A DNA stretch of 64,000 bases from Nemertoderma westbladi (Eukaryota; Animalia; Xenacoelomorpha). Each line of letters opens with the position of its first letter. Position 1 is the first letter of the stretch. Shown here piece by piece: positions 1 through 64,000 of the stretch. The stretch spans positions 34,251 to 98,250 of the forward strand of contig JAUCBJ010005441.1 in NCBI GenBank assembly GCA_032718475.1, in the 5' to 3' direction. The notes beneath the pieces are model-generated. The model was not told the origin of the DNA, searched no databases, and saw only the letters and a list, made by a program, of their open reading frames with translations. A program made the position numbers and the translations under genes.

Positions 1-262
1 GTTTACAGGGAGCGCGGAAAGAAGGACGGGACCAACAGCTCGGAAGGGAGAAGGCCAGTTTGGAGGCTGTGCTGGACGAGTTCCCACAGGCCCGCCGTCG
101 GAGACGGTCGAGCGCGCTGCCAACTTCCGCTCCAGTGGGTGGATTTCTTCCCTCCCGATAGCCGAACACCAACTTGATCTCTCCCCCATGGAGTTCCGGG
201 ATGCGCTGGCGATCCGGTACTGCCGAGTCGGTGCGACGGGTGCGGGGCGGGGCCACCTTCGA
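1..262 (+). pseudogene. Fragment of a CRE-like non-LTR retrotransposon ORF (post-RT region), truncated
   Basis: Manual translation gives SSGWISSLPIAEHQLDLSPMEFRDALAIRY followed by a frameshifted CDGCG, matching the S-x-W-L-x-x-LP...EFRDAL-x-LRY...C-x-CG pattern of CRE-clade elements. The segment is GC-rich relative to its flanks. Confidence 0.55.
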
Positions 263-649
263 TTTAAAGTAATTAATCATGTCCATTCTGTTGAAATTTG
301 TACAGTATGAGGTTCACATAATTTTGACTCTTGTCGCTGAAACTCTTCCACGAATAATGATGGATTGAAATAATTCTTCCACATATTTGCTACTGTAAAT
401 GTTGCTTATGATATAAATATCATTCTCCACCACCAATTGTCATCCTACAGTAAACTGTGCCCACATATCCCAGAGCACAACAGAACCCTTGCCCTTGGAT
501 TATATTTACAAGCCCTGCCCAGCTTACTGATCAATGCCCATTCAGAAAATAATCGTACAAATAATCGAGACACATCAATGAATCCGTACTTCGGTTGAGC
601 GTTTAGATTTGTCATTCCAATATATTTGTCAAACCTAAAAAATAATACT

Positions 650-2133
650 GTTGGGATTAGACACTTGCGTTCTGTATATATTGTGGTAATTAGACATTAG
701 TGAAGTCTTGTGGTAATTAGACACTGAGTATTAATAACTACTACCGTACTGTATATTGTGGTAATTAGACACTTGCGTTCTGTATATTGTGGTAATTAGA
801 TGCAGTGTAGTCTTGTGGTAAATAGACACTTGAGTTCTGTATATTGTGGTAATTAGATGTCATTGTTAAATAATATTGTGGTAATTAGATGCAGTGTAGT
901 CTTGTGGCTAAATAGACACTTGAGTTCTGTATATTGTGGTAATTAGATGCCATTGTAAAATAATATTGTGGTAATTAGATGCAGTGTAGTCTTGTGGTAA
1001 ATAGACACTTGCGTTCTGTATATTGTGGTAATTAGACGCCATTGTAAAATAATATTGTGGTAATTAGATGCAGTGTAGTCTTGTGGTAAATAGACACTTG
1101 CGTTCTATATATTGTGGTAATTAGATGCCAATGTAAAATAAAAAATAATATTGTGGTAATTAGATGCCATTGTAAAATAATATTGTGGTAATTAGATGCA
1201 GTGTAGTCTTGTGGTAAATAGACACTTGAGTTCTGTATATTGTGGTAATTAGATGCCAATGTAAAATAATATTGTGGTAATTAGATGCAGTGTAGTCTTG
1301 TGGTAAATAGACACTTGAGTTCTGTATATTGTGGTAATTAGATGCCATTGTAAAATAATATTGTGGTAATTAGATGCAGTGTAGTCTTGTGGTAAATAGA
1401 CACTTGCGTTCTATATATTGTGGTAATTAGATGCCAATGTAAAATAATATTGTGGTAATTAGATGCAGTGTAGTCTTGTGGTAAATAGACACTTGAGTTC
1501 TGTATATTGTGGTAATTAGATGCCATTGTAAAATAATATTGTGGTAATTAGATGCAGTGTAGTCTTGTGGTAAATAGACACTTGCGTTCTATATATTGTG
1601 GTAATTAGACGCCATTGTAAAATAATATTGTGGTAATTAGATGCAGTGTAGTCTTGTGGTAAATAGACACTTGCGTTCTATATATTGTGGTAATTAGATG
1701 CCAATGTAAAATAAAAAATAATATTGTGGTAATTAGATGCCATTGTAAAATAATATTGTGGTAATTAGATGCAGTGTAGTCTTGTGGTAAATAGACACTT
1801 GCATTCTGTATATTGTGGTAATTAGATGCCAATGTAAAATAATATTGTGGTAATTAGATGCAGTGTAGTCTTGTGGTAAATAGACACTTGAGTTCTGTAT
1901 ATTGTGGTAATTAGATGCCAATGTAAAATAATATTGTGGTAATTAGATGCAGTGTAGTCTTGTGGTAAATAGACACTTGAGTTCTGTATATTGTGGTAAT
2001 TAGATGCCAATGTAAAATAATATTGTGGTAATTAGTTGCAGTGTAGTGTAGTCTTGTGGTAAATAGACACTTGAGTTCTGTATATTGTGGTAATTAGATA
2101 CAAATGTAAAATAATATTGTGGTAATTAGATGC
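650..2133. repeat. 89-bp tandem satellite built from three ~30-bp subunits, each containing TTGTGGTAA(T/A)TAGA
   Basis: Direct tandem repetition; identical spurious ORFs recur at offsets of 89 and 178 bp. Confidence 0.95.
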
Positions 2134-2149
2134 CTCTATCGAATTGTTG

Positions 2150-2238
2150 GGGTAGATTGCGGTAGATTGTGGTAGATTGGGGTAGATTGTGGTAGGTTGG
2201 GGTAGATTGTGGTAGGTTGGGGTAGGTTGGGGTAATTA
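2150..2238. repeat. 10-bp G-rich microsatellite GGTAG(A/G)TTG(G/T)
   Basis: About nine tandem copies are visible directly after the 89-bp array. Confidence 0.9.
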
Positions 2239-2420
2239 GTAGGACCCGTCTGGCTATATTAATAACATAACAACATAACATTAATCAGTTACAGAGTTAG
2301 GCATGATTCAGTAATTCATATCTGAATACTGGAATATTAAATTAAACTGTTAAATACATGGCAGCATGGGCAGATGGGTAGCGGGTAGGTAGCAACTTAG
2401 AACTTATGTACCGCGCCAGA

Positions 2421-2927
2421 CTGGAATCAATACACTTTGCGCCGGATTAATCCGGCGCGCTTTACAATAAAAGCGCGCCAATGTGGTGCGTGGCGCGCTC
2501 GAAAATCGTAAAGCGCACCAGCTTTGGCGAGTGGCACTCCCAAAAATAAAAAGCGGCGCTGATTTGTTGGTTCATCAACAATTACCAAAGTGCCTTAAAA
2601 ATTGCAATTGCTGTTTAAAAATTTCGGCTCGCTTCTGCCTGTCTGCGCTTCGCTCGCCATTATTTTTTTCTGTTGTAATACAGTAATACTGTAATATGTC
2701 TGCTGTACAGGGACACGTACAGCAGTGCTGACATTGGCAGACTGGTTAGACTCCTTCAAAATTTAAATTGCATTGGCGCGGCGCTCTTCAAAATTGTTTC
2801 AATGTTCGGCGCGCTTAAAAATTTCGTTGGCATGGGGTTTGCTTCAAAATTGCATCAGTCAGTCAGTGCGCGGCGCGCATACAAATTGGTCGGCGCGTTG
2901 TCCGGCGCACTTTTTGGATGGATTCCA
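2421..2927. mobile_element. Possible degenerate MITE with imperfect terminal inverted repeats and GCGC-rich internal repeats
   Basis: TGGAATCAATACAC..TGCGCCGGA on the left is roughly the reverse complement of TCCGGCGCAC...GGATGGATTCCA on the right. No clear TSD. Confidence 0.35.
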
Positions 2928-5077
2928 TACGGGTGTACCGGTAATGTTATAATTTTATTGTTGTGCCGGTACCGGTACCTATGACTGTATGACTTAGCCT
3001 ATTTTGACCAGCCAGCCAGCTGCCAGCTAATCGTAATCGAGCATCGAGAGGGGGGTGAGCTGAGCAGTGAGCACGCCTTTCAGCCTTTGCCTTGTCCAGT
3101 TGCCTCTGTCACTGTCTGTCTGTCTGTCTGCTTCTATGTATACTGGTATAGCCTTGCTGCCTTCAGGCCTTGGCACTTACTGACATAAGCGCTTGGATAT
3201 AGCCAGACAGCCAGATAGGCCTAGTGAATAAGTCAGTAGGCCCTAAGTCATTTGGAAATATTATTTTCAATAAGGCAATATTGCTATTTCCGCTTCGCGC
3301 AGCACTTCTGTCAGTCTGGCACTGGCAGTACCAATAGTAGGCCTACCATTCATACTGCCATAGCCTAGGCTGCTACGCCTACACCATAAACGAGGTGTAC
3401 ATGGCTGCATGGCTGCATGTACAGATGTACATGTACAGATGTACGTAGACTGGCAGACTGGTTAGTGCGTTAGTGGTTACGGTTACACAAAAAAATGAAT
3501 ATAAAGTCTGATGAAAGTACCGGTATGTTCTGACATTTTGATGTTACCATACAGCTGACAGCGTACACTGGCAGACTGATTAGCTAATTAGCTGTAGCCT
3601 GGTAGCGGTACTCACTGACACAGGCAGACAGGTACCTTTACCTATCGCTATCAGCCTACCTGAATGAATACCTAGGCCTATCTGCCTATAGCTACACCTG
3701 CCAGCCTAGATACCGAAAGTGGGACAAACTGGCAGACCAGTGGAATTTTCACTCCCCATGCAAAATCACTTCCCGGTTAAAATTCCCTAGTGTATTCTCA
3801 CCCCCGGGCAGCCGGGGTGTATGGTATTTTCCCAAGTGTATTTTAACTGTTTAACCCCCTCCAGTGAAAACTCAACTCACCCCTGGGGCATTTATCAATT
3901 TTCACTCTGCAGCTCTGTACAAATATATGCCCGGTTAAATTTCCCGAGCAGCCGAGTGTATTCTCACTCACTCCCGGTGTATTTTTGTTGTATCTTTTAC
4001 AGTAGGCCTATTTTTCTACACCATGTCCTGGAATATAGTATCGTTATTCAGATACAATATAATAAGATATAATAGATATAATAATAATACCAATAATAAT
4101 CGTATCGTAAATCTATTATTTGTCCACATAATAAGACAGCGGGATTTCATTCACATAAATATTGTAAATTTATAAAATATACATACATTACATACAAATA
4201 CAACATTACATATTTACCGTTACCGGTAGAGTAGAGCACAATAATTCATTCACTTCGCTGAAACTGAAAGTAAAATAACTTGCAATCTAAATGTTTGTTA
4301 ACCCAATAGGCAAACCGGTCCATGAAAACAACATCTGAATATCGTCTGAATGATGAATTACTTTCAGTTTCAAGGATGCTCAAACATACAGTAGCTGTAT
4401 GTGTAAGCCTATACGTGTATACCGGTATACAAAGACAAACCAGCCAGCAGCTATCCACCGAATACCAACAGTAATACAATATAATAATATTGAATGTCAT
4501 TGATGGGAGAAGTGGCCTTCCAATCAGAGCCCTTGAATTAGTTGCTTCATGGCAAATATAAATCTATTAGAAATTACTAATACCGTAATTTCAAATGCTG
4601 GCGGGCCATTTAATTCTTAAGAAACAAGACTGTATGTTGTTAGTATAATGTCAGATTAAGTGTACACCACCTACTGGCTACTATAGAAGAAACATTACAC
4701 ATTATGTTTCACCCAAAATTTCACCTTTTTGTTTTTTATTGTGTTAAAATTAACGCAAATAGCAATCTTGTGTTTATTGGATTTCAAAAATTTATTTTAT
4801 TTAAAGTATAAAATCAAGTGAAAGGAGCGCTGTTTTATAACAGAAACAATAAATTAACATTATTTCATGTGCGACCAATTGCTCTGAAGATCGGTGGCGG
4901 GTTCATGGTTGGTATACACTAGCGTTTCATTGTAGTGAGTGGTTTAAGACAGCAAAGTACTTTAGTAGGATTGAGCACAGCGGCAGTAGATGATGGTAGC
5001 GACTGATGGGCGGCCATGAAGACGTAAATTGCGGACATACAAGGTATCAGGTATATTTCCAGGTTTAGCTTTTTCCT

Positions 5078-5150
5078 GACCCTCTAGCGGAATAGTTAAA
5101 GCGTCAGACTTCCAACTCGGAGGTCACCAGTTCGATTCCACCTGGACGTC
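5078..5150 (+). repeat. tRNA-derived SINE head / tRNA pseudogene
   Basis: A-box-like TAGCGGAATAGTTAAAGCG and B-box GTTCGATTCC at tRNA-like spacing. No intact cloverleaf. Confidence 0.45.
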
Positions 5151-5371
5151 ATTGTCGACTTTGCAAAAGCTGTGCCCAACGAAAGTTGTAATAACATGAT
5201 ACCACTCATTCACCCAAAACATCAATAATGAATTATAAGACTTTATGTTGTTATATTTCACTTTCCAATATTCTCCCATGTGAAAAATACCCTTCAAATA
5301 ATTTGTGGTGATGTGAAAGAATTGAAACTGACATCGGAAATGAAATTACAACCACGAAAACCCCCGCTACT

Positions 5372-6127
5372 GTGGCTGAATTCTTCCATTTTAATTTCCA
5401 TTTCAATAATTTATAGTCGGCCATAAATTTAATCAAACAAACGCATGTGATTGGTGGTAAGAAAGTTTGTAAATGTAGAGCTAGCCACGAAGTTTTGGAG
5501 TCTTGGCGCATTGACACTGTTAGGGTGGGTGGGTAAATAATTGCAATTAGTTGTCGTCGTTGTTGCCGTTGTTGTCGTCGTCTGCGTTAACATTTTGAAT
5601 AGGGCACGGTATTGTCTTACTTAAGATGGGGTAGAAATAAAGACTCATTACCCAACCAAACAACCACCAACCCAAATGGCTTCAGCTTGTCCCACCCCAT
5701 CTCAGTGTCATAGGTAATTGGGACCTTAGTTTATATATAGGGGCCCTAATCCAGGACAACCAATAGTTCTATCCCTTATCTGCCAAGTTTCAGCTTGAAC
5801 GAATTAAAAGCAAAGAAATGGTAGGATATTTAATGGTTAGACATGTAGCTCTCTAGCGGGAGACTGTTGAACTAATGGTGTCTGAAAGACTCAAAAAATC
5901 TTAACTTTTGGTCTCATTGATTAATGCCTACAAATTTTCCAAGTTGCCATTACTGACACACACAGTATCAGTTCGCTAAGGCTCCTCCAACTTCGTGGCT
6001 CGCCCCAAATTTACTGACTCTATTCTATTCGCTTACTTCTAAACCACCAATCACATGCGTTTCTTGGCTTGAATTTATGGTCGACTATAAATTATTCATT
6101 TTTTTTAATTGGCACAATTCAGCCACC
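5372..6127. repeat. Fold-back element: ~90-bp imperfect inverted repeats at 5372-5465 and 6035-6127
   Basis: AATAATTTATAGTCGGCCATAAATT...AAACGCATGTGATTGGTGGT versus ACCACCAATCACATGCGTTT...AATTTATGGTCGACTATAAATTATT. Confidence 0.5.
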
Positions 6128-6317
6128 GTACCCAGAAACTTTTTAAAAGTTTCTTTAAAAAGTATCTTTGTACCTTAAGACCTTTACTTGCTCTCTGTTA
6201 ATTTTAATTATGTTTACACGTCTGGGTTCTCTAATTCTGATAAACTCAATGAAGTAAACCGCGATTGGTTTCCATAGTTGTCGGTGTACTATGGGATTCT
6301 CGTTTATGCTACTACTA

Positions 6318-6981
6318 TATGGCATACTTTTAGTATTAAAACCCCATTTTATTATTCACTCATATTTTTTTAAGGAAAATAATTATGTACTCTTATTTTT
6401 ATATGTGTAACTAATTTAATTGCATTATGTTCTCATTTTAAAATGAGTACACCTATAATTCGGGAAATTTTGCAATTTTGTACTCATATTTTTATAAGAG
6501 TCACTAATTCAAAGAATTATGTTCTCATTTTAAAATGAGTACACCTATAATTCGGGAAATTTTTCAATTTTGTACTCATATTTTTATAAGAGTCACTAAT
6601 TCAAAGAATTATGTTCTCATTTTAAAATGAGTACACCATTAATTCGGAACATCTTTCAATTTTGTACTCATATTTTTATAAGAGTCACTAATTCAAAGAA
6701 TTATGTACTCATTTTAAAATGAGTACACCATTAATTCGGAAAACCTTGCAATTTTGTACTCATATTTTAGCCAATCGCGAATTTGCGCCTCATCTTTTAA
6801 TAATTGTCACCCATCTTTTAACCAATCACGAATTTGCGCCTCATCTTCGAATAATTGCCACCCATCTTTTAGCCAATCGCGAATTTGCGCCTCATCTTTG
6901 AAAATATGTCACCCATCTTTTAACCAATCACGAATTTGCGCCTCATCTTCGAATAATTGCCACCCATCTTTTAGCCAATCA
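6318..6981 (+). repeat. Left TIR of IS3EU, with internal ~90-bp and ~50-bp tandem repeats
   Basis: Reverse complement of 11665-12275; the inner 50-bp units contain CCAATC(G/A)CGAATTTGCGCC. Confidence 0.9.
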
Positions 6982-7681
6982 TTGATAAGGCCTTTCTCCA
7001 CTGTTGTAAAGAAGTATAAAGGGTGAATCGGACTACTGTTGAAATCATATGGTTTCTGTGATAGCATATGAGAACGACGGTACATAAAGTTGCTGCACTG
7101 GCTATCGAGAGTTTAAGATTTACTAGTGGATGTGGGTGATTGGGTCTGTAAAAGTGGGCATAACATAAATGATTACTAGGCCTAAGTTGTATTGCCGTCA
7201 TTAGTATCTTAGTCACTATTATTTACTTACAGTAATGTAGTTAGTGTTTCTAAGTTTCCAAAATTTTAATTGAGAAAAATACATTACTATATTGTAATTA
7301 CTCATATTGTATTATTATTACTATCATACTTTATCAATAAAGATAAGTACAGAGATAGCGGAGTCAAGATACAGGAAAGTAGAGTTTAGTTAAGTGTAAT
7401 CTACAAAACATTATTAAATACAATGTTAATACAAGTAAGTTGTATCTAAGAAGCAAAACATTAAACCGGTAATATTTCTGACCAGTTGTTACACGAGCTT
7501 AGTTGCATTCGCACATTTTCAGAAGTGAACATAGAGTTACAATAGAAACTAATTTTTTATCCTATTTTGGAACTAATTCTGACATTAGGCCATGTAATCT
7601 GGTACTGATATACTGTATACAGTGTAGACTATACATAACATTTGTGTAGCTTAGAGCTTATCATAATTCGTTGTGTTTGGA

Positions 7682-9409
7682 ATGGACCAAGAACAGCGTC
7701 GCTGCTGTAATTTACTTTATGGCGATGATAATATTTATTGCACAAGATGTGGACACCGTTTACAACAGTTGTCAGTGCCTCAACATCCTGTAGTTGATCT
7801 TACAACAACGACGACGTCTACGAGTAATCAGAATTGGTCGTTAGTTAACCCTAATGGTAGTGGACCTGGACAGTTACAATTTCCAAACACTCAAAACATT
7901 AACAGGCCAAGGCGCCCAGCAGAGCTTATAGAGGAATTGAATGCTACATTTGCTCCTTATGGTAGTGGAAGATCTACAGGATTGTCAGGACATATCAGTC
8001 GTCGGTCATCGAGTTCGAGTGGTAATCGAAGGACATTACCGACAGTGTCAACTAGTGGTAGTCGATCAAGTGGTAGGCCGCGTTCCTCCTCTGTAACGAA
8101 GTCAGTCATTGTTATCAGAACAGAAGAAGGCGATACTCGAGTTTGTAAAGATACCATTATTAAACAATGCATGGTAACATATACTGACAATTCCACTCAA
8201 GAAGAAGTGCGGTCAGTAATTATGAATTCATTATTAGCACCACCGTCATGCAATTCTGACTTTGAGTTTATTAAAGTTTTCAATAAATCAATTCTACCCC
8301 TATCTGTGTCTGATAACTTTATATTTAATGGCCAGGCACTTAAATCGATTTATCCTAGAGATAAACCAATATATGTTCGGATTGAAAATAGAAGCAGCAA
8401 TGAGTCCACTGATATAGTCCCAACTACGATTTCCGAGAATGATACATTACCAACAACATTTTTGCAGGGGCAGGCAACCGTTGCGGAACATATCCCAATA
8501 ACTTCCCCGCAAGTCATTAATAGAGAAGCCATACAAATATATTATGATTCCATGTTAGTGGACGACTCTTCCGATGATGAATGTAATGAGAGAGACATGA
8601 ATATAGCTCCATCCGGCAATATGGAAGGCATTATTGATGATGCACGCAATTGGAAATTAAGAAAGGAAGACTTGGCTGTTTTGAAGAATTTGCAGCATTA
8701 CTATGAGTACGACGACACAATGCCAGGATACATAGATGTTGATCTTCTGCAAAAGATATTAATCCGCAGGAGAAAACTAATGGATGATGTAATAGAAAAG
8801 GTGCATAATCTTAACCCTGGAGAGGGTATTGTGGTAACATTTTCACGAGAGTCCGGTTGCGACCAAGGTGGCCTACGTCGTGATATGTTTGGTACATTTA
8901 TTAATGCTTTAAGTAATTCCGCACTGTTTTCGAATATTGATGGATTAATAATACCCTCCGTAGCTGATATATCTAAGGTGGCCAATGGTCAATTTAGGGC
9001 ATTAGGAAAAGTGTTGGCTATTGCAATTATACATGGCGAGCTTGTTATTGGCATAATTCACCCTTTAGTTGGGCGATATATTGCATATAATGGCCAGGAT
9101 GTTGGTTGTCTAGAATTTCTAGAATTGATTCACGAAGTTCCGGAAGTAATTACCAATTAGTTACAAGGAAACATCACAGACGAATTGCGATACAAGTCCT
9201 CCGAAATGGGATTGATTATGATTGAAGCGAATATTACTCGCAGTGATTTAAGTCTGCGTAAGTTTGCAGAGTTGTTTCTGAAGTCGTTACTAATATTCAA
9301 TAAAGGCGCTATAGATTCTCTGAAAGAAGGAATTCTGCCAATTCTGTCCACAAAAGATTTTATAAGTCACCTTATCTATAAAGTCCTTTCTTGTTCCCCG
9401 GAAATATAG
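7682..9409 (+). CDS. IS3EU second ORF: N-terminal Cys ribbon, Ser/Arg-rich region and HECT E3 ligase N-lobe-like domain; in-frame TAG at 9158-9160
   Basis: CCNLLYGDDNIYCTRCG; VTFSRESGCDQGGLRRDMF...FRALGKVLAIAIIHG matches the HECT N-lobe pattern (F-x-GE-x-G-x-D-x-GG..RE-F; G-x-x-L-A). The frame continues past the TAG to 9409. No catalytic-Cys C-lobe is recognisable. Confidence 0.7.
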
Positions 9410-9705
9410 CACAGGTTAAAAAATAAAAAATAGCACAGGTTAAACTTCCATAATCAATTTTGATTGATAATCATCAATCATCAATTAAAAGTATTAGTTA
9501 AATAGGGAACAGTTCCGTATGTGCCAACATTTTCGTTGTTTTTTTTTCAACAAATTTTCATGCTTAGAAGTTTGCCTCGTCCCTCTTACTTACATTTATA
9601 CCCGTCCGTCCCATGAGGTAATAACAGAAAATTGGTTGCGAAATAGCTGGAAATAATATAAAATTATTATAAACTAAAAATCGATACAAAAAATAACTAG
9701 TATCG

Positions 9706-11501
9706 TTATTCTTTATAATTAAATACAAATTGCTTGCAATATAAATAGCAGTCAACACCGTATTTATTATCGGAATTATCAGACCCAAATCGGTGATTGA
9801 TTTCACTGAGTAACTGTCTTTCAGATTCTTCGGATATAGGACGTTCAATATTGGTAACATCAACAACTGTCTCTTGATCCTCAACAATCGGACCTGACCA
9901 ATCTACTCCGTAATTATCTAGGTTTATATTGTTCATCTCATCTGGTACGTTGTCGATGTCACAAGTCGATGTTAATCGGCTATTGATGAAAATCTTCTGG
10001 GGGGTCCAGTAGCGTTCCGTGCGTAACCCATGTGCATTCCAACCAATTACAAATCTTTCTAGAGCCGCGTTTATTTGTTTCTTGTAAGTAATATGCAAAC
10101 AATATATATCATCGACAGAGGAGGGATCTAAATGGGAGTTGTCTTCTAGCCAAAAAAACAGCTCATAATAAACAATAACAACAGTACGGAATACATCTCT
10201 CCATAAGCGTTCTATCCTTTGATTGTGAGTACTTTTCCCTGCAATAAAGCTTCCTCGATTTGTGCCTCGATGACTTATCATATATTCGGCGACCAGTCTA
10301 TTTTCCCCTCCCTTATCTCCTCTCACCCTTGAAGGGAGGCCGTATTTCCTAACTGCTTCCTCGAACAATGGCAAAACAGTTGCAGCACAGTTGTTACCCG
10401 ATGCATAAAGGTATGTAATCAGACGGGAAAATCCATCAACCCCACCTAGTACAGTCGAATTAGCGAAAACATTCAATTGTAAACAATCATGAAATTTCGG
10501 TTTCCATCGACATTTAAATTTTAAAATTCCATCAACATTTAATATTCTAGAATATATATAATATCATAACAGGGCCTATATTACCTATTTTGCTATTTCA
10601 CTTCAGCTTTAGTTATCGATCCGAGATATTAATGTTTTTTTTTTAAAGTGGCTTTCAACAACAAAAAAACTACAAAAGTCGTGGCTAAAATAACATTTTT
10701 TGTTTTTTTTTCGCTTTTTCGAAAGTACTAACCATGTATTACGAAGTTCCACCTTATAAGGCTATGATGGCCATCGATGTGCCATAAAGAATTGGCACCC
10801 TTTACATTATATCGTCGTCGGACCACAAGCGCTCGCCACCTTGCTGCTGATAAAATGGGGTCGATTTCCCTTAAGACACGATGAACATGTCGAAGCGCGA
10901 TGAACATATTTTGACTTCGTAGCATGGCATACACGAATCTACATCCCGCATAAGGGAATTGTTGATGAATTTCACCAATAACTTCTTTAATTTGGTTTTC
11001 ATTCTCTAACGTATTGCGATACAAGTTTCGAACTCCCAAACCAAAGTGACGAACTCGGTCCATAATAGTTGATCGACTCACTCCAAATATCGCAGCAATC
11101 TGAGTCCAGTTAAATCCCGCCTCTTTAAGGTATTCAAGTTGAGACTTAGTAACGTCGTATCTTGGTCTCCCCGTATTGTCAGGTCCCGGACCATTATGTG
11201 TGAGAACATGATTAAACAAAGAAGTACAATCAGGACTGACCCTTATGTACAAGTTGGCGATACGAACTTGTAGGTATTGAACATATGTCAGATACTCAAC
11301 AATTGCTGAATCATGAGCTGTCAAATTATTAGATTCCTTTATCATAGTTAAGCAATTACATATATTGGTGAGTTTAGCTAATAGGTACTCCTTGAATTCG
11401 TCATTAATTAATTGAGGTGAGTAATCAGGTTTTAAAACACGTTCGCATTCGGTTATGATATGTTCCAAATGGTTGACAAATATACTTGCCGGAGTTTCCA
11501 T
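9706..11501 (-). CDS. IS3EU DDE transposase (HTH plus integrase-like core), two exons 11501-10733 and 10445-9706, about 502 aa
   Basis: [25 protein letters not shown] intron 10732-10446 (GTTAGT donor, CTAAT branch point) joins [18 protein letters not shown] to GVDGFSR. Core motifs [12 protein letters not shown] and [14 protein letters not shown]. Confidence 0.9.
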
Positions 11502-11664
11502 GATAAACAATAAAAACTAAACTACTATAAAGTGGCAATGATGAAATCAAATTTACAATATAAAAACAACAATTTAAATAACCTTAATAATAATAAAATA
11601 GCAAAATAATATTCATAACAAATATTAAAAGGGTTTTTTAAATACATAAAAATTATTTCATTCG

Positions 11665-12275
11665 TGATTGGCTAAAACATGGGTGACATATTTTCAAAGA
11701 TGAGGCGCAAATTCGCGATTGGCTAAAAGATGGGTGGCAATTATTCGAAGATGAGGCGCAAATTCGTGATTGGTTAAAAGATGGGTGACAATTATTAAAA
11801 GATGAGGCGCAAATTCGCGATTGGCTAAAATATGAGTACAAAATTGCAAGGTTTTCCGAATTAAGGGTGTACTCATTTTAAAATGAGAACATAATTCTTT
11901 GAATTAGTGACTCTCATAAAAATATGAGTACAAAATTAAAGGATTTTCCGAATTAATGGTGTACTCATTTTAAAATGAGAACATAATACACTGAATTAGT
12001 GACTCTTATAAAAATATGAGTACAAAATTAAAGGATTTTCCGAATTAATGGTGTACTCATTTTAAAATGAGAACATAATTCTTTGAATTAGTGACTCTTA
12101 TAAAAATATGAGTACAAAATTGAAAGATGTTCCGAATTAATGGTGTACTCATTTTAAAATGAGAACATAATTCTTTGAATTAGTGACTCTTATAAAAATA
12201 TGAGTACAAAATTATTTTCCTTAAAAAATATGAGTAAATAATAAAATGGGGTTTTAATACTAAAAGTATGCCATA
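11665..12275 (-). repeat. Right TIR of IS3EU
   Basis: Inverted copy of the left TIR with a different internal repeat count. Confidence 0.9.
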
Positions 12276-12384
12276 CTACTAAACCCCGATTAGTCGGATT
12301 ACAGTACATTGTTAATCCCATGCTAGTTCAAATGGACTGAATTCAACTCAAATACTCCCACGCCTGTAGAGCGTGGTGATGTGA

Positions 12385-15300
12385 GCTTAACTGATCCCGC
12401 TCTGGTTCAACCGTTCGTCAAATTAACTGCTCCCTCACTGGTTCAACGGGTCGTCAACTTAACTGCTCCCTCACTGGTTCAACCGTTCGTTAACTTAACT
12501 GCTCCCTCACTTTTCCAACGGATCGTCAACTTAGCTGCTCCCACACTTGTTCAACGGGTCGTTAACTTATCTGCTCCCTCACTGGTTCAACGGCTCGTCA
12601 ACTTAACTGCTCCCTCACTGGTTCAACGGGTCGATAACTTAACTGCTCCCTCACTGGTTCAACGGGTCGTCAACTTAGCTGCTCCCTCACTTGTTCAACG
12701 GGTCGTCAACTTAACTGCTCCCTCACTGGTTCAACGGGTCGTTAACTTAGCTGCTCCCTCACTTGTTCAACGGGTCGTCAACTTAACTGCTCCCTCACTA
12801 GTTCAACGGGTCGATAACTTAACTGCTCCCTCACTGGTTCAACGGGTCGTCAACTTAGCTGCTCCCTCACTTGTTCAACGGGTCGATAACTTAACTGCTC
12901 CCTCACTGGTTCAACGGGTCGTCAACTTAGCTGCTCCCTCACTTGTTCAACGGGTCGTCAACTTAACTGCTCCCTCACTAGTTCAACGGGTCGTCAACGT
13001 AACTGCTCCCTCACTGGTTCAACGGATCGTTAACTTAACTGCTCCCTCACTGGTTCAACGCGTCGTCAACTTAGCTGCTCCCTCACTTGTTCAACGGGTC
13101 GTCAACTTAACTGCTCCCTCACTGGTTCAACGGGTCGTCAACGTAACTGCTCCCTCACTGGTTCAACGGATCGTTAACTTAACTGCTCCCTCACTGGTTC
13201 AACGCGTCGTCAACTTAGCTGCTCCCTCACTTGTTCAACGGGTCGTCAACTTAACTGCTCCCTCACTGGTTCAACGGCTCGTCAACTTAACTGCTCCCTC
13301 ACTGGTTCAACGGGTCGATAACTTAACTGCTCCCTCACTGGTTCAACGGGTCGTCAACTTAGCTGCTCCCTCACTTGTTCAACGGGTCGTCAACTTAACT
13401 GCTCCCTCACTGGTTCAACCGTTCGTTAACTTAACTGCTCCCTCACTGGTTCAACGGGTTGTTAACTTAGCTGCTCCCTCACTTGTTCAACGGGTCGTCA
13501 ACTTAACTGCTCCCTCACTAGTTCAACGGGTCGATAACTTAACTGCTCCCTCACTGGTTCAACGGGTCGTCAACTTAGCTGCTCCCTCACTTGTTCAACG
13601 GGTCGTCAACTTAACTGCTCCCTCACTGGTTCAACCGTTCGTTAACTTAACTGCTCCCTCACTGGTTCAACGGGTTGTTAACTTAGCTGCTCCCTCACTT
13701 GTTCAACGGGTCGTCAACTTAACTGCTCCCTCACTAGTTCAACGGGTCGATAACTTAACTGCTCCCTCACTGGATCAACGGGTCGTCAACTTAGCTGCTC
13801 CCTCACTAGTTCAACGGGTCGATAACTTAACTGCTCCCTCACTGGATCAACGGGTCGTCAACTTAGCTGCTCCCTCACTGGTTCAACGGGTCGATAACTT
13901 AACTGCTCCCTCACTGGTTCAACGGGTCGATAACTTAACTGCTCCCTCACTGGTTCAACGGGTCGTCAACTTAACTGCCCCCTCACTGGTTCAACGGGTC
14001 GTCAACTTAACTGCTCCCTCACTGGTTCAACGGGTCGATAACGTAACTGCTCCCTCACTGGTTCAACGGATCGTTAACTTAACTGCTCCCTCACTGGTTC
14101 AACGCGTCGTTAACTTAACTGCTCCCTCACTGGTTCAACGGGTCGTCAACTTAACTGCTCCCTCACTGGTTCAACGGGTCGATAACTTAACTGCTCCCTC
14201 ACTGGTTCAACGGGTCGTCAACTTAACTGCTCCCTCACTGGTTCAACGGGTCGTCAACTTAACTGCTCCCTCACTGGTTCAACGGGTCGTCAACTTAACT
14301 GCTCCCTCACTGGTTCAACGGGTCGTCAACTTAACTGCTCCCTCACTGGTTCAACTGGTCGTTAACATAACTGCTCCCTCACTGGTTCAACGGGTCGTTA
14401 ACTTAACTGCTCCCTCACTGGTTCAACGCGTCGTTAACTTAACTGCTCCCTCACTGGTTCAACGGGTCGTTAACTTAACTGCTCCCTCACTGGTTCAACG
14501 CGTCGTTAACTTAACTGCTCCCTCACTGGTTCAACGGGTCGTTAACTTAACTGCTCCCTCACTGGTTCAACGCGTCGTTAACTTAACTGCTCCCTCACTG
14601 GTTCAACGGGTCGTTAACTTAACTGCTCCCTCACTGGTTCAACGCGTCGTTAACTTAACTGCTCCCTCACTGGTTCAACGGGTCGTTAACTTAACTGCTC
14701 CCTCACTGGTTCAACGCGTCGTTAACTTAACTGCTCCCTCACTGGTTCAACGGGTCGTTAACTTAACTGCTCCCTCACTGGTTCAACGGGTCGTCAACTT
14801 AACTGCTCCCTCACTGGTTCAACGGGTCGTCAACTTAACTGCTCCCTCACTGGTTCAACTGGTCGTTAACATAACTGCTCCCTCACTGGTTCAACGGGTC
14901 GTTAACTTAACTGCTCCCTCACTGGTTCAACGCGTCGTTAACTTAACTGCTCCCTCACTGGTTCAACGGGTCGTTAACTTAACTGCTCCCTCACTGGTTC
15001 AACGGGTCGTCAACTTAACTGCTCCCTCACTGGTTCAACGGGTCGTTAACTTAACTGCTCCCTCACTGGTTCAACGCGTCGTTAACTTAACTGCTCCCTC
15101 ACTAGTTCAACGGGTCGATAACTTAACTGCTCCCTCACTAGTTCAACGGGTCGTCAACTTAACTGCTCCCTCACTGGTTCAACGGGTCGTCAACTTAACT
15201 GCTCCCTCACTTATCGGGTCGTCAACTTAACTGCTCCCTCACTGGTTCAACGGGTCGATAACGTAACTGCTCCCTCACTAGTTCAACGGGTCGTCAACTT

Positions 15301-16457
15301 AACTGCTCCCTCAGTGGTTCAACGGGTCGATAACTTAACTGCTCCCTCACTTATCGGGTCGTCAACTTAACTGCTCCCTCACTGGTTCAACGGGTCGTCA
15401 ACTTAACTGCTCCCTCACTGGTTCAACGGATCGTTAACTTAACTGCTCCCTCACTGGTTCAACGGGTCGTCAACTTAACTGCTCCCTCACTTATCGGGTC
15501 GTCAACTTAACTGCTCCCTCACTGGTTCAACGGGTCGTCAACTTAACTGCTCCCTCACTGGTTCAACGGATCGTTAACTTAACTGCTCCCTCACTGGTTC
15601 AACGCGTCGTTAACTTAACTGCTCCCTCACTGGTGTAACGGGTCGATAATTTAACTGCTCCCTCACTGGTTCACCGGGTCGTTAACTTAACTGCTCCCTC
15701 ACTGGTTCAACGGGTCGATAACTTAACTGCTCCCTCACTTATCGGGTCGTCAACTTAACTGCTCCCTCACTGGTTCAACGGGTCGATAACCTAACTGCTC
15801 CCTCACTGGTTCAACTGGTCGTTAACTTAACTGCTCCCTCACTGGTTCAACGGGTCGTTAAATTAACTGCTCCGTCACTGGTTCAACTGGTCGTTAAATT
15901 AACTGCTCCCTCACTGGTTCAACTGGTCGTTAACATAACTGCTCCCTCACTGATCGGGTCGTCAACTTAACTGCTCCCTCACTGGTTCAACGGGTCGATA
16001 ACGTAACTGCTCCCTCACTAGTTCAACGGGTCGTCAACTTAACTGCTCCCTCACTGGTTCAACGGGTCGATAACTTAACTGCTCCCTCACTGGTTCAACG
16101 GGTCGTCAACTTAACTGCCCCCTCACTGGTTCAACGGGTCGTCAACTTAACTGCTCCCTCACTGGTTCATCGGGTCGATAACTTAACTGCTCCCTCACTT
16201 ATCGGGTCGTCAACTTAACTGCTCCCTCACTGGTTCAACGGGTCGATAACTTAACTGCTCCCTCACTGGTTCAACGGGTCGTCAACTTAACTGCTCCCTC
16301 ACTGGTTCAACGGGTCGTTAAATTAACTGCTCCCTCATTGGTTCAACGAGTCGTTAACTTAACTGCTATCTACCTGGTTCAACGGGTCGTCAACTTAACT
16401 GCTCCCTCACTGGTACAACGGGTCGTCAACTTAACTGCTCCCTCACTGGTTCAACGT
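12385..16457. repeat. 36-bp minisatellite (AACTTAACTGCTCCCTCACTGGTTCAACGGGTCGTC), more than 100 copies
   Basis: Direct tandem repetition; 31-bp deletion variants (CACTTATCGGGTC) appear after ~15200. Confidence 0.97.
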
Positions 16458-17416
16458 GTTGTTTTACGAGTTTAACGAGTTGTATCGTGATCAGCGACTT
16501 TGGAAACCTGTATAGCTTCAGAATTACCAAAGGCAAAACCAAGGCAAAATTTAACAGTTTATAATTTTGTGTTACTCGTAATTTTCATTCTGGGGCACCA
16601 GAATAGCACCAGAATTTGTTTTGCATTTACCAGAAATATATGTATGACTAGTTTCATCGTGATCAGCGACCTCGAAATCCCGTATACCATCAAAATTGTA
16701 ATTTTTGAGCCAAGATCTATAAAAATTCTAAACCGTCACGGCGAGATATTGCACAGAATTGTTGTCGTTCACCCGAACTTCTTACAGCATCAAATCGATA
16801 TATAAGCATCTCCACTAAAAATGATACATCTAATTTATAATGCCATCAGGTCAAGGGTGTTCTGCCAAGAAGCCGACACATAATTAATTGTTCAAAAGAT
16901 TCTGCGTTGAAGGCGGCGTAAAACTATTCATTCTACTACTTGGAGTAAATCTATAAGCTCTAAATCGATCATTGTGTGTTTCCAATGAGCCTAATCCTGA
17001 CCCGGTGGATTAATTATTTAGAATAATAGTTTTTGTTGATTTGCCTATCACACATTTACCATTAACTTCTCCCACGTTAGTTCATCGTGACTTGGGCACC
17101 GTTCAAGTGAAAATTTGGTTATAATCATACCCAACAGATTCCTACAAAATGTAAATCGGAGTGTCAGTGTGTTACATTTATTTGTTCTTATGGTCTCCTT
17201 CAAACGATAGAATTTTAGTCAATAGTCTCACTGTGGTGTATTGAAGAGTCTCAACACAATGTACTGCAGTGCTGTCATCATTACGTCTTTCATTATGGCA
17301 TTCCTTGCAAACCTCCACCGGCTCTTCCACTGAATCCTGAACACGCTTCCAACTGTTGGGTACAAGTAATGAGAGTTCAGTGCAGCTCAGTGCCAAATAA
17401 TGTTACACACATGGAG

Positions 17417-17625
17417 TATTAATTAACATCAGGAGATCTGACGAGAATTTCTCTAGTTTTAAGAATAGTCTCGTAGGGGTACTCTAGAACGCCTTGGAAT
17501 CAACAATGGCGGACAGTTTTTGGTGTAAATTGAGTAATATTGTTTGGTAATATAATAATATTATATTACTAGACTATTCTTAAAACTAGAGAAGTTCTCG
17601 TCAGGTCTCCTGATGTTAATTAATA
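17417..17625. mobile_element. MITE (~210 bp) with ~55-bp TIRs
   Basis: TATTAATTAACATCAGGAGATCTGACGAGAATTTCTCTAGTTTTAAGAATAGTCT and its near-perfect reverse complement at 17571-17625. Confidence 0.75.
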
Positions 17626-18729
17626 TAAAATCGTCTTCTTCATGTTATGAAGAAGTACAATGATTGATTATAATATTATTGAGGTATATTTATTAGTCAC
17701 TATTATTTTATATTTCCTTTAAGTTTGCTAAGTTTACTGCATACTGCATTCCCTTTGGGCTGCGTTGTTATATTTTGCCTCACAATTTGTAGTTCAGTAA
17801 TAATAACAATAAAAAAGTTAGATTTGTGTTTGGTTAGGATCCTCTGGGTTGGAGAAATATTCGTAAGATTAAATATCCCACACTAAAGGTTCCTTAGGGA
17901 ATCTTAATGCGCTAATAAAATATAATATATTCTTATGAATAGTTTAATATCTCGTATTTATTAAATATTACTTCGTTGCCAGAATAATATTAAATAATTA
18001 CTATAGACAAAATAACCGAACATTTATGCTAATTGCTGTAGAGTTTCATTGGATGAACTTTGTTGATACTACTGTATATGAACATAATATTCCTCATATA
18101 ATCTTTACATTATTCAATTAAGATTCGAATCTTAGCCGCCTAGGCATACCATTAATTTATTCAAACAATAATTACTTGTGTTGTTATGTTGTGAAGTAAA
18201 TTACATGCAGAAAAATTATTACTGTTTTCTTCAATGGCATAAAATCTTGGAATATATGTCATAGTAGCCTACACACATACTAATTAACAGGTGTTAAGAC
18301 TTTAGATAGTGATCCCACTTCATTGCGCTACTTAAAATATAATAAAGGAGACTTTTAGAACCCGGGGACTTTAGGCAGTAGTACAGTACATGCATTGGGT
18401 AAGTGGTGTGTGAGGTTGTTTTTATGTTAGGGTTTGTAGACCAAGAACAAACCATAATTAAAATTGTCCTGTAATTGGCATTTATTGCCATAAATAACTT
18501 AAAATGGTAACTAAATTATATTAATTTTATACATAGTTTAATCTACGCATGCACTCTCCTGTTAATCTCCCGTTTAAGTACATTCTATTTGTGGAAATTC
18601 CGAATAAGTAAATATACTATTCCTCAGGCAGAACTTGTAACCCCACCAGCTGTTGTGGGGAGGTGTCTGGGTTGCCTAATGCTGAGTTGTGGTGTCTGGT
18701 TCACCTGTTGTTGGGAGGTGTCTGATTTG

Positions 18730-18897
18730 GTGTTGAACCAGTGAGGGAGCAATTAAGCTCGCATCCCGTTGAACCAGCGTGGGATAAGTTAAGCTCGGAT
18801 CCCGTTGAACAAGCTTGGGAGCAGTTAAGCACATGTTCCGTTGAACTAATGTGGGAGCAGTTAAGCTCACATCCCGTTGAACTAATGTGGGAGCAAG
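18730..18897 (-). repeat. Short diverged, inverted array of the same 36-bp unit (~5 copies)
   Basis: GTTGAACCAGTGAGGGAGCAATTAAG is the reverse complement of the minisatellite core. Confidence 0.85.
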
Positions 18898-19934
18898 TCT
18901 GTTTTTTTGTAATTTTTCATTCAAAAAATGGGGAAATATTATTAAATTAAGAAAATTGCTTGAAATTGAAGCTTATGAAATTACCTTTCATATAAAGCTA
19001 AAATTGCAAAAAACGGTTATGAAATGGCGGAGGAGTAATATTTTTCGTACGAAAAGTATTATTCTGAGATAAGCGCCTTCGAATTTCAAACCTCCCCGCG
19101 CAAAACTACCTGTATGGGGTTTGGTTGGTTAATAATGTCTGGCAGGAAGGAAGCACACCACCAAGCTAAAATTTTATTAATGGGGGTTTTCGGGGTCGCT
19201 GATTTCATTTCCGATGTCAGTTTTAATATTTGGTGGAATATAGTCTGTCCGTCTGTCGGTTGTCTGTCTGTCGTTCTTACATTTTGACAGGCAGATTGGC
19301 AGACAGATTTTCCACGATAACTCGAGAACTAAAATAGATCTCTCTAAGTAGTTTTCAGATTTGAAATCTCCATTAAATTCTGCTCTATATGCAATAAAAA
19401 CAAATCACTAACATTTTTAGCGAGGAGGAAGGGGGGGGGGGGGGGGGGGGGCTACCCCACCTTAAGTTGACTAACGATTGAACCAGAGTGGAGAAGTTAT
19501 GCTAACGTGCCGTTGAACAAATTGAAGGAGCCGGCTGAGCTCGAGTGTCGTATTTTTTTTGGTTTGAACATTTAATATTAATTTATTACCAAGCCGGGGA
19601 AAAGAATCGGTTTACAAAAGTGGGCATTTAACCAATTGAATAAACGATATCGTTATTCGACATACAGTATATGATGGGAAAGGAGTGTATGAATTAGCGA
19701 ACGAAGCAGGTGTCAGCAGCTTCAGTAAGCTCTTTACTAGCATTGTCTGATAGGGCAGAACGCGTCGGAGACCCAAACATGCACATACGAAATTATTACT
19801 AGTATATGTAATATTACGGCTGCATTGCAGCTGTACATTGAGATGCTGTTGGCTTAACAAAATATTTTATGCCACCACAATGCAATCCACAAACGACATG
19901 CTGTAATGCAGCGTGCATTAAGAGGGCTACGTAG

Positions 19935-20100
19935 GCTTAACGAGAAAATTGCGCCGCCACAACTCCTTATCCCCCATGATTTGCGCGAGATTATCCGCAT
20001 CTTCAAGGCCAGTATCCTTTAGGAGAAGTCTTAAGAGATTGCCATCCAGAGATTTGGTGTCCTCAGTTCGGGGGGATATATAGGAGTACTGGTTCTACTC
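19935..20100 (-). pseudogene. Decayed remnant of the same RTE-like LINE 3' region as 25430-26445
   Basis: Shares AAAATTG(C/T)GCCGCCACAACTCC, TCCGCATCTTCAAGGCC and TGCCATCCAGAGATTTGGTGTCCTCAG with 25448-25790. Confidence 0.6.
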
Positions 20101-20792
20101 TAAATAATCGATCCTTAATTTTCCGACGCATTTTATGTGAATTACAAATCCTGGACAACCTTTCCTTACTTTTTCGGAGGTCATCAAAATAAGCATTACT
20201 TTAGATTGGAAACTGAAAACATATTTTACCAAAAGTATATGAAACGTGTCATCAAATATATAGGAAGATCAGATATATTCAAGTATACATGATTGATCCA
20301 ATAATTTATCAATATGTAATCATGATATATAATCAATGAACTAACAATTCACCAAATTTAAATTTTGAGTGATTACAAGTAAAGTATGGTAGTAGTGAGT
20401 GGTACATCATTTAGGTAGAAAAACTCATTGTTTCCATGATGAGCTTCTAAATCTGAAAACAGCTTCTCAATAGCTCTTTTATTATTCGAGCTAACAAATT
20501 TTCAATTTGTGAAACATATTGAAATTACTATTAATGCATATAACGACAATTGAGATATCTTGAAATATTTATTTGTAAAATTGACTACTGTACAATCAAA
20601 ATTATACCCAAAACCGACAACGTTTGAAAGGCTGTGAGTGCTAAATATAAGAGTTGTCCAAAAGTAGGCTTCAGAGATCAGAGATTACAAACTGATTTAC
20701 TATAATTTATTTAAAACGTGATTATAGCCAAATACGTCATGTTCCTCAAAATAATATTATTTATTTTATAAGTTTCTTGTGAAATTTGCAAA

Positions 20793-21815
20793 ATGAGTGA
20801 GGAACTCTCTGATAGTATTTGGGTGGAAGAAATTAATGAAAAAGTCAATCAGGATTTTACAGATAAACAGACCTGTTTTGTCGACGGATTTGTTAGATTT
20901 AAACCTAGTGGACAGATACTACCTAGAAGCATGATATCGCTTCAAAAGGGGTTGTTTGAGTGGCCTGTGAAAGAGGACGATATATTTGTATGTTCCTTTC
21001 CTAAATGTGGTTCAACTTGGAGTCAAGAAATGATTTGGAACGTTATGAATGACGCTGACACAGATGCCGCTAAGCAGACGAATCTTCTAATTAGAGTACC
21101 GTACTTGGAGATGTCTGGAATACTTGGCGCATTCGGAGACTTCTCTGAGTACTACAGATATCTCAAATGCGACGATGATGCCAGAATGTTCTCTTCATCA
21201 CTGGATCAAGCTGCTTCACAACCATCTCCTCGGATCATAAAGACGCATCTTTCAGTCGATATGCTACCCTACCAATTCCACGAGAAGCATCCCAAAATGG
21301 TTTATGTTGCTCGAAACCCCCGAGATACATGCGTTTCTTTTTATCACCACTGGAAAATCTACCACGGCTACACAGGTTCTTGGGACATATTCTTTGACGC
21401 TTTCGTGGGAGATGTTTGTGGATTACACACTCCTTTCTTTCAGCATGTCCTTGGATACTGGCGAATCCGAGACAGAAAAAATGTCTTGTTTATTACCTAC
21501 GAAGACATGAAACAGGATCTAACCGGGATAATTAAAAAGACGGCAAACTTCTTAGGGAAACGATTGTCAGATGACCAAGTTAGGAAACTAGTTAGTCATC
21601 TCTCATTTGACAGCATGAAGGCCAATAAATCTGTGAATAATGAAGGCGATATTGCGGATGTGAAAAAGGCGCTTGGAACAGAAGCTACGGATTTCATTAG
21701 GAAAGGGAAAATTGGGGATTGGAAAAATTACATGAGCCAAAAACAAATCGAAAGAATGAGGGAATGGGAGGAGATGAATTTGAAAGACTCGGGCTTGGAG
21801 TTTGTTTATAAATAG
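20793..21815 (+). CDS. Cytosolic (SULT1-like) aryl sulfotransferase, 340 aa, single coding exon
   Basis: 5'-PSB loop SFPKCGSTW, catalytic IIKTHL, 3'-PB motif YVARNPRDTCVSFYHH, C-terminal FIRKGKIGDWKN. The ORF is intact. Confidence 0.95.
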   Translation: MSEELSDSIWVEEINEKVNQDFTDKQTCFVDGFVRFKPSGQILPRSMISLQKGLFEWPVKEDDIFVCSFPKCGSTWSQEMIWNVMNDADTDAAKQTNLLIRVPYLEMSGILGAFGDFSEYYRYLKCDDDARMFSSSLDQAASQPSPRIIKTHLSVDMLPYQFHEKHPKMVYVARNPRDTCVSFYHHWKIYHGYTGSWDIFFDAFVGDVCGLHTPFFQHVLGYWRIRDRKNVLFITYEDMKQDLTGIIKKTANFLGKRLSDDQVRKLVSHLSFDSMKANKSVNNEGDIADVKKALGTEATDFIRKGKIGDWKNYMSQKQIERMREWEEMNLKDSGLEFVYK

Positions 21816-22129
21816 TTCTACTGTAGATTGAAACAATTGTATTTATAACTAGTTCTAGACTCATATAAATTTTATTTTATATTCTATTGTGGATTCTAAT
21901 CTATTAACTTTAAATGAATTTTTCTTATCTCTAGAATTGTAAACCCTTTAAGCATTAGAATTAAAACCAACGTATCTTAAAACCAAAATTGAAATATTTT
22001 TAATATTTTATAATAATTTTTAATTCTAACCATAGCAACAGAGCTTACCGGTTCGCCTTCCACTCCGACTCCACTCACACCTACCACTACCAGCACACTA
22101 AAGCACCTCTAAAAACTAACCAGCTAACC

Positions 22130-25100
22130 ATGGCGTTTACCGGCACCCTAAAGCCCCCTAAACTCGTACCTCTCGACCAGAGCGAGTCCATCAACTCCTG
22201 CGAGGTGAGGCGCTACTCCCTTGCCTAACTTGAGCTAATCCCTTGCGCTCCAGCCACACTTTTACACCCTCACCACCCCTGGCGCTACGTGGTTGTGTCA
22301 CTCTCGCGCTATCCCCCTCCGCGTTTCACTGATGACCCAGATGCTGTTGTTGCTGCTTCTCGCCACACCACCATACAAAAGATTGCCATCCTTGAGTTGA
22401 TGCTCGGCCAGGTGGCGAACTACGCCCCATAATCGCCAGGAATTCTATAATAAGTGACTCCTCTTCCCTCCTGTCCGTATAGAAGGCAATCCGCCTCCAT
22501 TATGGCTCCCAGGCCACCGGTGGACACTTCCTCTCATTCAGCGAGATAGCCCTCCAGCACGAGGAACGTCCAGAGGACTTATTCCAACGCCTCTCCGCCT
22601 TCATTGACAATAACCTTCTGCGTCAGGATGGAGGCATTTCCCACCACGGCCTTACTTCCTGACGAGGACGAGAAACTCTCCCCATCCCTCGAAAACTTCG
22701 TCGTCCTAATCTGGCTACGATTGATTGACGGCTGATTGCGGTGCCGAATCCCACTTAAGCTCTCATGAATCCACCATGCGGCTTGGCGTACCGATAACCC
22801 AAGGATCACTTCAGGTTCCCACCACCTCTGATAGCTCATCTATGGGCAAAGTTGTTGGTGACACGTACTTTGACCTTTCGTACGACGGCCTTAAACTCTC
22901 GTTCTGCAGTTTCGTTGTTGACAGCCTCAGAGTTTCCCTACTCTCCTGCATGCTGTTCCTCACAACGAATGATGTCACCATCTGCCCCATGCAATCTATG
23001 GTTTCTTTCTACGATAGCCGATCCATCCGGTGTCCATCTGTAAGTCCTACCCAACCTGCAGTCCACTCAATTCAAGTTCTCCGTGCCCCAACACAGTCTT
23101 CCATCGTGTTACCAGGTGATTATCTCACATTAACCATTCCCTCCCACCTGTCAGATGCTCAGCTCAAGCCCTCCTAATCTCACCCCACACACCCCGCGCC
23201 CAGTTTTGTGACCACACCTCCCATCCGTGTTTTGCCCCCTTGGAGCTCCAATCCAGTAACTGCTTAATCTCCATCCCTAATTCTTCCCACAATTCTGTCT
23301 TTATCCAGTGCAACTCCCACGTGGGCAGTGCACTCTCTACTGCAGTCGCTCCCACTGCTTTACCCTCCCAGTACCTTCCATGCCCTGAAATCCGTTCCGT
23401 TACCCTGATTACCCTGGCTACAATGGTTCTGCTGGACCATTCCAAGCCGTTGTTGATGTTTCCCCGATATTGCCCCCTCAATACATATTCCCCAGTACGC
23501 TTGTGATTGTCTTGTAGAACTTCAGGATAGGTTCGACTCTCTCGAGCATCTCAGTGTATTTATCCGACCCAAACTTGCTGGCAGCAGCGTCGAATACCTG
23601 AATCCCAGTTTCCTTGTGGCTAAACCCAATGGCAGCACCCGATTGGTTACTGCATTCACCGAGATCACCAAGTATTGCAAGCCTAACCTGCCCTTCTACC
23701 CGATGTAGAGTCTACCATCCAGTCCCTCAGTCAGTTTCAGTTCCTCATCAAAGCCGATCTCTCCAGTGCCTTCTATCAGATCACTCTCCAACGTGAGTCC
23801 ATGTGTTTCTGTGGCATATCCACCCCATTCCGTGGCATTCGCATTTACTGCTGCTGTGCCATGGGTATGCCCAGAAGCGAAACCACATTAGAAGGACTGG
23901 TGTCCCGCGTTCTCGGCGACCTGCTCGTCCAGGGTACAGTAGTAAAACTTGCTGATGATATCTACTGTGGTGGTGATACCTTTGCCAAGCTCCACGAAAA
24001 CTTTACACTCCTCCTGCAAGCACACCATGGCGCCGACCTCCGCCTATCAGCAAAGAAAACGGTTATCTGTCCTCAGTCGACCACCATTCTCGGTTGGACG
24101 ACGCTCTTTCTTACTTAGTTGCTAAACAGTATGCCGAGGCATACCGGAAGTTAGCCCACAGCGCATAATCTTCGAGTCCCCATCTATCTACTTTCCTCTC
24201 CAGTGCCAGCCAAGCCCGGGTTACTGTGTTCCACATTAAGTGGGCCATGGACCTTCTTGCCGACTTCCAGAGCCGCAACGTTGCCCCTTCCCCCCTGCAC
24301 TCCTGCCAAGTATGTTCGTTTGTCTCCTCCACCACTGACGAACCTGTAGTACTTCATTCTGAATGCTCCGCACCCATCGCCGAAATGCCAACAACCTCGC
24401 CTCAGTGCCTTGCAACTTCCAACCTCCCTGACCCTCGACTCCTGAATGCTTCTCGTCCCTCCTGCCTCGCCACCCAACGTGAGTGTCCAGACCTATGTCG
24501 CGTTGCTGAACACCTTGCGTCAGGTAGACATTCTCCTGCTATTTCCACGCTCTCAATCTCGATTGTTCTCTCGAAGAGATTTCCACCCAATGCCATCAGT
24601 GCATGGCCCTTTCCACTGCCCCTGGCTGTATCCTCCCTCAGTCTTCTCTCGACGTTCCACCCATCATTGGTCAATCCTTCACCACTGACGTGCTCCGGCG
24701 CCACTCCCAACGCATTCTCCTCCTCCGTGAAACTGACTCTTCATTCACTAACACCACCATCATCCCTGAAGAACAATGTGACACCGTCCATGACTCCCTG
24801 ATCATACTAGTCTCTGGGTTACGTCCCCTCAGTGGTCCTCCAGCCATTATCCGTACCGATCCTGCACCAAGTTTCCAGGCCCTCGTTGGTAATCCTAAAC
24901 TGAAAGCCCACCACACTCTTCTCAAAGCTGACTCATGGAAGAATCCAAATAAAAACCCCATCGCTGACTCGCACCACTACTCGCTGAGCTACTCAAGCTC
25001 CACCCTACTGGAGGCCCCTTCTCGCTCACTATCCTCACTATTGCCATCACCCACCTTAACGTGCGACTTCACGCTCCCAGCCTATCGGTGCATGAGATTC

Positions 25101-26606
25101 TCTTCCAGCGCGACCAGTTCACCAGGGACCAAATCCCTCTGGTCAACACGGAGCTCACATTACTGCCCAACATGAGCGATGTCTCACCAAACACACAACC
25201 AATGCTCAGTCCAAGGTACAATGTCCTACCATGTCCAATGTCCTGCCTGTGTTCACTTCACTCAATGTCGGCGACCTCGTATACTGATGTTCCGACTCTC
25301 CCCGGTTCAGCGTTAGACCCTATTATATCATCAGTACCCAGGTGTTCCATCAGGAAATTCGTTGGCAACCAGCTCCGCTCTCTACTACTAGGATCGGCAT
25401 GCTACATTGCAGCTGGATTCTTAAGAATTCTGTGCTGGCTTGTCGACAAAATTGTGCCGCCACAACTCCCGATCACCCATGACATTTGCTATCTTCGATT
25501 CCGCATCTTCAAGGCCTTTAAGATGCGTCTCAAGAAAGTCATGGGCTGTCCACTATGCTTATGCACTCCATGAGGCTCACAAGATTATGCACTGACAGGT
25601 CCTCACGGCGAAAGCAATGTCCTGCCAAGCGGAGGCGACTTTGTTCTAGTGTCACTCTTGGGGGAACCAATAAGACACCTCCAATGTTATATAGTGTCTG
25701 GTTGGAGATGTGTGCATTGTACTTGACACAATGAACCCGGCGTAGCATTCTTGTGAATGTGCCATCCAGAGATTTGGTGTCCTCAGCAGTTAGAGCCCAG
25801 CATGGACACTCATAGAGGAGTACTGGAACTACTGCTGCTATAAATAATAGGACCTTAAGTTTCCAATGAATTCTATGTGACTTCCAAATCCTGGAAAGCC
25901 TATTCAAGGCTGCCCATTCCTTTCCCTTACGTATTCGAAGGTCCTCACCTGACTTCCGGATCCATGATCCCAGGTAACAGAAGTCGTCCACATGCTCAAG
26001 CATACCATCCTTTGAGCTTTTGCTCATCCGGTCAGAGACTTACTGAGGACTTTCAAAGTTAACATTTCAAAGTCAAAATTGTGGTCTTTTTGGAGTTAAT
26101 AAAAAGACCAACACAAAAAGCAGTATGTTCTAATGAGCTGAGGAACCGGTGATTCAGAGAGTATTCCTAAGTCATCAGCAAATTCTAGATCAGTTAGGTA
26201 CCTGGCAGGATTACCTCGACTTCTGGATCCAGTAGATAGAGTTACCATCACCCCATCATCATTATGATGATCTAAGGACATAGTACAACATATTCAACCA
26301 CAGTTATGAACAATAATGGTGCAAGTGTGTCTCCCTGGAGGACGCCCCATAACACTTCAAATGGTTCTGTGCCACCATCAACAGTAGACATAAATGTTGT
26401 CGAACCATCGTATTCTGATCTGATTGCTGCAATAATTTCATCCTCTCACGTCTACCGCGTACTCACCAACCTATATCCCAGTCGACATCCCGCCATCTGT
26501 ACCAACTGACCAGACACCCGAACCTGATGTTGTTGATTCCCTCAACAGGGTCTCGCATCGCCCACAACGGATCCGCAAACCACTGCAATATTATGGGTTC
26601 CCATAG
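22130..26606 (+). mobile_element. Degenerate Ty3/Gypsy LTR retrotransposon internal region (gag-pol relic), interrupted by an RTE insertion
   Basis: Broken frames read LELMLGQVANY, ERPEDL(F)[36 protein letters not shown] motif KLADDIYCGG, integrase IRTDPAPSF..KNPNKNPIA and IRKFVGNQLRS. The tail RPQRIRKPLQYYGFP* resumes after the LINE. Confidence 0.8.
25430..26445 (-). mobile_element. 5'-truncated, decayed RTE-clade LINE (C-terminal half of RT)
   Basis: GV.QGDTLAPLLF, LTDLEFADDLGILS, LEHVDDFCYLGSWI, LKVLLF..VVPVLLY.C..W.LT...LDGTFTRMLRRV. Confidence 0.85.
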
Positions 26607-27390
26607 CGACCTTCCTGCACGGCTCGCCCCAATTTGATCTGAGTTCGAGTCGTACCATACTGGTTGCGCTATACTGTGTTCGCCAATATTTATATACTCT
26701 CCGTGATCCACCCATCATATCTGCGTTGTAATGTGCTGATTATAAACACATATTTTTATAGCCACATTTTATTTAGTTGCCAACCCGCTGTTTACTTGGT
26801 TTCTATTTAGTTCCATCTAGATTGTGTTTAATAGTTTAGTTTTATTTTTCATAGGTTAGTTCGCTAACACGTACCGAAGGTCCCGTGTTCAGTCCTCACT
26901 TATGACCGTCACTTTTTGCATGGCCCATACTGTAGGTAGGGTGTTTATTGCTCTCTCTCTACCTCTCGCATCGTGTAGTTAGAGTTAGGGGTATCCCAGT
27001 ACTAACCTTGGTATAATGCATACTTTTGTTTGTTTATATTAGGAACAAGGAGGGACAACAAGGTAAAACAAGTTGCGCCAGGCAGTTAGGCCGCACTGTG
27101 GATTAGGAACCATACAGTAGAGTACTAGGCCTCCGGACCTAGAACTGTAGTAGTTAGGCGGATACCTGTCTGACAGTACTGATAATGTGCGATCTGTTGC
27201 TGTTACCTATATTATTGGTCTATATTATATTATAATGTATATGTATCGCAATGTACTCACGGTATCGTACCTTTCCCATCGTTACTGATGCGAAGAGACA
27301 GTAACAATACCTGCAATATCTTACTGTAAAGTTTGTGAATCAAATCATAAATCCGACCTTCTCACCAAAACAGTAAACTCCAAGTAAGCG

Positions 27391-29002
27391 TGTTCGCGGT
27401 ATTTCAACTTTCCATAACGCGTGTTGAATATTTTTGTATTTATTTAAAATTGATTATTCCGATATTACTACTGGGTGCGGGACCATGGGTTTTGGGCACA
27501 TTCAAGAAACTGGGGGCGATTTATGGGCGAACTTTGGGGCAACTTACAGGGTACGGGAATAATTTCATAGTTATAAGGGCCAGGGGGGGATGGAAAATGC
27601 AAGCAGTATTCAGGTTAGCCTGAGTACTATTAGGCCCTGGCCAACTTCCTGCTGCCTGTAGGGGTGGATTTGGTAATGCGCCAGGCCTAAAGGACAAGGA
27701 CTGCCCTTAGCGGTCCCTGGCCAACAGCAGCCATTACGAGACTGAAAAGAACTCGGACTGCTGACTGCTTGTGTCAGGGATTTGCGACGGGCACCGACGG
27801 CCCCTTAGTAGCCAAGCCGTTCTGGTTCTCGATGATCGTTCCCTTCGGGGTTCGTGAGGGGTGAAGCGGACACGCGAACGGGTGGCCAACTAACGACTGC
27901 CCCCTGACCTAAGCCGTACTGGTTCTCGATGACCGATCCCTTCGGGGTTCGTGAGGGGTGGGACGGACATGCGAAAGGGCTGGCCACAGGACGGGTTTGA
28001 CGAGAACTGCCCTTAGCGGTCTCTGGTCAACGGCAGCTACTACGAGACTGAAAAGAACTCGGAACGCTGACTGCTTGTACTGGGATTTGCGACGGGAACC
28101 GACGACAGACCCCTTAGCCAAGCCGTACTGGTTCTCGATGATCGTTCCCTTCGGGGTTCGTGAGGGGTGGAACGGACACGCGATGGGGTCGAAAGACAAA
28201 GGACTAGACTCGACTAGACTCTACTGGCCTACCGACTGTTCGGAGCAGTTTCTCGGCTGCCGAAGCGACTACGAGCCTGAAACGGACTCGGAAAGCCTAG
28301 GTGGTTGGGTTTCTGTGATGAACCGACGGACCCCTAGCCAAGCCGTTCTGGTTCTCGATGATCGAACCCTTCGGGGTTCGTGAGGGGTGGAACGGACACG
28401 CGAACGGGTCCACCGACACGACAGACTCCTAGCCAAGCCGTACTGGTTCTCGATGACCGAACCCTTCGGGGTTCGAGAGGGGTGGTACGGATACGCGACA
28501 GAGTCTACCGACTGGACCGACCCTTAGCCAAGCCGTGCTGGTTCTCGATGATCGTTCCCTTCGGGGTTCGTGAGGGGTGGAACGGACACGCGACAGGGTC
28601 GACCGACACCGACACTACGGCACTAAGACTGGGACCGAGGGAAAATCTGGGGAACATTAGGTAGGCTAAAATTCTGAGCAAACAGTGGGTTATTAAATAA
28701 TATACTGTAGGGATTTATATTATCGTGTATAATTATTGTGAATATTTGGTGTATATTGATTTGGGGAAGCCCAAAATTATTCTTAATCAAGTTTCAATGA
28801 TGTTGAACGGGTTTCAACTATAGGAAGTTACATTAAAGAGTATATCCAACTAATGCAGCTTTTTATCAACCGCAAACTTGCATCTCAGAAAATATTCCCT
28901 CCCCACAATCAATATCCGGTGACTGGCCGGGGCTCGGTGGTCTGTTAAGTCACGTCTCCAGCATCGGCGTTTTTCCCCCCTGGTGTAGGGATAACGGCAA
29001 CA
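27391..29002 (+). repeat. 5' LTR of element B
   Basis: Direct repeat of 37394-39005 at offset 10003. Confidence 0.97.
27702..28612 (+). ncRNA. Array of nine structured-RNA modules in LTR B (six kink-turn/UUCG hairpins and three GAAA-loop hairpins)
   Basis: Repeated CCGT(T/A)CTGGTTCTC-GAT-GA-T-CG..CCC-TTCG-GGGTTCG-T-GA-GGGGTGG(A/T)ACGG with compensatory changes between copies. Confidence 0.75.
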
Positions 29003-29253
29003 AAATTAAGAATAATTCACGTGGTTAATTTTGACAGGGTGTCAAAATTAAGAATAATTACGGTCAACTTCAACTGGTGGAAGTTGAGAATCCTTCAATA
29101 CTCTTCAAAAACTCTCTACGTGCTTGCCAGCACCCACTACGAGGAAACTCTGGTATTTGAGTTGAGACAAAGTCGTGGTTTAATTAATCAGCAAACTCGA
29201 TCTAACCAACTCGTAGTCGGCAGATCACATATTTGGAGAGTTGTTAACAGGGA

Positions 29254-29445
29254 ATGGAAGTATCGATCACACCCATTGATATAATTCAAGTTGAGCCAGG
29301 AATCTGGCACGTCGAAGTTGAGGTACAAGGAACGAACGTTGGACGATTCAGGATTACTGTTCGGGTGGTCCAAGCTGAGTACAATACCTACGAGGAACTG
29401 TTTTACGACATCGCGTATCTAGCCATCGACGAGGCGTTACAATGA
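29254..29445 (+). CDS. 63-aa upstream ORF overlapping the gag start (ATGA stop-start)
   Basis: ATG-initiated; its TGA (29443-29445) overlaps the gag ATG (29442-29444); protein-like amphipathic pattern. Confidence 0.4.
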   Translation: MEVSITPIDIIQVEPGIWHVEVEVQGTNVGRFRITVRVVQAEYNTYEELFYDIAYLAIDEALQ

Positions 29446-32400
29446 CAACAAATAACGTATCCGATACCGACGAGATGGATCACCACACAGACTCGGAAGC
29501 CGACGAGGTACCAAACGTCAAGAACATGACCCGTCGGTTAGGGGCTCTTAAAGGCGGAGTAACCCGAGCGTATCAACGGATGGAGAAACAACTCAAAGGA
29601 GTCAAAACCCCCCTCAATGAGGTACAAACTCAGCTTCAAAGTATCCGAAATATCCTACAGCGGTACGAAAGAATGATACAGGTGTACCAAGAGCTCGTTC
29701 CCCCCACCGATCAGGAAAACTACCCCAAGTTGGAAGAACACGTTGTACATCTAGATGGGTTCCGCAAACAACACCGGAGGACCCTCAGCCTTGTGAGAGG
29801 CTATGAGGAACAGTATTACATGAGGGCTGACGCGGAATCAGTACGATCCTCCATCATCAGGACAGCAGTACATCGTAAGAGAACGGGGTCTGCTAGAAAT
29901 CAGCACTCCAGCGCTAGGAGCGAGATATCCGGCTCGGCGCGCAGTTCTCAAGGGGCGCCGCCACTCCGAGACCAACTGCGAGAACGGAAGGCATTAGCCC
30001 TCAAAGCTCGGATGGAAGATGAGTATATTCAACTGCAAGCCGAGCAAGATGTATTAGCCGCCGAAACACAAAAGCGAGAGGCCGAACAAGCGGCCGAACG
30101 GCAGGCCGAACAACGCGAACAGGAGGCCGAACAACATAGACGAGAAGCCGAATGGCAGGCCGAACAACGTAAACAGGAGGCCGAACAACATAGACGAGAG
30201 GCCGAACGACAGGCCGAACAACGCAAACAGGAGGCCGAACAACGCGGACGAGAGGCCGAACGAGAGATCGAACAACGTAAATGGGAAGCGGAAATGCGTA
30301 AACAACACGCCGAGGCCCAAGCAATTCTTATCCACAAAAAGAATGCGGATATTGCAAAACTCGCAGAATACGAAGCCGCACTTATAGAACGAGATATTCA
30401 ACTCTACGAGGACTGGGAAAGGGATATAGATCAGGAATATGAACCAATTCCGGTACCGGAGTTAGAAAAGTCATTTACACCAACAGCGGCGAAACCTCCG
30501 AAACCCGAGATCCTGCCTACCAAACAGTCTACGCTATCGGCACAAGCCCCGGTGTTCCATCCCCCACCAGCTACGCTAAAGAATGAGGAACCTTATTTCC
30601 CATCCAACACCACGACAGCGAGTGTACCCAAGTACGAGCCTGAAAGGGACTCGGAACGGGACGCCACTCCCCGATCTAACAACCCATTTACATCCACACC
30701 ACAAACTCGTAGCCGCGTCATTATTAAAACTCCACCTATTATTGATCCATCAAGTATGGGAGTGAGTGCCAATAACTATAACCCTCCGAGTCACTCTAGT
30801 TCAGACGACGTCAGCATCATCCGGGCGTTGGAGAACCGCCTTGCCATGCCTAAGATGGAGATTCGCACCTTCGAAGGAGATCCCGTCGATTACCTCAGAT
30901 TCAAGAAACGGTTCTTTGCACAGATCGGATCAACGGACATAGCCGACGCACAGAAATTGGTATATTTATCGCAATACCTGGGTGACAAACCACGCAGAAT
31001 TGTTGCATGTTTTGAAGGAGGTTCTCATGAGGCATACTATGACGCATGGAAAACTCTAGATAAAAGATACGAAAATACCAGAACTATAATTAATAAAACT
31101 CTAGAGAGACTGATACAGGACGCAGGATCACTAGGGGACCCACAGAACATACAGGAATTCTCCGACTCTATGAAGGATGCCTACTATACTCTGAAACCCT
31201 TAAATAAAGAGGACCAGGTGAACAACATTCTAAACCTCCGACAGATCGCCAAGAAGTTCCCCGGATGGCTACAAAGTAAGTGGGCTTATAAATGTGTAGA
31301 TCTCCGGCGCAGACATCCAGATCGAGATCCTAGCTTCCTTGAAATGTCGGCATTCCTGGACGATATCTCCGAAGCCATGAATGACTCGATGTTTTCAAAA
31401 CAAAGTCTCGCAAAGTTGGACGGAATAGAGAGCAACTCCAGGAGTAAGATAACCCCTCCGAAACCGAGATTCCGCCCCCCACCGGTAAGTACGATGGCCA
31501 TTACCATGGCCGAGGATTCCGACGACGAAGACTACGAGGAACCGACATCCGCCAAGGAATGGGCATGTTATCTCGCGAGTTGGGCACCCAAAAGGGAAGG
31601 CATCACAAATCCCCTGCTCTGTCTCTTCTGTGGGGAGAAACACAAAGTGGAATTCTGCAGAAAGTTTCAGTTCGCCGAACTCGTCCCACGCTTCGAGGCG
31701 ATAATGAAACACCGAGGATGCTTCCGGTGTCTTGGAACAGGTCACTATGTTCGGGAGTGCGACCAAAGATCATGCTGTACTGTCTGTAACGACCAACGCC
31801 ATCACACGCTCCTCCACATCCCCGCGAACTTCGATTTTACTACCCTCCCCTTTCGGATCGAAGCCAGGCGAAGAGGAGAAACAAACCACGTCTTCAAAGG
31901 AACCCGGACAACCCAATGGAGAGAAACCAACCCGTTTAAAATCTCAACCGATACACCACAAGTAACAAATATTTCGGCCACGAGTAATCTTATAAATCGC
32001 CGCTACATGGTCTTCGCAAAGGTAATCCCAGTAAGGATCCAAGGAGTCGGCAAATCTTTGACGACACTCGCATTCCTCGATAACGGGTCCGACGGAACCA
32101 TCATCGACCGGGATTTCCTCGAGCAACTCGGCCTAGAATATGAACCTTGTAAACGGCCCATACAAACCATCACCGATAACAGAGAGGTAGAGTCCGGGGA
32201 GGTGCAACTCCAGATGGAAGGAGTGATGAAGGGCTACGAAACGGTTAAGTTAACCATCAAGAACGCCTTGGTACACACAGACCTCCGGGTGCGGTTCCGA
32301 CAATCAGCCGAGTACGCCCCCCTCATACAATTGGACCGAGACGATGTAGACCTGAGGTGTCCGCAGTTGGACGTAAACCGCATCACCCTACTGATCGGAC

Positions 32401-33359
32401 TTGATACACCGGAATTACACATACCTACCGGAGATGTCGCCCGATCCATAAAGAAAGATGACGGCTTTTACGCTGAACGAACCATAATGGGATGGACCCT
32501 CTGCGGCATCAAGGAAGAAACTACTGACACCTATACATATCTTCCTAAATGTCAGAATAAAGAAAATGTAACATCCGTGGGATATTGCTCAGCTACAGAC
32601 CTCGATGAGGATTTATTTCTCGAAACCGAGAGAACCCAGCGGGAGATGACCGGATGCTTTAATGTGGAGACCCGAGAGTTTGCCGAGAAGGACGAGAATC
32701 CGTCCGAGGAAGATCAATATTGTACCAACATTTTTGATCAGGCCACGTTCAAAGACGGACATTGGCGCGTGCCCATGATTTGGTGGCTAATAAGATTGTT
32801 GATGATAATAATGACGTTGATAACATTGACACCATTAACGGGAGAGCACGGACTAATCTGCCGTAATACCCGGATGGCGAACGCCTCAGTTGAGTCCCTC
32901 ACTCCTAACCACCTACTGGGGAGACCCAAAACCCACGTTCTCCCAGAGACCATGTTCCCGGATCCCAGCGAGATCGCGAAACATACAAACTGGAAAAAGG
33001 CCCAAGCGTTGGCAGCGCATTGGTGGAGAATTTGGGCCCGGGAGTACCTCATAACCCTCCGGACCAGGAGGAAATGGAACAACACCTACCGGAACGTCGC
33101 AGTTGGCGACATGGTACTAGTTAGAGAAGATCTCAAAGACCGCGTCCACTGGCCTGTGGCGCGGGTCGTGACCATACACCCAAGCAAAGACGGACTTGCG
33201 AGGACTGTGAAGATACGAACGAAATCGGGCCACTACCAACGCCCCATCCAGAAGCTGTGCCTTCTTGAAGGCAATGATAGCGGTGACTCTACGAGAGGTG
33301 ATAAAATCCCTATTCAAGATCCTGCTGCGGACATTGGTGACAATTATAAATGTGTTTAA
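29442..33359 (+). CDS. Element B Gag (DUF1759-like, zinc knuckles) plus aspartic protease, fused in frame to the integrase C-terminal (DUF5641-like) tail; 1305 aa
   Basis: FEGDPVDYLRF; CLFCGEKHKVEFC, CFRCLGTGHYVREC, CTVCNDQRHHTLLH; AFLDNGSDGT; then LTPNHLL..WWRIWAREYL..VGDMVLV..DGLARTV..RPIQKLCLLE. No YVDD, RNase H or DDE core. Confidence 0.92.
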   Translation: MTTNNVSDTDEMDHHTDSEADEVPNVKNMTRRLGALKGGVTRAYQRMEKQLKGVKTPLNEVQTQLQSIRNILQRYERMIQVYQELVPPTDQENYPKLEEHVVHLDGFRKQHRRTLSLVRGYEEQYYMRADAESVRSSIIRTAVHRKRTGSARNQHSSARSEISGSARSSQGAPPLRDQLRERKALALKARMEDEYIQLQAEQDVLAAETQKREAEQAAERQAEQREQEAEQHRREAEWQAEQRKQEAEQHRREAERQAEQRKQEAEQRGREAEREIEQRKWEAEMRKQHAEAQAILIHKKNADIAKLAEYEAALIERDIQLYEDWERDIDQEYEPIPVPELEKSFTPTAAKPPKPEILPTKQSTLSAQAPVFHPPPATLKNEEPYFPSNTTTASVPKYEPERDSERDATPRSNNPFTSTPQTRSRVIIKTPPIIDPSSMGVSANNYNPPSHSSSDDVSIIRALENRLAMPKMEIRTFEGDPVDYLRFKKRFFAQIGSTDIADAQKLVYLSQYLGDKPRRIVACFEGGSHEAYYDAWKTLDKRYENTRTIINKTLERLIQDAGSLGDPQNIQEFSDSMKDAYYTLKPLNKEDQVNNILNLRQIAKKFPGWLQSKWAYKCVDLRRRHPDRDPSFLEMSAFLDDISEAMNDSMFSKQSLAKLDGIESNSRSKITPPKPRFRPPPVSTMAITMAEDSDDEDYEEPTSAKEWACYLASWAPKREGITNPLLCLFCGEKHKVEFCRKFQFAELVPRFEAIMKHRGCFRCLGTGHYVRECDQRSCCTVCNDQRHHTLLHIPANFDFTTLPFRIEARRRGETNHVFKGTRTTQWRETNPFKISTDTPQVTNISATSNLINRRYMVFAKVIPVRIQGVGKSLTTLAFLDNGSDGTIIDRDFLEQLGLEYEPCKRPIQTITDNREVESGEVQLQMEGVMKGYETVKLTIKNALVHTDLRVRFRQSAEYAPLIQLDRDDVDLRCPQLDVNRITLLIGLDTPELHIPTGDVARSIKKDDGFYAERTIMGWTLCGIKEETTDTYTYLPKCQNKENVTSVGYCSATDLDEDLFLETERTQREMTGCFNVETREFAEKDENPSEEDQYCTNIFDQATFKDGHWRVPMIWWLIRLLMIIMTLITLTPLTGEHGLICRNTRMANASVESLTPNHLLGRPKTHVLPETMFPDPSEIAKHTNWKKAQALAAHWWRIWAREYLITLRTRRKWNNTYRNVAVGDMVLVREDLKDRVHWPVARVVTIHPSKDGLARTVKIRTKSGHYQRPIQKLCLLEGNDSGDSTRGDKIPIQDPAADIGDNYKCV

Positions 33360-33638
33360 ACCCTTCTCATCATGTTGACAAACTCTTTTAAAACTGTGAT
33401 TTACTGACAATGAGTTATGGACCCCCTTAAACCAACTGTAACCACGCAATGGTATTTGTGTTTCCTCGTGTGTTATGTGGAGTCCAGCTTCACCCTGCAG
33501 ATGTTTCGACTGACGCAGGGTCGTTTATGTATTGTTTACCCTGATTTTGGTCATCGGGACCAACGGTATTGGATTATTGGAAATGGAAAAGATTTGAAGT
33601 GGAATTCATTGTATTCATCGCAGTATGTTATGTTGTCC

Positions 33639-34049
33639 GTTGCGTGCGCAGTTCGGGGCGTAGGCGGTGTAACGAGTCCAGCTGTAGATCCCGGATTGCC
33701 GCGCAACACCCCCTCTATCCCGTTATTCTGGTGGGTCCATGGTGCATCCACATGACTTCGACGATAGAGGGTTTTATGTTTCTCAGTCGCGTTATTCTGG
33801 TGGGACCGTTACGTGGATTTTGGGGCGTAGGCGGTGTAACGAGTCCAGCTGTAGATCCCAGAATGTTGCGTAACCCCATCCCACATGACTTCGTCGACTG
33901 AGCTTTATGTTGTTGGGAGTGTTATTCTGGTGGGTCCCTGGTGCATCCACGTGACTTCACTCCTAGCGTCGTCATTGTCCGTTACGTGCGCAGTTTGGGG
34001 CGTAGGCGGTGTAACGAGTCCAGCTGTAGATCCCAGATTGCCCCGTAAC
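33639..34049 (+). ncRNA. Three copies of a covarying hairpin with an invariant 38-nt core, plus three copies of a second motif, between B's ORFs
   Basis: Core GGGGCGTAGGCGGTGTAACGAGTCCAGCTGTAGATCCC at 33639-33707, 33808-33874 and 33981-34049, with differing but complementary flanking arms. Confidence 0.7.
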
Positions 34050-34612
34050 ACCCCTTCCACGACAAAGATTAGCCAAAGAAAATGATTGAATATAGTTGGA
34101 AACGATGAAAAGGATCAGACAACTCTACTATAAACCTGAATGATGACGCGTATACTGATGAAAATGTAATGATGCGCACCCTGGTGCTGCGCTTATAACA
34201 ATGATGATAGCCGGGGGGCTATAAACCCAATGATGATGTGGAAATAAATAAATGTGAAATAAATGGTGGAAATAAATGTGATGAAATATACGTGGAAATA
34301 AATGAAATAAGATGAAATAATAATGAAATGAAAAAAGACAAAAAAAAAAAAAAGGTATAAAAAAGGTCAAAGAAAAGAATTAGAAAAAAAAGAAAAGGAC
34401 AAAAAAGTCATAAAAAACTGGTTGGATATTATGTATAGCTATAGTAACTGTAAATGCTGAATGTATTAGCAATAAGATGATAGATGCCTATATAGCAATG
34501 TTATTAATAAACTGAATTAAATAAAAACTGAATTATTCTGCTATCGCTATAGTTTCAGACTTTCTGGACTTATAATTAACTGATCTAATTTGTAACGGAT
34601 ATAATCGTAAAT

Positions 34613-37228
34613 ATGGACCCAAATCGCCAAATTATCGGGGAATTACGTAACACGATAGATTTACTGGAATATTCGCAACCCGGATCCCCTGACTTTGATA
34701 CAAATTGGAGCACCCTGCTAAATGAGAACGTGCGAGTCATTAAATTCACCGGGCGAGAGGGACCGGATTCTAAGAATCTACGAGCCCTCCGGTTAGCCGA
34801 TGCTAGTACGAGACTGAAAAGAACTCGGAACGCAAAGGCAACCGGAGGGGACGATTCGTCGTTTTGGGAAACGTTCCGGCAGAGCGTCTACAGATCCCGA
34901 TGTTTGATCTACGACAACGAGGGAAACGCGACGCCCACCTCGAAAGCGATTACATTGGCGAGATGTCAAAGTTTCGTCGACGACAAGAGTACGTACCTCG
35001 CCCACTGGGGAAACCTGTCGGAGTGTACGGCGACGCTTCGAGAGGAACGCGTATCGATTATCCAAAACTGAGACGACTACCAAGAAAAGTACGGGGCGAA
35101 AGAATACGGTCGATCCTTAGTCGTCATCCTCGGAACCCTGGACGGTTTGGTACTGGTGTGCCGAATATTCCCGACACCCAGACAGGAAGTGCAGGCAGCC
35201 GGAGCGATCTGGTTGCTGCCTCCGGAAATCCAAAAGATCCTCTTCGACTTCGACGTCATTAAAATCGGGTCGGATATCAAGGCGGACGTCCGGAACGACT
35301 ACGCGAACGCCCCTGCAGGAAGAAACCGACGAGACGACCTCAACGCCCTTAGCCATTGCATCGACACTCAAACGCTACTAGCCTGGTTACGATTCGCCGA
35401 GTTCATGCGAGGATTCCAAGAGGTGAGACCGACGAAATCCGGGATCGGCTACCTCGCTGTGCTCAACGGCGGTATCGACTTCAAACCCCAGAAATTCCGG
35501 GACTATAATAAAATATACGGTGGATACCCGGGATTGGAAATAAAGAGCGAGCGAGAGGGTCGATGGAAGGACGTTGATCGGAAGTGGACGATACACCAAA
35601 GGTGGGAGAATCCTGATCGACGGAACTACATTTACGTCGTTATGGAGTGCTACACCGTCGCTAAGTTTATCTGTAAAACTCTCGATAACCTTATTACGGC
35701 GGTCCCCCTTTCCTTCGTCGACTACGACTGGAATGAGGTTATAAACCACGCGTTTAAAGCGGTCGAGAACATTACACCGGGAGAATCGAAAACGCCCGCC
35801 GTTATCGATTCCTGGGACGAGAGCGGACCTTACAACATCCCTACGATTACCGAACTTCTCGGTGCGGAGGAGCCTCTGATCTCCTCGGAAGGGGAAGAGA
35901 TATGGCTAAACGAGGGTGTTCTACTCTCCACCCCGAAGCGACAACTCGAGCCGGAGGCCGCGTATGGACCGGCCGCCAAATGGGTTGCCTCGGCCGAACC
36001 GATGAAGAGAGCAGGCGTTTACACCCCACGCGGCTCCGGTAGCCCCGCGAGGGAGGTAGCCACTACAGCTGCATTGAGCGACTTCGGCGACATATGCCAA
36101 CGGTTATCCCCGGGTGTCCATTTCCGGTATCCTTTCCCGGGTGGCGAAGATTGGTCGTCGGAGATCCCGAGTACCAGCCACCAACGGACCCGCTCAGCGA
36201 TACTGGTCGAGGAGGGACCCAGCGATGCGCCGACCCCCGACGATCTCCTCGGTATCCCTCCGTCTAAAACCCCGGCACCTCTTCGCCGACCAGCGGTGGC
36301 TACTACACCCGCCATTCCTCAGGACCCTATGCGACTAACCCGTTGGTACGCCGAGCAAACTGAATGGATCCACCGCCAGAAACGGTCATCCGAGTTGAGA
36401 CCAGCAGGACACAAAGAAGGTTATCGGAGCGAGAACCTACTACGCAAAAGCCTAGCATTCCGCGGGCTACCGACCACCGAGAATATTCCGAAGAGCGACC
36501 GACGACTCGAATACTACGTCGGCGTCCCGATTCCGATATTTCCTGGTCGTGAGATGCAGTTGGAGGTATGCGGCGACTGTGGTTCGGAGCAGTGCCCACG
36601 CGGCAGAAGGAATCGGGTTACCGATTCATGCCTCCAGCTCCTCGGGATACTCTATTGCCCATACTGCGCGACATCGGGCCACGACGTTTCCGTCTGTCCG
36701 ATCCTTTATAACCTCTGCACCACGTGCGGTTTCCGTGGACATTCCTCTAGCCCCCGCTGCTATATCAAATGTCCAACCAAAGACGTTACCGCTATGGGCA
36801 ATATGGTCATGTTTGAGACATACGCAAACAGCCACTTAAAGACCAAGGTTCGGAGAAACGCTCGGAATATCGCGCAGGAGATGGCGTGCGGATATTTCTC
36901 CTTCCCGGAATGCCTCCACACGTCGGCCACGCTACCTTTCCATTACGTGGATCTGCTACTGAGCGCCGGATTATTCGGTCCATTTGAAGTCATTAGACGA
37001 TTATACTCGTATAAAGAGGAGTTCGGTGACGGAGAATGGTTCCTAGAGGCACGCAAATCTGAGTTGGAGAGACGAACCGACATGATCCCGATGCCTTCGA
37101 AAGGAAGAGCCGCCAGGAGACAAGCCGAAGCGTTACTCACGATGGATGTTGACGCTCCTCTACCAGCCATAGCGATCGATGAGAGTCGACGGGCGAAGAG
37201 ACGAAAGGCGTATCAGAGAAAGAAATAG
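34613..37228 (+). CDS. Element B extra ORF: DEDDy/WRN-like 3'-5' exonuclease fold plus CCHC knuckles (871 codons, one in-frame TGA at 35069-35071)
   Basis: ORFs 34613-35071 and 35147-37228 are in the same frame. ExoI IYDNEG, ExoII LPPEIQKILFDFDVIKIGSDIKAD, ExoIII-like IYVVME; knuckles CPYCATSGHDVSVC and CTTCGFRGHSSSPRC. Confidence 0.75.
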
Positions 37229-37393
37229 TGGATCGGGATATTCCAGGAACATTTATCGAACATTTATTTTTATACAAACTCTAGGCCAAATTAATTAAAA
37301 ACTATGCAATATTAAATTTGGGTTTTTTATATTGGGAATGACCTACGCAAACTCAATCGACCGACAGACTTCACGAAGGTCATTGGGGGGGAC

Positions 37394-39005
37394 TGTTCGC
37401 GGTATTTCAACTTTCCATAACGCGAGTTGAATATTTTTGTATTTATTTAAAATTGATTATTCCGATATTACTACTGGGTGCGGGACCATGGGTTTTGGGC
37501 ACATTCAAGAAACTGGGGGCGATTTATGGGCGAACTTTGGGGCAACTTACAGGGTACGGGAATAATTTCATAGTTATAAGGGCCAGGGGGGGATGGAAAA
37601 TGCAAGCAGTATTCAGGTTAGCCTGAGTACTATTAGGCCCTGGCCAACTTCCTGCTGCCTGTAGGGGTGGATTTGGTAATGCGCCAGGCCTAAAGGACAA
37701 GGACTGCCCTTAGCAGTCCCTGGCCAACAGCAGCCATTACGAGACTGAAAAGAACTCGGACCGCTGACTGCTTGTGTCAGGGATTTGCGACGGGCACCGA
37801 CGGCCCCTTAGTAGCCAAGCCGTTCTGGTTCTCGATGATCGTTCCCTTCGGGGTTCGTGAGGGGTGGAGCGGACACGCGAACGGGTGGCCAACTAACGAC
37901 TGCCCCCTGACCTAAGCCGTACTGGTTCTCGATGACCGATCCCTTCGGGGTTCGTGAGGGGTGGGACGGACATGCGAAAGGGCTGGCCACAGGACGGGTT
38001 TGACGAGAACTGCCCTTAGCGGTCTCTGGTCAACGGCAGCTACTACGAGACTGAAAAGAACTTGGAACGCTGACTGCTTGTACTGGGATTTGCGACGGGA
38101 ACCGACGACAGACCCCTTAGCCAAGCCGTACTGGTTCTCGATGATCGTTCCCTTCGGGGTTCGTGAGGGGTGGAACGGACACGCGATGGGGTCGAAAGAC
38201 AAAGGACTAGACTCGACTAGACTCTACTGGCCTACCGACTGTTCGGAGCAGTTTCTCGGCTGCCGAAGCGACTACGAGCCTGAAACGGACTCGGAAAGCC
38301 TAGGTGGTTGGGTTTCTGTGATGAACCGACGGACCCCTAGCCAAGCCGTTCTGGTTCTCGATGATCGAACCCTTCGGGGTTCGTGAGGGGTGGAACGGAC
38401 ACGCGAACGGGTCCACCGACACGACAGACTCCTAGCCAAGCCGTACTGGTTCTCGATGACCGAACCCTTCGGGGTTCGAGAGGGGTGGTACGGATACGCG
38501 ACAGAGTCTACCGACTGGACCGACCCTTAGCCAAGCCGTGCTGGTTCTCGATGATCGTTCCCTTCGGGGTTCGTGAGGGGTGGAACGGACACGCGACAGG
38601 GTCAACCGACACCGACACTACGGCACTAAGACTGGGACCGAGGGAAAATCTGGGGAACATTAGGTAGGCTAAAATTCTGAGCAAACAGTGGGTTATTAAA
38701 TAATATACTGTAGGGATTTATATTATCGTGTATAATTATTGTGAATATTTGGTGTATATTGATTTGGGGAAGCCCAAAATTATTCTTAATCAAGTTTCAA
38801 TGATGTTGAACGGGTTTCAACTATAGGAAGTTACATTAAAGAGTATATCCAACTAATGCAGCTTTTTATCAACCGCAAACTTGCATCTCAGAAAATATTC
38901 CCTCCCCACAATCAATATCCGGTGACTGGCCGGGGCTCGGTGGTCTGTTAAGTCACGTCTCCAGCATCGGCGTTTTTCCCCCCTGGTGTAGGGATAACGG
39001 CAACA
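37394..39005 (+). repeat. 3' LTR of element B (second copy of the RNA-module array at 37705-38615)
   Basis: Direct repeat of 27391-29002, preceded by a PPT. Confidence 0.97.
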
Positions 39006-40600
39006 AAGCGAATATATTGCAGTATTGGTCCCTTATAACCGGTGAGGCAGAAAACAGTCTACGAGCAGACAAACTTCGATAAAACAAAATCCCGCGCAGC
39101 GAATCCTAAAATCAGGCTGACTCACTGACGGACTAAGGGGCTCGTATACTTTGCCGCGGTGTGATTTATATGGTTGGGCGAAAGAGACGCTAGCTAGATG
39201 CAGAGATTTGGAGATGTCTAACTAGCGGGCAAAGTGCAGTACGGACAAAAGTTAATTTTATATATTTTGAGGTGTAAATAATTTCTAACTCGCGTGTGTT
39301 AATTCTGAACAGTCAAAGCAGTTTTGCTCCTTCACATATATAATTACTGGGTATGGTGTACATTTTACGAATATTCTAATTTTGTAACTTGTAGGTCCAA
39401 TACTCACGAATGATAAGGTTCCTTCCCCTCTTGCGTATTTCCAGGACTCAAATTCAGGCATAAAGTTAATGCTACGCCCAGAATTCGGCAATTTTAATTT
39501 ACCAGGTCCCTAATACTAAGAAGAAATGTGTTAGTTTACTACAGTAGGCGTACGGTTACAAATAGCTATCCTGGCTCTTATCTAGAATTTTAGTCACCTA
39601 GGTAGGCTGGGTAACTTCCTATCAGGATGTTGGCGGGGACACGGTAGATGTTAGTATATCCCTAATAGCCTCAATTTATTTGCGCCTAGTCGTAAACTGC
39701 CCTACCGCCTGAACGGTACAATCCTAATTCAGGTGAAACACAGCAACCCTCCTAGCCTACAAGTTCTAATGCAATGGACACCGTTGCACTACAAATAGTC
39801 GCAAACGCACCTGTACTTAGCAAGAGTTAGGCGTACAGTTTGCTGCACCCTACCAATGTGTATGCCTTGTACTGGTGTGCCTACGTCCCATCTGCGTACT
39901 AGTATCTCTGCCTGAGCTCTCTCTCCTCTCCTCCCGTAGGAATATGAAGGCCTACTGCGGTTTTTCCTGAATTAAAACAGTACAGTCCCTAGGATGTAAT
40001 TTTAGGCGTACAGCGTGTCACTACCTCTACCTTTGATCTTTGGTCTTACGCTTAGGTAGCAAGGCATCGAACGCTGTCTAACCTTTCAGGCGATGGGCGA
40101 ATAACTAAGATGGTATTGCGGGTTGTCTCCTGTCTACATTCCCTTGATGTTCCCGTTCATTGCTGCGGCCCGAAGTCTAGCCGGCCATCCTGTCCCTTAG
40201 TTGAGTTCACCGTGGTGAAGCATGATAAAACAGATAGAAAAAGGGCAGATGTGACAAGTATTTCTAACTTTTATTACAAAATCAAACAATAACTATTATA
40301 CAATAAACAGAGATAGAAACTGAAGTGATAGAGTGTGATAGATAGAATATATAACTAATGAACGAAATCGCACCTTTTATACCAAATTTGTGCCGCAATC
40401 AATCGAGAAAATTCTCGATTGTTCTATAGGTTCTAACAGGTTTTTAAAGATAGCTATTGGTCCAGCTAATATATAACTTGCACGACATTGGTTACAATCT
40501 AATAACTACAGTCTCATTGGTTAATCTAGGTACAGACAAATGCAATTTAATTTGTAGCGGTCAATTTAAATGAGTTGAAATTCTGCACAAAAAATTATTC

Positions 40601-40677
40601 GCACTTACTAGGATTCGAACTCAATACCTACTACATATATAATTTCCAACGCTCTACCGACTGAGCTACTGAACCAC
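40601..40677 (-). promoter_or_regulatory. tRNA-like A-box/B-box (Pol III type 2) cassette inside LTR A; second copy at 57231-57299
   Basis: Minus strand reads GTAGCTCAGTCGGTAGAGCG...GAGTTCGAATCC, with no proper anticodon arm. Confidence 0.6.
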
Positions 40678-41597
40678 TTGACTAAACATCGTACAATAGA
40701 TATAACAAATACAAATGAGGACTCAAAGTAATCTTTTAGCAAAGTTAATTCGAATAAAATAAAATTTTGAAAATCCACGGCATTTAGGGAATATAATTCT
40801 ATACCGCTCCATGAAAACAGGATATTATCGTGCATAAAATATACGGTTTTCACCAATAATCAATCAAACTATAGAATACTTAGGGCGTACTTACATATTT
40901 ACAAATTAAATTTCAAACAATACTTCCTTTCTACATAATGATTCGATACAAAATAATTACAAATTCAAACTTTACATATTTAAGGCTTTACTAAGTAAAT
41001 TCAATATAAATCTAAATTAAATTCACCAATATAAATCTATTGCATCTCAATATTGCATAAATTCAAACAATTACAAATACAAATAAATGAAATCATAAGA
41101 AAGGCTCGCGAGTCTTCCATCTACTATTGCATCTCAAATATTGCATAAATTCAAATAATTACAAATACTTTCGTGCCTAAATGTAGATTGCATAAGTTCG
41201 GAATAATTACAAATATGAGTCTTTCTAAGCACAAAACTTTCTAACTATAAAACTTTCTAAATACAAAATATAACACCTTACAAATGAAACTATAAGAAAG
41301 GCCCACGAGTCTTCCATCTACTCTTACTTTCTATTTCACTGTAAATACAAATACTGCTTATAAGATATAAATTGCATAGTATTCGGAACAATATAAATTG
41401 CATAAGTTCGGAATAATCACAAATATAAAATATAAATCTTGCAAAATATAAATTCTTACTAAATATAAATCTTACTAAATATGAGTTCTTCCAGAATACA
41501 AAACTTACTAATTAAATATAAAACATATAACTCAAATAAATCACAAATTCACAAGAAAGGCTCACGAGTCTTCCGTCCACCCTTGCCCTCCCTTTTA

Positions 41598-44500
41598 TCA
41601 CTGTGTTGATCGAACCCTGCCGCGTCCTCGAAAACTGCGCACAGGTGACTTTGCTCGCGATATGGGACTCGTGGGGCGAGTCACTGGTTTCGTTTGGACG
41701 TTGAGAGACGGTGAGACTATTTCCTCGCAAATTCGTCTATTTGGCATCCCAAAACCTCGACCGATTCCTCGTGACCGATCAGTTGTCACTACGGTTGGTA
41801 AAACGTCTGGGAACGCGCGGGAAGCGGACGACGCAGACCCAAGAGTAGCTTGCACCCCCTTTTGATCAGCTGGTGTATGTCCCGATCCTCCTGTTGGTTC
41901 TCTAGGAAGCGATACCGTATCCCGAGTAATTCGAATAGTCGGCTCAACTCCCTTGCGTTCTTCTATATTAATAGACTTCTTTAATTGTTGGCTAACTTTC
42001 TGGACCCTTATGATCCTACCCTGTCCGTCCTCCCGAGGGTGACGTGCAGACGGCGCAACCGGAGTAGCTGGTATGTCGGTCGCCTCTAGGATCTCCTCTT
42101 CCTCGAATACGCTCGCTCGTATACGTTTGTGGTAAAACGCGGCTCGGTATGCCCATGCGACGGTTAACCAAGCTCCTTTATTCCGCTTTTCAGTTCGGAA
42201 ACGATCAAATTCACCATACGTGATACGATTTACGACTTTCTGAAAATTCCACGTGTTCTTGTTGTCTGGGTGAATCTGTAATAGATACTCGCGCACTACT
42301 CGGAATCCACTGTCGTGGGGCAAAATATCGACTACCTCGATAAGTTCGTCATATTGGGGCATAGCGGAGATGTATCCTTCCGACATCATCGTTTGGGGAT
42401 TTACCGCCCAAAATCCAAGATGCGCCCTCATCGGAAATCGTCTTCTTTGTGCCGATACATGTTCGTCGGCTAAATCTTCCCACTCATCGAATAATTTTCT
42501 CACGAGTTTTACAGATTCGTGTTCATAGGGTATGTCTCTTAGTTGGCATTCAGATGCTCGATGCCCTTTTATATTGCAATAAGTACATTGAGCCATAAAT
42601 CTCCAGCAAGTATAAAAGGTATGAGACCCTTGATCTCCACACCATCCACAGATTAGCTGAGTCGTAGTAATATGCTTTCCACTGCACTTGGTCGAATGAT
42701 GTCCAGCGACGCCACATTTACCACACATCGTATTGGCAGGGTACCACACTCGTTCGTATATAAGATCTCCAATCGGTCGAGCGCTTCCTCCCACACTATA
42801 ATCGTAATCATCTGGATCTATGGGTTGATAGGTTTCTGAGGGTTGTATACAAACTATAGCATCTGTTGCTTCAAGTTGTCGAATCTCCATCTGAGATTTC
42901 TTCGGGAGGTTCCTTTCTATCTCAAGAAGTTCCTCTAAAGGATCGTCAGTGATCGTAGTAGTTACTTCGAAATCATCACCAAGGTGACCGATAGGCGCGC
43001 GCGTCTGCCGTGATTCATCCGTAATCTCCACGATACGTTCTCCTTCATAGGGTAACAATGTAAACATAGATGGTCTTTCGATAAGAGATCCCGCACAGCG
43101 AAGATACACGTCTCGAAATATACTAAATCCTGCTCGAGTAAAGGCATTACACTGAGCGTCGGAGTTGTAGAAGGGTTCAAGGAATCGTCTAAACACGTCG
43201 GTATGAATTCTCCCTTCCATGTAGAACGTATGGTCTTCTCCGAGACAAAGTGGATGTCTTTTGAGAGTCCGAGACACAATGTCGGCGATTAGGCAAACAT
43301 TCACTGACGACTCTATTGCTAAATAATATTGTAGGACCGCTCTTGGAGGTGACGTAATAGCCCAATACACGCATCCTCTCCATTTAAGCTGTGATTCAAA
43401 CTCACTCATATCTGGAGTATCACCTTCTCCATAAGTCTCAATATACTTGGTTCTCTTACTTTCCTTATAATCCCAATTGAATAACAGGTAGGAAATGTAT
43501 CCAGTTCCAGTCTTCTGAGTATTATACTCACGAAAATATCCCTGTTCTATAGACCACAAAATAAGAGGTCGAGTGTCGACGTACGGTGTCGGTAGTCGGT
43601 CATCGCTGTCCGTCATGCCGGCGAAGTCGCTAATTAAGTCCTCCCTTACTCCTGATCCAATCTTTACAACAGTTTTATCTAAAATCATATTTCTTACCAT
43701 CTTCGGTAGCATTCTAGCGTCGATATTACAAGCTTGGTCCATCTTCTTTACTATGTCCGTGATGAGATGGTGTCGCTTTGTATTTGCTGGAGGTATCGGC
43801 ATTCGTTTGTCGCTCCTCTGTCTACTGAAAACGTGCAGGACTCCGTCCGCCGCTCTAATTTGTATAGTCTTAGAAGTCAAACTCTGTTGATGACTGCCGC
43901 CCTCGTTATCGTAAAACATGTAACCATTTTCCTGAAACGATCTAAACGTTCTATTCCATTCATCCAACAATTCTTCCGAAGGTTGCCAAATCTTCTCTAT
44001 GTCCTTATCATCTTCGAAACGAATAACCTTACCTCGCCAATCTGCGGCAATATCTGTATCCGACTCGAAGGTTCCGGTTCCAATCCATAAACGAATCGTT
44101 CTGGTTAAATATCCTTTCAAATTGCTCGGAGCTATATCAGCACCAGCTCTATCCAGTTCCTTAAAGTCTTGAATATGAGGTGGAACGTTATACACGACCT
44201 TTTGAGTAATATGTCTACGTAAATCATATATCTTACTCATATCGCTGAAAACAACTGCAGGAAGAAACTCCAAGTTTGAAATGATTTCTGGATGATCTAC
44301 GATGGGTATTTCGTACGTCGTATCCTGTCGGACTGGTATACTAATAGGAAAATTGAGTGTCATACTCAATGGTTTCGTAGTTGAAGTACTATATGGTTGC
44401 ATTTCTCTTGTCCTCTCCGGGGATGCAATCTGTAGTCTCTGAATAACATTTTGAGCAAAGTTTATGCTCTCGAAAACTTCCGGTGTCATCTCCTTAGCTG

Positions 44501-45320
44501 GAGTTTGATCGTGTGATGTCCAATGGTAAGGTAGGCTCGCGAGTCTTCCGCCCCATTCTTCCATCTCACCTTTCTCGAAAGCCTTGTAGGCTCTGTATAG
44601 GCTAAGAGTTTCTTTCTTTTCGCGGGTTGACTGATTCGCCTCGTCCAGCGTAAGTTCAAATACATCGGGTTCAACAACCTTAGGTGGGTAAACGACAGTT
44701 TCTCCCGCCTTTGGTCCGGTCATAGCAAATGAATGATATGGATTCGATAAAGGATACCCTCCTTCCTGGTAGCGTAGTTGTTGATGGTTCGAACACCTCG
44801 CCAATATCGGTTCGGGATTTTCCTTATTCAAACGCATCGGAATCGCATTTCGTTGTTCGCGCATACAAGAACCGCATTGATAATAAAGTTTATAAACTGA
44901 AAATGCTTCCTTTGTTTCTCTATCGTCCCCTCGAGTTCGTCTGTAAAGGTGCATTCCATCGAATTCATCTCGTACCGCGGGCATAGGTTCGTGCGCCTTT
45001 AGGTATTGCATGGTATGATACAAACGACTAATTTCAGTATCGGGGTCTTCGCTAATGTCTCCCGTATCACACAAAGTGTCGTACGGGTAAAGTTCATTGA
45101 AGGTTTTGCGTAAACTTTTGATTCTTTCATTTAATGCGTTTTGCCTTCTCTTTAATACATTCGAGTCATATTTAGTTCTCGCGAGTTTCGCAGTACTTTC
45201 TGATAATTCTTTTATACCAAATATAGTGTAGTCCTTGGCTCCAAATCTTTCGAATGGCGCTGCTGCTTCCTCTTGGATATCATATCCCCATCTCGGCTCT
45301 CCATGTATCTCCTTCTCCAT
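41598..45320 (-). CDS. Element A extra ORF, intact, 1240 aa: DEDDy/WRN-like exonuclease fold plus three CCHC-type knuckles
   Basis: FYDNEG; LPKMVRNMILDKTVVKIGSGVRED; VDTRPL; KTGTGY; YYLAIE; CGKCGVAGHHSTKC, CGWCGDQGSHTFYTC, CTYCNIKGHRASEC. Collinear with B's extra ORF. Confidence 0.8.
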   Translation of the reverse strand: MEKEIHGEPRWGYDIQEEAAAPFERFGAKDYTIFGIKELSESTAKLARTKYDSNVLKRRQNALNERIKSLRKTFNELYPYDTLCDTGDISEDPDTEISRLYHTMQYLKAHEPMPAVRDEFDGMHLYRRTRGDDRETKEAFSVYKLYYQCGSCMREQRNAIPMRLNKENPEPILARCSNHQQLRYQEGGYPLSNPYHSFAMTGPKAGETVVYPPKVVEPDVFELTLDEANQSTREKKETLSLYRAYKAFEKGEMEEWGGRLASLPYHWTSHDQTPAKEMTPEVFESINFAQNVIQRLQIASPERTREMQPYSTSTTKPLSMTLNFPISIPVRQDTTYEIPIVDHPEIISNLEFLPAVVFSDMSKIYDLRRHITQKVVYNVPPHIQDFKELDRAGADIAPSNLKGYLTRTIRLWIGTGTFESDTDIAADWRGKVIRFEDDKDIEKIWQPSEELLDEWNRTFRSFQENGYMFYDNEGGSHQQSLTSKTIQIRAADGVLHVFSRQRSDKRMPIPPANTKRHHLITDIVKKMDQACNIDARMLPKMVRNMILDKTVVKIGSGVREDLISDFAGMTDSDDRLPTPYVDTRPLILWSIEQGYFREYNTQKTGTGYISYLLFNWDYKESKRTKYIETYGEGDTPDMSEFESQLKWRGCVYWAITSPPRAVLQYYLAIESSVNVCLIADIVSRTLKRHPLCLGEDHTFYMEGRIHTDVFRRFLEPFYNSDAQCNAFTRAGFSIFRDVYLRCAGSLIERPSMFTLLPYEGERIVEITDESRQTRAPIGHLGDDFEVTTTITDDPLEELLEIERNLPKKSQMEIRQLEATDAIVCIQPSETYQPIDPDDYDYSVGGSARPIGDLIYERVWYPANTMCGKCGVAGHHSTKCSGKHITTTQLICGWCGDQGSHTFYTCWRFMAQCTYCNIKGHRASECQLRDIPYEHESVKLVRKLFDEWEDLADEHVSAQRRRFPMRAHLGFWAVNPQTMMSEGYISAMPQYDELIEVVDILPHDSGFRVVREYLLQIHPDNKNTWNFQKVVNRITYGEFDRFRTEKRNKGAWLTVAWAYRAAFYHKRIRASVFEEEEILEATDIPATPVAPSARHPREDGQGRIIRVQKVSQQLKKSINIEERKGVEPTIRITRDTVSLPREPTGGSGHTPADQKGVQATLGSASSASRAFPDVLPTVVTTDRSRGIGRGFGMPNRRICEEIVSPSLNVQTKPVTRPTSPISRAKSPVRSFRGRGRVRSTQ

Positions 45321-45981
45321 AATTAGATGTGTAGTTACATAATCATACTACTAGAGGGAATACAACAGAGTTTGTAGTTAGTTGTGAGGAGACGTGAGAG
45401 TTTTCGTCTGCCCTTTTGGCTCGACAACGCTCTAACCTCCTACCCATAGCCTAAGATCTAGGGTTTCTTTAATGACACGCTGCTTCTTATCTAAAATTTT
45501 TTGCCGAAATAAAAACGAATTTGGGCTAAACTGGCTGTGAGTCTAAAATACTCACTTTTTGATCCCAAACTATTATCAGAAAATAAGCAGTCAAGAATTA
45601 GTAATAAATATAGGGAAGTCTATTTTTTGACGTAACTTATTGAAACAAGACCGTGTAAAATTTAATTAAATTTTTAAGAAAGGCTCGCAAGTCTTCCTCT
45701 CTTGTTTCTCTAATTTTAAGTTCCACCCGACTGTACCCTGAAATCTATTCACTGGAGAAAATTTTAAAAATTTTTCAAATCCAAATGGATTGTCTAAAAT
45801 TTCGAAAATGTCTCAATATTGTGAGTTCCAAGTAGAATTCCATTTCTTATACCTACAAATCCCGCTCCTATGTGATACATAAGGGTACTACCCTCAATGT
45901 TCACATATAAAGACAATGGAATTCTACCGCTGTCCTTACTATGGTGTACAGGTACGTGGAAATCTATTTGTAAACTCCTAA

Positions 45982-48900
45982 TTATTTACTAACATTAGTT
46001 GGAGATTTGTAGTCTCCAGACTCGTTACGAGTCTCTTCAAGAAGTACGAGACGTTGAGTCGGTCTGTCAACTGTACGACCGTCAATTGTCCGTACCGTCA
46101 CAGTTCTTGTCACTCCATCCATAGATGGATGTGTGGCTAAAATTACACCTGTTATCCAGAAGCGTCTTTTTAGATTCACTTCCGCTAACAGCACGTGATC
46201 TCCCGGCTTTAATGCGCGGGTATTATTGTACCAGTTTGTTCTGGCAGAAATAGAGGGCAAATAATGGTTTTGCCATATTTCCCAGAATTTGTTAGCCAGT
46301 AGTTGCGTGATTTTCCACGCTTTTCTACCGTAGCTATCGCTTTCTATTGGAATAGAAATAGGCGTCAAAGTTGTCGGTGCCTGCATAAGCAGGTGTGCCG
46401 GTGTCAAAGCAAACTGAGATTGTTTGTCATCGGGTACTAATACTATTGGTCTAGTATTTAGTATTGCCTCGATTTCAACAAACAGTGTTGTCAGTTGGTC
46501 GTCTGTCAATATGTGGTTTACTGGAATGACCTTTGCCATGGCTGTTTTTATAGATCTAATCAATCTCTCCCAGACTCCGCCTCTCCATGGACTATCTGGA
46601 GGATTAAACTTCCAAACAATCTTGTAAGGACGTAGTTCGTTTGAGATTTGATCATGATCTAATTTCTTAAAGGCTCTAGCAATCTCATTTCGAGCACCAA
46701 CAAAGTTTGTCCCTTGGTCTGAGTACAAGCATTTCACTAGTCCGCGTCTAGCGATAAATCGCCGCAATGCTAGTATAAACGCGTTGGTGGAAAGATCCAT
46801 CACACGTTCAATATGAACTGCCCTACTGGACATACATGTGAAAATCAGTCCCCAGCGTTTTACTAGTATACGTCCACGTTTCGTATGTATGGGACCAAAG
46901 CAATCAATTCCAGTCTCTGTAAAAGGTGGTCTGAATGCTTGAAGTCGTGCTTGTGGAAGTTCACTCATTTCTTGGGTACCTATTCTAGAATGTACCTTTT
47001 TACAAATAATACAAGTACGTGTCACTGAACTTAACGCTTTACTGGGTCTAATTAATACAAATCTTGTACGTAAGTAGGAAAGACAGTGGTGTCTTCCAGC
47101 GTGTTTCAGATGTAAATGTGCGTCCAGTATCATTGCACGTTGTAGTTCGTGATGCTGTGGTATTATTATTGGGTACCTAAAGTTTGTGTTAAAGTCAATG
47201 TTTTGAAGCCGAGATTTATGACAAATTAAGCCATTATAAATTATCGGACTCCAACTCAATATTGGTGACGACTTGATTGGTTGACCTTGATTTATAGATG
47301 TGAATTCGCGCGCGAAATATCGCAGTTGGTAATGGCGAATTAATTTAATTTCACACCTGTCAATCTCAGTCAATGTAAGTCGACGTGTAAAGTCGCGTTT
47401 GCCTTTAACGTATTGTACAAAACGTACAATCCACGCTAATTTTCGGCAAGCGTTTGTCCAAGAGTCTGTTAAGTTTACAATACGGTCGACGTGAGTATTT
47501 ATGACGTCATCAGGTAAGTCAATGGAGAATTTGGAAGGTTTTGATTTACTAGAAGGGCCCACGGGTCCGCCGGTAAGTATTCCCTTGTTGACTGTTGATC
47601 CGTCCGGGTCTACAAGTAATTTGTCCTTCCTTGTTTTCTTACCTTGATTGTCAGTACTTTGTAAGTCGATCGTTAATGGTGGTTTGAACTCTATGGGGTC
47701 AGTGGGTTTCGGTAAACTTAATTTTCTGCCGATATTAATCCCAGGTTTCACCGTAGGTTGCAAGTTTGGTATGTCTCTTGAGCGCAAAGTAACACCTGTA
47801 TTTACATTTACGTAGGTACTACCCACATCTGTAATACATGAGGTTTCACCGTGCTTATTGTTGCTCAAGTGTGTCAAATTTGGTAGTTTGTCAATACAAG
47901 GCCGCTCCAATAGAGAAACTGCGGCTTCACTATTTGTCAAAATGTCACTAGTGTCTAGTAGAACATTTTGTGACATGTCTGGTAAAATGTTTCACGGAAC
48001 ATCCGGCGAAATATCTAGTGACGTGTCTGGCAAAACGTCTGGTTGACCGTCTAGTAACGCGTCTGGTTGTTTGTCAATAGAAGGCCGCTCCAATAGAGAA
48101 ACTGCGGCTTCACTATTTGTCAATATGTTACTAGTGTCTGGTAGAACATTTTGTGATATGTCTGGTAAAATGTCTGGTTGGCTGTCTAGTAACGTGTCTG
48201 GTTGACCGTCTGGCGATATGTCTGGTGTAGAAAGGCTCGCAAGTCTTCCGTTCTTGACTTTGGAAGTTATATCTTTCCATTTCGCCTTCGGTTTTTTCTT
48301 AAGTTTGGCCGCCGTCCTTTTCTTTGCTTTCCCTTTCTTTGGTTTTTTAATTTCCGCGTCTTTAGGGATAGTGTTAGACTTGTTGTCATATAGTGGCGGC
48401 CAATGTTGTACTGATCTTTGCAAGAATTGTGGTCCGTGTTGCCAAAATTCTTTGTTCTCCGGTTCACAGAATTCCTCAGGCATCATTCCTCTTGACGCAA
48501 TATCGGCTGGGTTTTGTGGTCCGGGACAATGTCGCCAATCTTCCTTTATTGAACGGTCTAGAATTTCTGCGCGACGGTTAGCTACGAATGTCTTGAATTC
48601 AAGTGTGTCGTTGTTTATGTAAAATAAAACCAACGTCGCGTCAGTCCAATAAAATATCTGTAAACTTGACTGTAGTTCTGTCTGTATAAGGTTCACGATT
48701 GTGGTTGACAGGGTTGCGGCTTGTAGCTCAGCTCGTGGTGTCGTCATATACTTAGTAGGCATTGTTTTTGCCTTAGAAGTAATGAGCGAAACATCGAATT
48801 CTTCTGAGTCTACTTGTCTGCGCAAGTACGCTGCCACACCAAAGCCGTTGTCACTGGCGTCGGAAAAACAATGTAATTCCAAGTTGTCAGGAAACGTTGT

Positions 48901-51900
48901 TTGTAATGGAAAGTATACTCTGGGTATGGAATAATCCTCTAACGAAGATAATTCTGCCTCCCAGGTTTTCCATAAGTCCACTTGGTCTGATGAGATCGGC
49001 TCGTCCCATGTTAGTCCATCCTTCCAAATACTGCGCATATAAATTCTGGCTTGCAGTATTATTGGACTGATGAATCCTAATGGATCGAACAATCGGCTCA
49101 ATTTTGACAAGCATGATCTCTTTGTCAGTGTGTTTTCTTGACTGTCCAGTCTCACCTTCACTCGAAAGTTGTCCGTGTTTGGGTCCCAAAAGAGCCCCAA
49201 CACCTTGGTCGTCGGTAGTGGTTCGAACACTAGGTCAATGTCACCACCTCCACGCTCAGTCGTTCCGAATGAGTCTACCAATTCGGCACTGTTTGAGGCG
49301 AATTTGGTGAGGTTAAAACCTCCGCCCGCTAAGCAGTCCCGTAATTGATGTGCTACTGTTATAGCACGTTCTACTGTGTCACAACTCTGTAAACCATCGT
49401 CTACGTAAAAGTCACGTTCTACGATCTTAATTATCTCTGGGTCATATATGTGTTTCTGATCCCTAGCGGCTTGCTTTAGGGCGTACATCGTACAGTTTGG
49501 GCTGTCCCTGGCACCGAAAACGCGAACTTGCATTTGGTAAGTCGCCGGTGGTAGACTTAAGTCTCCTTCCGGATACCAGAGGAACCTCAAACTGTCTCTG
49601 TCTCGCTCTAACGCTCTCACTTGGTGAAACATAGCTTCGACGTCACAAGTAAAGGCTACTTGACGCTGACGGAAGCGCATAATCACCCCCATAAGATAAT
49701 TATTCATGTTTGGTACATCCATTAACTCGCTATTGAGGGACATTCCCTCAAACAGAGCCGCACAGTCATTGACTACACGTACTTTGTCTGGTTTGTCGGG
49801 GTGTCTCACGAAGTGATGTGGCAAGTAGTATGTCTGGTCAGTCACTATCTCTGGGTTAGTCATTCGGATAGCGTATCCCTTGGACAAATACGTCTCCATC
49901 TGAGTGTTATGGGCTTTCTCGTCCTTTAATAGACGTTGTCGTATCGAGTGTAAACGTCTTAAAGCTAGTGGATAGTTATTTATGAGTTTAGGACGTTGGT
50001 TACGCCATAGCATCCCTACCTCATAATGTCCGTCCTCTGTCTGGCGGATAGTATCTTCCATGATCTTCAAAGATTGTTTCTCTTGTTCCGACATACATGG
50101 TTCGTAGCTACCAGGTTCAGCTGTATCTTGTTCTAACCACCTGATAGTCTTTTCCGTTAATTCTTTGTCCAATGCAGCTTGTTCCACTTGATGATTTCTT
50201 AACGCGTCGTCATCGATATCGATGGGCATTGTTGAGGTTATTGGTGTAGGTAGACTCGCAAGCCTTCCGGCGTTATCATCTGTCGTCGATGGAATCTCTG
50301 GCTGACTCGTCTTCTCCCCAAGTTCTAAACTCACCTGGTGGATTAGCTGCTCCTTATGACTTATCATACTAGTTACACATGTCGTGTCATGTTTTGTCGA
50401 ATGTAGTGTAGTATGGTCCACGTCGTGTGAAAAGGAATGAGTCGACGTTGTAGTTAATAAACTACATGTACTTTGTATATCGTCTTCCTCGTCACTTATA
50501 TCCAGTGTGCGCACAGGCGCTCGAGTATACCACCCTATCGGCGTTCTACAGGCGTATGCGTTTCCCGCTACGACTGCCGATGGTCTGGTTTCCCACACTT
50601 GATGTAGGTTGAATTGGTCTGTCCCGATCAGCATTGCTACCGATCTATAATTGACAGGACATTCAGGTACACCAAGGTGTCTGAAATACTTACGGTCCTC
50701 TAAGGATTGTTCTGGGACAGGACCTAGTAGGTTACTAAAGTCCTTTGTGGCCGCAAAGGTTAAATCCGCGATTGCGATTTCGGAATTGCGATTTCGGAAG
50801 AAGAGTGTCTAAGTTCAACTTAACTCGTGTTACTGGTATTGCACGTTGTCCATGCATACTACTTACGGTGTAACTGACGTTCTTACCTTGTCTAAGATCC
50901 GTCACGACATCAGCTATCTGCTCATCCACGTAGCTGTGAGATGAGGCTGAATCTAGAATAGCATAGATTCTCTTGCTCCCCTTTGTGCCAGTAATCTTAA
51001 TCGGAATTACGCTGAAACCTTTTAATTGGTCAGTCGTCAGAAGCGCGATCAATGGTTGTTCGTCTCCATCTGAATATACGTCGTCGTCTTCCGACTCTTC
51101 GTCCGACGATCCGGATTGTTCTGAGAAGCAATCCCTAATATGTGTCACGAAAGTTGGAGTCGTTTTTGATTCTCGATTATTATACGCGGTGTTGCATTTT
51201 GCTGCAGCTTCCGGGTGTTCCCTGGCGAAGCGTTTGGTTGGCGTATGGCTGTCTGTGTGGAGCAGACCGTCGTGGTTGCGTCCACAGGATGGACAAGTGT
51301 CGGTATTTGGGCAATCTTTGCGGACGTGTCCGTGTCGTGTACACCGCCAACAAGAGTCCAATGGCCGTATCTGCAGCCGTCGTTCTTCCGAGTTTAACTC
51401 GCGAAACTGTCGACAACCTCTCAACTTGTGACCGATATACCGCTTGCCTAAATGCTCGCAGTATTGGCAGCCGCTGAAGTCTGTACTGAGTTGCTGTCTA
51501 GTCTGTTTTATTCCAATGGGCGCAGATACCCTACTACCGTCCGAGAATTGTCGTGTTTCCGTCGGTGTGGCGTAAGTGGCCGTCTTGGTGGATGTTGTCT
51601 GGGGTTTTTGTCGGTTTGAGGATGGCAAGGTGATTCCTTCTGCTAAGATGTGCTGGTCAGTGTAGTTGGATCGAGTTTCTACCACTGCTTCCCTGGATAT
51701 CAAAAGGTACACATCTTCCAGTTTTAAGAATCCACCCCGCTCTTCCCGCTGGTATTCGATCTTCCTCCACTCCCGACGAAGTCGATGGTGGAGTCTTCAT
51801 ATGATCTTTAATAATACGGTAGGGGTATTCCCGTATTCAAGTTGTCCAATAGATCTTAATGTAGAGATAGCGTTCTTGATTTCGTCAGCCAGTTTCAATA

Positions 51901-54724
51901 AGTCGACAGGTTTAGTAATAGCCCCTCCCTTACAGAGTTCCTCTATCACTGACCTGGCCATGCTGACTGTACCTCCGTAGATCGAAGTTAAACGATCGTA
52001 CGCTAGTTCGAAGGCGTCCGGTACACCAATGTAGGTCTCCGCCAAACGTTTAGGTTCTCCCGACAACGTTTGAAGCAGGTAATTAAACTTCTCCCGTGAT
52101 GTAAAGGCGCACACGGCGATCTGAGATTCGATATAGTCTACGAAAGTGTGCCAGTGTTTTGAGCTACCGGAAAACTTAGGTGGTTGTTGCACCGGTAGTC
52201 CTTGTCTAGCTGCGAATTTCGCTATTTCCTCGGCAACGTTCAGAGTTTCGCGTCCTTGGTTGGTAATCTGGTTGATGTCCCTTCTTGGCGCTTTTCCCTG
52301 ATACGATGTGTTTTTTGAAGGTATTTGTCTTTGTGGTTCCTTCGGGTATCTATTGTGTTCGAATTCAGTGTTCCTCGAACTATCGGTTTGAGCTTCCTCC
52401 AGACGTTCCTCAATCTGAGCCAACTTGTTAACAACTGGTCGCAGGATGTCGGCGAACTGTTGTGTACTGATTGCGTCCGTTGGTTGTAACGCCTTCTGTG
52501 TTGGTGTATTTTGTGGAGGATTGTCTACAAAGGAGTTGTCTGAACGCTCGCGTTTATATTCATCGGCCGCCCCTGTTCTAAATACCTCGCGTTTCGGGTA
52601 ATCCGATTCGCTCAAAGTACTACTATCATGTGGATATGGTGGTCGACGTGCTCGCGTCCGTTGCGTCGTACGAATTCTAACGTTTCGTTTCGGAACATCG
52701 TCCACTGTTCTCCGTTGTTCGGTAGGCTCACAAGTCTTCCTCGAAGTCGTAGATTGCGATGTAAACTGGTTCGGTCGCGTATCCACTGGTCTCCGTTGTT
52801 CGGTAGGCTCACAAGTCTTCCTCGAAGTCGTAGATTGCGATGTAAACTGAATCGGTGGTCGAGTAACAGCATTTGAATCAACTGGCCTTGTAAGCCGAAA
52901 CGTCATTGGGTATTCGTAGTGCGTAACCGGTTTAGGTGTCAAAGGTGGACTCACCTGTTTTGTCGTTAGTAGTGCAGGTCCGGTCAATAAACTACTACGA
53001 TCGGTAGTCGGTGGGTTACTTACCTTGACTTTCAAAATAGGCGACGACGTTGCTCTTGACGGTATGAATTTGTCCGGAATAACCAACCTGTGTTCCGTCG
53101 CACCATGGATAGGAGAAATATCACTACTACCCGCAATCGAAACAGGTTCCTTAGTCATAATTGGTGCAAACATAGGAGTTACTTGTGGGAATCGTTGACA
53201 CAAGTCTTTTACTAATTGTCATTCCCGTCCGGGTGCTCCTACGCTTCCTTCCTTCTTCCGTTCCTGAATTTGGCGATGTCTTACCTCTATCTGGTCCAAG
53301 TCATGTCCGTCTCGAGATCTCATTGATCGATCGCGGGCCTTTTGATCCAGATCTTCCTCGGCGTTCGCTAATTCTCTCGCCTTCTTCTCGAGTTCGAAAT
53401 GAAGTTTAGCTGTCTTCTCTCGTTGTTCCGTTTGTTGTTGTTGCGCCTCAAACTCCGCTTGTCGTATAGCTGATTGAGCTTTTATTTGCCGTGTTTTCAT
53501 TTCGGCCCGTGCTTCCGAAACTAACCTTTCTCGCTCTAACTCTGCCTCTGCCGTTTGTCGCTCTAATTCTGCCGCTGCCGTTTGTCGCTCTAATTCTGCC
53601 GCTGCCGTTTGTCGCTCTAACTCGGCCGCTGCGTTTCGTCGCTCTAATTTTGCCGCTGCCGTTTGTCGCTCTAACTCGGCCGCTGCGTTTCGTTGCGCTA
53701 AATCAACCGCTGCCGTTTGTTGGGCAATGTCTACCTCTAACCTTTCTACTTCAGCTGCTTCTAATTCAGCTTGTTCCTGTAGATGAGAGATTCTCGCTAC
53801 ATTCACAACGCGTAGCTTCTCTTCCTCTACTGCTGCCTGCATCACTAGAAGTTGAGCTTGTTCCTCCATTTCTCGTCGTTGTCGGTAGAATTCTTGTTGT
53901 TGTCGAGCAACTTCTGACGTGACCATACTTCCCTCGCCGATTTCGCTACGAATACTTACCAACGATTGATTTAGTATTCCTGGTACTAGTTCGATTTGTG
54001 CGAGTGAAGTTTCCCTCGTAGCCTCCGGCACGGTTTCCCAATCTCCGACGTCCTCGCCGCACATGCGTAAGTGATCCGTCAGGTGTTTCAATTGTCCATC
54101 CAGCCTGTACAGTTCCTGTTCTTCCTCAGGTTGCAATAATTCGTCCGAAACTGACTCACCTAACAACTGGTCCGCTTGTTCCTGTTGTATCTGCCTAATC
54201 GTCGACTTAAACTGAATCAGTTTCTCTCTAGCGATCATTAGTTTCTCAAGGATTCTAAGTTGAGTATCCATGTCCTGTCTCTGTCTAGCTAGATCTTGTA
54301 GACTGATAAGGTTATCTACGGACTTATGTACTCTACTTTGTACTCTAACCTGGAGGGTGTAGAACTCAAACCGAGACATCGGAGCGGTCAACTCGTCTAA
54401 TATGCGTTGGCCTTCTCCAATACTCCTGGTAATATGCGCCATATAGCCTCCGACGCTTCTAACCACGCTCTCCTGGCTTCCTACTGAACTTACCATGTCC
54501 GTTTCCCTGTATCTAGGTTGCGGAACAGTTAGAAAGTCCTCGGTCCTGCCGTCACCTCATACTACGGCATCCGGTACTCCCATTGGATGTACTGGTGACG
54601 CACACGGTGTAGGTTCGGTAGGCTCGCGAGTCTTCCCCTGTAGTTCTTCCGCTGCTGACTTATCCGCGTCACATGAGTCATAGTCGGTAGGTGTATTCTT
54701 CGTATAGTCTTGTTTGTCACTCAT
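45982..54724 (-). pseudogene. Element A gag-pol (Gag, PR, RT, RNase H, IN) with four in-frame TGA stops and one frameshift
   Basis: ATG at 54724; TGA at 54557, 53219, 51797 and 47992 (frame continues each time); frameshift near a 14-bp duplication at ~50771-50798. Motifs AILDSASSHS, YYLPHH, DVEAMFHQV, FYVDD, LHCFSDAS, GIDCFGP, SDQGTNF, GGVWERL. Confidence 0.93.
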
Positions 54725-55535
54725 TTCGGTAGTTGTAAGTCAAGTAAAATGTGAGTGTCAAAGTATCAAATTTACCGTATTTATATCTAAACGGTACTAA
54801 TTACAGTCATATAAAATTAGCCTACCGGCCGATTTTATAGCAGATGGATAAAATTAGCCTAGACGGCCAATTTTACAGCAAATAAATGTCACGGTATAAG
54901 TATATAATAAAATTAGCCTAGCGGCCAATTTTATAACAAATAAATCGGATAACGATATGCGTTATCAAAAGGTAAATTAAATACAATAATACGGACTAAT
55001 TCAGCAATGAACAAAGAAATCATACGGAATGCATAAATACTTGAGACAGTGGAACCCACAATAATTTTAACTAATACGGTAATGCCTAACTTATTTATGC
55101 AACTTTTCGAACTCACCCACTCCAATAATTCTCCAGAAAAACAGATTCCCAGATACAAACCGGACGTGAACCTTTCCGTTTTCAACGTTGCGGACGAAGC
55201 GCGATTTTCCCAACCAAAGTTGTTGGGTTATCTATCTCCCAAACTTGCTAAACACGGTCTTGCTCCCGTTACAGTCTAGAAATGAGTTCTGAATCCTGAA
55301 AAACAAAAGAGTTAGGTTTTACTTTTACGAAAATTTTGTACCGGTACAATATGGTATTTAAACCCTTTTAAACACCGGTATTCAATTCCAAAAATATTTT
55401 ACACGCGGTTCAAATCAAATTTTGTTTCAAAAAATTAGCACTTAGCTAATCAAACATAAACTTTTACCTCAAAATACAAAATTTTCAAATAACTTTAGTC
55501 CTACCGAACCGTAGTTCAGTAAAATATATTCCTAC

Positions 55536-57425
55536 TGATGCGAAGAGACAGTAACAATACCTGCAATATCTTACTGTAAAGTTTGTGAATCAAATCATAA
55601 ATCCGACCTTCTCACCAAAACAGTAAACTCCAAGTAAGCGAATATATTGCAGTATTGGTCCCTTATAACCGGTGAGGCAGAAAACAGTCTACGAGCAGAC
55701 AAACTTCGATAAAACAAAATCCCGCGCAGCGAATCCTAAAATCAGGCTGACTCACTGACGGACTAAGGGGCTCGTATACTTTGCCGCGGTGTGATTTACA
55801 TGGTTGGGCGAAAGAGACGCTAGCTAGGTGCAGAGATTTGGAGATGTCTAACTAGCGGGCAAAGTGCAGTACGGACAAAAGTTAATTTTATATATTTTGA
55901 GGTGTAAATAATTTCTAACTCGCGTGTGTTAATTCTGAACAGTCAAAGCAGTTTTGCTCCTTCACATATATAATTACTGGGTACGGTGTACATTTTACGA
56001 ATATTCTAATTTTGTAACTTGTAGGTCCAATACTCACGAATGATAAGGTTCCTTCCCCTCTTGCGTATTTCCAGGACTCAAATTCAGGCATAAAGTTAAT
56101 GCTACGCCCAGAATTCGGCAATTTTAATTTACCAGGTCCCTAATACTAAGAAGAAATGTGTTAGTTTACTACAGTAGGCGTACGGTTACAAATAGCTATC
56201 CTGGCTCTTATCTAGAATTTTAGTCACCTAGGTAGGCTGGGTAACTTCCTATCAGGATGTTGGCGGGGACACGGTAGATGTTAGTATATCCCTAATAGCC
56301 TCAATTTATTTGCGCCTAGTCGTAAACTGCCCTACCGCCTGAACGGTACAATCCTAATTCAGGTGAAACACAGCAACCCTCCTAGCCTACAAGTTCTAAT
56401 GCAATGGACACCGTTGCACTACAAATAGTCGCAAACCCACCTGTACTTAGCAAGAGTTAGGCGTACAGTTTGCTGCACCCTACCAATGTGTATGCCTTGT
56501 ACCGGTGTGCCTACGTCCCATCTGCGTACTAGTATCTCTGCCTGAGCTCTCTCTCCTCTCCTCCCGTAGGAATATGAAGGCCTACTGCGGTTTTTCCTGA
56601 ATTAAAACAGTACAGTCCCTAGGATGTAATTTTAGGCGTACAGCGTGTCACTACCTCTACCTTTGATCTTTGGTCTTACGCTTAGGTAGCAAGGCATCGA
56701 ACGCTGTCTAACCTTTCAGGCGATGGGCGAATAACTAAGATGGTATTGCGGGTTGTCTCCTGTCTACATTCCCTTGATGTTCCCGTTCATTGCTGCGGCC
56801 CGAAGTCTAGCCGGCCATCCTGTCCCTTAGTTGAGTTCACCGTGGTGAAGCATGATAAAACAGATAGAAAAAGGGCAGATGTGACAAGTATTTCTAACTT
56901 TTATTACAAAATCAAACAATAACTATTATACAATAAACAGAGATAGAAACTGAAGTGATAGAGTGTGATAGATAGAATATATAACTAATGAACGAAATCG
57001 CACCTTTTATACCAAATTTGTGCCGCAATCAATCGAGAAAATTCTCGATTGTTCTATAGGTTCTAACAGGTTTTTAAAGATAGCTATTGGTCCAGCTAAT
57101 ATATAACTTGCACGACATTGGTTACAATCTAATAACTACAGTCTCATTGGTTAATCTAGGTACAGACAAATGCAATTTAATTTGTAGCGGTCAATTTAAA
57201 TGAGTTGAAATTCTGCACAAAAAATAATTCGCACTTACTAGGATTCGAACTCAATACCTACTACATATATAATTTCCAACGCTCTACCGACTGAACCACT
57301 TGACTAAACATCATACAATAGATATAACAAATACAAATGAGGACTCAAAGTAATCTTTTAGCAAAGTTAATTCGAATAAAATAAAATTTTGAAAATCCAC
57401 GGCATTTAGGGAATATAATTCTATA
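55536..57425 (-). repeat. 5' LTR of element A (1890 bp), termini TA...CA in element sense
   Basis: Matches the split LTR copy; the boundary is fixed by the GTTAC TSD. Confidence 0.95.
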
Positions 57426-57472
57426 GTTACCATCGGCCATTCACCCGGCACCATTGCCTCATTCTGGCGTTA

Positions 57473-57748
57473 TGTAATTGGAACATTTTAATACTGTAGG
57501 CTACCTATGTACTTGGAACAATATAAAACCTTGTAATTGGAACATTTTAATACCTTATGATTTGGAACATTATAAAACCTTGTAATTGGAACATTTTAAT
57601 ATCTTATGTATTTGGAACATTATAAAACCTTGTAATTGGAACATTTTAATACCTTATGTATTTGGAACATTATAAAACCTTGTAATTGGAACATTTTAAT
57701 ATCTTATGTAATTGCAATATTTTAATACCTTATGTAATTGGAACATTC
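57473..57748. repeat. ~50-bp tandem repeat of ~25-bp subunits (TGTAATTGGAACATT core)
   Basis: Direct repetition is visible. Confidence 0.9.
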
Positions 57749-57819
57749 TACCTATTGTTTTTACACGTGTCGTTCGTAATTCAAAATAATATTTTACTAA
57801 AAATTAATATTTAATCTTT

Positions 57820-58265
57820 GTGGGGCGAGCGACGAAAGTAAGCGAGCTTAGCATACAGGTACCACTAACTTAATCGGTGTGTCCGTTGTTCTGTTGATCT
57901 GTTGTTCTGTTGATCTGTTGTGTTCAATTTTAAACGTTAATAACTCAGCCAAATGTTAATGAAATTTAACCAAACTTGGTACACATGTAGTCTGGCAAAA
58001 GTTTAGAAATTTTCCAAGTTGAATTTCCGTGTGGCCTTCGAGAAGCTAAGATAATAGCAATTAATTAGTTAATTAAGTTGATTACGGTAAAAACTGCATT
58101 TTCAACCTGCCTGTTAAAGGATATTAATTATTTTACAGTATAAGATTTAAATAATTATACTTAAAAATTATACAGATGCCACATATCCCATTCTATTATA
58201 GTTTTTAATTAGTTCAAGTGATTTGCTTTAATAAATGTGTCTTTAATTGATCTAAACGTAATTAA
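57820..58265 (+). repeat. Dispersed non-coding repeat, copy 1 (copy 2 at ~59675-60101); resembles invertebrate Helentron-associated/DINE-like elements
   Basis: Shared CGAAAGTAAGCGAGCTT..ACCACTAACT.AATCGGTGTGTC, a short CTGTT microsatellite and AACCAAACTTGGTACA. The family assignment is inference. Confidence 0.65.
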
Positions 58266-59674
58266 AGCGGCACAATTATTGAGTACAAATTTAATCCTGC
58301 CCATTATTGGTCAACATAGTCTCTGCGGGGGTGTAGAGCTGCTAGCTGGTTGGGAGATGTTGGTGTAGCCTTACCAGAGGGGAATTGTACTGTAATAGGC
58401 AGCCAGTAGTATTGCTATAGCAACCCAGACATAACTCCAACCATACACTGCCTGTACTTCAATTCCTATTGACTCTATACTATATGTTGTATTACTTACT
58501 TAATCTCAGGTGACAGAAGATAATGACATAAATAATCATGACTGTTGTAGGCTTATATCTGAAATTGTTTATTCCAGTATTCCGCAATAATATATTTTTC
58601 TGGTTATTTTTTAATTGAATTTTTGCAAAGTAGTAAAATTAATGTTCTTAAAAATAATATTATTATTTTATATGTAACCTAGGAAATTATCTACAATTTT
58701 TCGCTGCTGCTTTGAGAGTGTACATTGATTTAATATTATTTCAATACCCATATTACTACATCGGCATACAATGCGTTGGCGTTGTATCACACATCTCCAC
58801 ATAGATGTATCAGCAGTTACTCGCACAGTTTCGAAACTTCGCATAGTTATAACTGTATAAAGATCGTCAGTCTTGGTTATTGGCTATTCTTGGTTAAAAT
58901 ATTTTAATGTAAAACAGGACGAGCGACGAGCGCAACGAGGCATATAATGAAGACGAATACTGTGTAGACTATATTCCTATTAACCATACCTGGCTTCGCC
59001 TATTGAAGGCATCGGTAGTTATAAAGATCGACCGTCAGTCTGCGTTTAGGAAATATATTTAAATACAAAACAGGACGAGCACAACGACGTTTATAATAAA
59101 GAAGACGAGTACTGCCTACTGCGTTGATTATATTCCTATAAACCATACCTGGCTTCGCCTATTGAAGGCATCGGTAGTTATAAAGTACTGGTGGGTGGGA
59201 AGGGTGGGGGGAGGGGGGGGGGGGGGGGGGTGCAGATTAAAAGGGGTGAACACGTACTGTCCCCCTTTCTTTGATTGATTGGTGGTGTGGGTAAATTTCT
59301 CAAAACCTGATTTTGTGATACAGTCGCTCAATTTTAATCTGTATCTGATAACTGAGCCTCGTCCTGCGCGATGGCCCCATGCACGTGTATTAACTACCTA
59401 CTTAATTATCTCATATTTGTCCTTTTATGGGTCTGATTTGATTTAAATGTTTTCATCATGGTTCTATAAATGAGTTTTCTATACTTAACTTACATTACTG
59501 CTATATTTACTTTCAGTTTGGACTTTTGGTGTACGGGTTTCATAACAAATAGCTTTATTATGCCCTAAACTATTAAAATGCAGAATGGTGAGACTGATGA
59601 GAATGGTTTTGGAAATTCTTGGTCGTCACTACAGAGATTGTACAACGCCTCGTTTGTTAAGGTGAGACTGTGGG

Positions 59675-60101
59675 TTGAGCCACGAAAGTAAGCGAGCTTC
59701 GCATACGGGTACCACTAACTCAATCGGTGTGTCTGTTGATCTGTTATGTTCAATTTTAAACGTTAATAACTCGGCCAAATCTCGATGAATTTTAACCAAA
59801 CTTGGTACATATGTTGTTTGGCAAAAGTTTAGGAATTTTCCAAGTTGAATTTGCGTGTGGCGTTCGAGAAGCTAAGATAATAGCAGTTAATTGGTGAATT
59901 AAGTTGATTATGGTAAAAACAGCATTAATTAAGAGATTAAGTAAGTAAGAAATTAATTATTTTCTAGTATAAGGTTTAAATAATTTTACTTAAAGATTAT
60001 ACAGCTGTAATCCCCATACACCATTCCATTATATGTAGTTATTAATTAGTTCAAGTGATTTGCTTTAAGAAATGTGTTTTTAATTGATCTAAACGTAATT
60101 A
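59675..60101 (+). repeat. Dispersed non-coding repeat, copy 2
   Basis: Diverged direct copy of 57820-58265. Confidence 0.65.
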
Positions 60102-61691
60102 AGTTATTAAAATACCCCGTCATTCTACAGTATTCTTCCAACTCCATCAATCCAAGGCAATCAAGGTATGCTTGCTATTAATTTCTAGCCTAACTGGGAA
60201 CCAGTCCAACCAGCTCACCACTACATTGCAGCATTGTAATGAGCCAGACTAATAAGCCAGCTTGCTTATTGTGTTTACCCTACAAAATGATTGGCTGCGT
60301 ATATATTCGTGATTCTTTAGAATAATTAGCTCAATAATTTCGTTGAGGCGTAATATTTCAGTATCAATACTATCAGCATAAGGTAAGTTTTATATTTCTT
60401 ACAAATTGGGTCGCCTCCACGCCTAAAATATTTCTGATATTACTTCATGAGTTTAACATGTTACCAATAACATGAGATTATTGAATTCTTTGTTGGTTAA
60501 ATAAATTAAATAATATGCGGTCTTTAATTATTTTTGCTAGAAATTTGTGTTGTTCGTATATTTGTCAATCGCTTCCAGTTGTATTTTGTGTTATATTAAA
60601 AATAAATATAACATTACTTTTAAAACACAAATTGTCTCACATGTCTTTCATCAATCCTCTCTGCGCCTTTGCGTTGGGGTGCAGATTAAGAGGGGGGTTG
60701 GAGGGGAGGAACTTTCCATCTTCTTTGATTTATTAGCGGTTTGGTTAAATTTCTAGAATACAGAGTTTGTGATACAGCAGAATCGCTCAATATTAATCTG
60801 TATCTCATAACTGAGCCTCGTGCTGCGCGAAGGCCCCACGAACGTGTACCTAGTACAAATTACTTTCAAAGTAAAGGTGAAAAGCCTTTGGCGGTTTCAT
60901 CTGAAATTTTACACAACGTTTATGTCAGTCTTGGGGAAGTCTGGTACTAAAAGTTTTCACAGGGTACCAATTTTTCGTATAATATTACACTTTTTGTGAT
61001 CTTAAATGGCACTTTTCAGAAAAAATAAGGTATTTTTATATAAAACATGTTAAAAAGATGTTAACATTATTTTGATTGCCTAGATTCTAGAACCAAACAC
61101 AGCGTGGATAACAAAAGACATACTAGATTCCGTCAAAAAGAAAATACAGTATGACTTCGATCACCGACCAGAAAAACCCCCGGAGCGAAAGATTTAGTCA
61201 GGTAATGTGTTTCCTTATATATGTTGACAGACAGACCGTCAAACCTTTAGTGCTGTGCAAAATGTTAAAAATAGTTCTTTGTTGAAAAAATACCATGCCA
61301 TAAAACAAAACATAAGTCGAAAACAAAAATAGATTTTGGAAAACGGTTTTTTTTCCCGGAAACTAAAACATCAAATTTGGCATTTATTCCACCATAAAAA
61401 AATACATTCTTTAAACCCCCAAAGGTAGACCTACAGTCTCACCTTAATTGTGAGCATTGCATTTTATGCCATGAACACATACCCAACAACCACATGTATG
61501 TGGATGTGGTGTATGTAGCTGATATCCTAATCCAAGGAATGTCATAAACCAACAGTCTTCTACGTGTCACCAACAAGGATATCCAATTAATGACACACTG
61601 CACTGACGATAGATGACCTACTACAAGGGAGAATCAAAGATTACAGGTACGATTTTAGTCTTTGTGGTATTTACATTTACAAATAGACCAA

Positions 61692-62805
61692 GGTGTTCGG
61701 ACACTTCCCCCCCGGACAGTTCCCCCCCGCTCAAGTAGGACACTTCCCCCCCGGACACTTCCCCCCCAGACACTTCCCCCCCGCGGACACTTCCCCCCCG
61801 ACTGTTCTTAACTTCGCACATTCGTATTTTTCATTTTGTAAGGTAAACGGACCGCTTGTATCCAGATAAGTTGTATCCAATTTTCCTTTCGTAGCTCAGA
61901 AAGTGATCTTTTGCATCCCGATTTTACATTTTATATCCAAGTTTTATTTATGGGTTTTATCAATGCAATTACATCGTATTGTTTGCTAATCTTTAAACAA
62001 TTAATTATATTAGATGACCTATAAATTCCATCCCCGGAATGATATACTGTTTTTATTAACTATAGAATTATAATAATTAATTGTTTTAATTATAGGTATT
62101 ATTATGTAATAGTCTTCTTCAAATTGTAGCAGATGGGGATGAATATTATTGTTGCAATCAAAATTATACCTCTCCAGGGTAAAATCGACATGCGTCGACC
62201 TGTATTCTGTGTTCAGCATTACATATTGATATACATATTACTACTATACATACTATATAGATATTATACACACTACATATTAAATTTCCTGGTTACTTGC
62301 AATATTTTTAATAGGATTTTGTTGAATTATATAATATTGTAGTAATTTATATATTAAATTGGTTAACATTCAATACAGCTCCTACTTTAGGCTTAGTCAA
62401 TTTATTATCTGATGATACAAACATGAATTAATTATTTCAAAGTGGTCTTAAGTCTTTCACCACGGGCACTCAGGGAAATGCCGGGGTCTGGGGGCGATAA
62501 CCCCCAAGAAAAGAAGCGGGGGTTTGGGGGCGGCAGCCCCCAATTAAAAGAAATTAAAAGAATTCAAGGAATTAAAAGAAAAACAAACAAAATTTGACTA
62601 TAAAAATGTTTCTTTTATAATTTTGAAAAACTTGTCTAGATACAACTTGTCCTGTAACCATCTTTAACTTTTGTTTATTGCTTTGATGCACCCAGATTAA
62701 TTTTAACACTTTAACTGGGGGGGAAGTGTCCGGGGGGAAAGTGTCCGGGGGGGAAGTGTCCTACTTGGGCGGGGGGGAAGTGTCCGGGGGAAGTGTCCTA
62801 GATCC
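61692..62805. mobile_element. Non-autonomous MULE-like element with subterminal GGACACTTCCCCC repeats
   Basis: Inverted terminal arrays, GG...CC ends, and a 9-bp TSD ATAGA(C/T)CAA (61683-61691 and 62806-62814, one mismatch). Confidence 0.8.
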
Positions 62806-63568
62806 ATAGATCAATATTGGATGTTGGAAGCAGCTTGTTGTAGGAGCCATTGTCCCACAAACACCAACTCTGTGTTTAGTGGCTTAAAAGATTTAAATAA
62901 CGTTAATTTAAAACATTAAGGGAAAGGAACATGTTACATTGGCGATGTTTGTTAGCTTATTCAATCCCGCTAACACCCCATAAAAGTTAAGCCGATAAGC
63001 AATATTGGGGGCCACGAGATTGGGTAATCACCAACTCGTGTCACCCCAATAAAATGGGAAGGAGAAACACAATGAGGGTCAGGGGCCAAACCCCTAACCC
63101 AGAGAGAACAGGTGGAGTGAACGGGAACACTCCAAAGGGCGCCAACAAGGGTATCAACCAATCAGAGGGGGGAAAGGCATCGATTAGGTAGAGTAACAAG
63201 GCCAACCCGTGCAATATAGCCAGTTGGCAGTAATCATTTCATTCAGTTATCTCAGTATCATATTGGTGCTAGTTAGGTTAGTTAGTTTAGCTAGGGAAGG
63301 ACTGGGACTTTAATTACCGTATCCCGCCTTCCGTATACGACAACATTATCCATATCTATGCTTATATCTATATACCCGTACAACCGATTATTATATACGA
63401 CGAACGACACGAACTCTTTTTACCTTTCACACACGGCGGGGACGCGTGAACTAAACAACCGGATAAACCGGGATCCTTCCTGGATCCCGTCACAGTAATT
63501 AAAACTCAGAGCTGCCGCCCTAGCTAGCTAAACCCAGCGACTACCAGCCACCAATCGAACCAACCGAG

Positions 63569-64000
63569 ATGAGTCAGTCGGGAGAGACGACGCCGACGCG
63601 GACCCCGGACGAAGAATTAACGATCCGCGAGGCCGCAACCAGGCGGTACAGGCCCACAACGCCGGACCCATCGGTAACGGGTCACCCGGCAGCTCAGGAT
63701 GAGGGGGGCCGCCTGGAACCCGAGGTCGAGCCGAGAGAAGGAGAGAGCGAGACGGAGGGAGACGGAGACGAGTCGACACGAGACGTGGGTCGACGTACTG
63801 ATGTCGCCGGCCAGCCACAGGCCGAGGGCGACGAGCGGCCCACCGAAACGGCGACGGTGGGGCCGACGGTACGACGCCGGACCCGAAGAGACGGAGGAGA
63901 TGTCGGTACCGATGTCGCCGGCCAGCCACAGGCCGAGGGCGACGAGCGGCCCACCGAAACGGCGACGGTGGGGCCGACGGTACGACGCCGGACCCGGAGA
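63569..64000 (+). CDS. Start of a GC-rich low-complexity ORF with a 111-bp (37-aa) repeat, open to the window edge; probably a TE ORF N-terminus
   Basis: MSQSGETTPTRTPDEE...TDVAGQPQAEGDERPTETATVGPTVRRRTR occurs twice, with no stop before 64000. Confidence 0.4.
   Translation, partial: MSQSGETTPTRTPDEELTIREAATRRYRPTTPDPSVTGHPAAQDEGGRLEPEVEPREGESETEGDGDESTRDVGRRTDVAGQPQAEGDERPTETATVGPTVRRRTRRDGGDVGTDVAGQPQAEGDERPTETATVGPTVRRRTRR

What the first reader, a model, noticed from the sequence alone, without database searches (positions are those of the whole stretch)
27702..28612. LTR carrying six canonical kink-turn/UUCG RNA modules in a nine-module array
Seen: six ~80-nt units (about 27800, 27898, 28108, 28329, 28423 and 28519) fold the same way. 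Each has a closing helix, a CCGUUC/GAACGG helix, a C-GAU-GA-U...U-GA-G internal loop and a C(UUCG)G cap. Pairing is preserved by compensatory changes: CCGUUC/GAACGG versus CCGUAC/GUACGG, and GACCC/GGGUC versus GACUC/GAGUC. Units are joined by linkers rich in ACCGAC and interleaved with a second hairpin class (order B-A-A-B-A-B-A-A-A). Known: a 3-nt bulge ending in U, tandem G-A/A-G pairs and a U-U pair is the box C/D-type k-turn bound by L7Ae-family proteins (Snu13/15.5K, L30e, SBP2). Inference: the 3' LTR copy (37705-38615) forms the 3' UTR of the genomic and exonuclease mRNA and acts as a multivalent protein scaffold or decoy for export, protection from 3' decay or packaging. I know of no LTR element described with such an array.
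Basis: partly seen in the sequence, partly recalled or inferred. Interest (0 to 1): 0.9.

Follow-up and report, generated by a model that had tools for sequence, protein, structure and literature searches.

The report
Modular RNA array in retrotransposon LTR
A young jumping gene of an animal genome carries nine look-alike sequence modules in its terminal repeat, predicted to fold into compact RNA shapes, and repeats one of them inside two of its protein genes, so they likely serve as many docking sites that mark its RNA for its own proteins.

Summary
The array is real: six A and three B units lie in both 99.6%-identical LTRs of a pol-deleted BEL/Pao retrotransposon; no Rfam family matches. Covariation among A units is not significant (2 pairs, both in one copy; 53 of 500 shuffles). 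The k-turn follows the Kt-7/riboswitch pattern, not box C/D, and costs 3.6-5.1 kcal/mol against a rival register. B3 is a different fold.

The stronger evidence is new. A 23-nt loop-E/T-loop module from the B units recurs inside gag and inside the DEDDy/zinc-knuckle ORF in different frames: core 87-100% identical, flanks 16-43%, closing stem covarying (0 of 500). Two further module classes repeat between the ORFs. The neighbouring BEL/Pao element has its own 16-nt motif at 9 sense-strand sites. A self-priming-like PBS places the array in U3, hence at the RNA's 3' end (inferred).

Best reading (0.5): family-specific, multi-copy RNA docking sites for an element-encoded zinc-knuckle protein, used in RNP assembly (packaging or transport). 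Host Snu13/L7Ae binding is a weaker rival. No binding, expression or other-species data were obtained.

The parts
27391..29002 (+). 5' LTR of the inner BEL/Pao element, 1612 bp, TG...CA
   Evidence: 5-bp target-site duplication AAGCG at 27386-27390 and 39006-39010; 6 differences from the 3' LTR
37394..39005 (+). 3' LTR; holds the second copy of the array at 37705-38615 (all array coordinates +10003)
27703..27792 (+). B1: long hairpin, basal YUA-GC/GC-GA loop, apical loop-E/T-loop module at 27735-27757
   Evidence: (z -4.7)
27800..27886 (+). A1: k-turn-like/UUCG module; basal loop reads AGUA/GAA
27899..27985 (+). A2: k-turn-like/UUCG module, basal part degenerate, 3b:3n C-U
28009..28098 (+). 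B2: as B1, apical module at 28041-28063
   Evidence: (z -2.7)
28108..28190 (+). A3: k-turn-like/UUCG module
28197..28322 (+). B3: different, poorly defined fold that shares only the apical module (28270-28292)
28328..28411 (+). A4: best-paired k-turn-like/UUCG module
   Evidence: (z -4.0)
28423..28505 (+). A5: carries both compensatory changes; 3b:3n C-A
   Evidence: (z -3.1)
28518..28601 (+). A6: k-turn-like/UUCG module
30633..30655 (+). loop-E/T-loop module embedded in gag (frame offset 0), loop AGUA/GAA
34807..34829 (+). loop-E/T-loop module embedded in the 5' part of ORF2 (frame offset 2), at the tip of a long hairpin 34785-34850
33639..33709 (+). class C module, copy 1 (38-nt invariant core 33655-33692; other cores 33822-33859 and 33997-34034), stems with 3 compensatory pairs of 25
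33722..33958 (+). class D module, three copies (33722-33759, 33791-33892 enclosing class C copy 2, 33921-33958)
29379..33359 (+). ORF1: Gag (DUF1759, zf-CCHC), aspartyl protease, then DUF5641; RT, RNase H and integrase core absent (internal deletion, junction near 32895)
   Evidence: (loose ends before 32892-32898)
34589..37228 (+). ORF2: DEDDy-type exonuclease domain plus three Cys/His knuckles; broken in this copy by an in-frame stop at 35069-35071
29005..29017 (+). PBS position without TGG; perfectly complementary to LTR 28775-28787
   Evidence: 1 of 500 shuffles
28775..28787 (+). candidate self-primer, marking the inferred transcription start (U3/R border)
   Evidence: inferred from Tf1-type priming
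28832..28837 (+). candidate polyadenylation signal ATTAAA (a second at 28692); both lie downstream of the array
37385..37392 (+). polypurine tract before the 3' LTR

Best explanation
The nine units lie in both LTRs of a young BEL/Pao retrotransposon, one of their modules recurs inside two coding regions, and together they are likely family-specific RNA docking sites that an element-encoded zinc-knuckle protein would bind many times over to assemble the genomic RNA into its transport and packaging particle. Steps: (1) shown: modules, positions, strand, reading frames, LTR/TSD anatomy. (2) inferred from LTR replication and the self-priming-like PBS: the array is U3 and so forms the 3' end of the genomic RNA. 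(3) predicted: each unit folds as a compact domain of non-canonical motifs (UA/GA or loop-E loop, T-loop, k-turn as an architectural bend, UUCG cap), separated by unpaired A/C-rich linkers. (4) inferred: the binder is element-encoded (Gag nucleocapsid, or the ORF2 DEDDy/three-knuckle protein acting like Rev/CERV or like the Egalitarian exonuclease-fold adaptor), because the neighbouring element with a homologous ORF2 uses a different motif dispersed in the same way. (5) untested: the outcome is selective export, transport or packaging, which also lets pol-deleted copies like this one be mobilised in trans.
For: 23-nt module at 5 sites per element unit (3 in the LTR, 1 in gag, 1 in ORF2; 8 of 8 window matches on +, 0 in 100 shuffles), in two frames. 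Core identity 87-100% against flank identity 16-43% in the 9 of 10 pairs other than B1/B2. Closing stem: 3 of 4 pairs change on both sides, covariation score reached by 0 of 500 shuffles, best at slide 0. Class C: invariant 38-nt core, 3 of 25 pairs compensatory. Outer element: its own 16-nt motif at 9 places, all on its sense strand, in leader, gag, pol, inter-ORF region, extra ORF and 3' UTR (9 of 11 matches at up to 2 mismatches; the other 2 are one palindromic 2-mismatch site; 0.08 expected); no DNA similarity between the two elements, though their extra ORFs are homologous (E 2e-9). The extra-ORF family keeps D-x-E, D, Y-x3-D/E in most rows and three Cys/His knuckles; it resembles EXD2/NrnC by fold and EXD2 and Egalitarian by profile (E 9e-5, 1e-4). 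The pol-deleted copy has LTRs with 6 differences in 1612 and an intact TSD.
Against: No binding, probing or expression data; no listed holder of the LTR is on record as RNA (no evidence either way). All covariation comes from 3-6 paralogous copies in one window; the shuffle control ignores relatedness and the structure was drawn from these sequences (caveats). A-unit covariation is not significant. No relative from another species could be fetched, so conservation across families is untested. The outer motif folds weakly and inconsistently and is half palindromic, so it could be a DNA site. The fold matches are modest (TM 0.28-0.41, model pLDDT 68). A U3 array would also be on any ORF2 message, so it cannot by itself single out genomic RNA.
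Confidence: 0.5

Rival explanations
1. Host-protein scaffold or decoy: six k-turns bind an L7Ae-family protein (Snu13/15.5K, L30e, SBP2) to aid export, stability or translation.
For: All 6 A units fit the standard k-turn pattern, and a k-turn/UUCG scan of the window finds exactly these 12 and none on the other strand. L7Ae-family proteins fold k-turns that do not fold alone (PMC5689011), and binding could outweigh the 3.6-5.1 kcal/mol gap.
Against: -1b:-1n and 4b:4n are both C:G, the pattern of self-folding ribosomal and riboswitch k-turns, not box C/D. A rival register is favoured in 6 of 6. It does not explain the B, C, D modules or the copies inside ORFs.
Confidence: 0.15
2. RNA-RNA architecture: T-loops, loop-E loops and k-turn bends dock on each other to compact or dimerise the genomic RNA (or clamp a tRNA-like elbow), with proteins secondary.
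For: The apical loop C-UGAAA-N-G has an invariant U and A and a free following base (A, C, G), as expected of a T-loop (pattern recalled); two T-loops can interdigitate (PMC4919913 passages). The outer motif's 8-nt centre is self-complementary in all five variants, with only C/U or A/G wobble-type changes (duplex -3.0 to -15.3 kcal/mol).
Against: No second T-loop lies within the same module; no Watson-Crick partner for the loops was found; the loop can also be read as a GAAA tetraloop in 4 of 5 copies; UUCG caps are usually inert (recalled).
Confidence: 0.13
3. Exonuclease block: the folded units stall 3'-5' decay by the host exosome or by the element's own DEDDy enzyme, protecting the RNA or yielding defined 3' ends or small RNAs.
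For: The array would sit about 160-240 nt before the RNA's 3' end, just downstream of an ORF whose family keeps DEDDy residues; RNase D-like enzymes trim structured RNA ends (PMC5408684 passages).
Against: The outer element has the same kind of ORF but no repeated module in its LTR; modules inside gag cannot guard the 3' end; trimming into U3 would remove R.
Confidence: 0.08
4. DNA-level or neutral: tandem enhancer-like duplications in U3, or template-switch duplications with no function.
For: U3 regions often carry tandem repeats (recalled). A4-A6 form a 95-bp tandem, B1-A1 and B2-A3 are an 88%-identical block, and deletion variants exist in other copies (2-nt loss in the A4 loop; a contig joining 27821 to 28538).
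Against: Isolated 23-nt cores in two ORFs with unrelated flanks and compensated stems; every copy on the sense strand in both elements; invariant G-U pairs and UUCG caps.
Confidence: 0.09
5. An undescribed self-cleaving ribozyme array: the shared basal YUA-GC/GC-GA loop is a catalytic core with interchangeable peripheral arms.
For: 7 of 9 units share that basal loop despite different upper parts; it loosely recalls twister L1; ribozymes occur in retroelements (PMC8501958 passages).
Against: No Rfam match at E up to 10; the twister L4/GAGGG pseudoknot strands shown are absent; cleavage in U3 would cut R off the genomic RNA.
Confidence: 0.05

Closest known systems
Rev-type response elements of complex retroviruses (HIV-1 RRE/Rev, HTLV-1 RxRE/Rex, HERV-K RcRE/Rec) and Cer1 CERV
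   Same: Structured cis RNA scaffold on the genome, thought to be bound in several copies by an accessory protein of the element (PMC10746203 passages; CERV abstract PMC10309623). RxRE and RcRE lie in the LTR (recalled).
   Different: Here a string of nine separate repeated domains plus copies inside ORFs, not one branched element; the accessory ORF is a DEDDy/zinc-knuckle protein, not an Arg-rich/NES protein; superfamily BEL/Pao.
Multiple dispersed packaging signals of ssRNA viruses
   Same: Many copies of one short RNA motif spread over the genome, also within coding sequence (PMC6281560, search listing only).
   Different: Known signals are small degenerate stem-loops (recalled); these are 45-90-nt modules with near-invariant non-canonical cores, in four classes, in an LTR retrotransposon.
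Egalitarian-bound localisation signals (K10 TLS, I-factor ILS, gurken GLS)
   Same: An exonuclease-fold protein binds bent stem-loops, two per complex, and one signal lies in a retrotransposon's coding sequence (PMC13186709 passages); the ORF2 family profile hits Egalitarian (E 1e-4).
   Different: Egl is a host protein with ED/LOTUS-like domains; ORF2 is element-encoded, keeps catalytic-type residues and has three knuckles. Egl signals favour U-A pairs; these modules are GC-rich.
Standard k-turn (Kt-7, riboswitch k-turns) and box C/D k-turn
   Same: 3-nt bulge GAU, tandem G-A/A-G, C:G at -1 and 4, 3b:3n U-U, C-U or C-A.
   Different: Not box C/D (4b:4n inverted); repeated six times in an LTR; a rival register is favoured in the energy model.
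DEDDy ORF3 of bdelloid Juno/Vesta Ty3/gypsy elements and Athena/Terminons
   Same: 3' accessory ORF with an RNase D-like DEDDy domain in an LTR retrotransposon (PMC5408684 passages).
   Different: Here in BEL/Pao, with three C-terminal knuckles; the passages seen report no cis RNA array.
Tf1/Tj1 self-priming
   Same: PBS complementary to a stretch of the element's own LTR, no TGG (PMC4600332 passages).
   Different: Described for Ty3/gypsy chromoviruses; here BEL/Pao; cleavage and the start site are untested.

Membership tests
BEL/Pao LTR retrotransposon | LTRs with TG...CA ends, 5-bp TSD and PPT | tested here: met
BEL/Pao LTR retrotransposon | Gag DUF1759 with Cys/His knuckles, protease, DUF5641 at the integrase end | tested here: met
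BEL/Pao LTR retrotransposon (autonomous) | RT, RNase H and integrase core | tested here: not met
   absent from ORF1; loose ends near 32895 show longer kin: a non-autonomous deletion copy
standard k-turn | 3-nt bulge followed by G-A and A-G between a canonical and a non-canonical helix (sequence) | tested here: met
   6 of 6; 12 of 12 scan hits
standard k-turn | this register is the one adopted | tested here: inconclusive
   3.6-5.1 kcal/mol above the rival register in 6 of 6, model without k-turn terms; no covariation in the C helix
standard k-turn | kinked geometry and L7Ae-family binding | not testable with these tools
   needs FRET, gel shift
box C/D k-turn or snoRNA | 3b:3n U:U with 4b:4n G:C (boxes RUGAUGA and CUGA, recalled) | tested here: not met
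   4b:4n C:G in 6 of 6, U:U in 4 of 6 (rule); no Rfam hit
SECIS element | conserved in-frame UGA upstream | tested here: not met
   the TGA at 35069-35071 is private: all laid depth in 4 of 4 runs reads otherwise
SECIS element | 11-14-bp upper helix and apical AAR (recalled) | tested here: not met
   7-bp helix capped by UUCG; no Rfam hit
twister or other Rfam ribozyme | match to the family model; two pseudoknots | tested here: not met
   0 matches at E up to 10 in the array; pseudoknot strands absent
T-loop / loop-E motifs | closing pair, U...A pentaloop with free following base; AGUA/GAA loop (patterns recalled) | tested here: inconclusive
   C-UGAAA-N-G in 5 of 5, AGUA/GAA in the 2 coding copies, ACUA or AUUA in the LTR copies; a GAAA tetraloop reading fits 4 of 5
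Rev-type response element | needed in cis for export and bound by the accessory protein | not testable with these tools
   no assay
DEDDy 3'-5' exonuclease (ORF2 family) | ExoI D-x-E, ExoII D, ExoIII Y-x3-D on a DnaQ-like fold | tested here: met
   D41/E43/D131/Y236 and D or E at 240 in the outer ORF and 7 of 9 other rows (one row lacks the N-terminal part, one is degenerate); inner D-N-E upstream of the stop; fold hits EXD2, NrnC. ExoIII D is E in both window proteins
Tf1-type self-priming | PBS next to the 5' LTR pairs with the LTR, no tRNA-type TGG | tested here: met
   inner 13 nt, 1 of 500; outer 10 nt, 4 of 500
Tf1-type self-priming | primer is the transcript's 5' end and is cleaved off | not testable with these tools
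   needs 5' RACE and strong-stop DNA

The most novel reading that the evidence does not exclude
BEL/Pao elements with a DEDDy/zinc-knuckle accessory ORF form a lock-and-key system: each family writes its own RNA motif many times along its genome, even through coding frames, and this family has elaborated it into a U3 string of ribozyme-like folded domains (k-turn, T-loop, loop E) that its accessory protein reads as an element-encoded Egalitarian- or Rev-like adaptor to carry the RNA to the germ line or the particle.
Probability: 0.25. Interest if true: 0.88.

Novelty: new variant of a known kind. Interest (0 to 1): 0.7.

Why it matters
How LTR retrotransposons outside Ty1, Ty3 and gypsy pick out their own RNA for export and packaging is largely open, and the role of their DEDDy accessory ORFs is undemonstrated (PMC5408684 says so). 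This window offers small, repeated candidate sites and a built-in specificity control: two nested families with homologous accessory proteins and different motifs. It also shows motifs known from ribosomes, riboswitches and RNase P in predicted tandem use in a selfish element. Multi-copy hairpins in retroelements were noted in other genomes of this scan, so the theme is not unique; the k-turn/T-loop complexity and the two-family contrast are what this case adds.

Tried and rejected
SECIS/UGA read-through: tempting because ORF2 has an in-frame TGA upstream of k-turns with an AUGA core; rejected, the stop is private to this copy and the upper helix and loop do not fit. Box C/D mimic: rejected. 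Known RNA family: Rfam at E up to 10 gave 2 chance hits in 26000-40000, 0 in the array, 1 chance miRNA hit in the C/D region. Relatives in other species: A pattern 0 in viral contigs; T-loop pattern 0 in viral and 0 in prokaryote genomes; the one metagenome scan gave 1 hit, a chance match in a bacterial contig with no other similarity; protein-led locus searches gave nothing and two alignments were too diverged to search with. ORF2 word search: 0 of 7991 candidates; full HMMER search 12 hits at E up to 0.001, all unnamed or 'hypothetical'. No whole genome is held. Expression: no RNA holder listed; run X6 is only guessed to be RNA and is not used as evidence. Further diverged modules in the window: none. 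One search used a mis-registered structure string and is discarded (redone). Loop-loop complementarity within the inner element: none found. Local 100-nt folding scan flagged 5 windows only, so plain stability does not mark the array. Host taxon not determined: best named BEL/Pao hits are sea urchins and molluscs at about 40% identity; Atlas hits for the exonuclease part pointed to PF01612 in 24 of 30 rows, those for the knuckle part scored under 0.9.

Full report
1. The element. The array lies in a 1612-bp direct repeat at 27391-29002 and 37394-39005 with TG...CA ends, a 5-bp target-site duplication, a polypurine tract and 6 differences between copies. ORF1 (29379-33359) matches DUF1759, zf-CCHC, aspartyl protease and DUF5641: a BEL/Pao element lacking RT, RNase H and the integrase core. 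Loose ends before 32892-32898 in two runs mark the deletion junction. It is inserted in the 3' LTR of a second BEL/Pao element on the minus strand (about 27285-57425, TSD GTAAC). Both carry a 3' accessory ORF; the two are homologous (E 2e-9). The family has 12 relatives at E up to 0.001 among 1.84 billion representatives, keeps DEDDy-type residues and three Cys/His knuckles, and resembles EXD2, NrnC, Nibbler and Egalitarian (TM scores only 0.25-0.41). Thousands of contigs lie on the element in runs X1 and X3, so the family appears abundant; depth is no copy number. The host is an animal of undetermined group.

2. The observation. Six A units per LTR are exact and non-random (12 of 12; model search). 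All have GAU-GA-N / N-GA and C(UUCG)G; the third pair is U-U in 4, C-U in 1, C-A in 1. Four of nine units fold at z below -2.5. In all six A cores the energy model prefers a register that pairs the GA strand, by 3.6-5.1 kcal/mol; the model has no k-turn terms, so this leaves the k-turn open rather than refuting it. By the rules in the Discussion of Ashraf et al. (PMC5689011; abstract and Discussion read), C:G at -1 and at 4 is the self-folding Kt-7/riboswitch pattern, whereas box C/D has G:C at 4; 3b = C also permits folding (PMC4382518, abstract start in the listing). B1 and B2 are one class; B3 shares only the apical module. Seven of nine units share a basal YUA-GC / GC-GA loop. Rfam has no match.

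3. The 23-nt apical module of the B units recurs at 30633 in gag and 34807 in ORF2, in frame offsets 0 and 2. Core identity is 87-100% in all 10 pairs, flank identity 16-43% in the 9 pairs other than B1/B2 (80%). Three of four pairs of the closing stem change on both sides; 0 of 500 shuffles reach the score and slid partners score lower (five related sequences, so not a probability). The two coding copies have AGUA/GAA below a CGAG/CUCG helix, and all five end in C-UGAAA-N-G; I read these as loop E and T-loop from recalled patterns. Between the ORFs lie two more classes, three copies each: C, with an invariant 38-nt core and 3 of 25 compensatory pairs, and D, one copy of which encloses a C unit. 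The outer element has none of these but has its own 16-nt motif at 9 sense-strand places, four of them in ORFs. Its folding is weak and its centre is self-complementary.

4. Position in the RNA. Every LTR base is copied from the genomic RNA (established knowledge), so the array is transcribed at least once. Neither element has a TGG-type PBS. Inner: 29005-29017 pairs perfectly with LTR 28775-28787 (1 of 500 block shuffles); outer: 10 nt (4 of 500). In Tf1 and Tj1 such a match marks the transcript's 5' end (PMC4600332 passages). That places the start near 28775, with ATTAAA at 28832, and makes the array U3, present at the 3' end only. If the match were instead the RNA's 3' end, the array would still lie upstream of it. 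I found this before seeing that other agents noted self-priming-like BEL/Pao elements in other genomes (unchecked notes, not independent support).

5. Mechanism. Identical cores in unrelated, compensated stems, on one strand, through two reading frames, are what a sequence- and shape-specific RNA binding site would leave. Different motifs in two families with homologous accessory proteins point to an element-encoded reader: Gag nucleocapsid or ORF2. Models exist for both: dispersed packaging signals (PMC6281560, listing only), Rev/Rex/Rec elements (PMC10746203 passages), CERV of Cer1 (PMC10309623 abstract), and Egalitarian, an exonuclease-fold adaptor that binds two bent stem-loops, among them one in I-factor coding sequence (PMC13186709 passages). 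I give this 0.5; host k-turn binding 0.15; RNA-RNA docking 0.13; DNA-level or neutral 0.09; exonuclease block 0.08; ribozyme 0.05. A SECIS reading was tested and dropped: the in-frame stop in ORF2 is private to this copy.

6. Limits. No relative's DNA could be obtained. No RNA run is on record. Variant tables were cut to 40 of 83 and 40 of 244 rows and map ambiguously among paralogous units, so I drew no selection estimate from them; they do show damaged variants (a 2-nt loss in the A4 loop, a change in the A6 basal loop, a collapsed array in one contig).

7. Novelty. Searches: 'kink-turn' + 'LTR retrotransposon' 2 papers; 'k-turn' + 'retrotransposon' 19 papers, 18 listed; three of 'T-loop', 'k-turn', 'retrotransposon', 'loop E' 45 papers, 15 listed; retrotransposon cis element/packaging/multiple copies 20 papers, 15 listed; ribozyme/Pao 609 papers, 20 listed; self-priming/BEL 8 of 8 listed; DEDDy/BEL 64 papers, 15 listed. 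None of the listed titles and abstract starts describes such an array; the library lacks most subscription journals and Repbase reports, and no supplements were read. DEDDy ORFs are described for bdelloid Ty3/gypsy elements (PMC5408684 passages). Also seen as passages: PMC3118150, PMC554778, PMC3601003, PMC12510878, PMC4919913, PMC8501958. Earlier notes of this scan list multi-copy hairpins in retroelements of at least 9 genomes, which lowers uniqueness but suggests a general, unpublished theme. Verdict: real, a new variant of multi-copy cis RNA signals, function inferred; interest 0.7.

Noticed in passing
window 41103-54636, minus strand (41103, 41300, 41559, 44534, 45682, 48234, 52725, 52806, 54621): The outer BEL/Pao element carries its own 16-nt motif GGAAGACTYGYGAGCC at nine sense-strand sites, four inside ORFs; its centre stays self-complementary in all variants (possible kissing or dimer site).
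   Followed up: partly
window 29005-29017 with 28775-28787; 55526-55535 with 56566-56575 (minus): Both BEL/Pao elements lack a tRNA-type PBS and have an LTR-complementary stretch in its place (13 nt and 10 nt): candidate self-priming.
   Followed up: partly
window 33639-34060: Two further repeated hairpin classes (C x3, D x3) between ORF1 and ORF2, one D copy enclosing a C copy; in run X4 this stretch has far more laid depth than gag, as if deletion derivatives keep it.
   Followed up: partly
window 41598-45347 (minus) and 34589-37228: Accessory ORF family: DEDDy exonuclease plus three Cys/His knuckles in BEL/Pao elements; no Pfam hit; 12 unnamed relatives; ExoIII Asp is Glu in both window proteins.
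   Followed up: partly
window 57425 and 40803 (minus): The outer element's LTRs appear to begin with TA, not TG, and end in CA, with TSD GTAAC; its gag-pol is broken by several stops although the LTRs are 99.2% identical.
   Followed up: no
window 29003-29065: The PBS unit is duplicated in this copy; contigs in two runs skip 42-48 nt here. A perfect hairpin lies between the two units and another follows.
   Followed up: no
window 28761-28776: A 6-bp hairpin with a four-base loop lies directly before the candidate self-primer.
   Followed up: no
window 6381-12214: DNA transposon with about 500-800-bp terminal inverted repeats built of 92- and 51-bp subrepeats, an rve_4 integrase-type transposase with HTH domains (9706-11516, minus) and an unknown 497-aa ORF (7667-9160).
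   Followed up: no
window 12386-16463: 36-bp minisatellite, about 114 copies, open for 967 codons on +; an inverted remnant at 18732-18895.
   Followed up: no
window 20772-21815: Single-exon sulfotransferase ORF (PF00685), apparently a host gene or retrocopy.
   Followed up: no
window 784-2133 and 57502-57747: 89-bp AT-rich tandem array with higher-order structure; 24/50-bp tandem array beside the outer 5' LTR.
   Followed up: no

Follow-up and report, generated by a model that had tools for sequence, protein, structure and literature searches.

The window, 64,000 nucleotides of Nemertoderma westbladi contig JAUCBJ010005441.1 (positions 34,251 to 98,250), holds two BEL/Pao retrotransposons, each with an accessory open reading frame (ORF) in the env position, as a preliminary description of this DNA had stated. 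One is nested within the 3′ long terminal repeat (LTR) of the other, and both accessory ORFs follow a DUF5641 integrase end. The outer element, A, lies on the minus strand between a 5′ repeat (55536..57425) and a 3′ repeat that the inner element, B, has split into a main part (39006..40803, 99.2% identical to the 5′ copy) and a displaced last part (27286..27390, 100% identical to the end of the 5′ repeat); its 5-bp target-site duplications are at 57426-57430 and 27281-27285. The gag-pol of A (45982..54556, minus strand) comprises DUF1759 (Pfam E 8e-10), a reverse transcriptase (RT) with a YVDD motif, Peptidase_A17 (7e-43), integrase, and DUF5641 (2e-21); three in-frame stops and a change of frame break it into five pieces. 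The accessory ORF (41598..45320, minus strand) occupies the env position and is open over 1240 aa. It begins with an N-terminal region (residues 1–426) for which Pfam and the PDB gave no match, followed by a predicted DEDDy-like exonuclease domain (residues 427–697; 43230..44042), an acidic linker, three CCHC-type zinc knuckles (residues 866–925; 42546..42725), a conserved helical block, and a low-complexity R/S/P tail. The knuckles were read from the sequence: two are canonical C-x2-C-x4-H-x4-C and one has x5, and their Pfam zf-CCHC matches (E 0.038–0.17) fall short of the cut-off.

Element B, on the plus strand, has a 5′ LTR of 1612 bp with TG...CA ends (27391..29002), a 3′ LTR (37394..39005) that differs from it at six positions and is preceded by a G-rich polypurine tract, and a 5-bp target-site duplication (27386-27390 and 39006-39010). 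RT, RNase H, and the integrase core have been deleted, with the junction between about 32780 and 32895, and gag-protease now runs in frame into the integrase C-terminus (29379..33359; DUF1759 1e-15, DUF5641 3e-28). The accessory ORF of 871 codons (34613..37228) is homologous to that of A. B was earlier said to have kept this gene despite its losses; the losses are plain, and the gene in this copy is not intact: codon 153 (35069-35071), which falls between DxE and ExoII, is an in-frame stop. Reads mapped over its first base depart from the window copy without exception in four of four sequencing runs, which makes the stop a private feature of this copy. The B knuckles (36569..36760), likewise read from the sequence, consist of a first without His, a canonical second, and a third with x5.

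Both accessory ORFs lie where they were first placed, and the motifs listed for them occur in the same order in each. The two proteins match directly by BLASTP (E 3e-9 for the exonuclease part, 3e-4 for the knuckles), and family profiles built with the queried member left out recover both, with E 1.6e-37 for B and 2.3e-47 for A. Searched with a degenerate DNA pattern of ExoII, the window yields exactly two matches, those in A and B, with 0 expected from 100 shuffles. Neither protein has the signal peptide and transmembrane anchor of a retroviral-type env product, and neither N-terminus is hydrophobic; maximum 19-residue hydropathy reaches 1.38 for A and 2.09 for B, and the only hydrophobic peak, that of B, falls inside the nuclease core. 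Judged by its predicted products, the accessory gene of A and B is not an env gene.

The accessory domain is predicted to be a DEDDy/DnaQ-like exonuclease of the WRN/EXD2/Mut-7 type, the likeness originally proposed. Residues 425–720 of A matched PF01612 clusters in 24 of 30 ESM Atlas hits (score 0.93), and a 13-sequence family profile matched human EXD2 (E 4.3e-11), the trypanosome RNase D TbRND (7C42, 2.4e-5), Egalitarian (4.7e-4), WRN (0.005), and also LIN28. A structural model of A aligned to EXD2 (Z 9.9, rmsd 4.3 over 118 aa) and to Nibbler (Z 9.1, rmsd 3.8 over 174 aa), scores of 9–10 that are modestly above the tool's background of 7–8; EXD2, WRN, and Mut-7 (Nibbler), within PF01612, provide the best profile and structural matches for the nuclease domain. 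The model is of low confidence overall (mean pLDDT 47.7, 70–82 in the core; 32 for a single-sequence AlphaFold model), and while it supports the fold by these alignments, Foldseek returned no match at E ≤ 0.001, nor did a search of viral structures at the same threshold; single-sequence searches of the PDB had no matches. The Pfam PF01612 cut-off was not reached: A and B had no match, and one of 11 alignment members matched weakly (L020, E 0.005). In a tree with 19 other exonucleases that the same pattern had picked up, a set that includes no animal EXD2, WRN, or Mut-7, the 13 element-type domains fall on their own side of a branch with 98/95 support.

The ExoI D-x-E and ExoII D are present in both A (D471/E473 and D561) and B (D101/E103 and D225). 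At ExoIII, Y-x3-E replaces Y-x3-D in A (Y666/E670), B (Y341/E345), and one relative (P0004), in line with the Glu first noticed in the two window copies; we therefore file A and B as variant DEDDy-like domains. Each retains an acidic residue at all four catalytic positions. B also has about 50 more residues than its relatives between the DxE motif and the next strand, and the DxE strand was not aligned by the leave-one-out profile, which makes the placement of this motif less sure. Given this insertion and the Glu at ExoIII, the predicted enzymes may cut poorly or not at all. The idea that a deletion had removed the ExoI strand of B found no support, as the variants listed for other copies include no insertion there; contigs at about 99% and 83% identity are colinear across the region.

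Outside the window we found 13 homologous proteins. At all seven homologous loci with informative upstream DNA, a BEL pol or DUF5641 end lies directly upstream on the same strand, and the family is conserved across lineages whose integrase ends are 29–42% identical. The ORF is thus a conserved accessory gene of BEL/Pao retrotransposons, common to A, B, and their relatives, and the view that it is an old gene of BEL lineages holds. Three of the five matches of a representative search were unrelated and were dropped (P0001 and P0002 have gag-type knuckles; P0005 is a pilin), 38 of 48 metagenome loci proved to be other proteins or chance matches, and scans of viral contigs found no family member. 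A protein homolog search with A or with alignment A2 was blank, which means little because the A2 search missed its own members P0003 and P0004.

Three active-site forms occur in the family. Four acidic residues plus Tyr, the canonical form, are found in L010, L011, L016, L041, L042, L020, and P0003; Glu at ExoIII is confined to A, B, and P0004 and is not family-wide; and L015, L036, L049, and P0009, a well-supported group in the tree (100/100), have Asn at ExoI, Glu at ExoII, and no YxxxD, with the knuckles kept. On the strength of these four relatives, catalysis is predicted to be dispensable in part of the family. The altered group, together with the Glu variants, the R/S-rich basic tails of several members, and the profile matches to LIN28 and to Egalitarian, a DEDD-fold RNA transport adaptor, would suit a mainly non-catalytic RNA-binding adaptor with vestigial catalysis that exports element RNA from the nucleus or carries it into the germ line. 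A parallel is CERV, the product of a spliced env-position gene needed for export of genomic RNA (gRNA) (PMC10309623, in part). We regard such an adaptor as rather unlikely: the canonical members keep the complete site, A and B are acidic at all four positions, and no other part of the protein is as constrained as the exonuclease within the L011 group.

The accessory gene is under purifying selection. The read-derived variants listed are 40 of 360 in A and 40 of 207 in B; among them, 18 of 22 in residues 1–1060 of A are silent against 33% expected (p 3e-6), including eight of eight in the exonuclease, as are 10 of 14 in B (p 0.004). Indels on the same lists fall outside the ORFs in 12 of 12 cases for A (p 6e-9) and in 11 of 12 for B, and exonuclease dN/dS among L011, L016, L041, and L042 is 0.08–0.16, bearing out the expectation of non-neutral evolution. 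That a captured host gene is carried along neutrally is highly improbable: the selection data already largely refute it, and the conservation across divergent lineages also counts against it. What speaks for neutrality is the stop in B, the existence of deleted copies of the A ORF, and the rotifer ORF3s, which show no departure from neutrality within the genome (PMC5408684). The contrast drawn earlier between an intact accessory ORF and a broken gag-pol in A belongs here as well: both states are real, but the contrast is not significant, since at the break rate of gag-pol an unbroken 3.7 kb has a probability of 0.18 and the open frame is not unlikely by chance.

The accessory protein is probably made from its own mRNA, reached by splicing at a predicted acceptor in A and in several relatives, or from a predicted internal TATA-Inr promoter in the L011 group. 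In A, a candidate branch point, pyrimidine tract, and 3′ splice acceptor (45351..45385, minus strand) end 30 nt upstream of the accessory ATG, and nine of the 463 YAG sites in the internal region score as high; strong predicted acceptors also lie just 5′ of the ATG in L015, L020, and L049, and that of B is weak, its score being reached by 22 of 175 sites. In the L011 group, each of the five loci that hold the spacer has one TATA+Inr match, which lies in the spacer and is the only one in the element. Contigs of one run, guessed to be RNA but perhaps DNA, cross both putative acceptors unspliced. A stop and indels separate the acceptor of A from the ATG, so the ORF would not be fused to Gag by this route.

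EXD2 and WRN also act on DNA. These best matches, and the resemblance of the knuckles to retroviral nucleocapsid, would fit a replication helper that is packaged with genomic RNA and trims cDNA or primer ends or proofreads reverse transcription; WRN is named as acting on single-stranded DNA (PMC5408684, section 3.3), and nidovirus ExoN, which proofreads, is a precedent (PMC7968707, in part). The elements are also long, at about 18.5 kb for A without B and 1.6–1.9 kb for the repeats of A and B, compared with 4.2–10 kb and 0.2–1.2 kb given for Belpaoviridae, ranges that both the length and the repeats of A exceed. Neither A nor B has a TGG-starting primer-binding site directly after the repeat, and A has a primer-binding-site-like 18-mer about 80 nt inside the repeat. 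We nevertheless consider this role unlikely: the gene is separate from gag-pol, the primer-binding site (TGG-starting) and polypurine tract of the L011 group are normal, and members with an altered site could not do the job. Self-priming was rejected on the same normal site in the L011 group and because A and B offer only AT-rich matches of 11–13 nt.

In gene order (Gag-PR-RT-RH-IN, with DUF1759, Peptidase_A17, and DUF5641), LTRs, and 5-bp duplications, A and B resemble Belpaoviridae, for which the ICTV profile lists gag, pol, and an env-like gene only; "exonuclease" does not occur in de la Chaux and Wagner 2011 on BEL/Pao. DEDDy ORF3s have been described before from Gypsy and Penelope-like elements; we found none reported for BEL/Pao. 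The closest parallels, rightly cited as precedent from the start, are the ORF3s of the rotifer Gypsy-type Juno and Vesta and of the Penelope-like Athena/Terminon (Rodriguez et al. 2017, PMC5408684), which are also DEDDy, lie in the env position, lack a transmembrane domain, and show a D-to-E change in the tetrad. Compared by description, the rotifer change is DEED, whereas that of A and B is at the fourth acidic position. A GDSL ORF co-occurs in rotifer Gypsy elements, the same cargo pair as in L049, whose GDSL lipase match (PF13472, E 3.4e-5) is below the cut-off. The hosts differ (the main text of PMC5408684 contains neither "BEL" nor "Pao"), as do the three CCHC-type knuckles and conserved C-terminal block of our family: "CCHC" occurs 0 times in that paper, which mentions a Cys-His-Cys motif for Vesta2/5. 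Purifying selection is seen for the BEL/Pao gene, whereas the rotifer study found none. Cer1, also named as a DEDDy precedent, drops out. Its env-position ORF encodes CERV, a gRNA-export factor, and the main text of the two Cer1 papers examined contains neither "exonuclease" nor "DEDD". CERV is alike in being a non-env, Cys-rich product of a spliced mRNA from the env position, and differs in belonging to a Gypsy element, in having been shown to export gRNA, and in that no exonuclease domain is described for it (PMC10309623).

Our preferred reading, held tentatively and at somewhat less than even confidence, is that the predicted exonuclease with its knuckles would act in trans on RNA 3′ ends and blunt host RNA silencing. 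By analogy with trypanosome RNase D, the protein, translated from the separate spliced or internally initiated mRNA, would grip single-stranded RNA with its knuckles and feed the 3′ end to the active site. TbRND has the same exonuclease-CCHC layout, binds RNA through its knuckles, and trims U-tails (PMC7797062, in part). It would act on U-tailed or sliced transcripts of the element, or on precursors of small RNAs; members with an altered site would still bind but not cut. Nibbler trims piRNA 3′ ends (PMC13269885, in part), and arenavirus ExoN is a viral precedent for counter-defense (PMC7968707, in part). The counter-silencing view is weakened by the rotifer DEDDy ORF3s, which show no clear link with copy number (PMC5408684). 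A fuller version is possible but doubtful: a widespread BEL/Pao lineage would encode a Nibbler/RNase D-like anti-piRNA/siRNA nuclease, with splicing and an internal Pol II promoter independently evolved as expression routes, repeated decay to a non-cutting RNA 3′-end binder, and a DEDDy+GDSL pool shared with Gypsy and Penelope-like elements.

These elements extend DEDDy cargo, with purifying selection, to BEL/Pao, and bear on the question of whether retrotransposons of animals encode enzymes that counter piRNA/siRNA silencing. Natural canonical, Glu-variant, and altered-site versions allow nuclease activity and RNA binding to be compared side by side, and the predicted TATA-Inr promoter of one lineage versus acceptors in others bears on how captured genes are expressed in LTR elements. 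TbRND is a cellular enzyme of the mitochondrion and has four knuckles and a short linker (PDB 7C42/7C45; PMC7797062, in part). The family profile matches both of its domains, but the knuckles contribute most of the score (22.5 bits versus 5.7 from the nuclease), so convergence may account for the common layout. The top ESM Atlas cluster for P0004 was a Euglenozoan family that combines PF01612 with zf-CCHC (0.86), which we take as a lead only.

Self-comparison of the window, with a reading of its junctions, resolved two LTR elements, B nested inside A. Element A runs from 57425 to 27286 on the minus strand; its terminal repeats share 99.2% identity, and it is flanked by a 5-bp target-site duplication. 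Element B (27391-39005, plus strand) is bounded by LTRs of 1612 bp, with 6 mismatches between them, has a separate 5-bp target-site duplication, and inserted into A's 3' repeat ~105 bp short of its end. Pfam matches mark both as BEL/Pao. The gag-pol of A is broken by three stops and one frame change; B carries one 1326-codon frame that joins gag-protease to the integrase C-terminus and lacks RT, RNase H, and the integrase core. At this junction the sequence of other B copies appears to differ, judging from read depth and loose ends. A's repeat begins TA, not TG, and a PBS-like 18-mer starting TGG sits ~80 nt inside it, as delimited by the target-site duplication (~55598-55620 and ~27348-27370, minus strand). 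A 110-bp duplication (94.5%; 47881-48173) extends across the stop that separates the RNase H and integrase parts of A.

Behind each integrase end lies an accessory ORF encoding a predicted DEDDy exonuclease and a block of CCHC-type knuckles. That of A (45320-41598, minus strand) is open over 1240 aa and ends in a C-terminal tail; that of B (34613-37228, plus strand) is interrupted by an in-frame stop at codon 153. All read depth at this codon's first base departs from the window copy in 4/4 runs, so the stop is private to that copy. The preliminary description rightly reported collinear motifs in the two ORFs, whose proteins are also homologous, and the losses from B, but left B's stop unmentioned. 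It also set A's intact copy against its broken gag-pol; both are real, yet the contrast is not evidence on its own (P 0.18). Both proteins lack a signal peptide and a membrane anchor. B has ~50 additional residues after DxE, a B-family trait, since contigs at ~99% and ~83% identity run colinear across this stretch. A's N-terminal 426 residues (44043-45320, minus strand) have no Pfam or PDB match and no counterpart in B or relatives; they contain a CxxC...CxxH pattern and appear selected (9/13 listed variants silent).

Pfam returned no match for either accessory protein. In the ESM Atlas, PF01612 clusters made up 24 of 30 matches. Searching 1.84 billion representatives produced 5 matches, two of which (P0003 and P0004) combine nuclease motifs with the knuckle block; a further protein, P0009, was reached via P0004. 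A degenerate DNA pattern, matching only A and B within the window, found 48 metagenome loci, 10 of them encoding family members. A 13-sequence family profile matched EXD2 (E 4.3e-11), TbRND, the RNase D of Trypanosoma brucei (2.4e-5), Egalitarian (4.7e-4), and WRN (0.005). The AlphaFold model of A residues 427-1040, built on 11 sequences, has low confidence as a whole (pLDDT 47.7) and higher values in its core (70-82); Foldseek ranked EXD2 first at E 2.5e-3, with no match at E <= 0.001, and VIA-align gave Z 9.9 for EXD2 and 9.1 for Nibbler. The proposed resemblance to WRN/EXD/Mut-7-type DnaQ exonucleases thus holds, and membership of the DnaQ/DEDDy group is secure, a placement that stops short of the exact donor. 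NrnC, Orn, and RICE1 are likewise DEDD members. In a tree with long branches and a pattern-selected outgroup, the 13 family domains (near-copies L010 and L021 excluded) fall on one side of a branch versus 19 other exonucleases (98/95). The same DNA pattern caught large PF01612 ORFs grouping outside the BEL family in loci L013 and L040 (with DUF6729) and in L025 and L033.

The suggested linkage to BEL elements was borne out: BEL pol lies on the same strand in 7/7 family loci holding upstream coding DNA, as Peptidase_A17, RT, and integrase in five (L010, L011, L016, L041, and L042, the L011 group) and as a DUF5641 end in two (L020 and L049). This count leaves out L021, which starts within the ORF, L015 and L036, which are too short, and the three proteins. 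L021 is 98% identical to L042, and L010 99.7% to L041. Five deep lineages (A, B, the L011 group, L020, and L049) have integrase ends 29-42% identical. A, B, and P0004 group in the nuclease tree (86/81, unstarred), and A with B in a small integrase tree (93/95, long-branch warning), a pairing that fits co-inheritance of gene and element without proving it.

Selection bears on whether the gene is a neutral passenger. Among the 40 of 360 differences listed for A, 29 fall in ORF codons; in residues 1-1060, 18/22 are silent versus 33% expected (p 3e-6), including 8/8 in the nuclease, and only 2/7 are silent in the tail. In B, the listing covers 40 of 207, with 26 inside the ORF; once 10 poorly supported ones and 2 at the stop codon are set aside, 10/14 are silent (p 0.004). 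Listed indels fall outside the ORF in 12/12 cases for A (21 in all) and 11/12 for B (13 in all). Among L011, L016, L041, and L042, dN/dS rises from 0.08-0.16 in the nuclease through 0.14-0.25 in the knuckle block to 0.28-0.38 in the tail; a neutral value had been named beforehand as refuting. A neutral passenger is very unlikely. In L011, L016, and L041 pairs, pS is lower in the exonuclease domain (0.48-0.61) than in pol (0.76-0.82); codon constraint or an exchange of modules from one family to another may account for this.

Active sites come in three forms. The canonical tetrad with Tyr occurs in the L011 group, L020, and P0003. The ExoIII glutamate noted earlier is found in A, B, and P0004, and is not a family-wide trait. 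In L015, L036, L049, and P0009, ExoI carries N, ExoII carries E, and YxxxD is missing, but the knuckles are retained wherever the contig extends to them. We tentatively favor, short of even confidence, a protein that would act in trans on RNA 3' ends, cutting or binding them, and would thereby counter RNA silencing. The gene is separate from gag-pol. A non-catalytic RNA adaptor is a rather unlikely reading; a packaged replication helper seems unlikely, slightly more so than the adaptor. TbRND shares the family's layout, its knuckles holding RNA during U-tail trimming (PMC7797062), and Nibbler trims piRNAs (PMC13269885).

Expression of the ORF is predicted, from sequence, to use an internal promoter in the L011 group or a splice acceptor in A, L015, L020, and L049. 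In each L011-group contig the sole TATA-plus-Inr match falls in the spacer ahead of the ORF and is conserved within otherwise divergent aligned DNA; the TATA boxes (L011:3085, L016:7737, L041:3973, L042:3194, L010:2158) precede an Inr-like TTAGT by 32-34 nt. A CGCGCGCG run and a AGGGGAATAGGAG block are also conserved there, and the spacers of L049 and L015 contain a comparable CG run. Acceptors are poor in this group. By a simple home-made count, the ATG of A, L015, L020, and L049 follows a strong pyrimidine tract and its AG at a distance of 0-30 nt, a signal matched in score by 9/463, 1/65, 3/48, and 5/123 sites, respectively; B's is weak (22/175).

DEDDy ORF3s are known from rotifer Gypsy and Penelope-like elements (PMC5408684). 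L049 carries the same GDSL-plus-DEDDy pair as rotifers, a GDSL/SGNH-like ORF (L049:1260-2651) lying between BEL integrase and the altered-site ORF, with a good splice acceptor before each. No DEDDy ORF report for BEL/Pao was found in the main texts of the open full-text literature, some queries being blind to the spelling 'BEL/Pao'; Repbase, Dfam, or GyDB may hold such an annotation.

Elsewhere in the window, a DNA-transposon-like element (6381-12214) has long inverted arms of 92- and 51-bp repeats (6424-6935 and 11660-12171, 96%) flanking an HTH plus integrase-core (rva_4) gene in two frames; its 497-codon ORF has no Pfam match. A 36-bp tandem array of ~114 copies (12386-16463) yields a 967-codon open frame, and a G+C-rich stretch at ~22000-26000 resembles it. 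A single-exon, intact-looking sulfotransferase ORF (20772-21815, plus strand; PF00685, E 4.5e-73) is probably a host gene.
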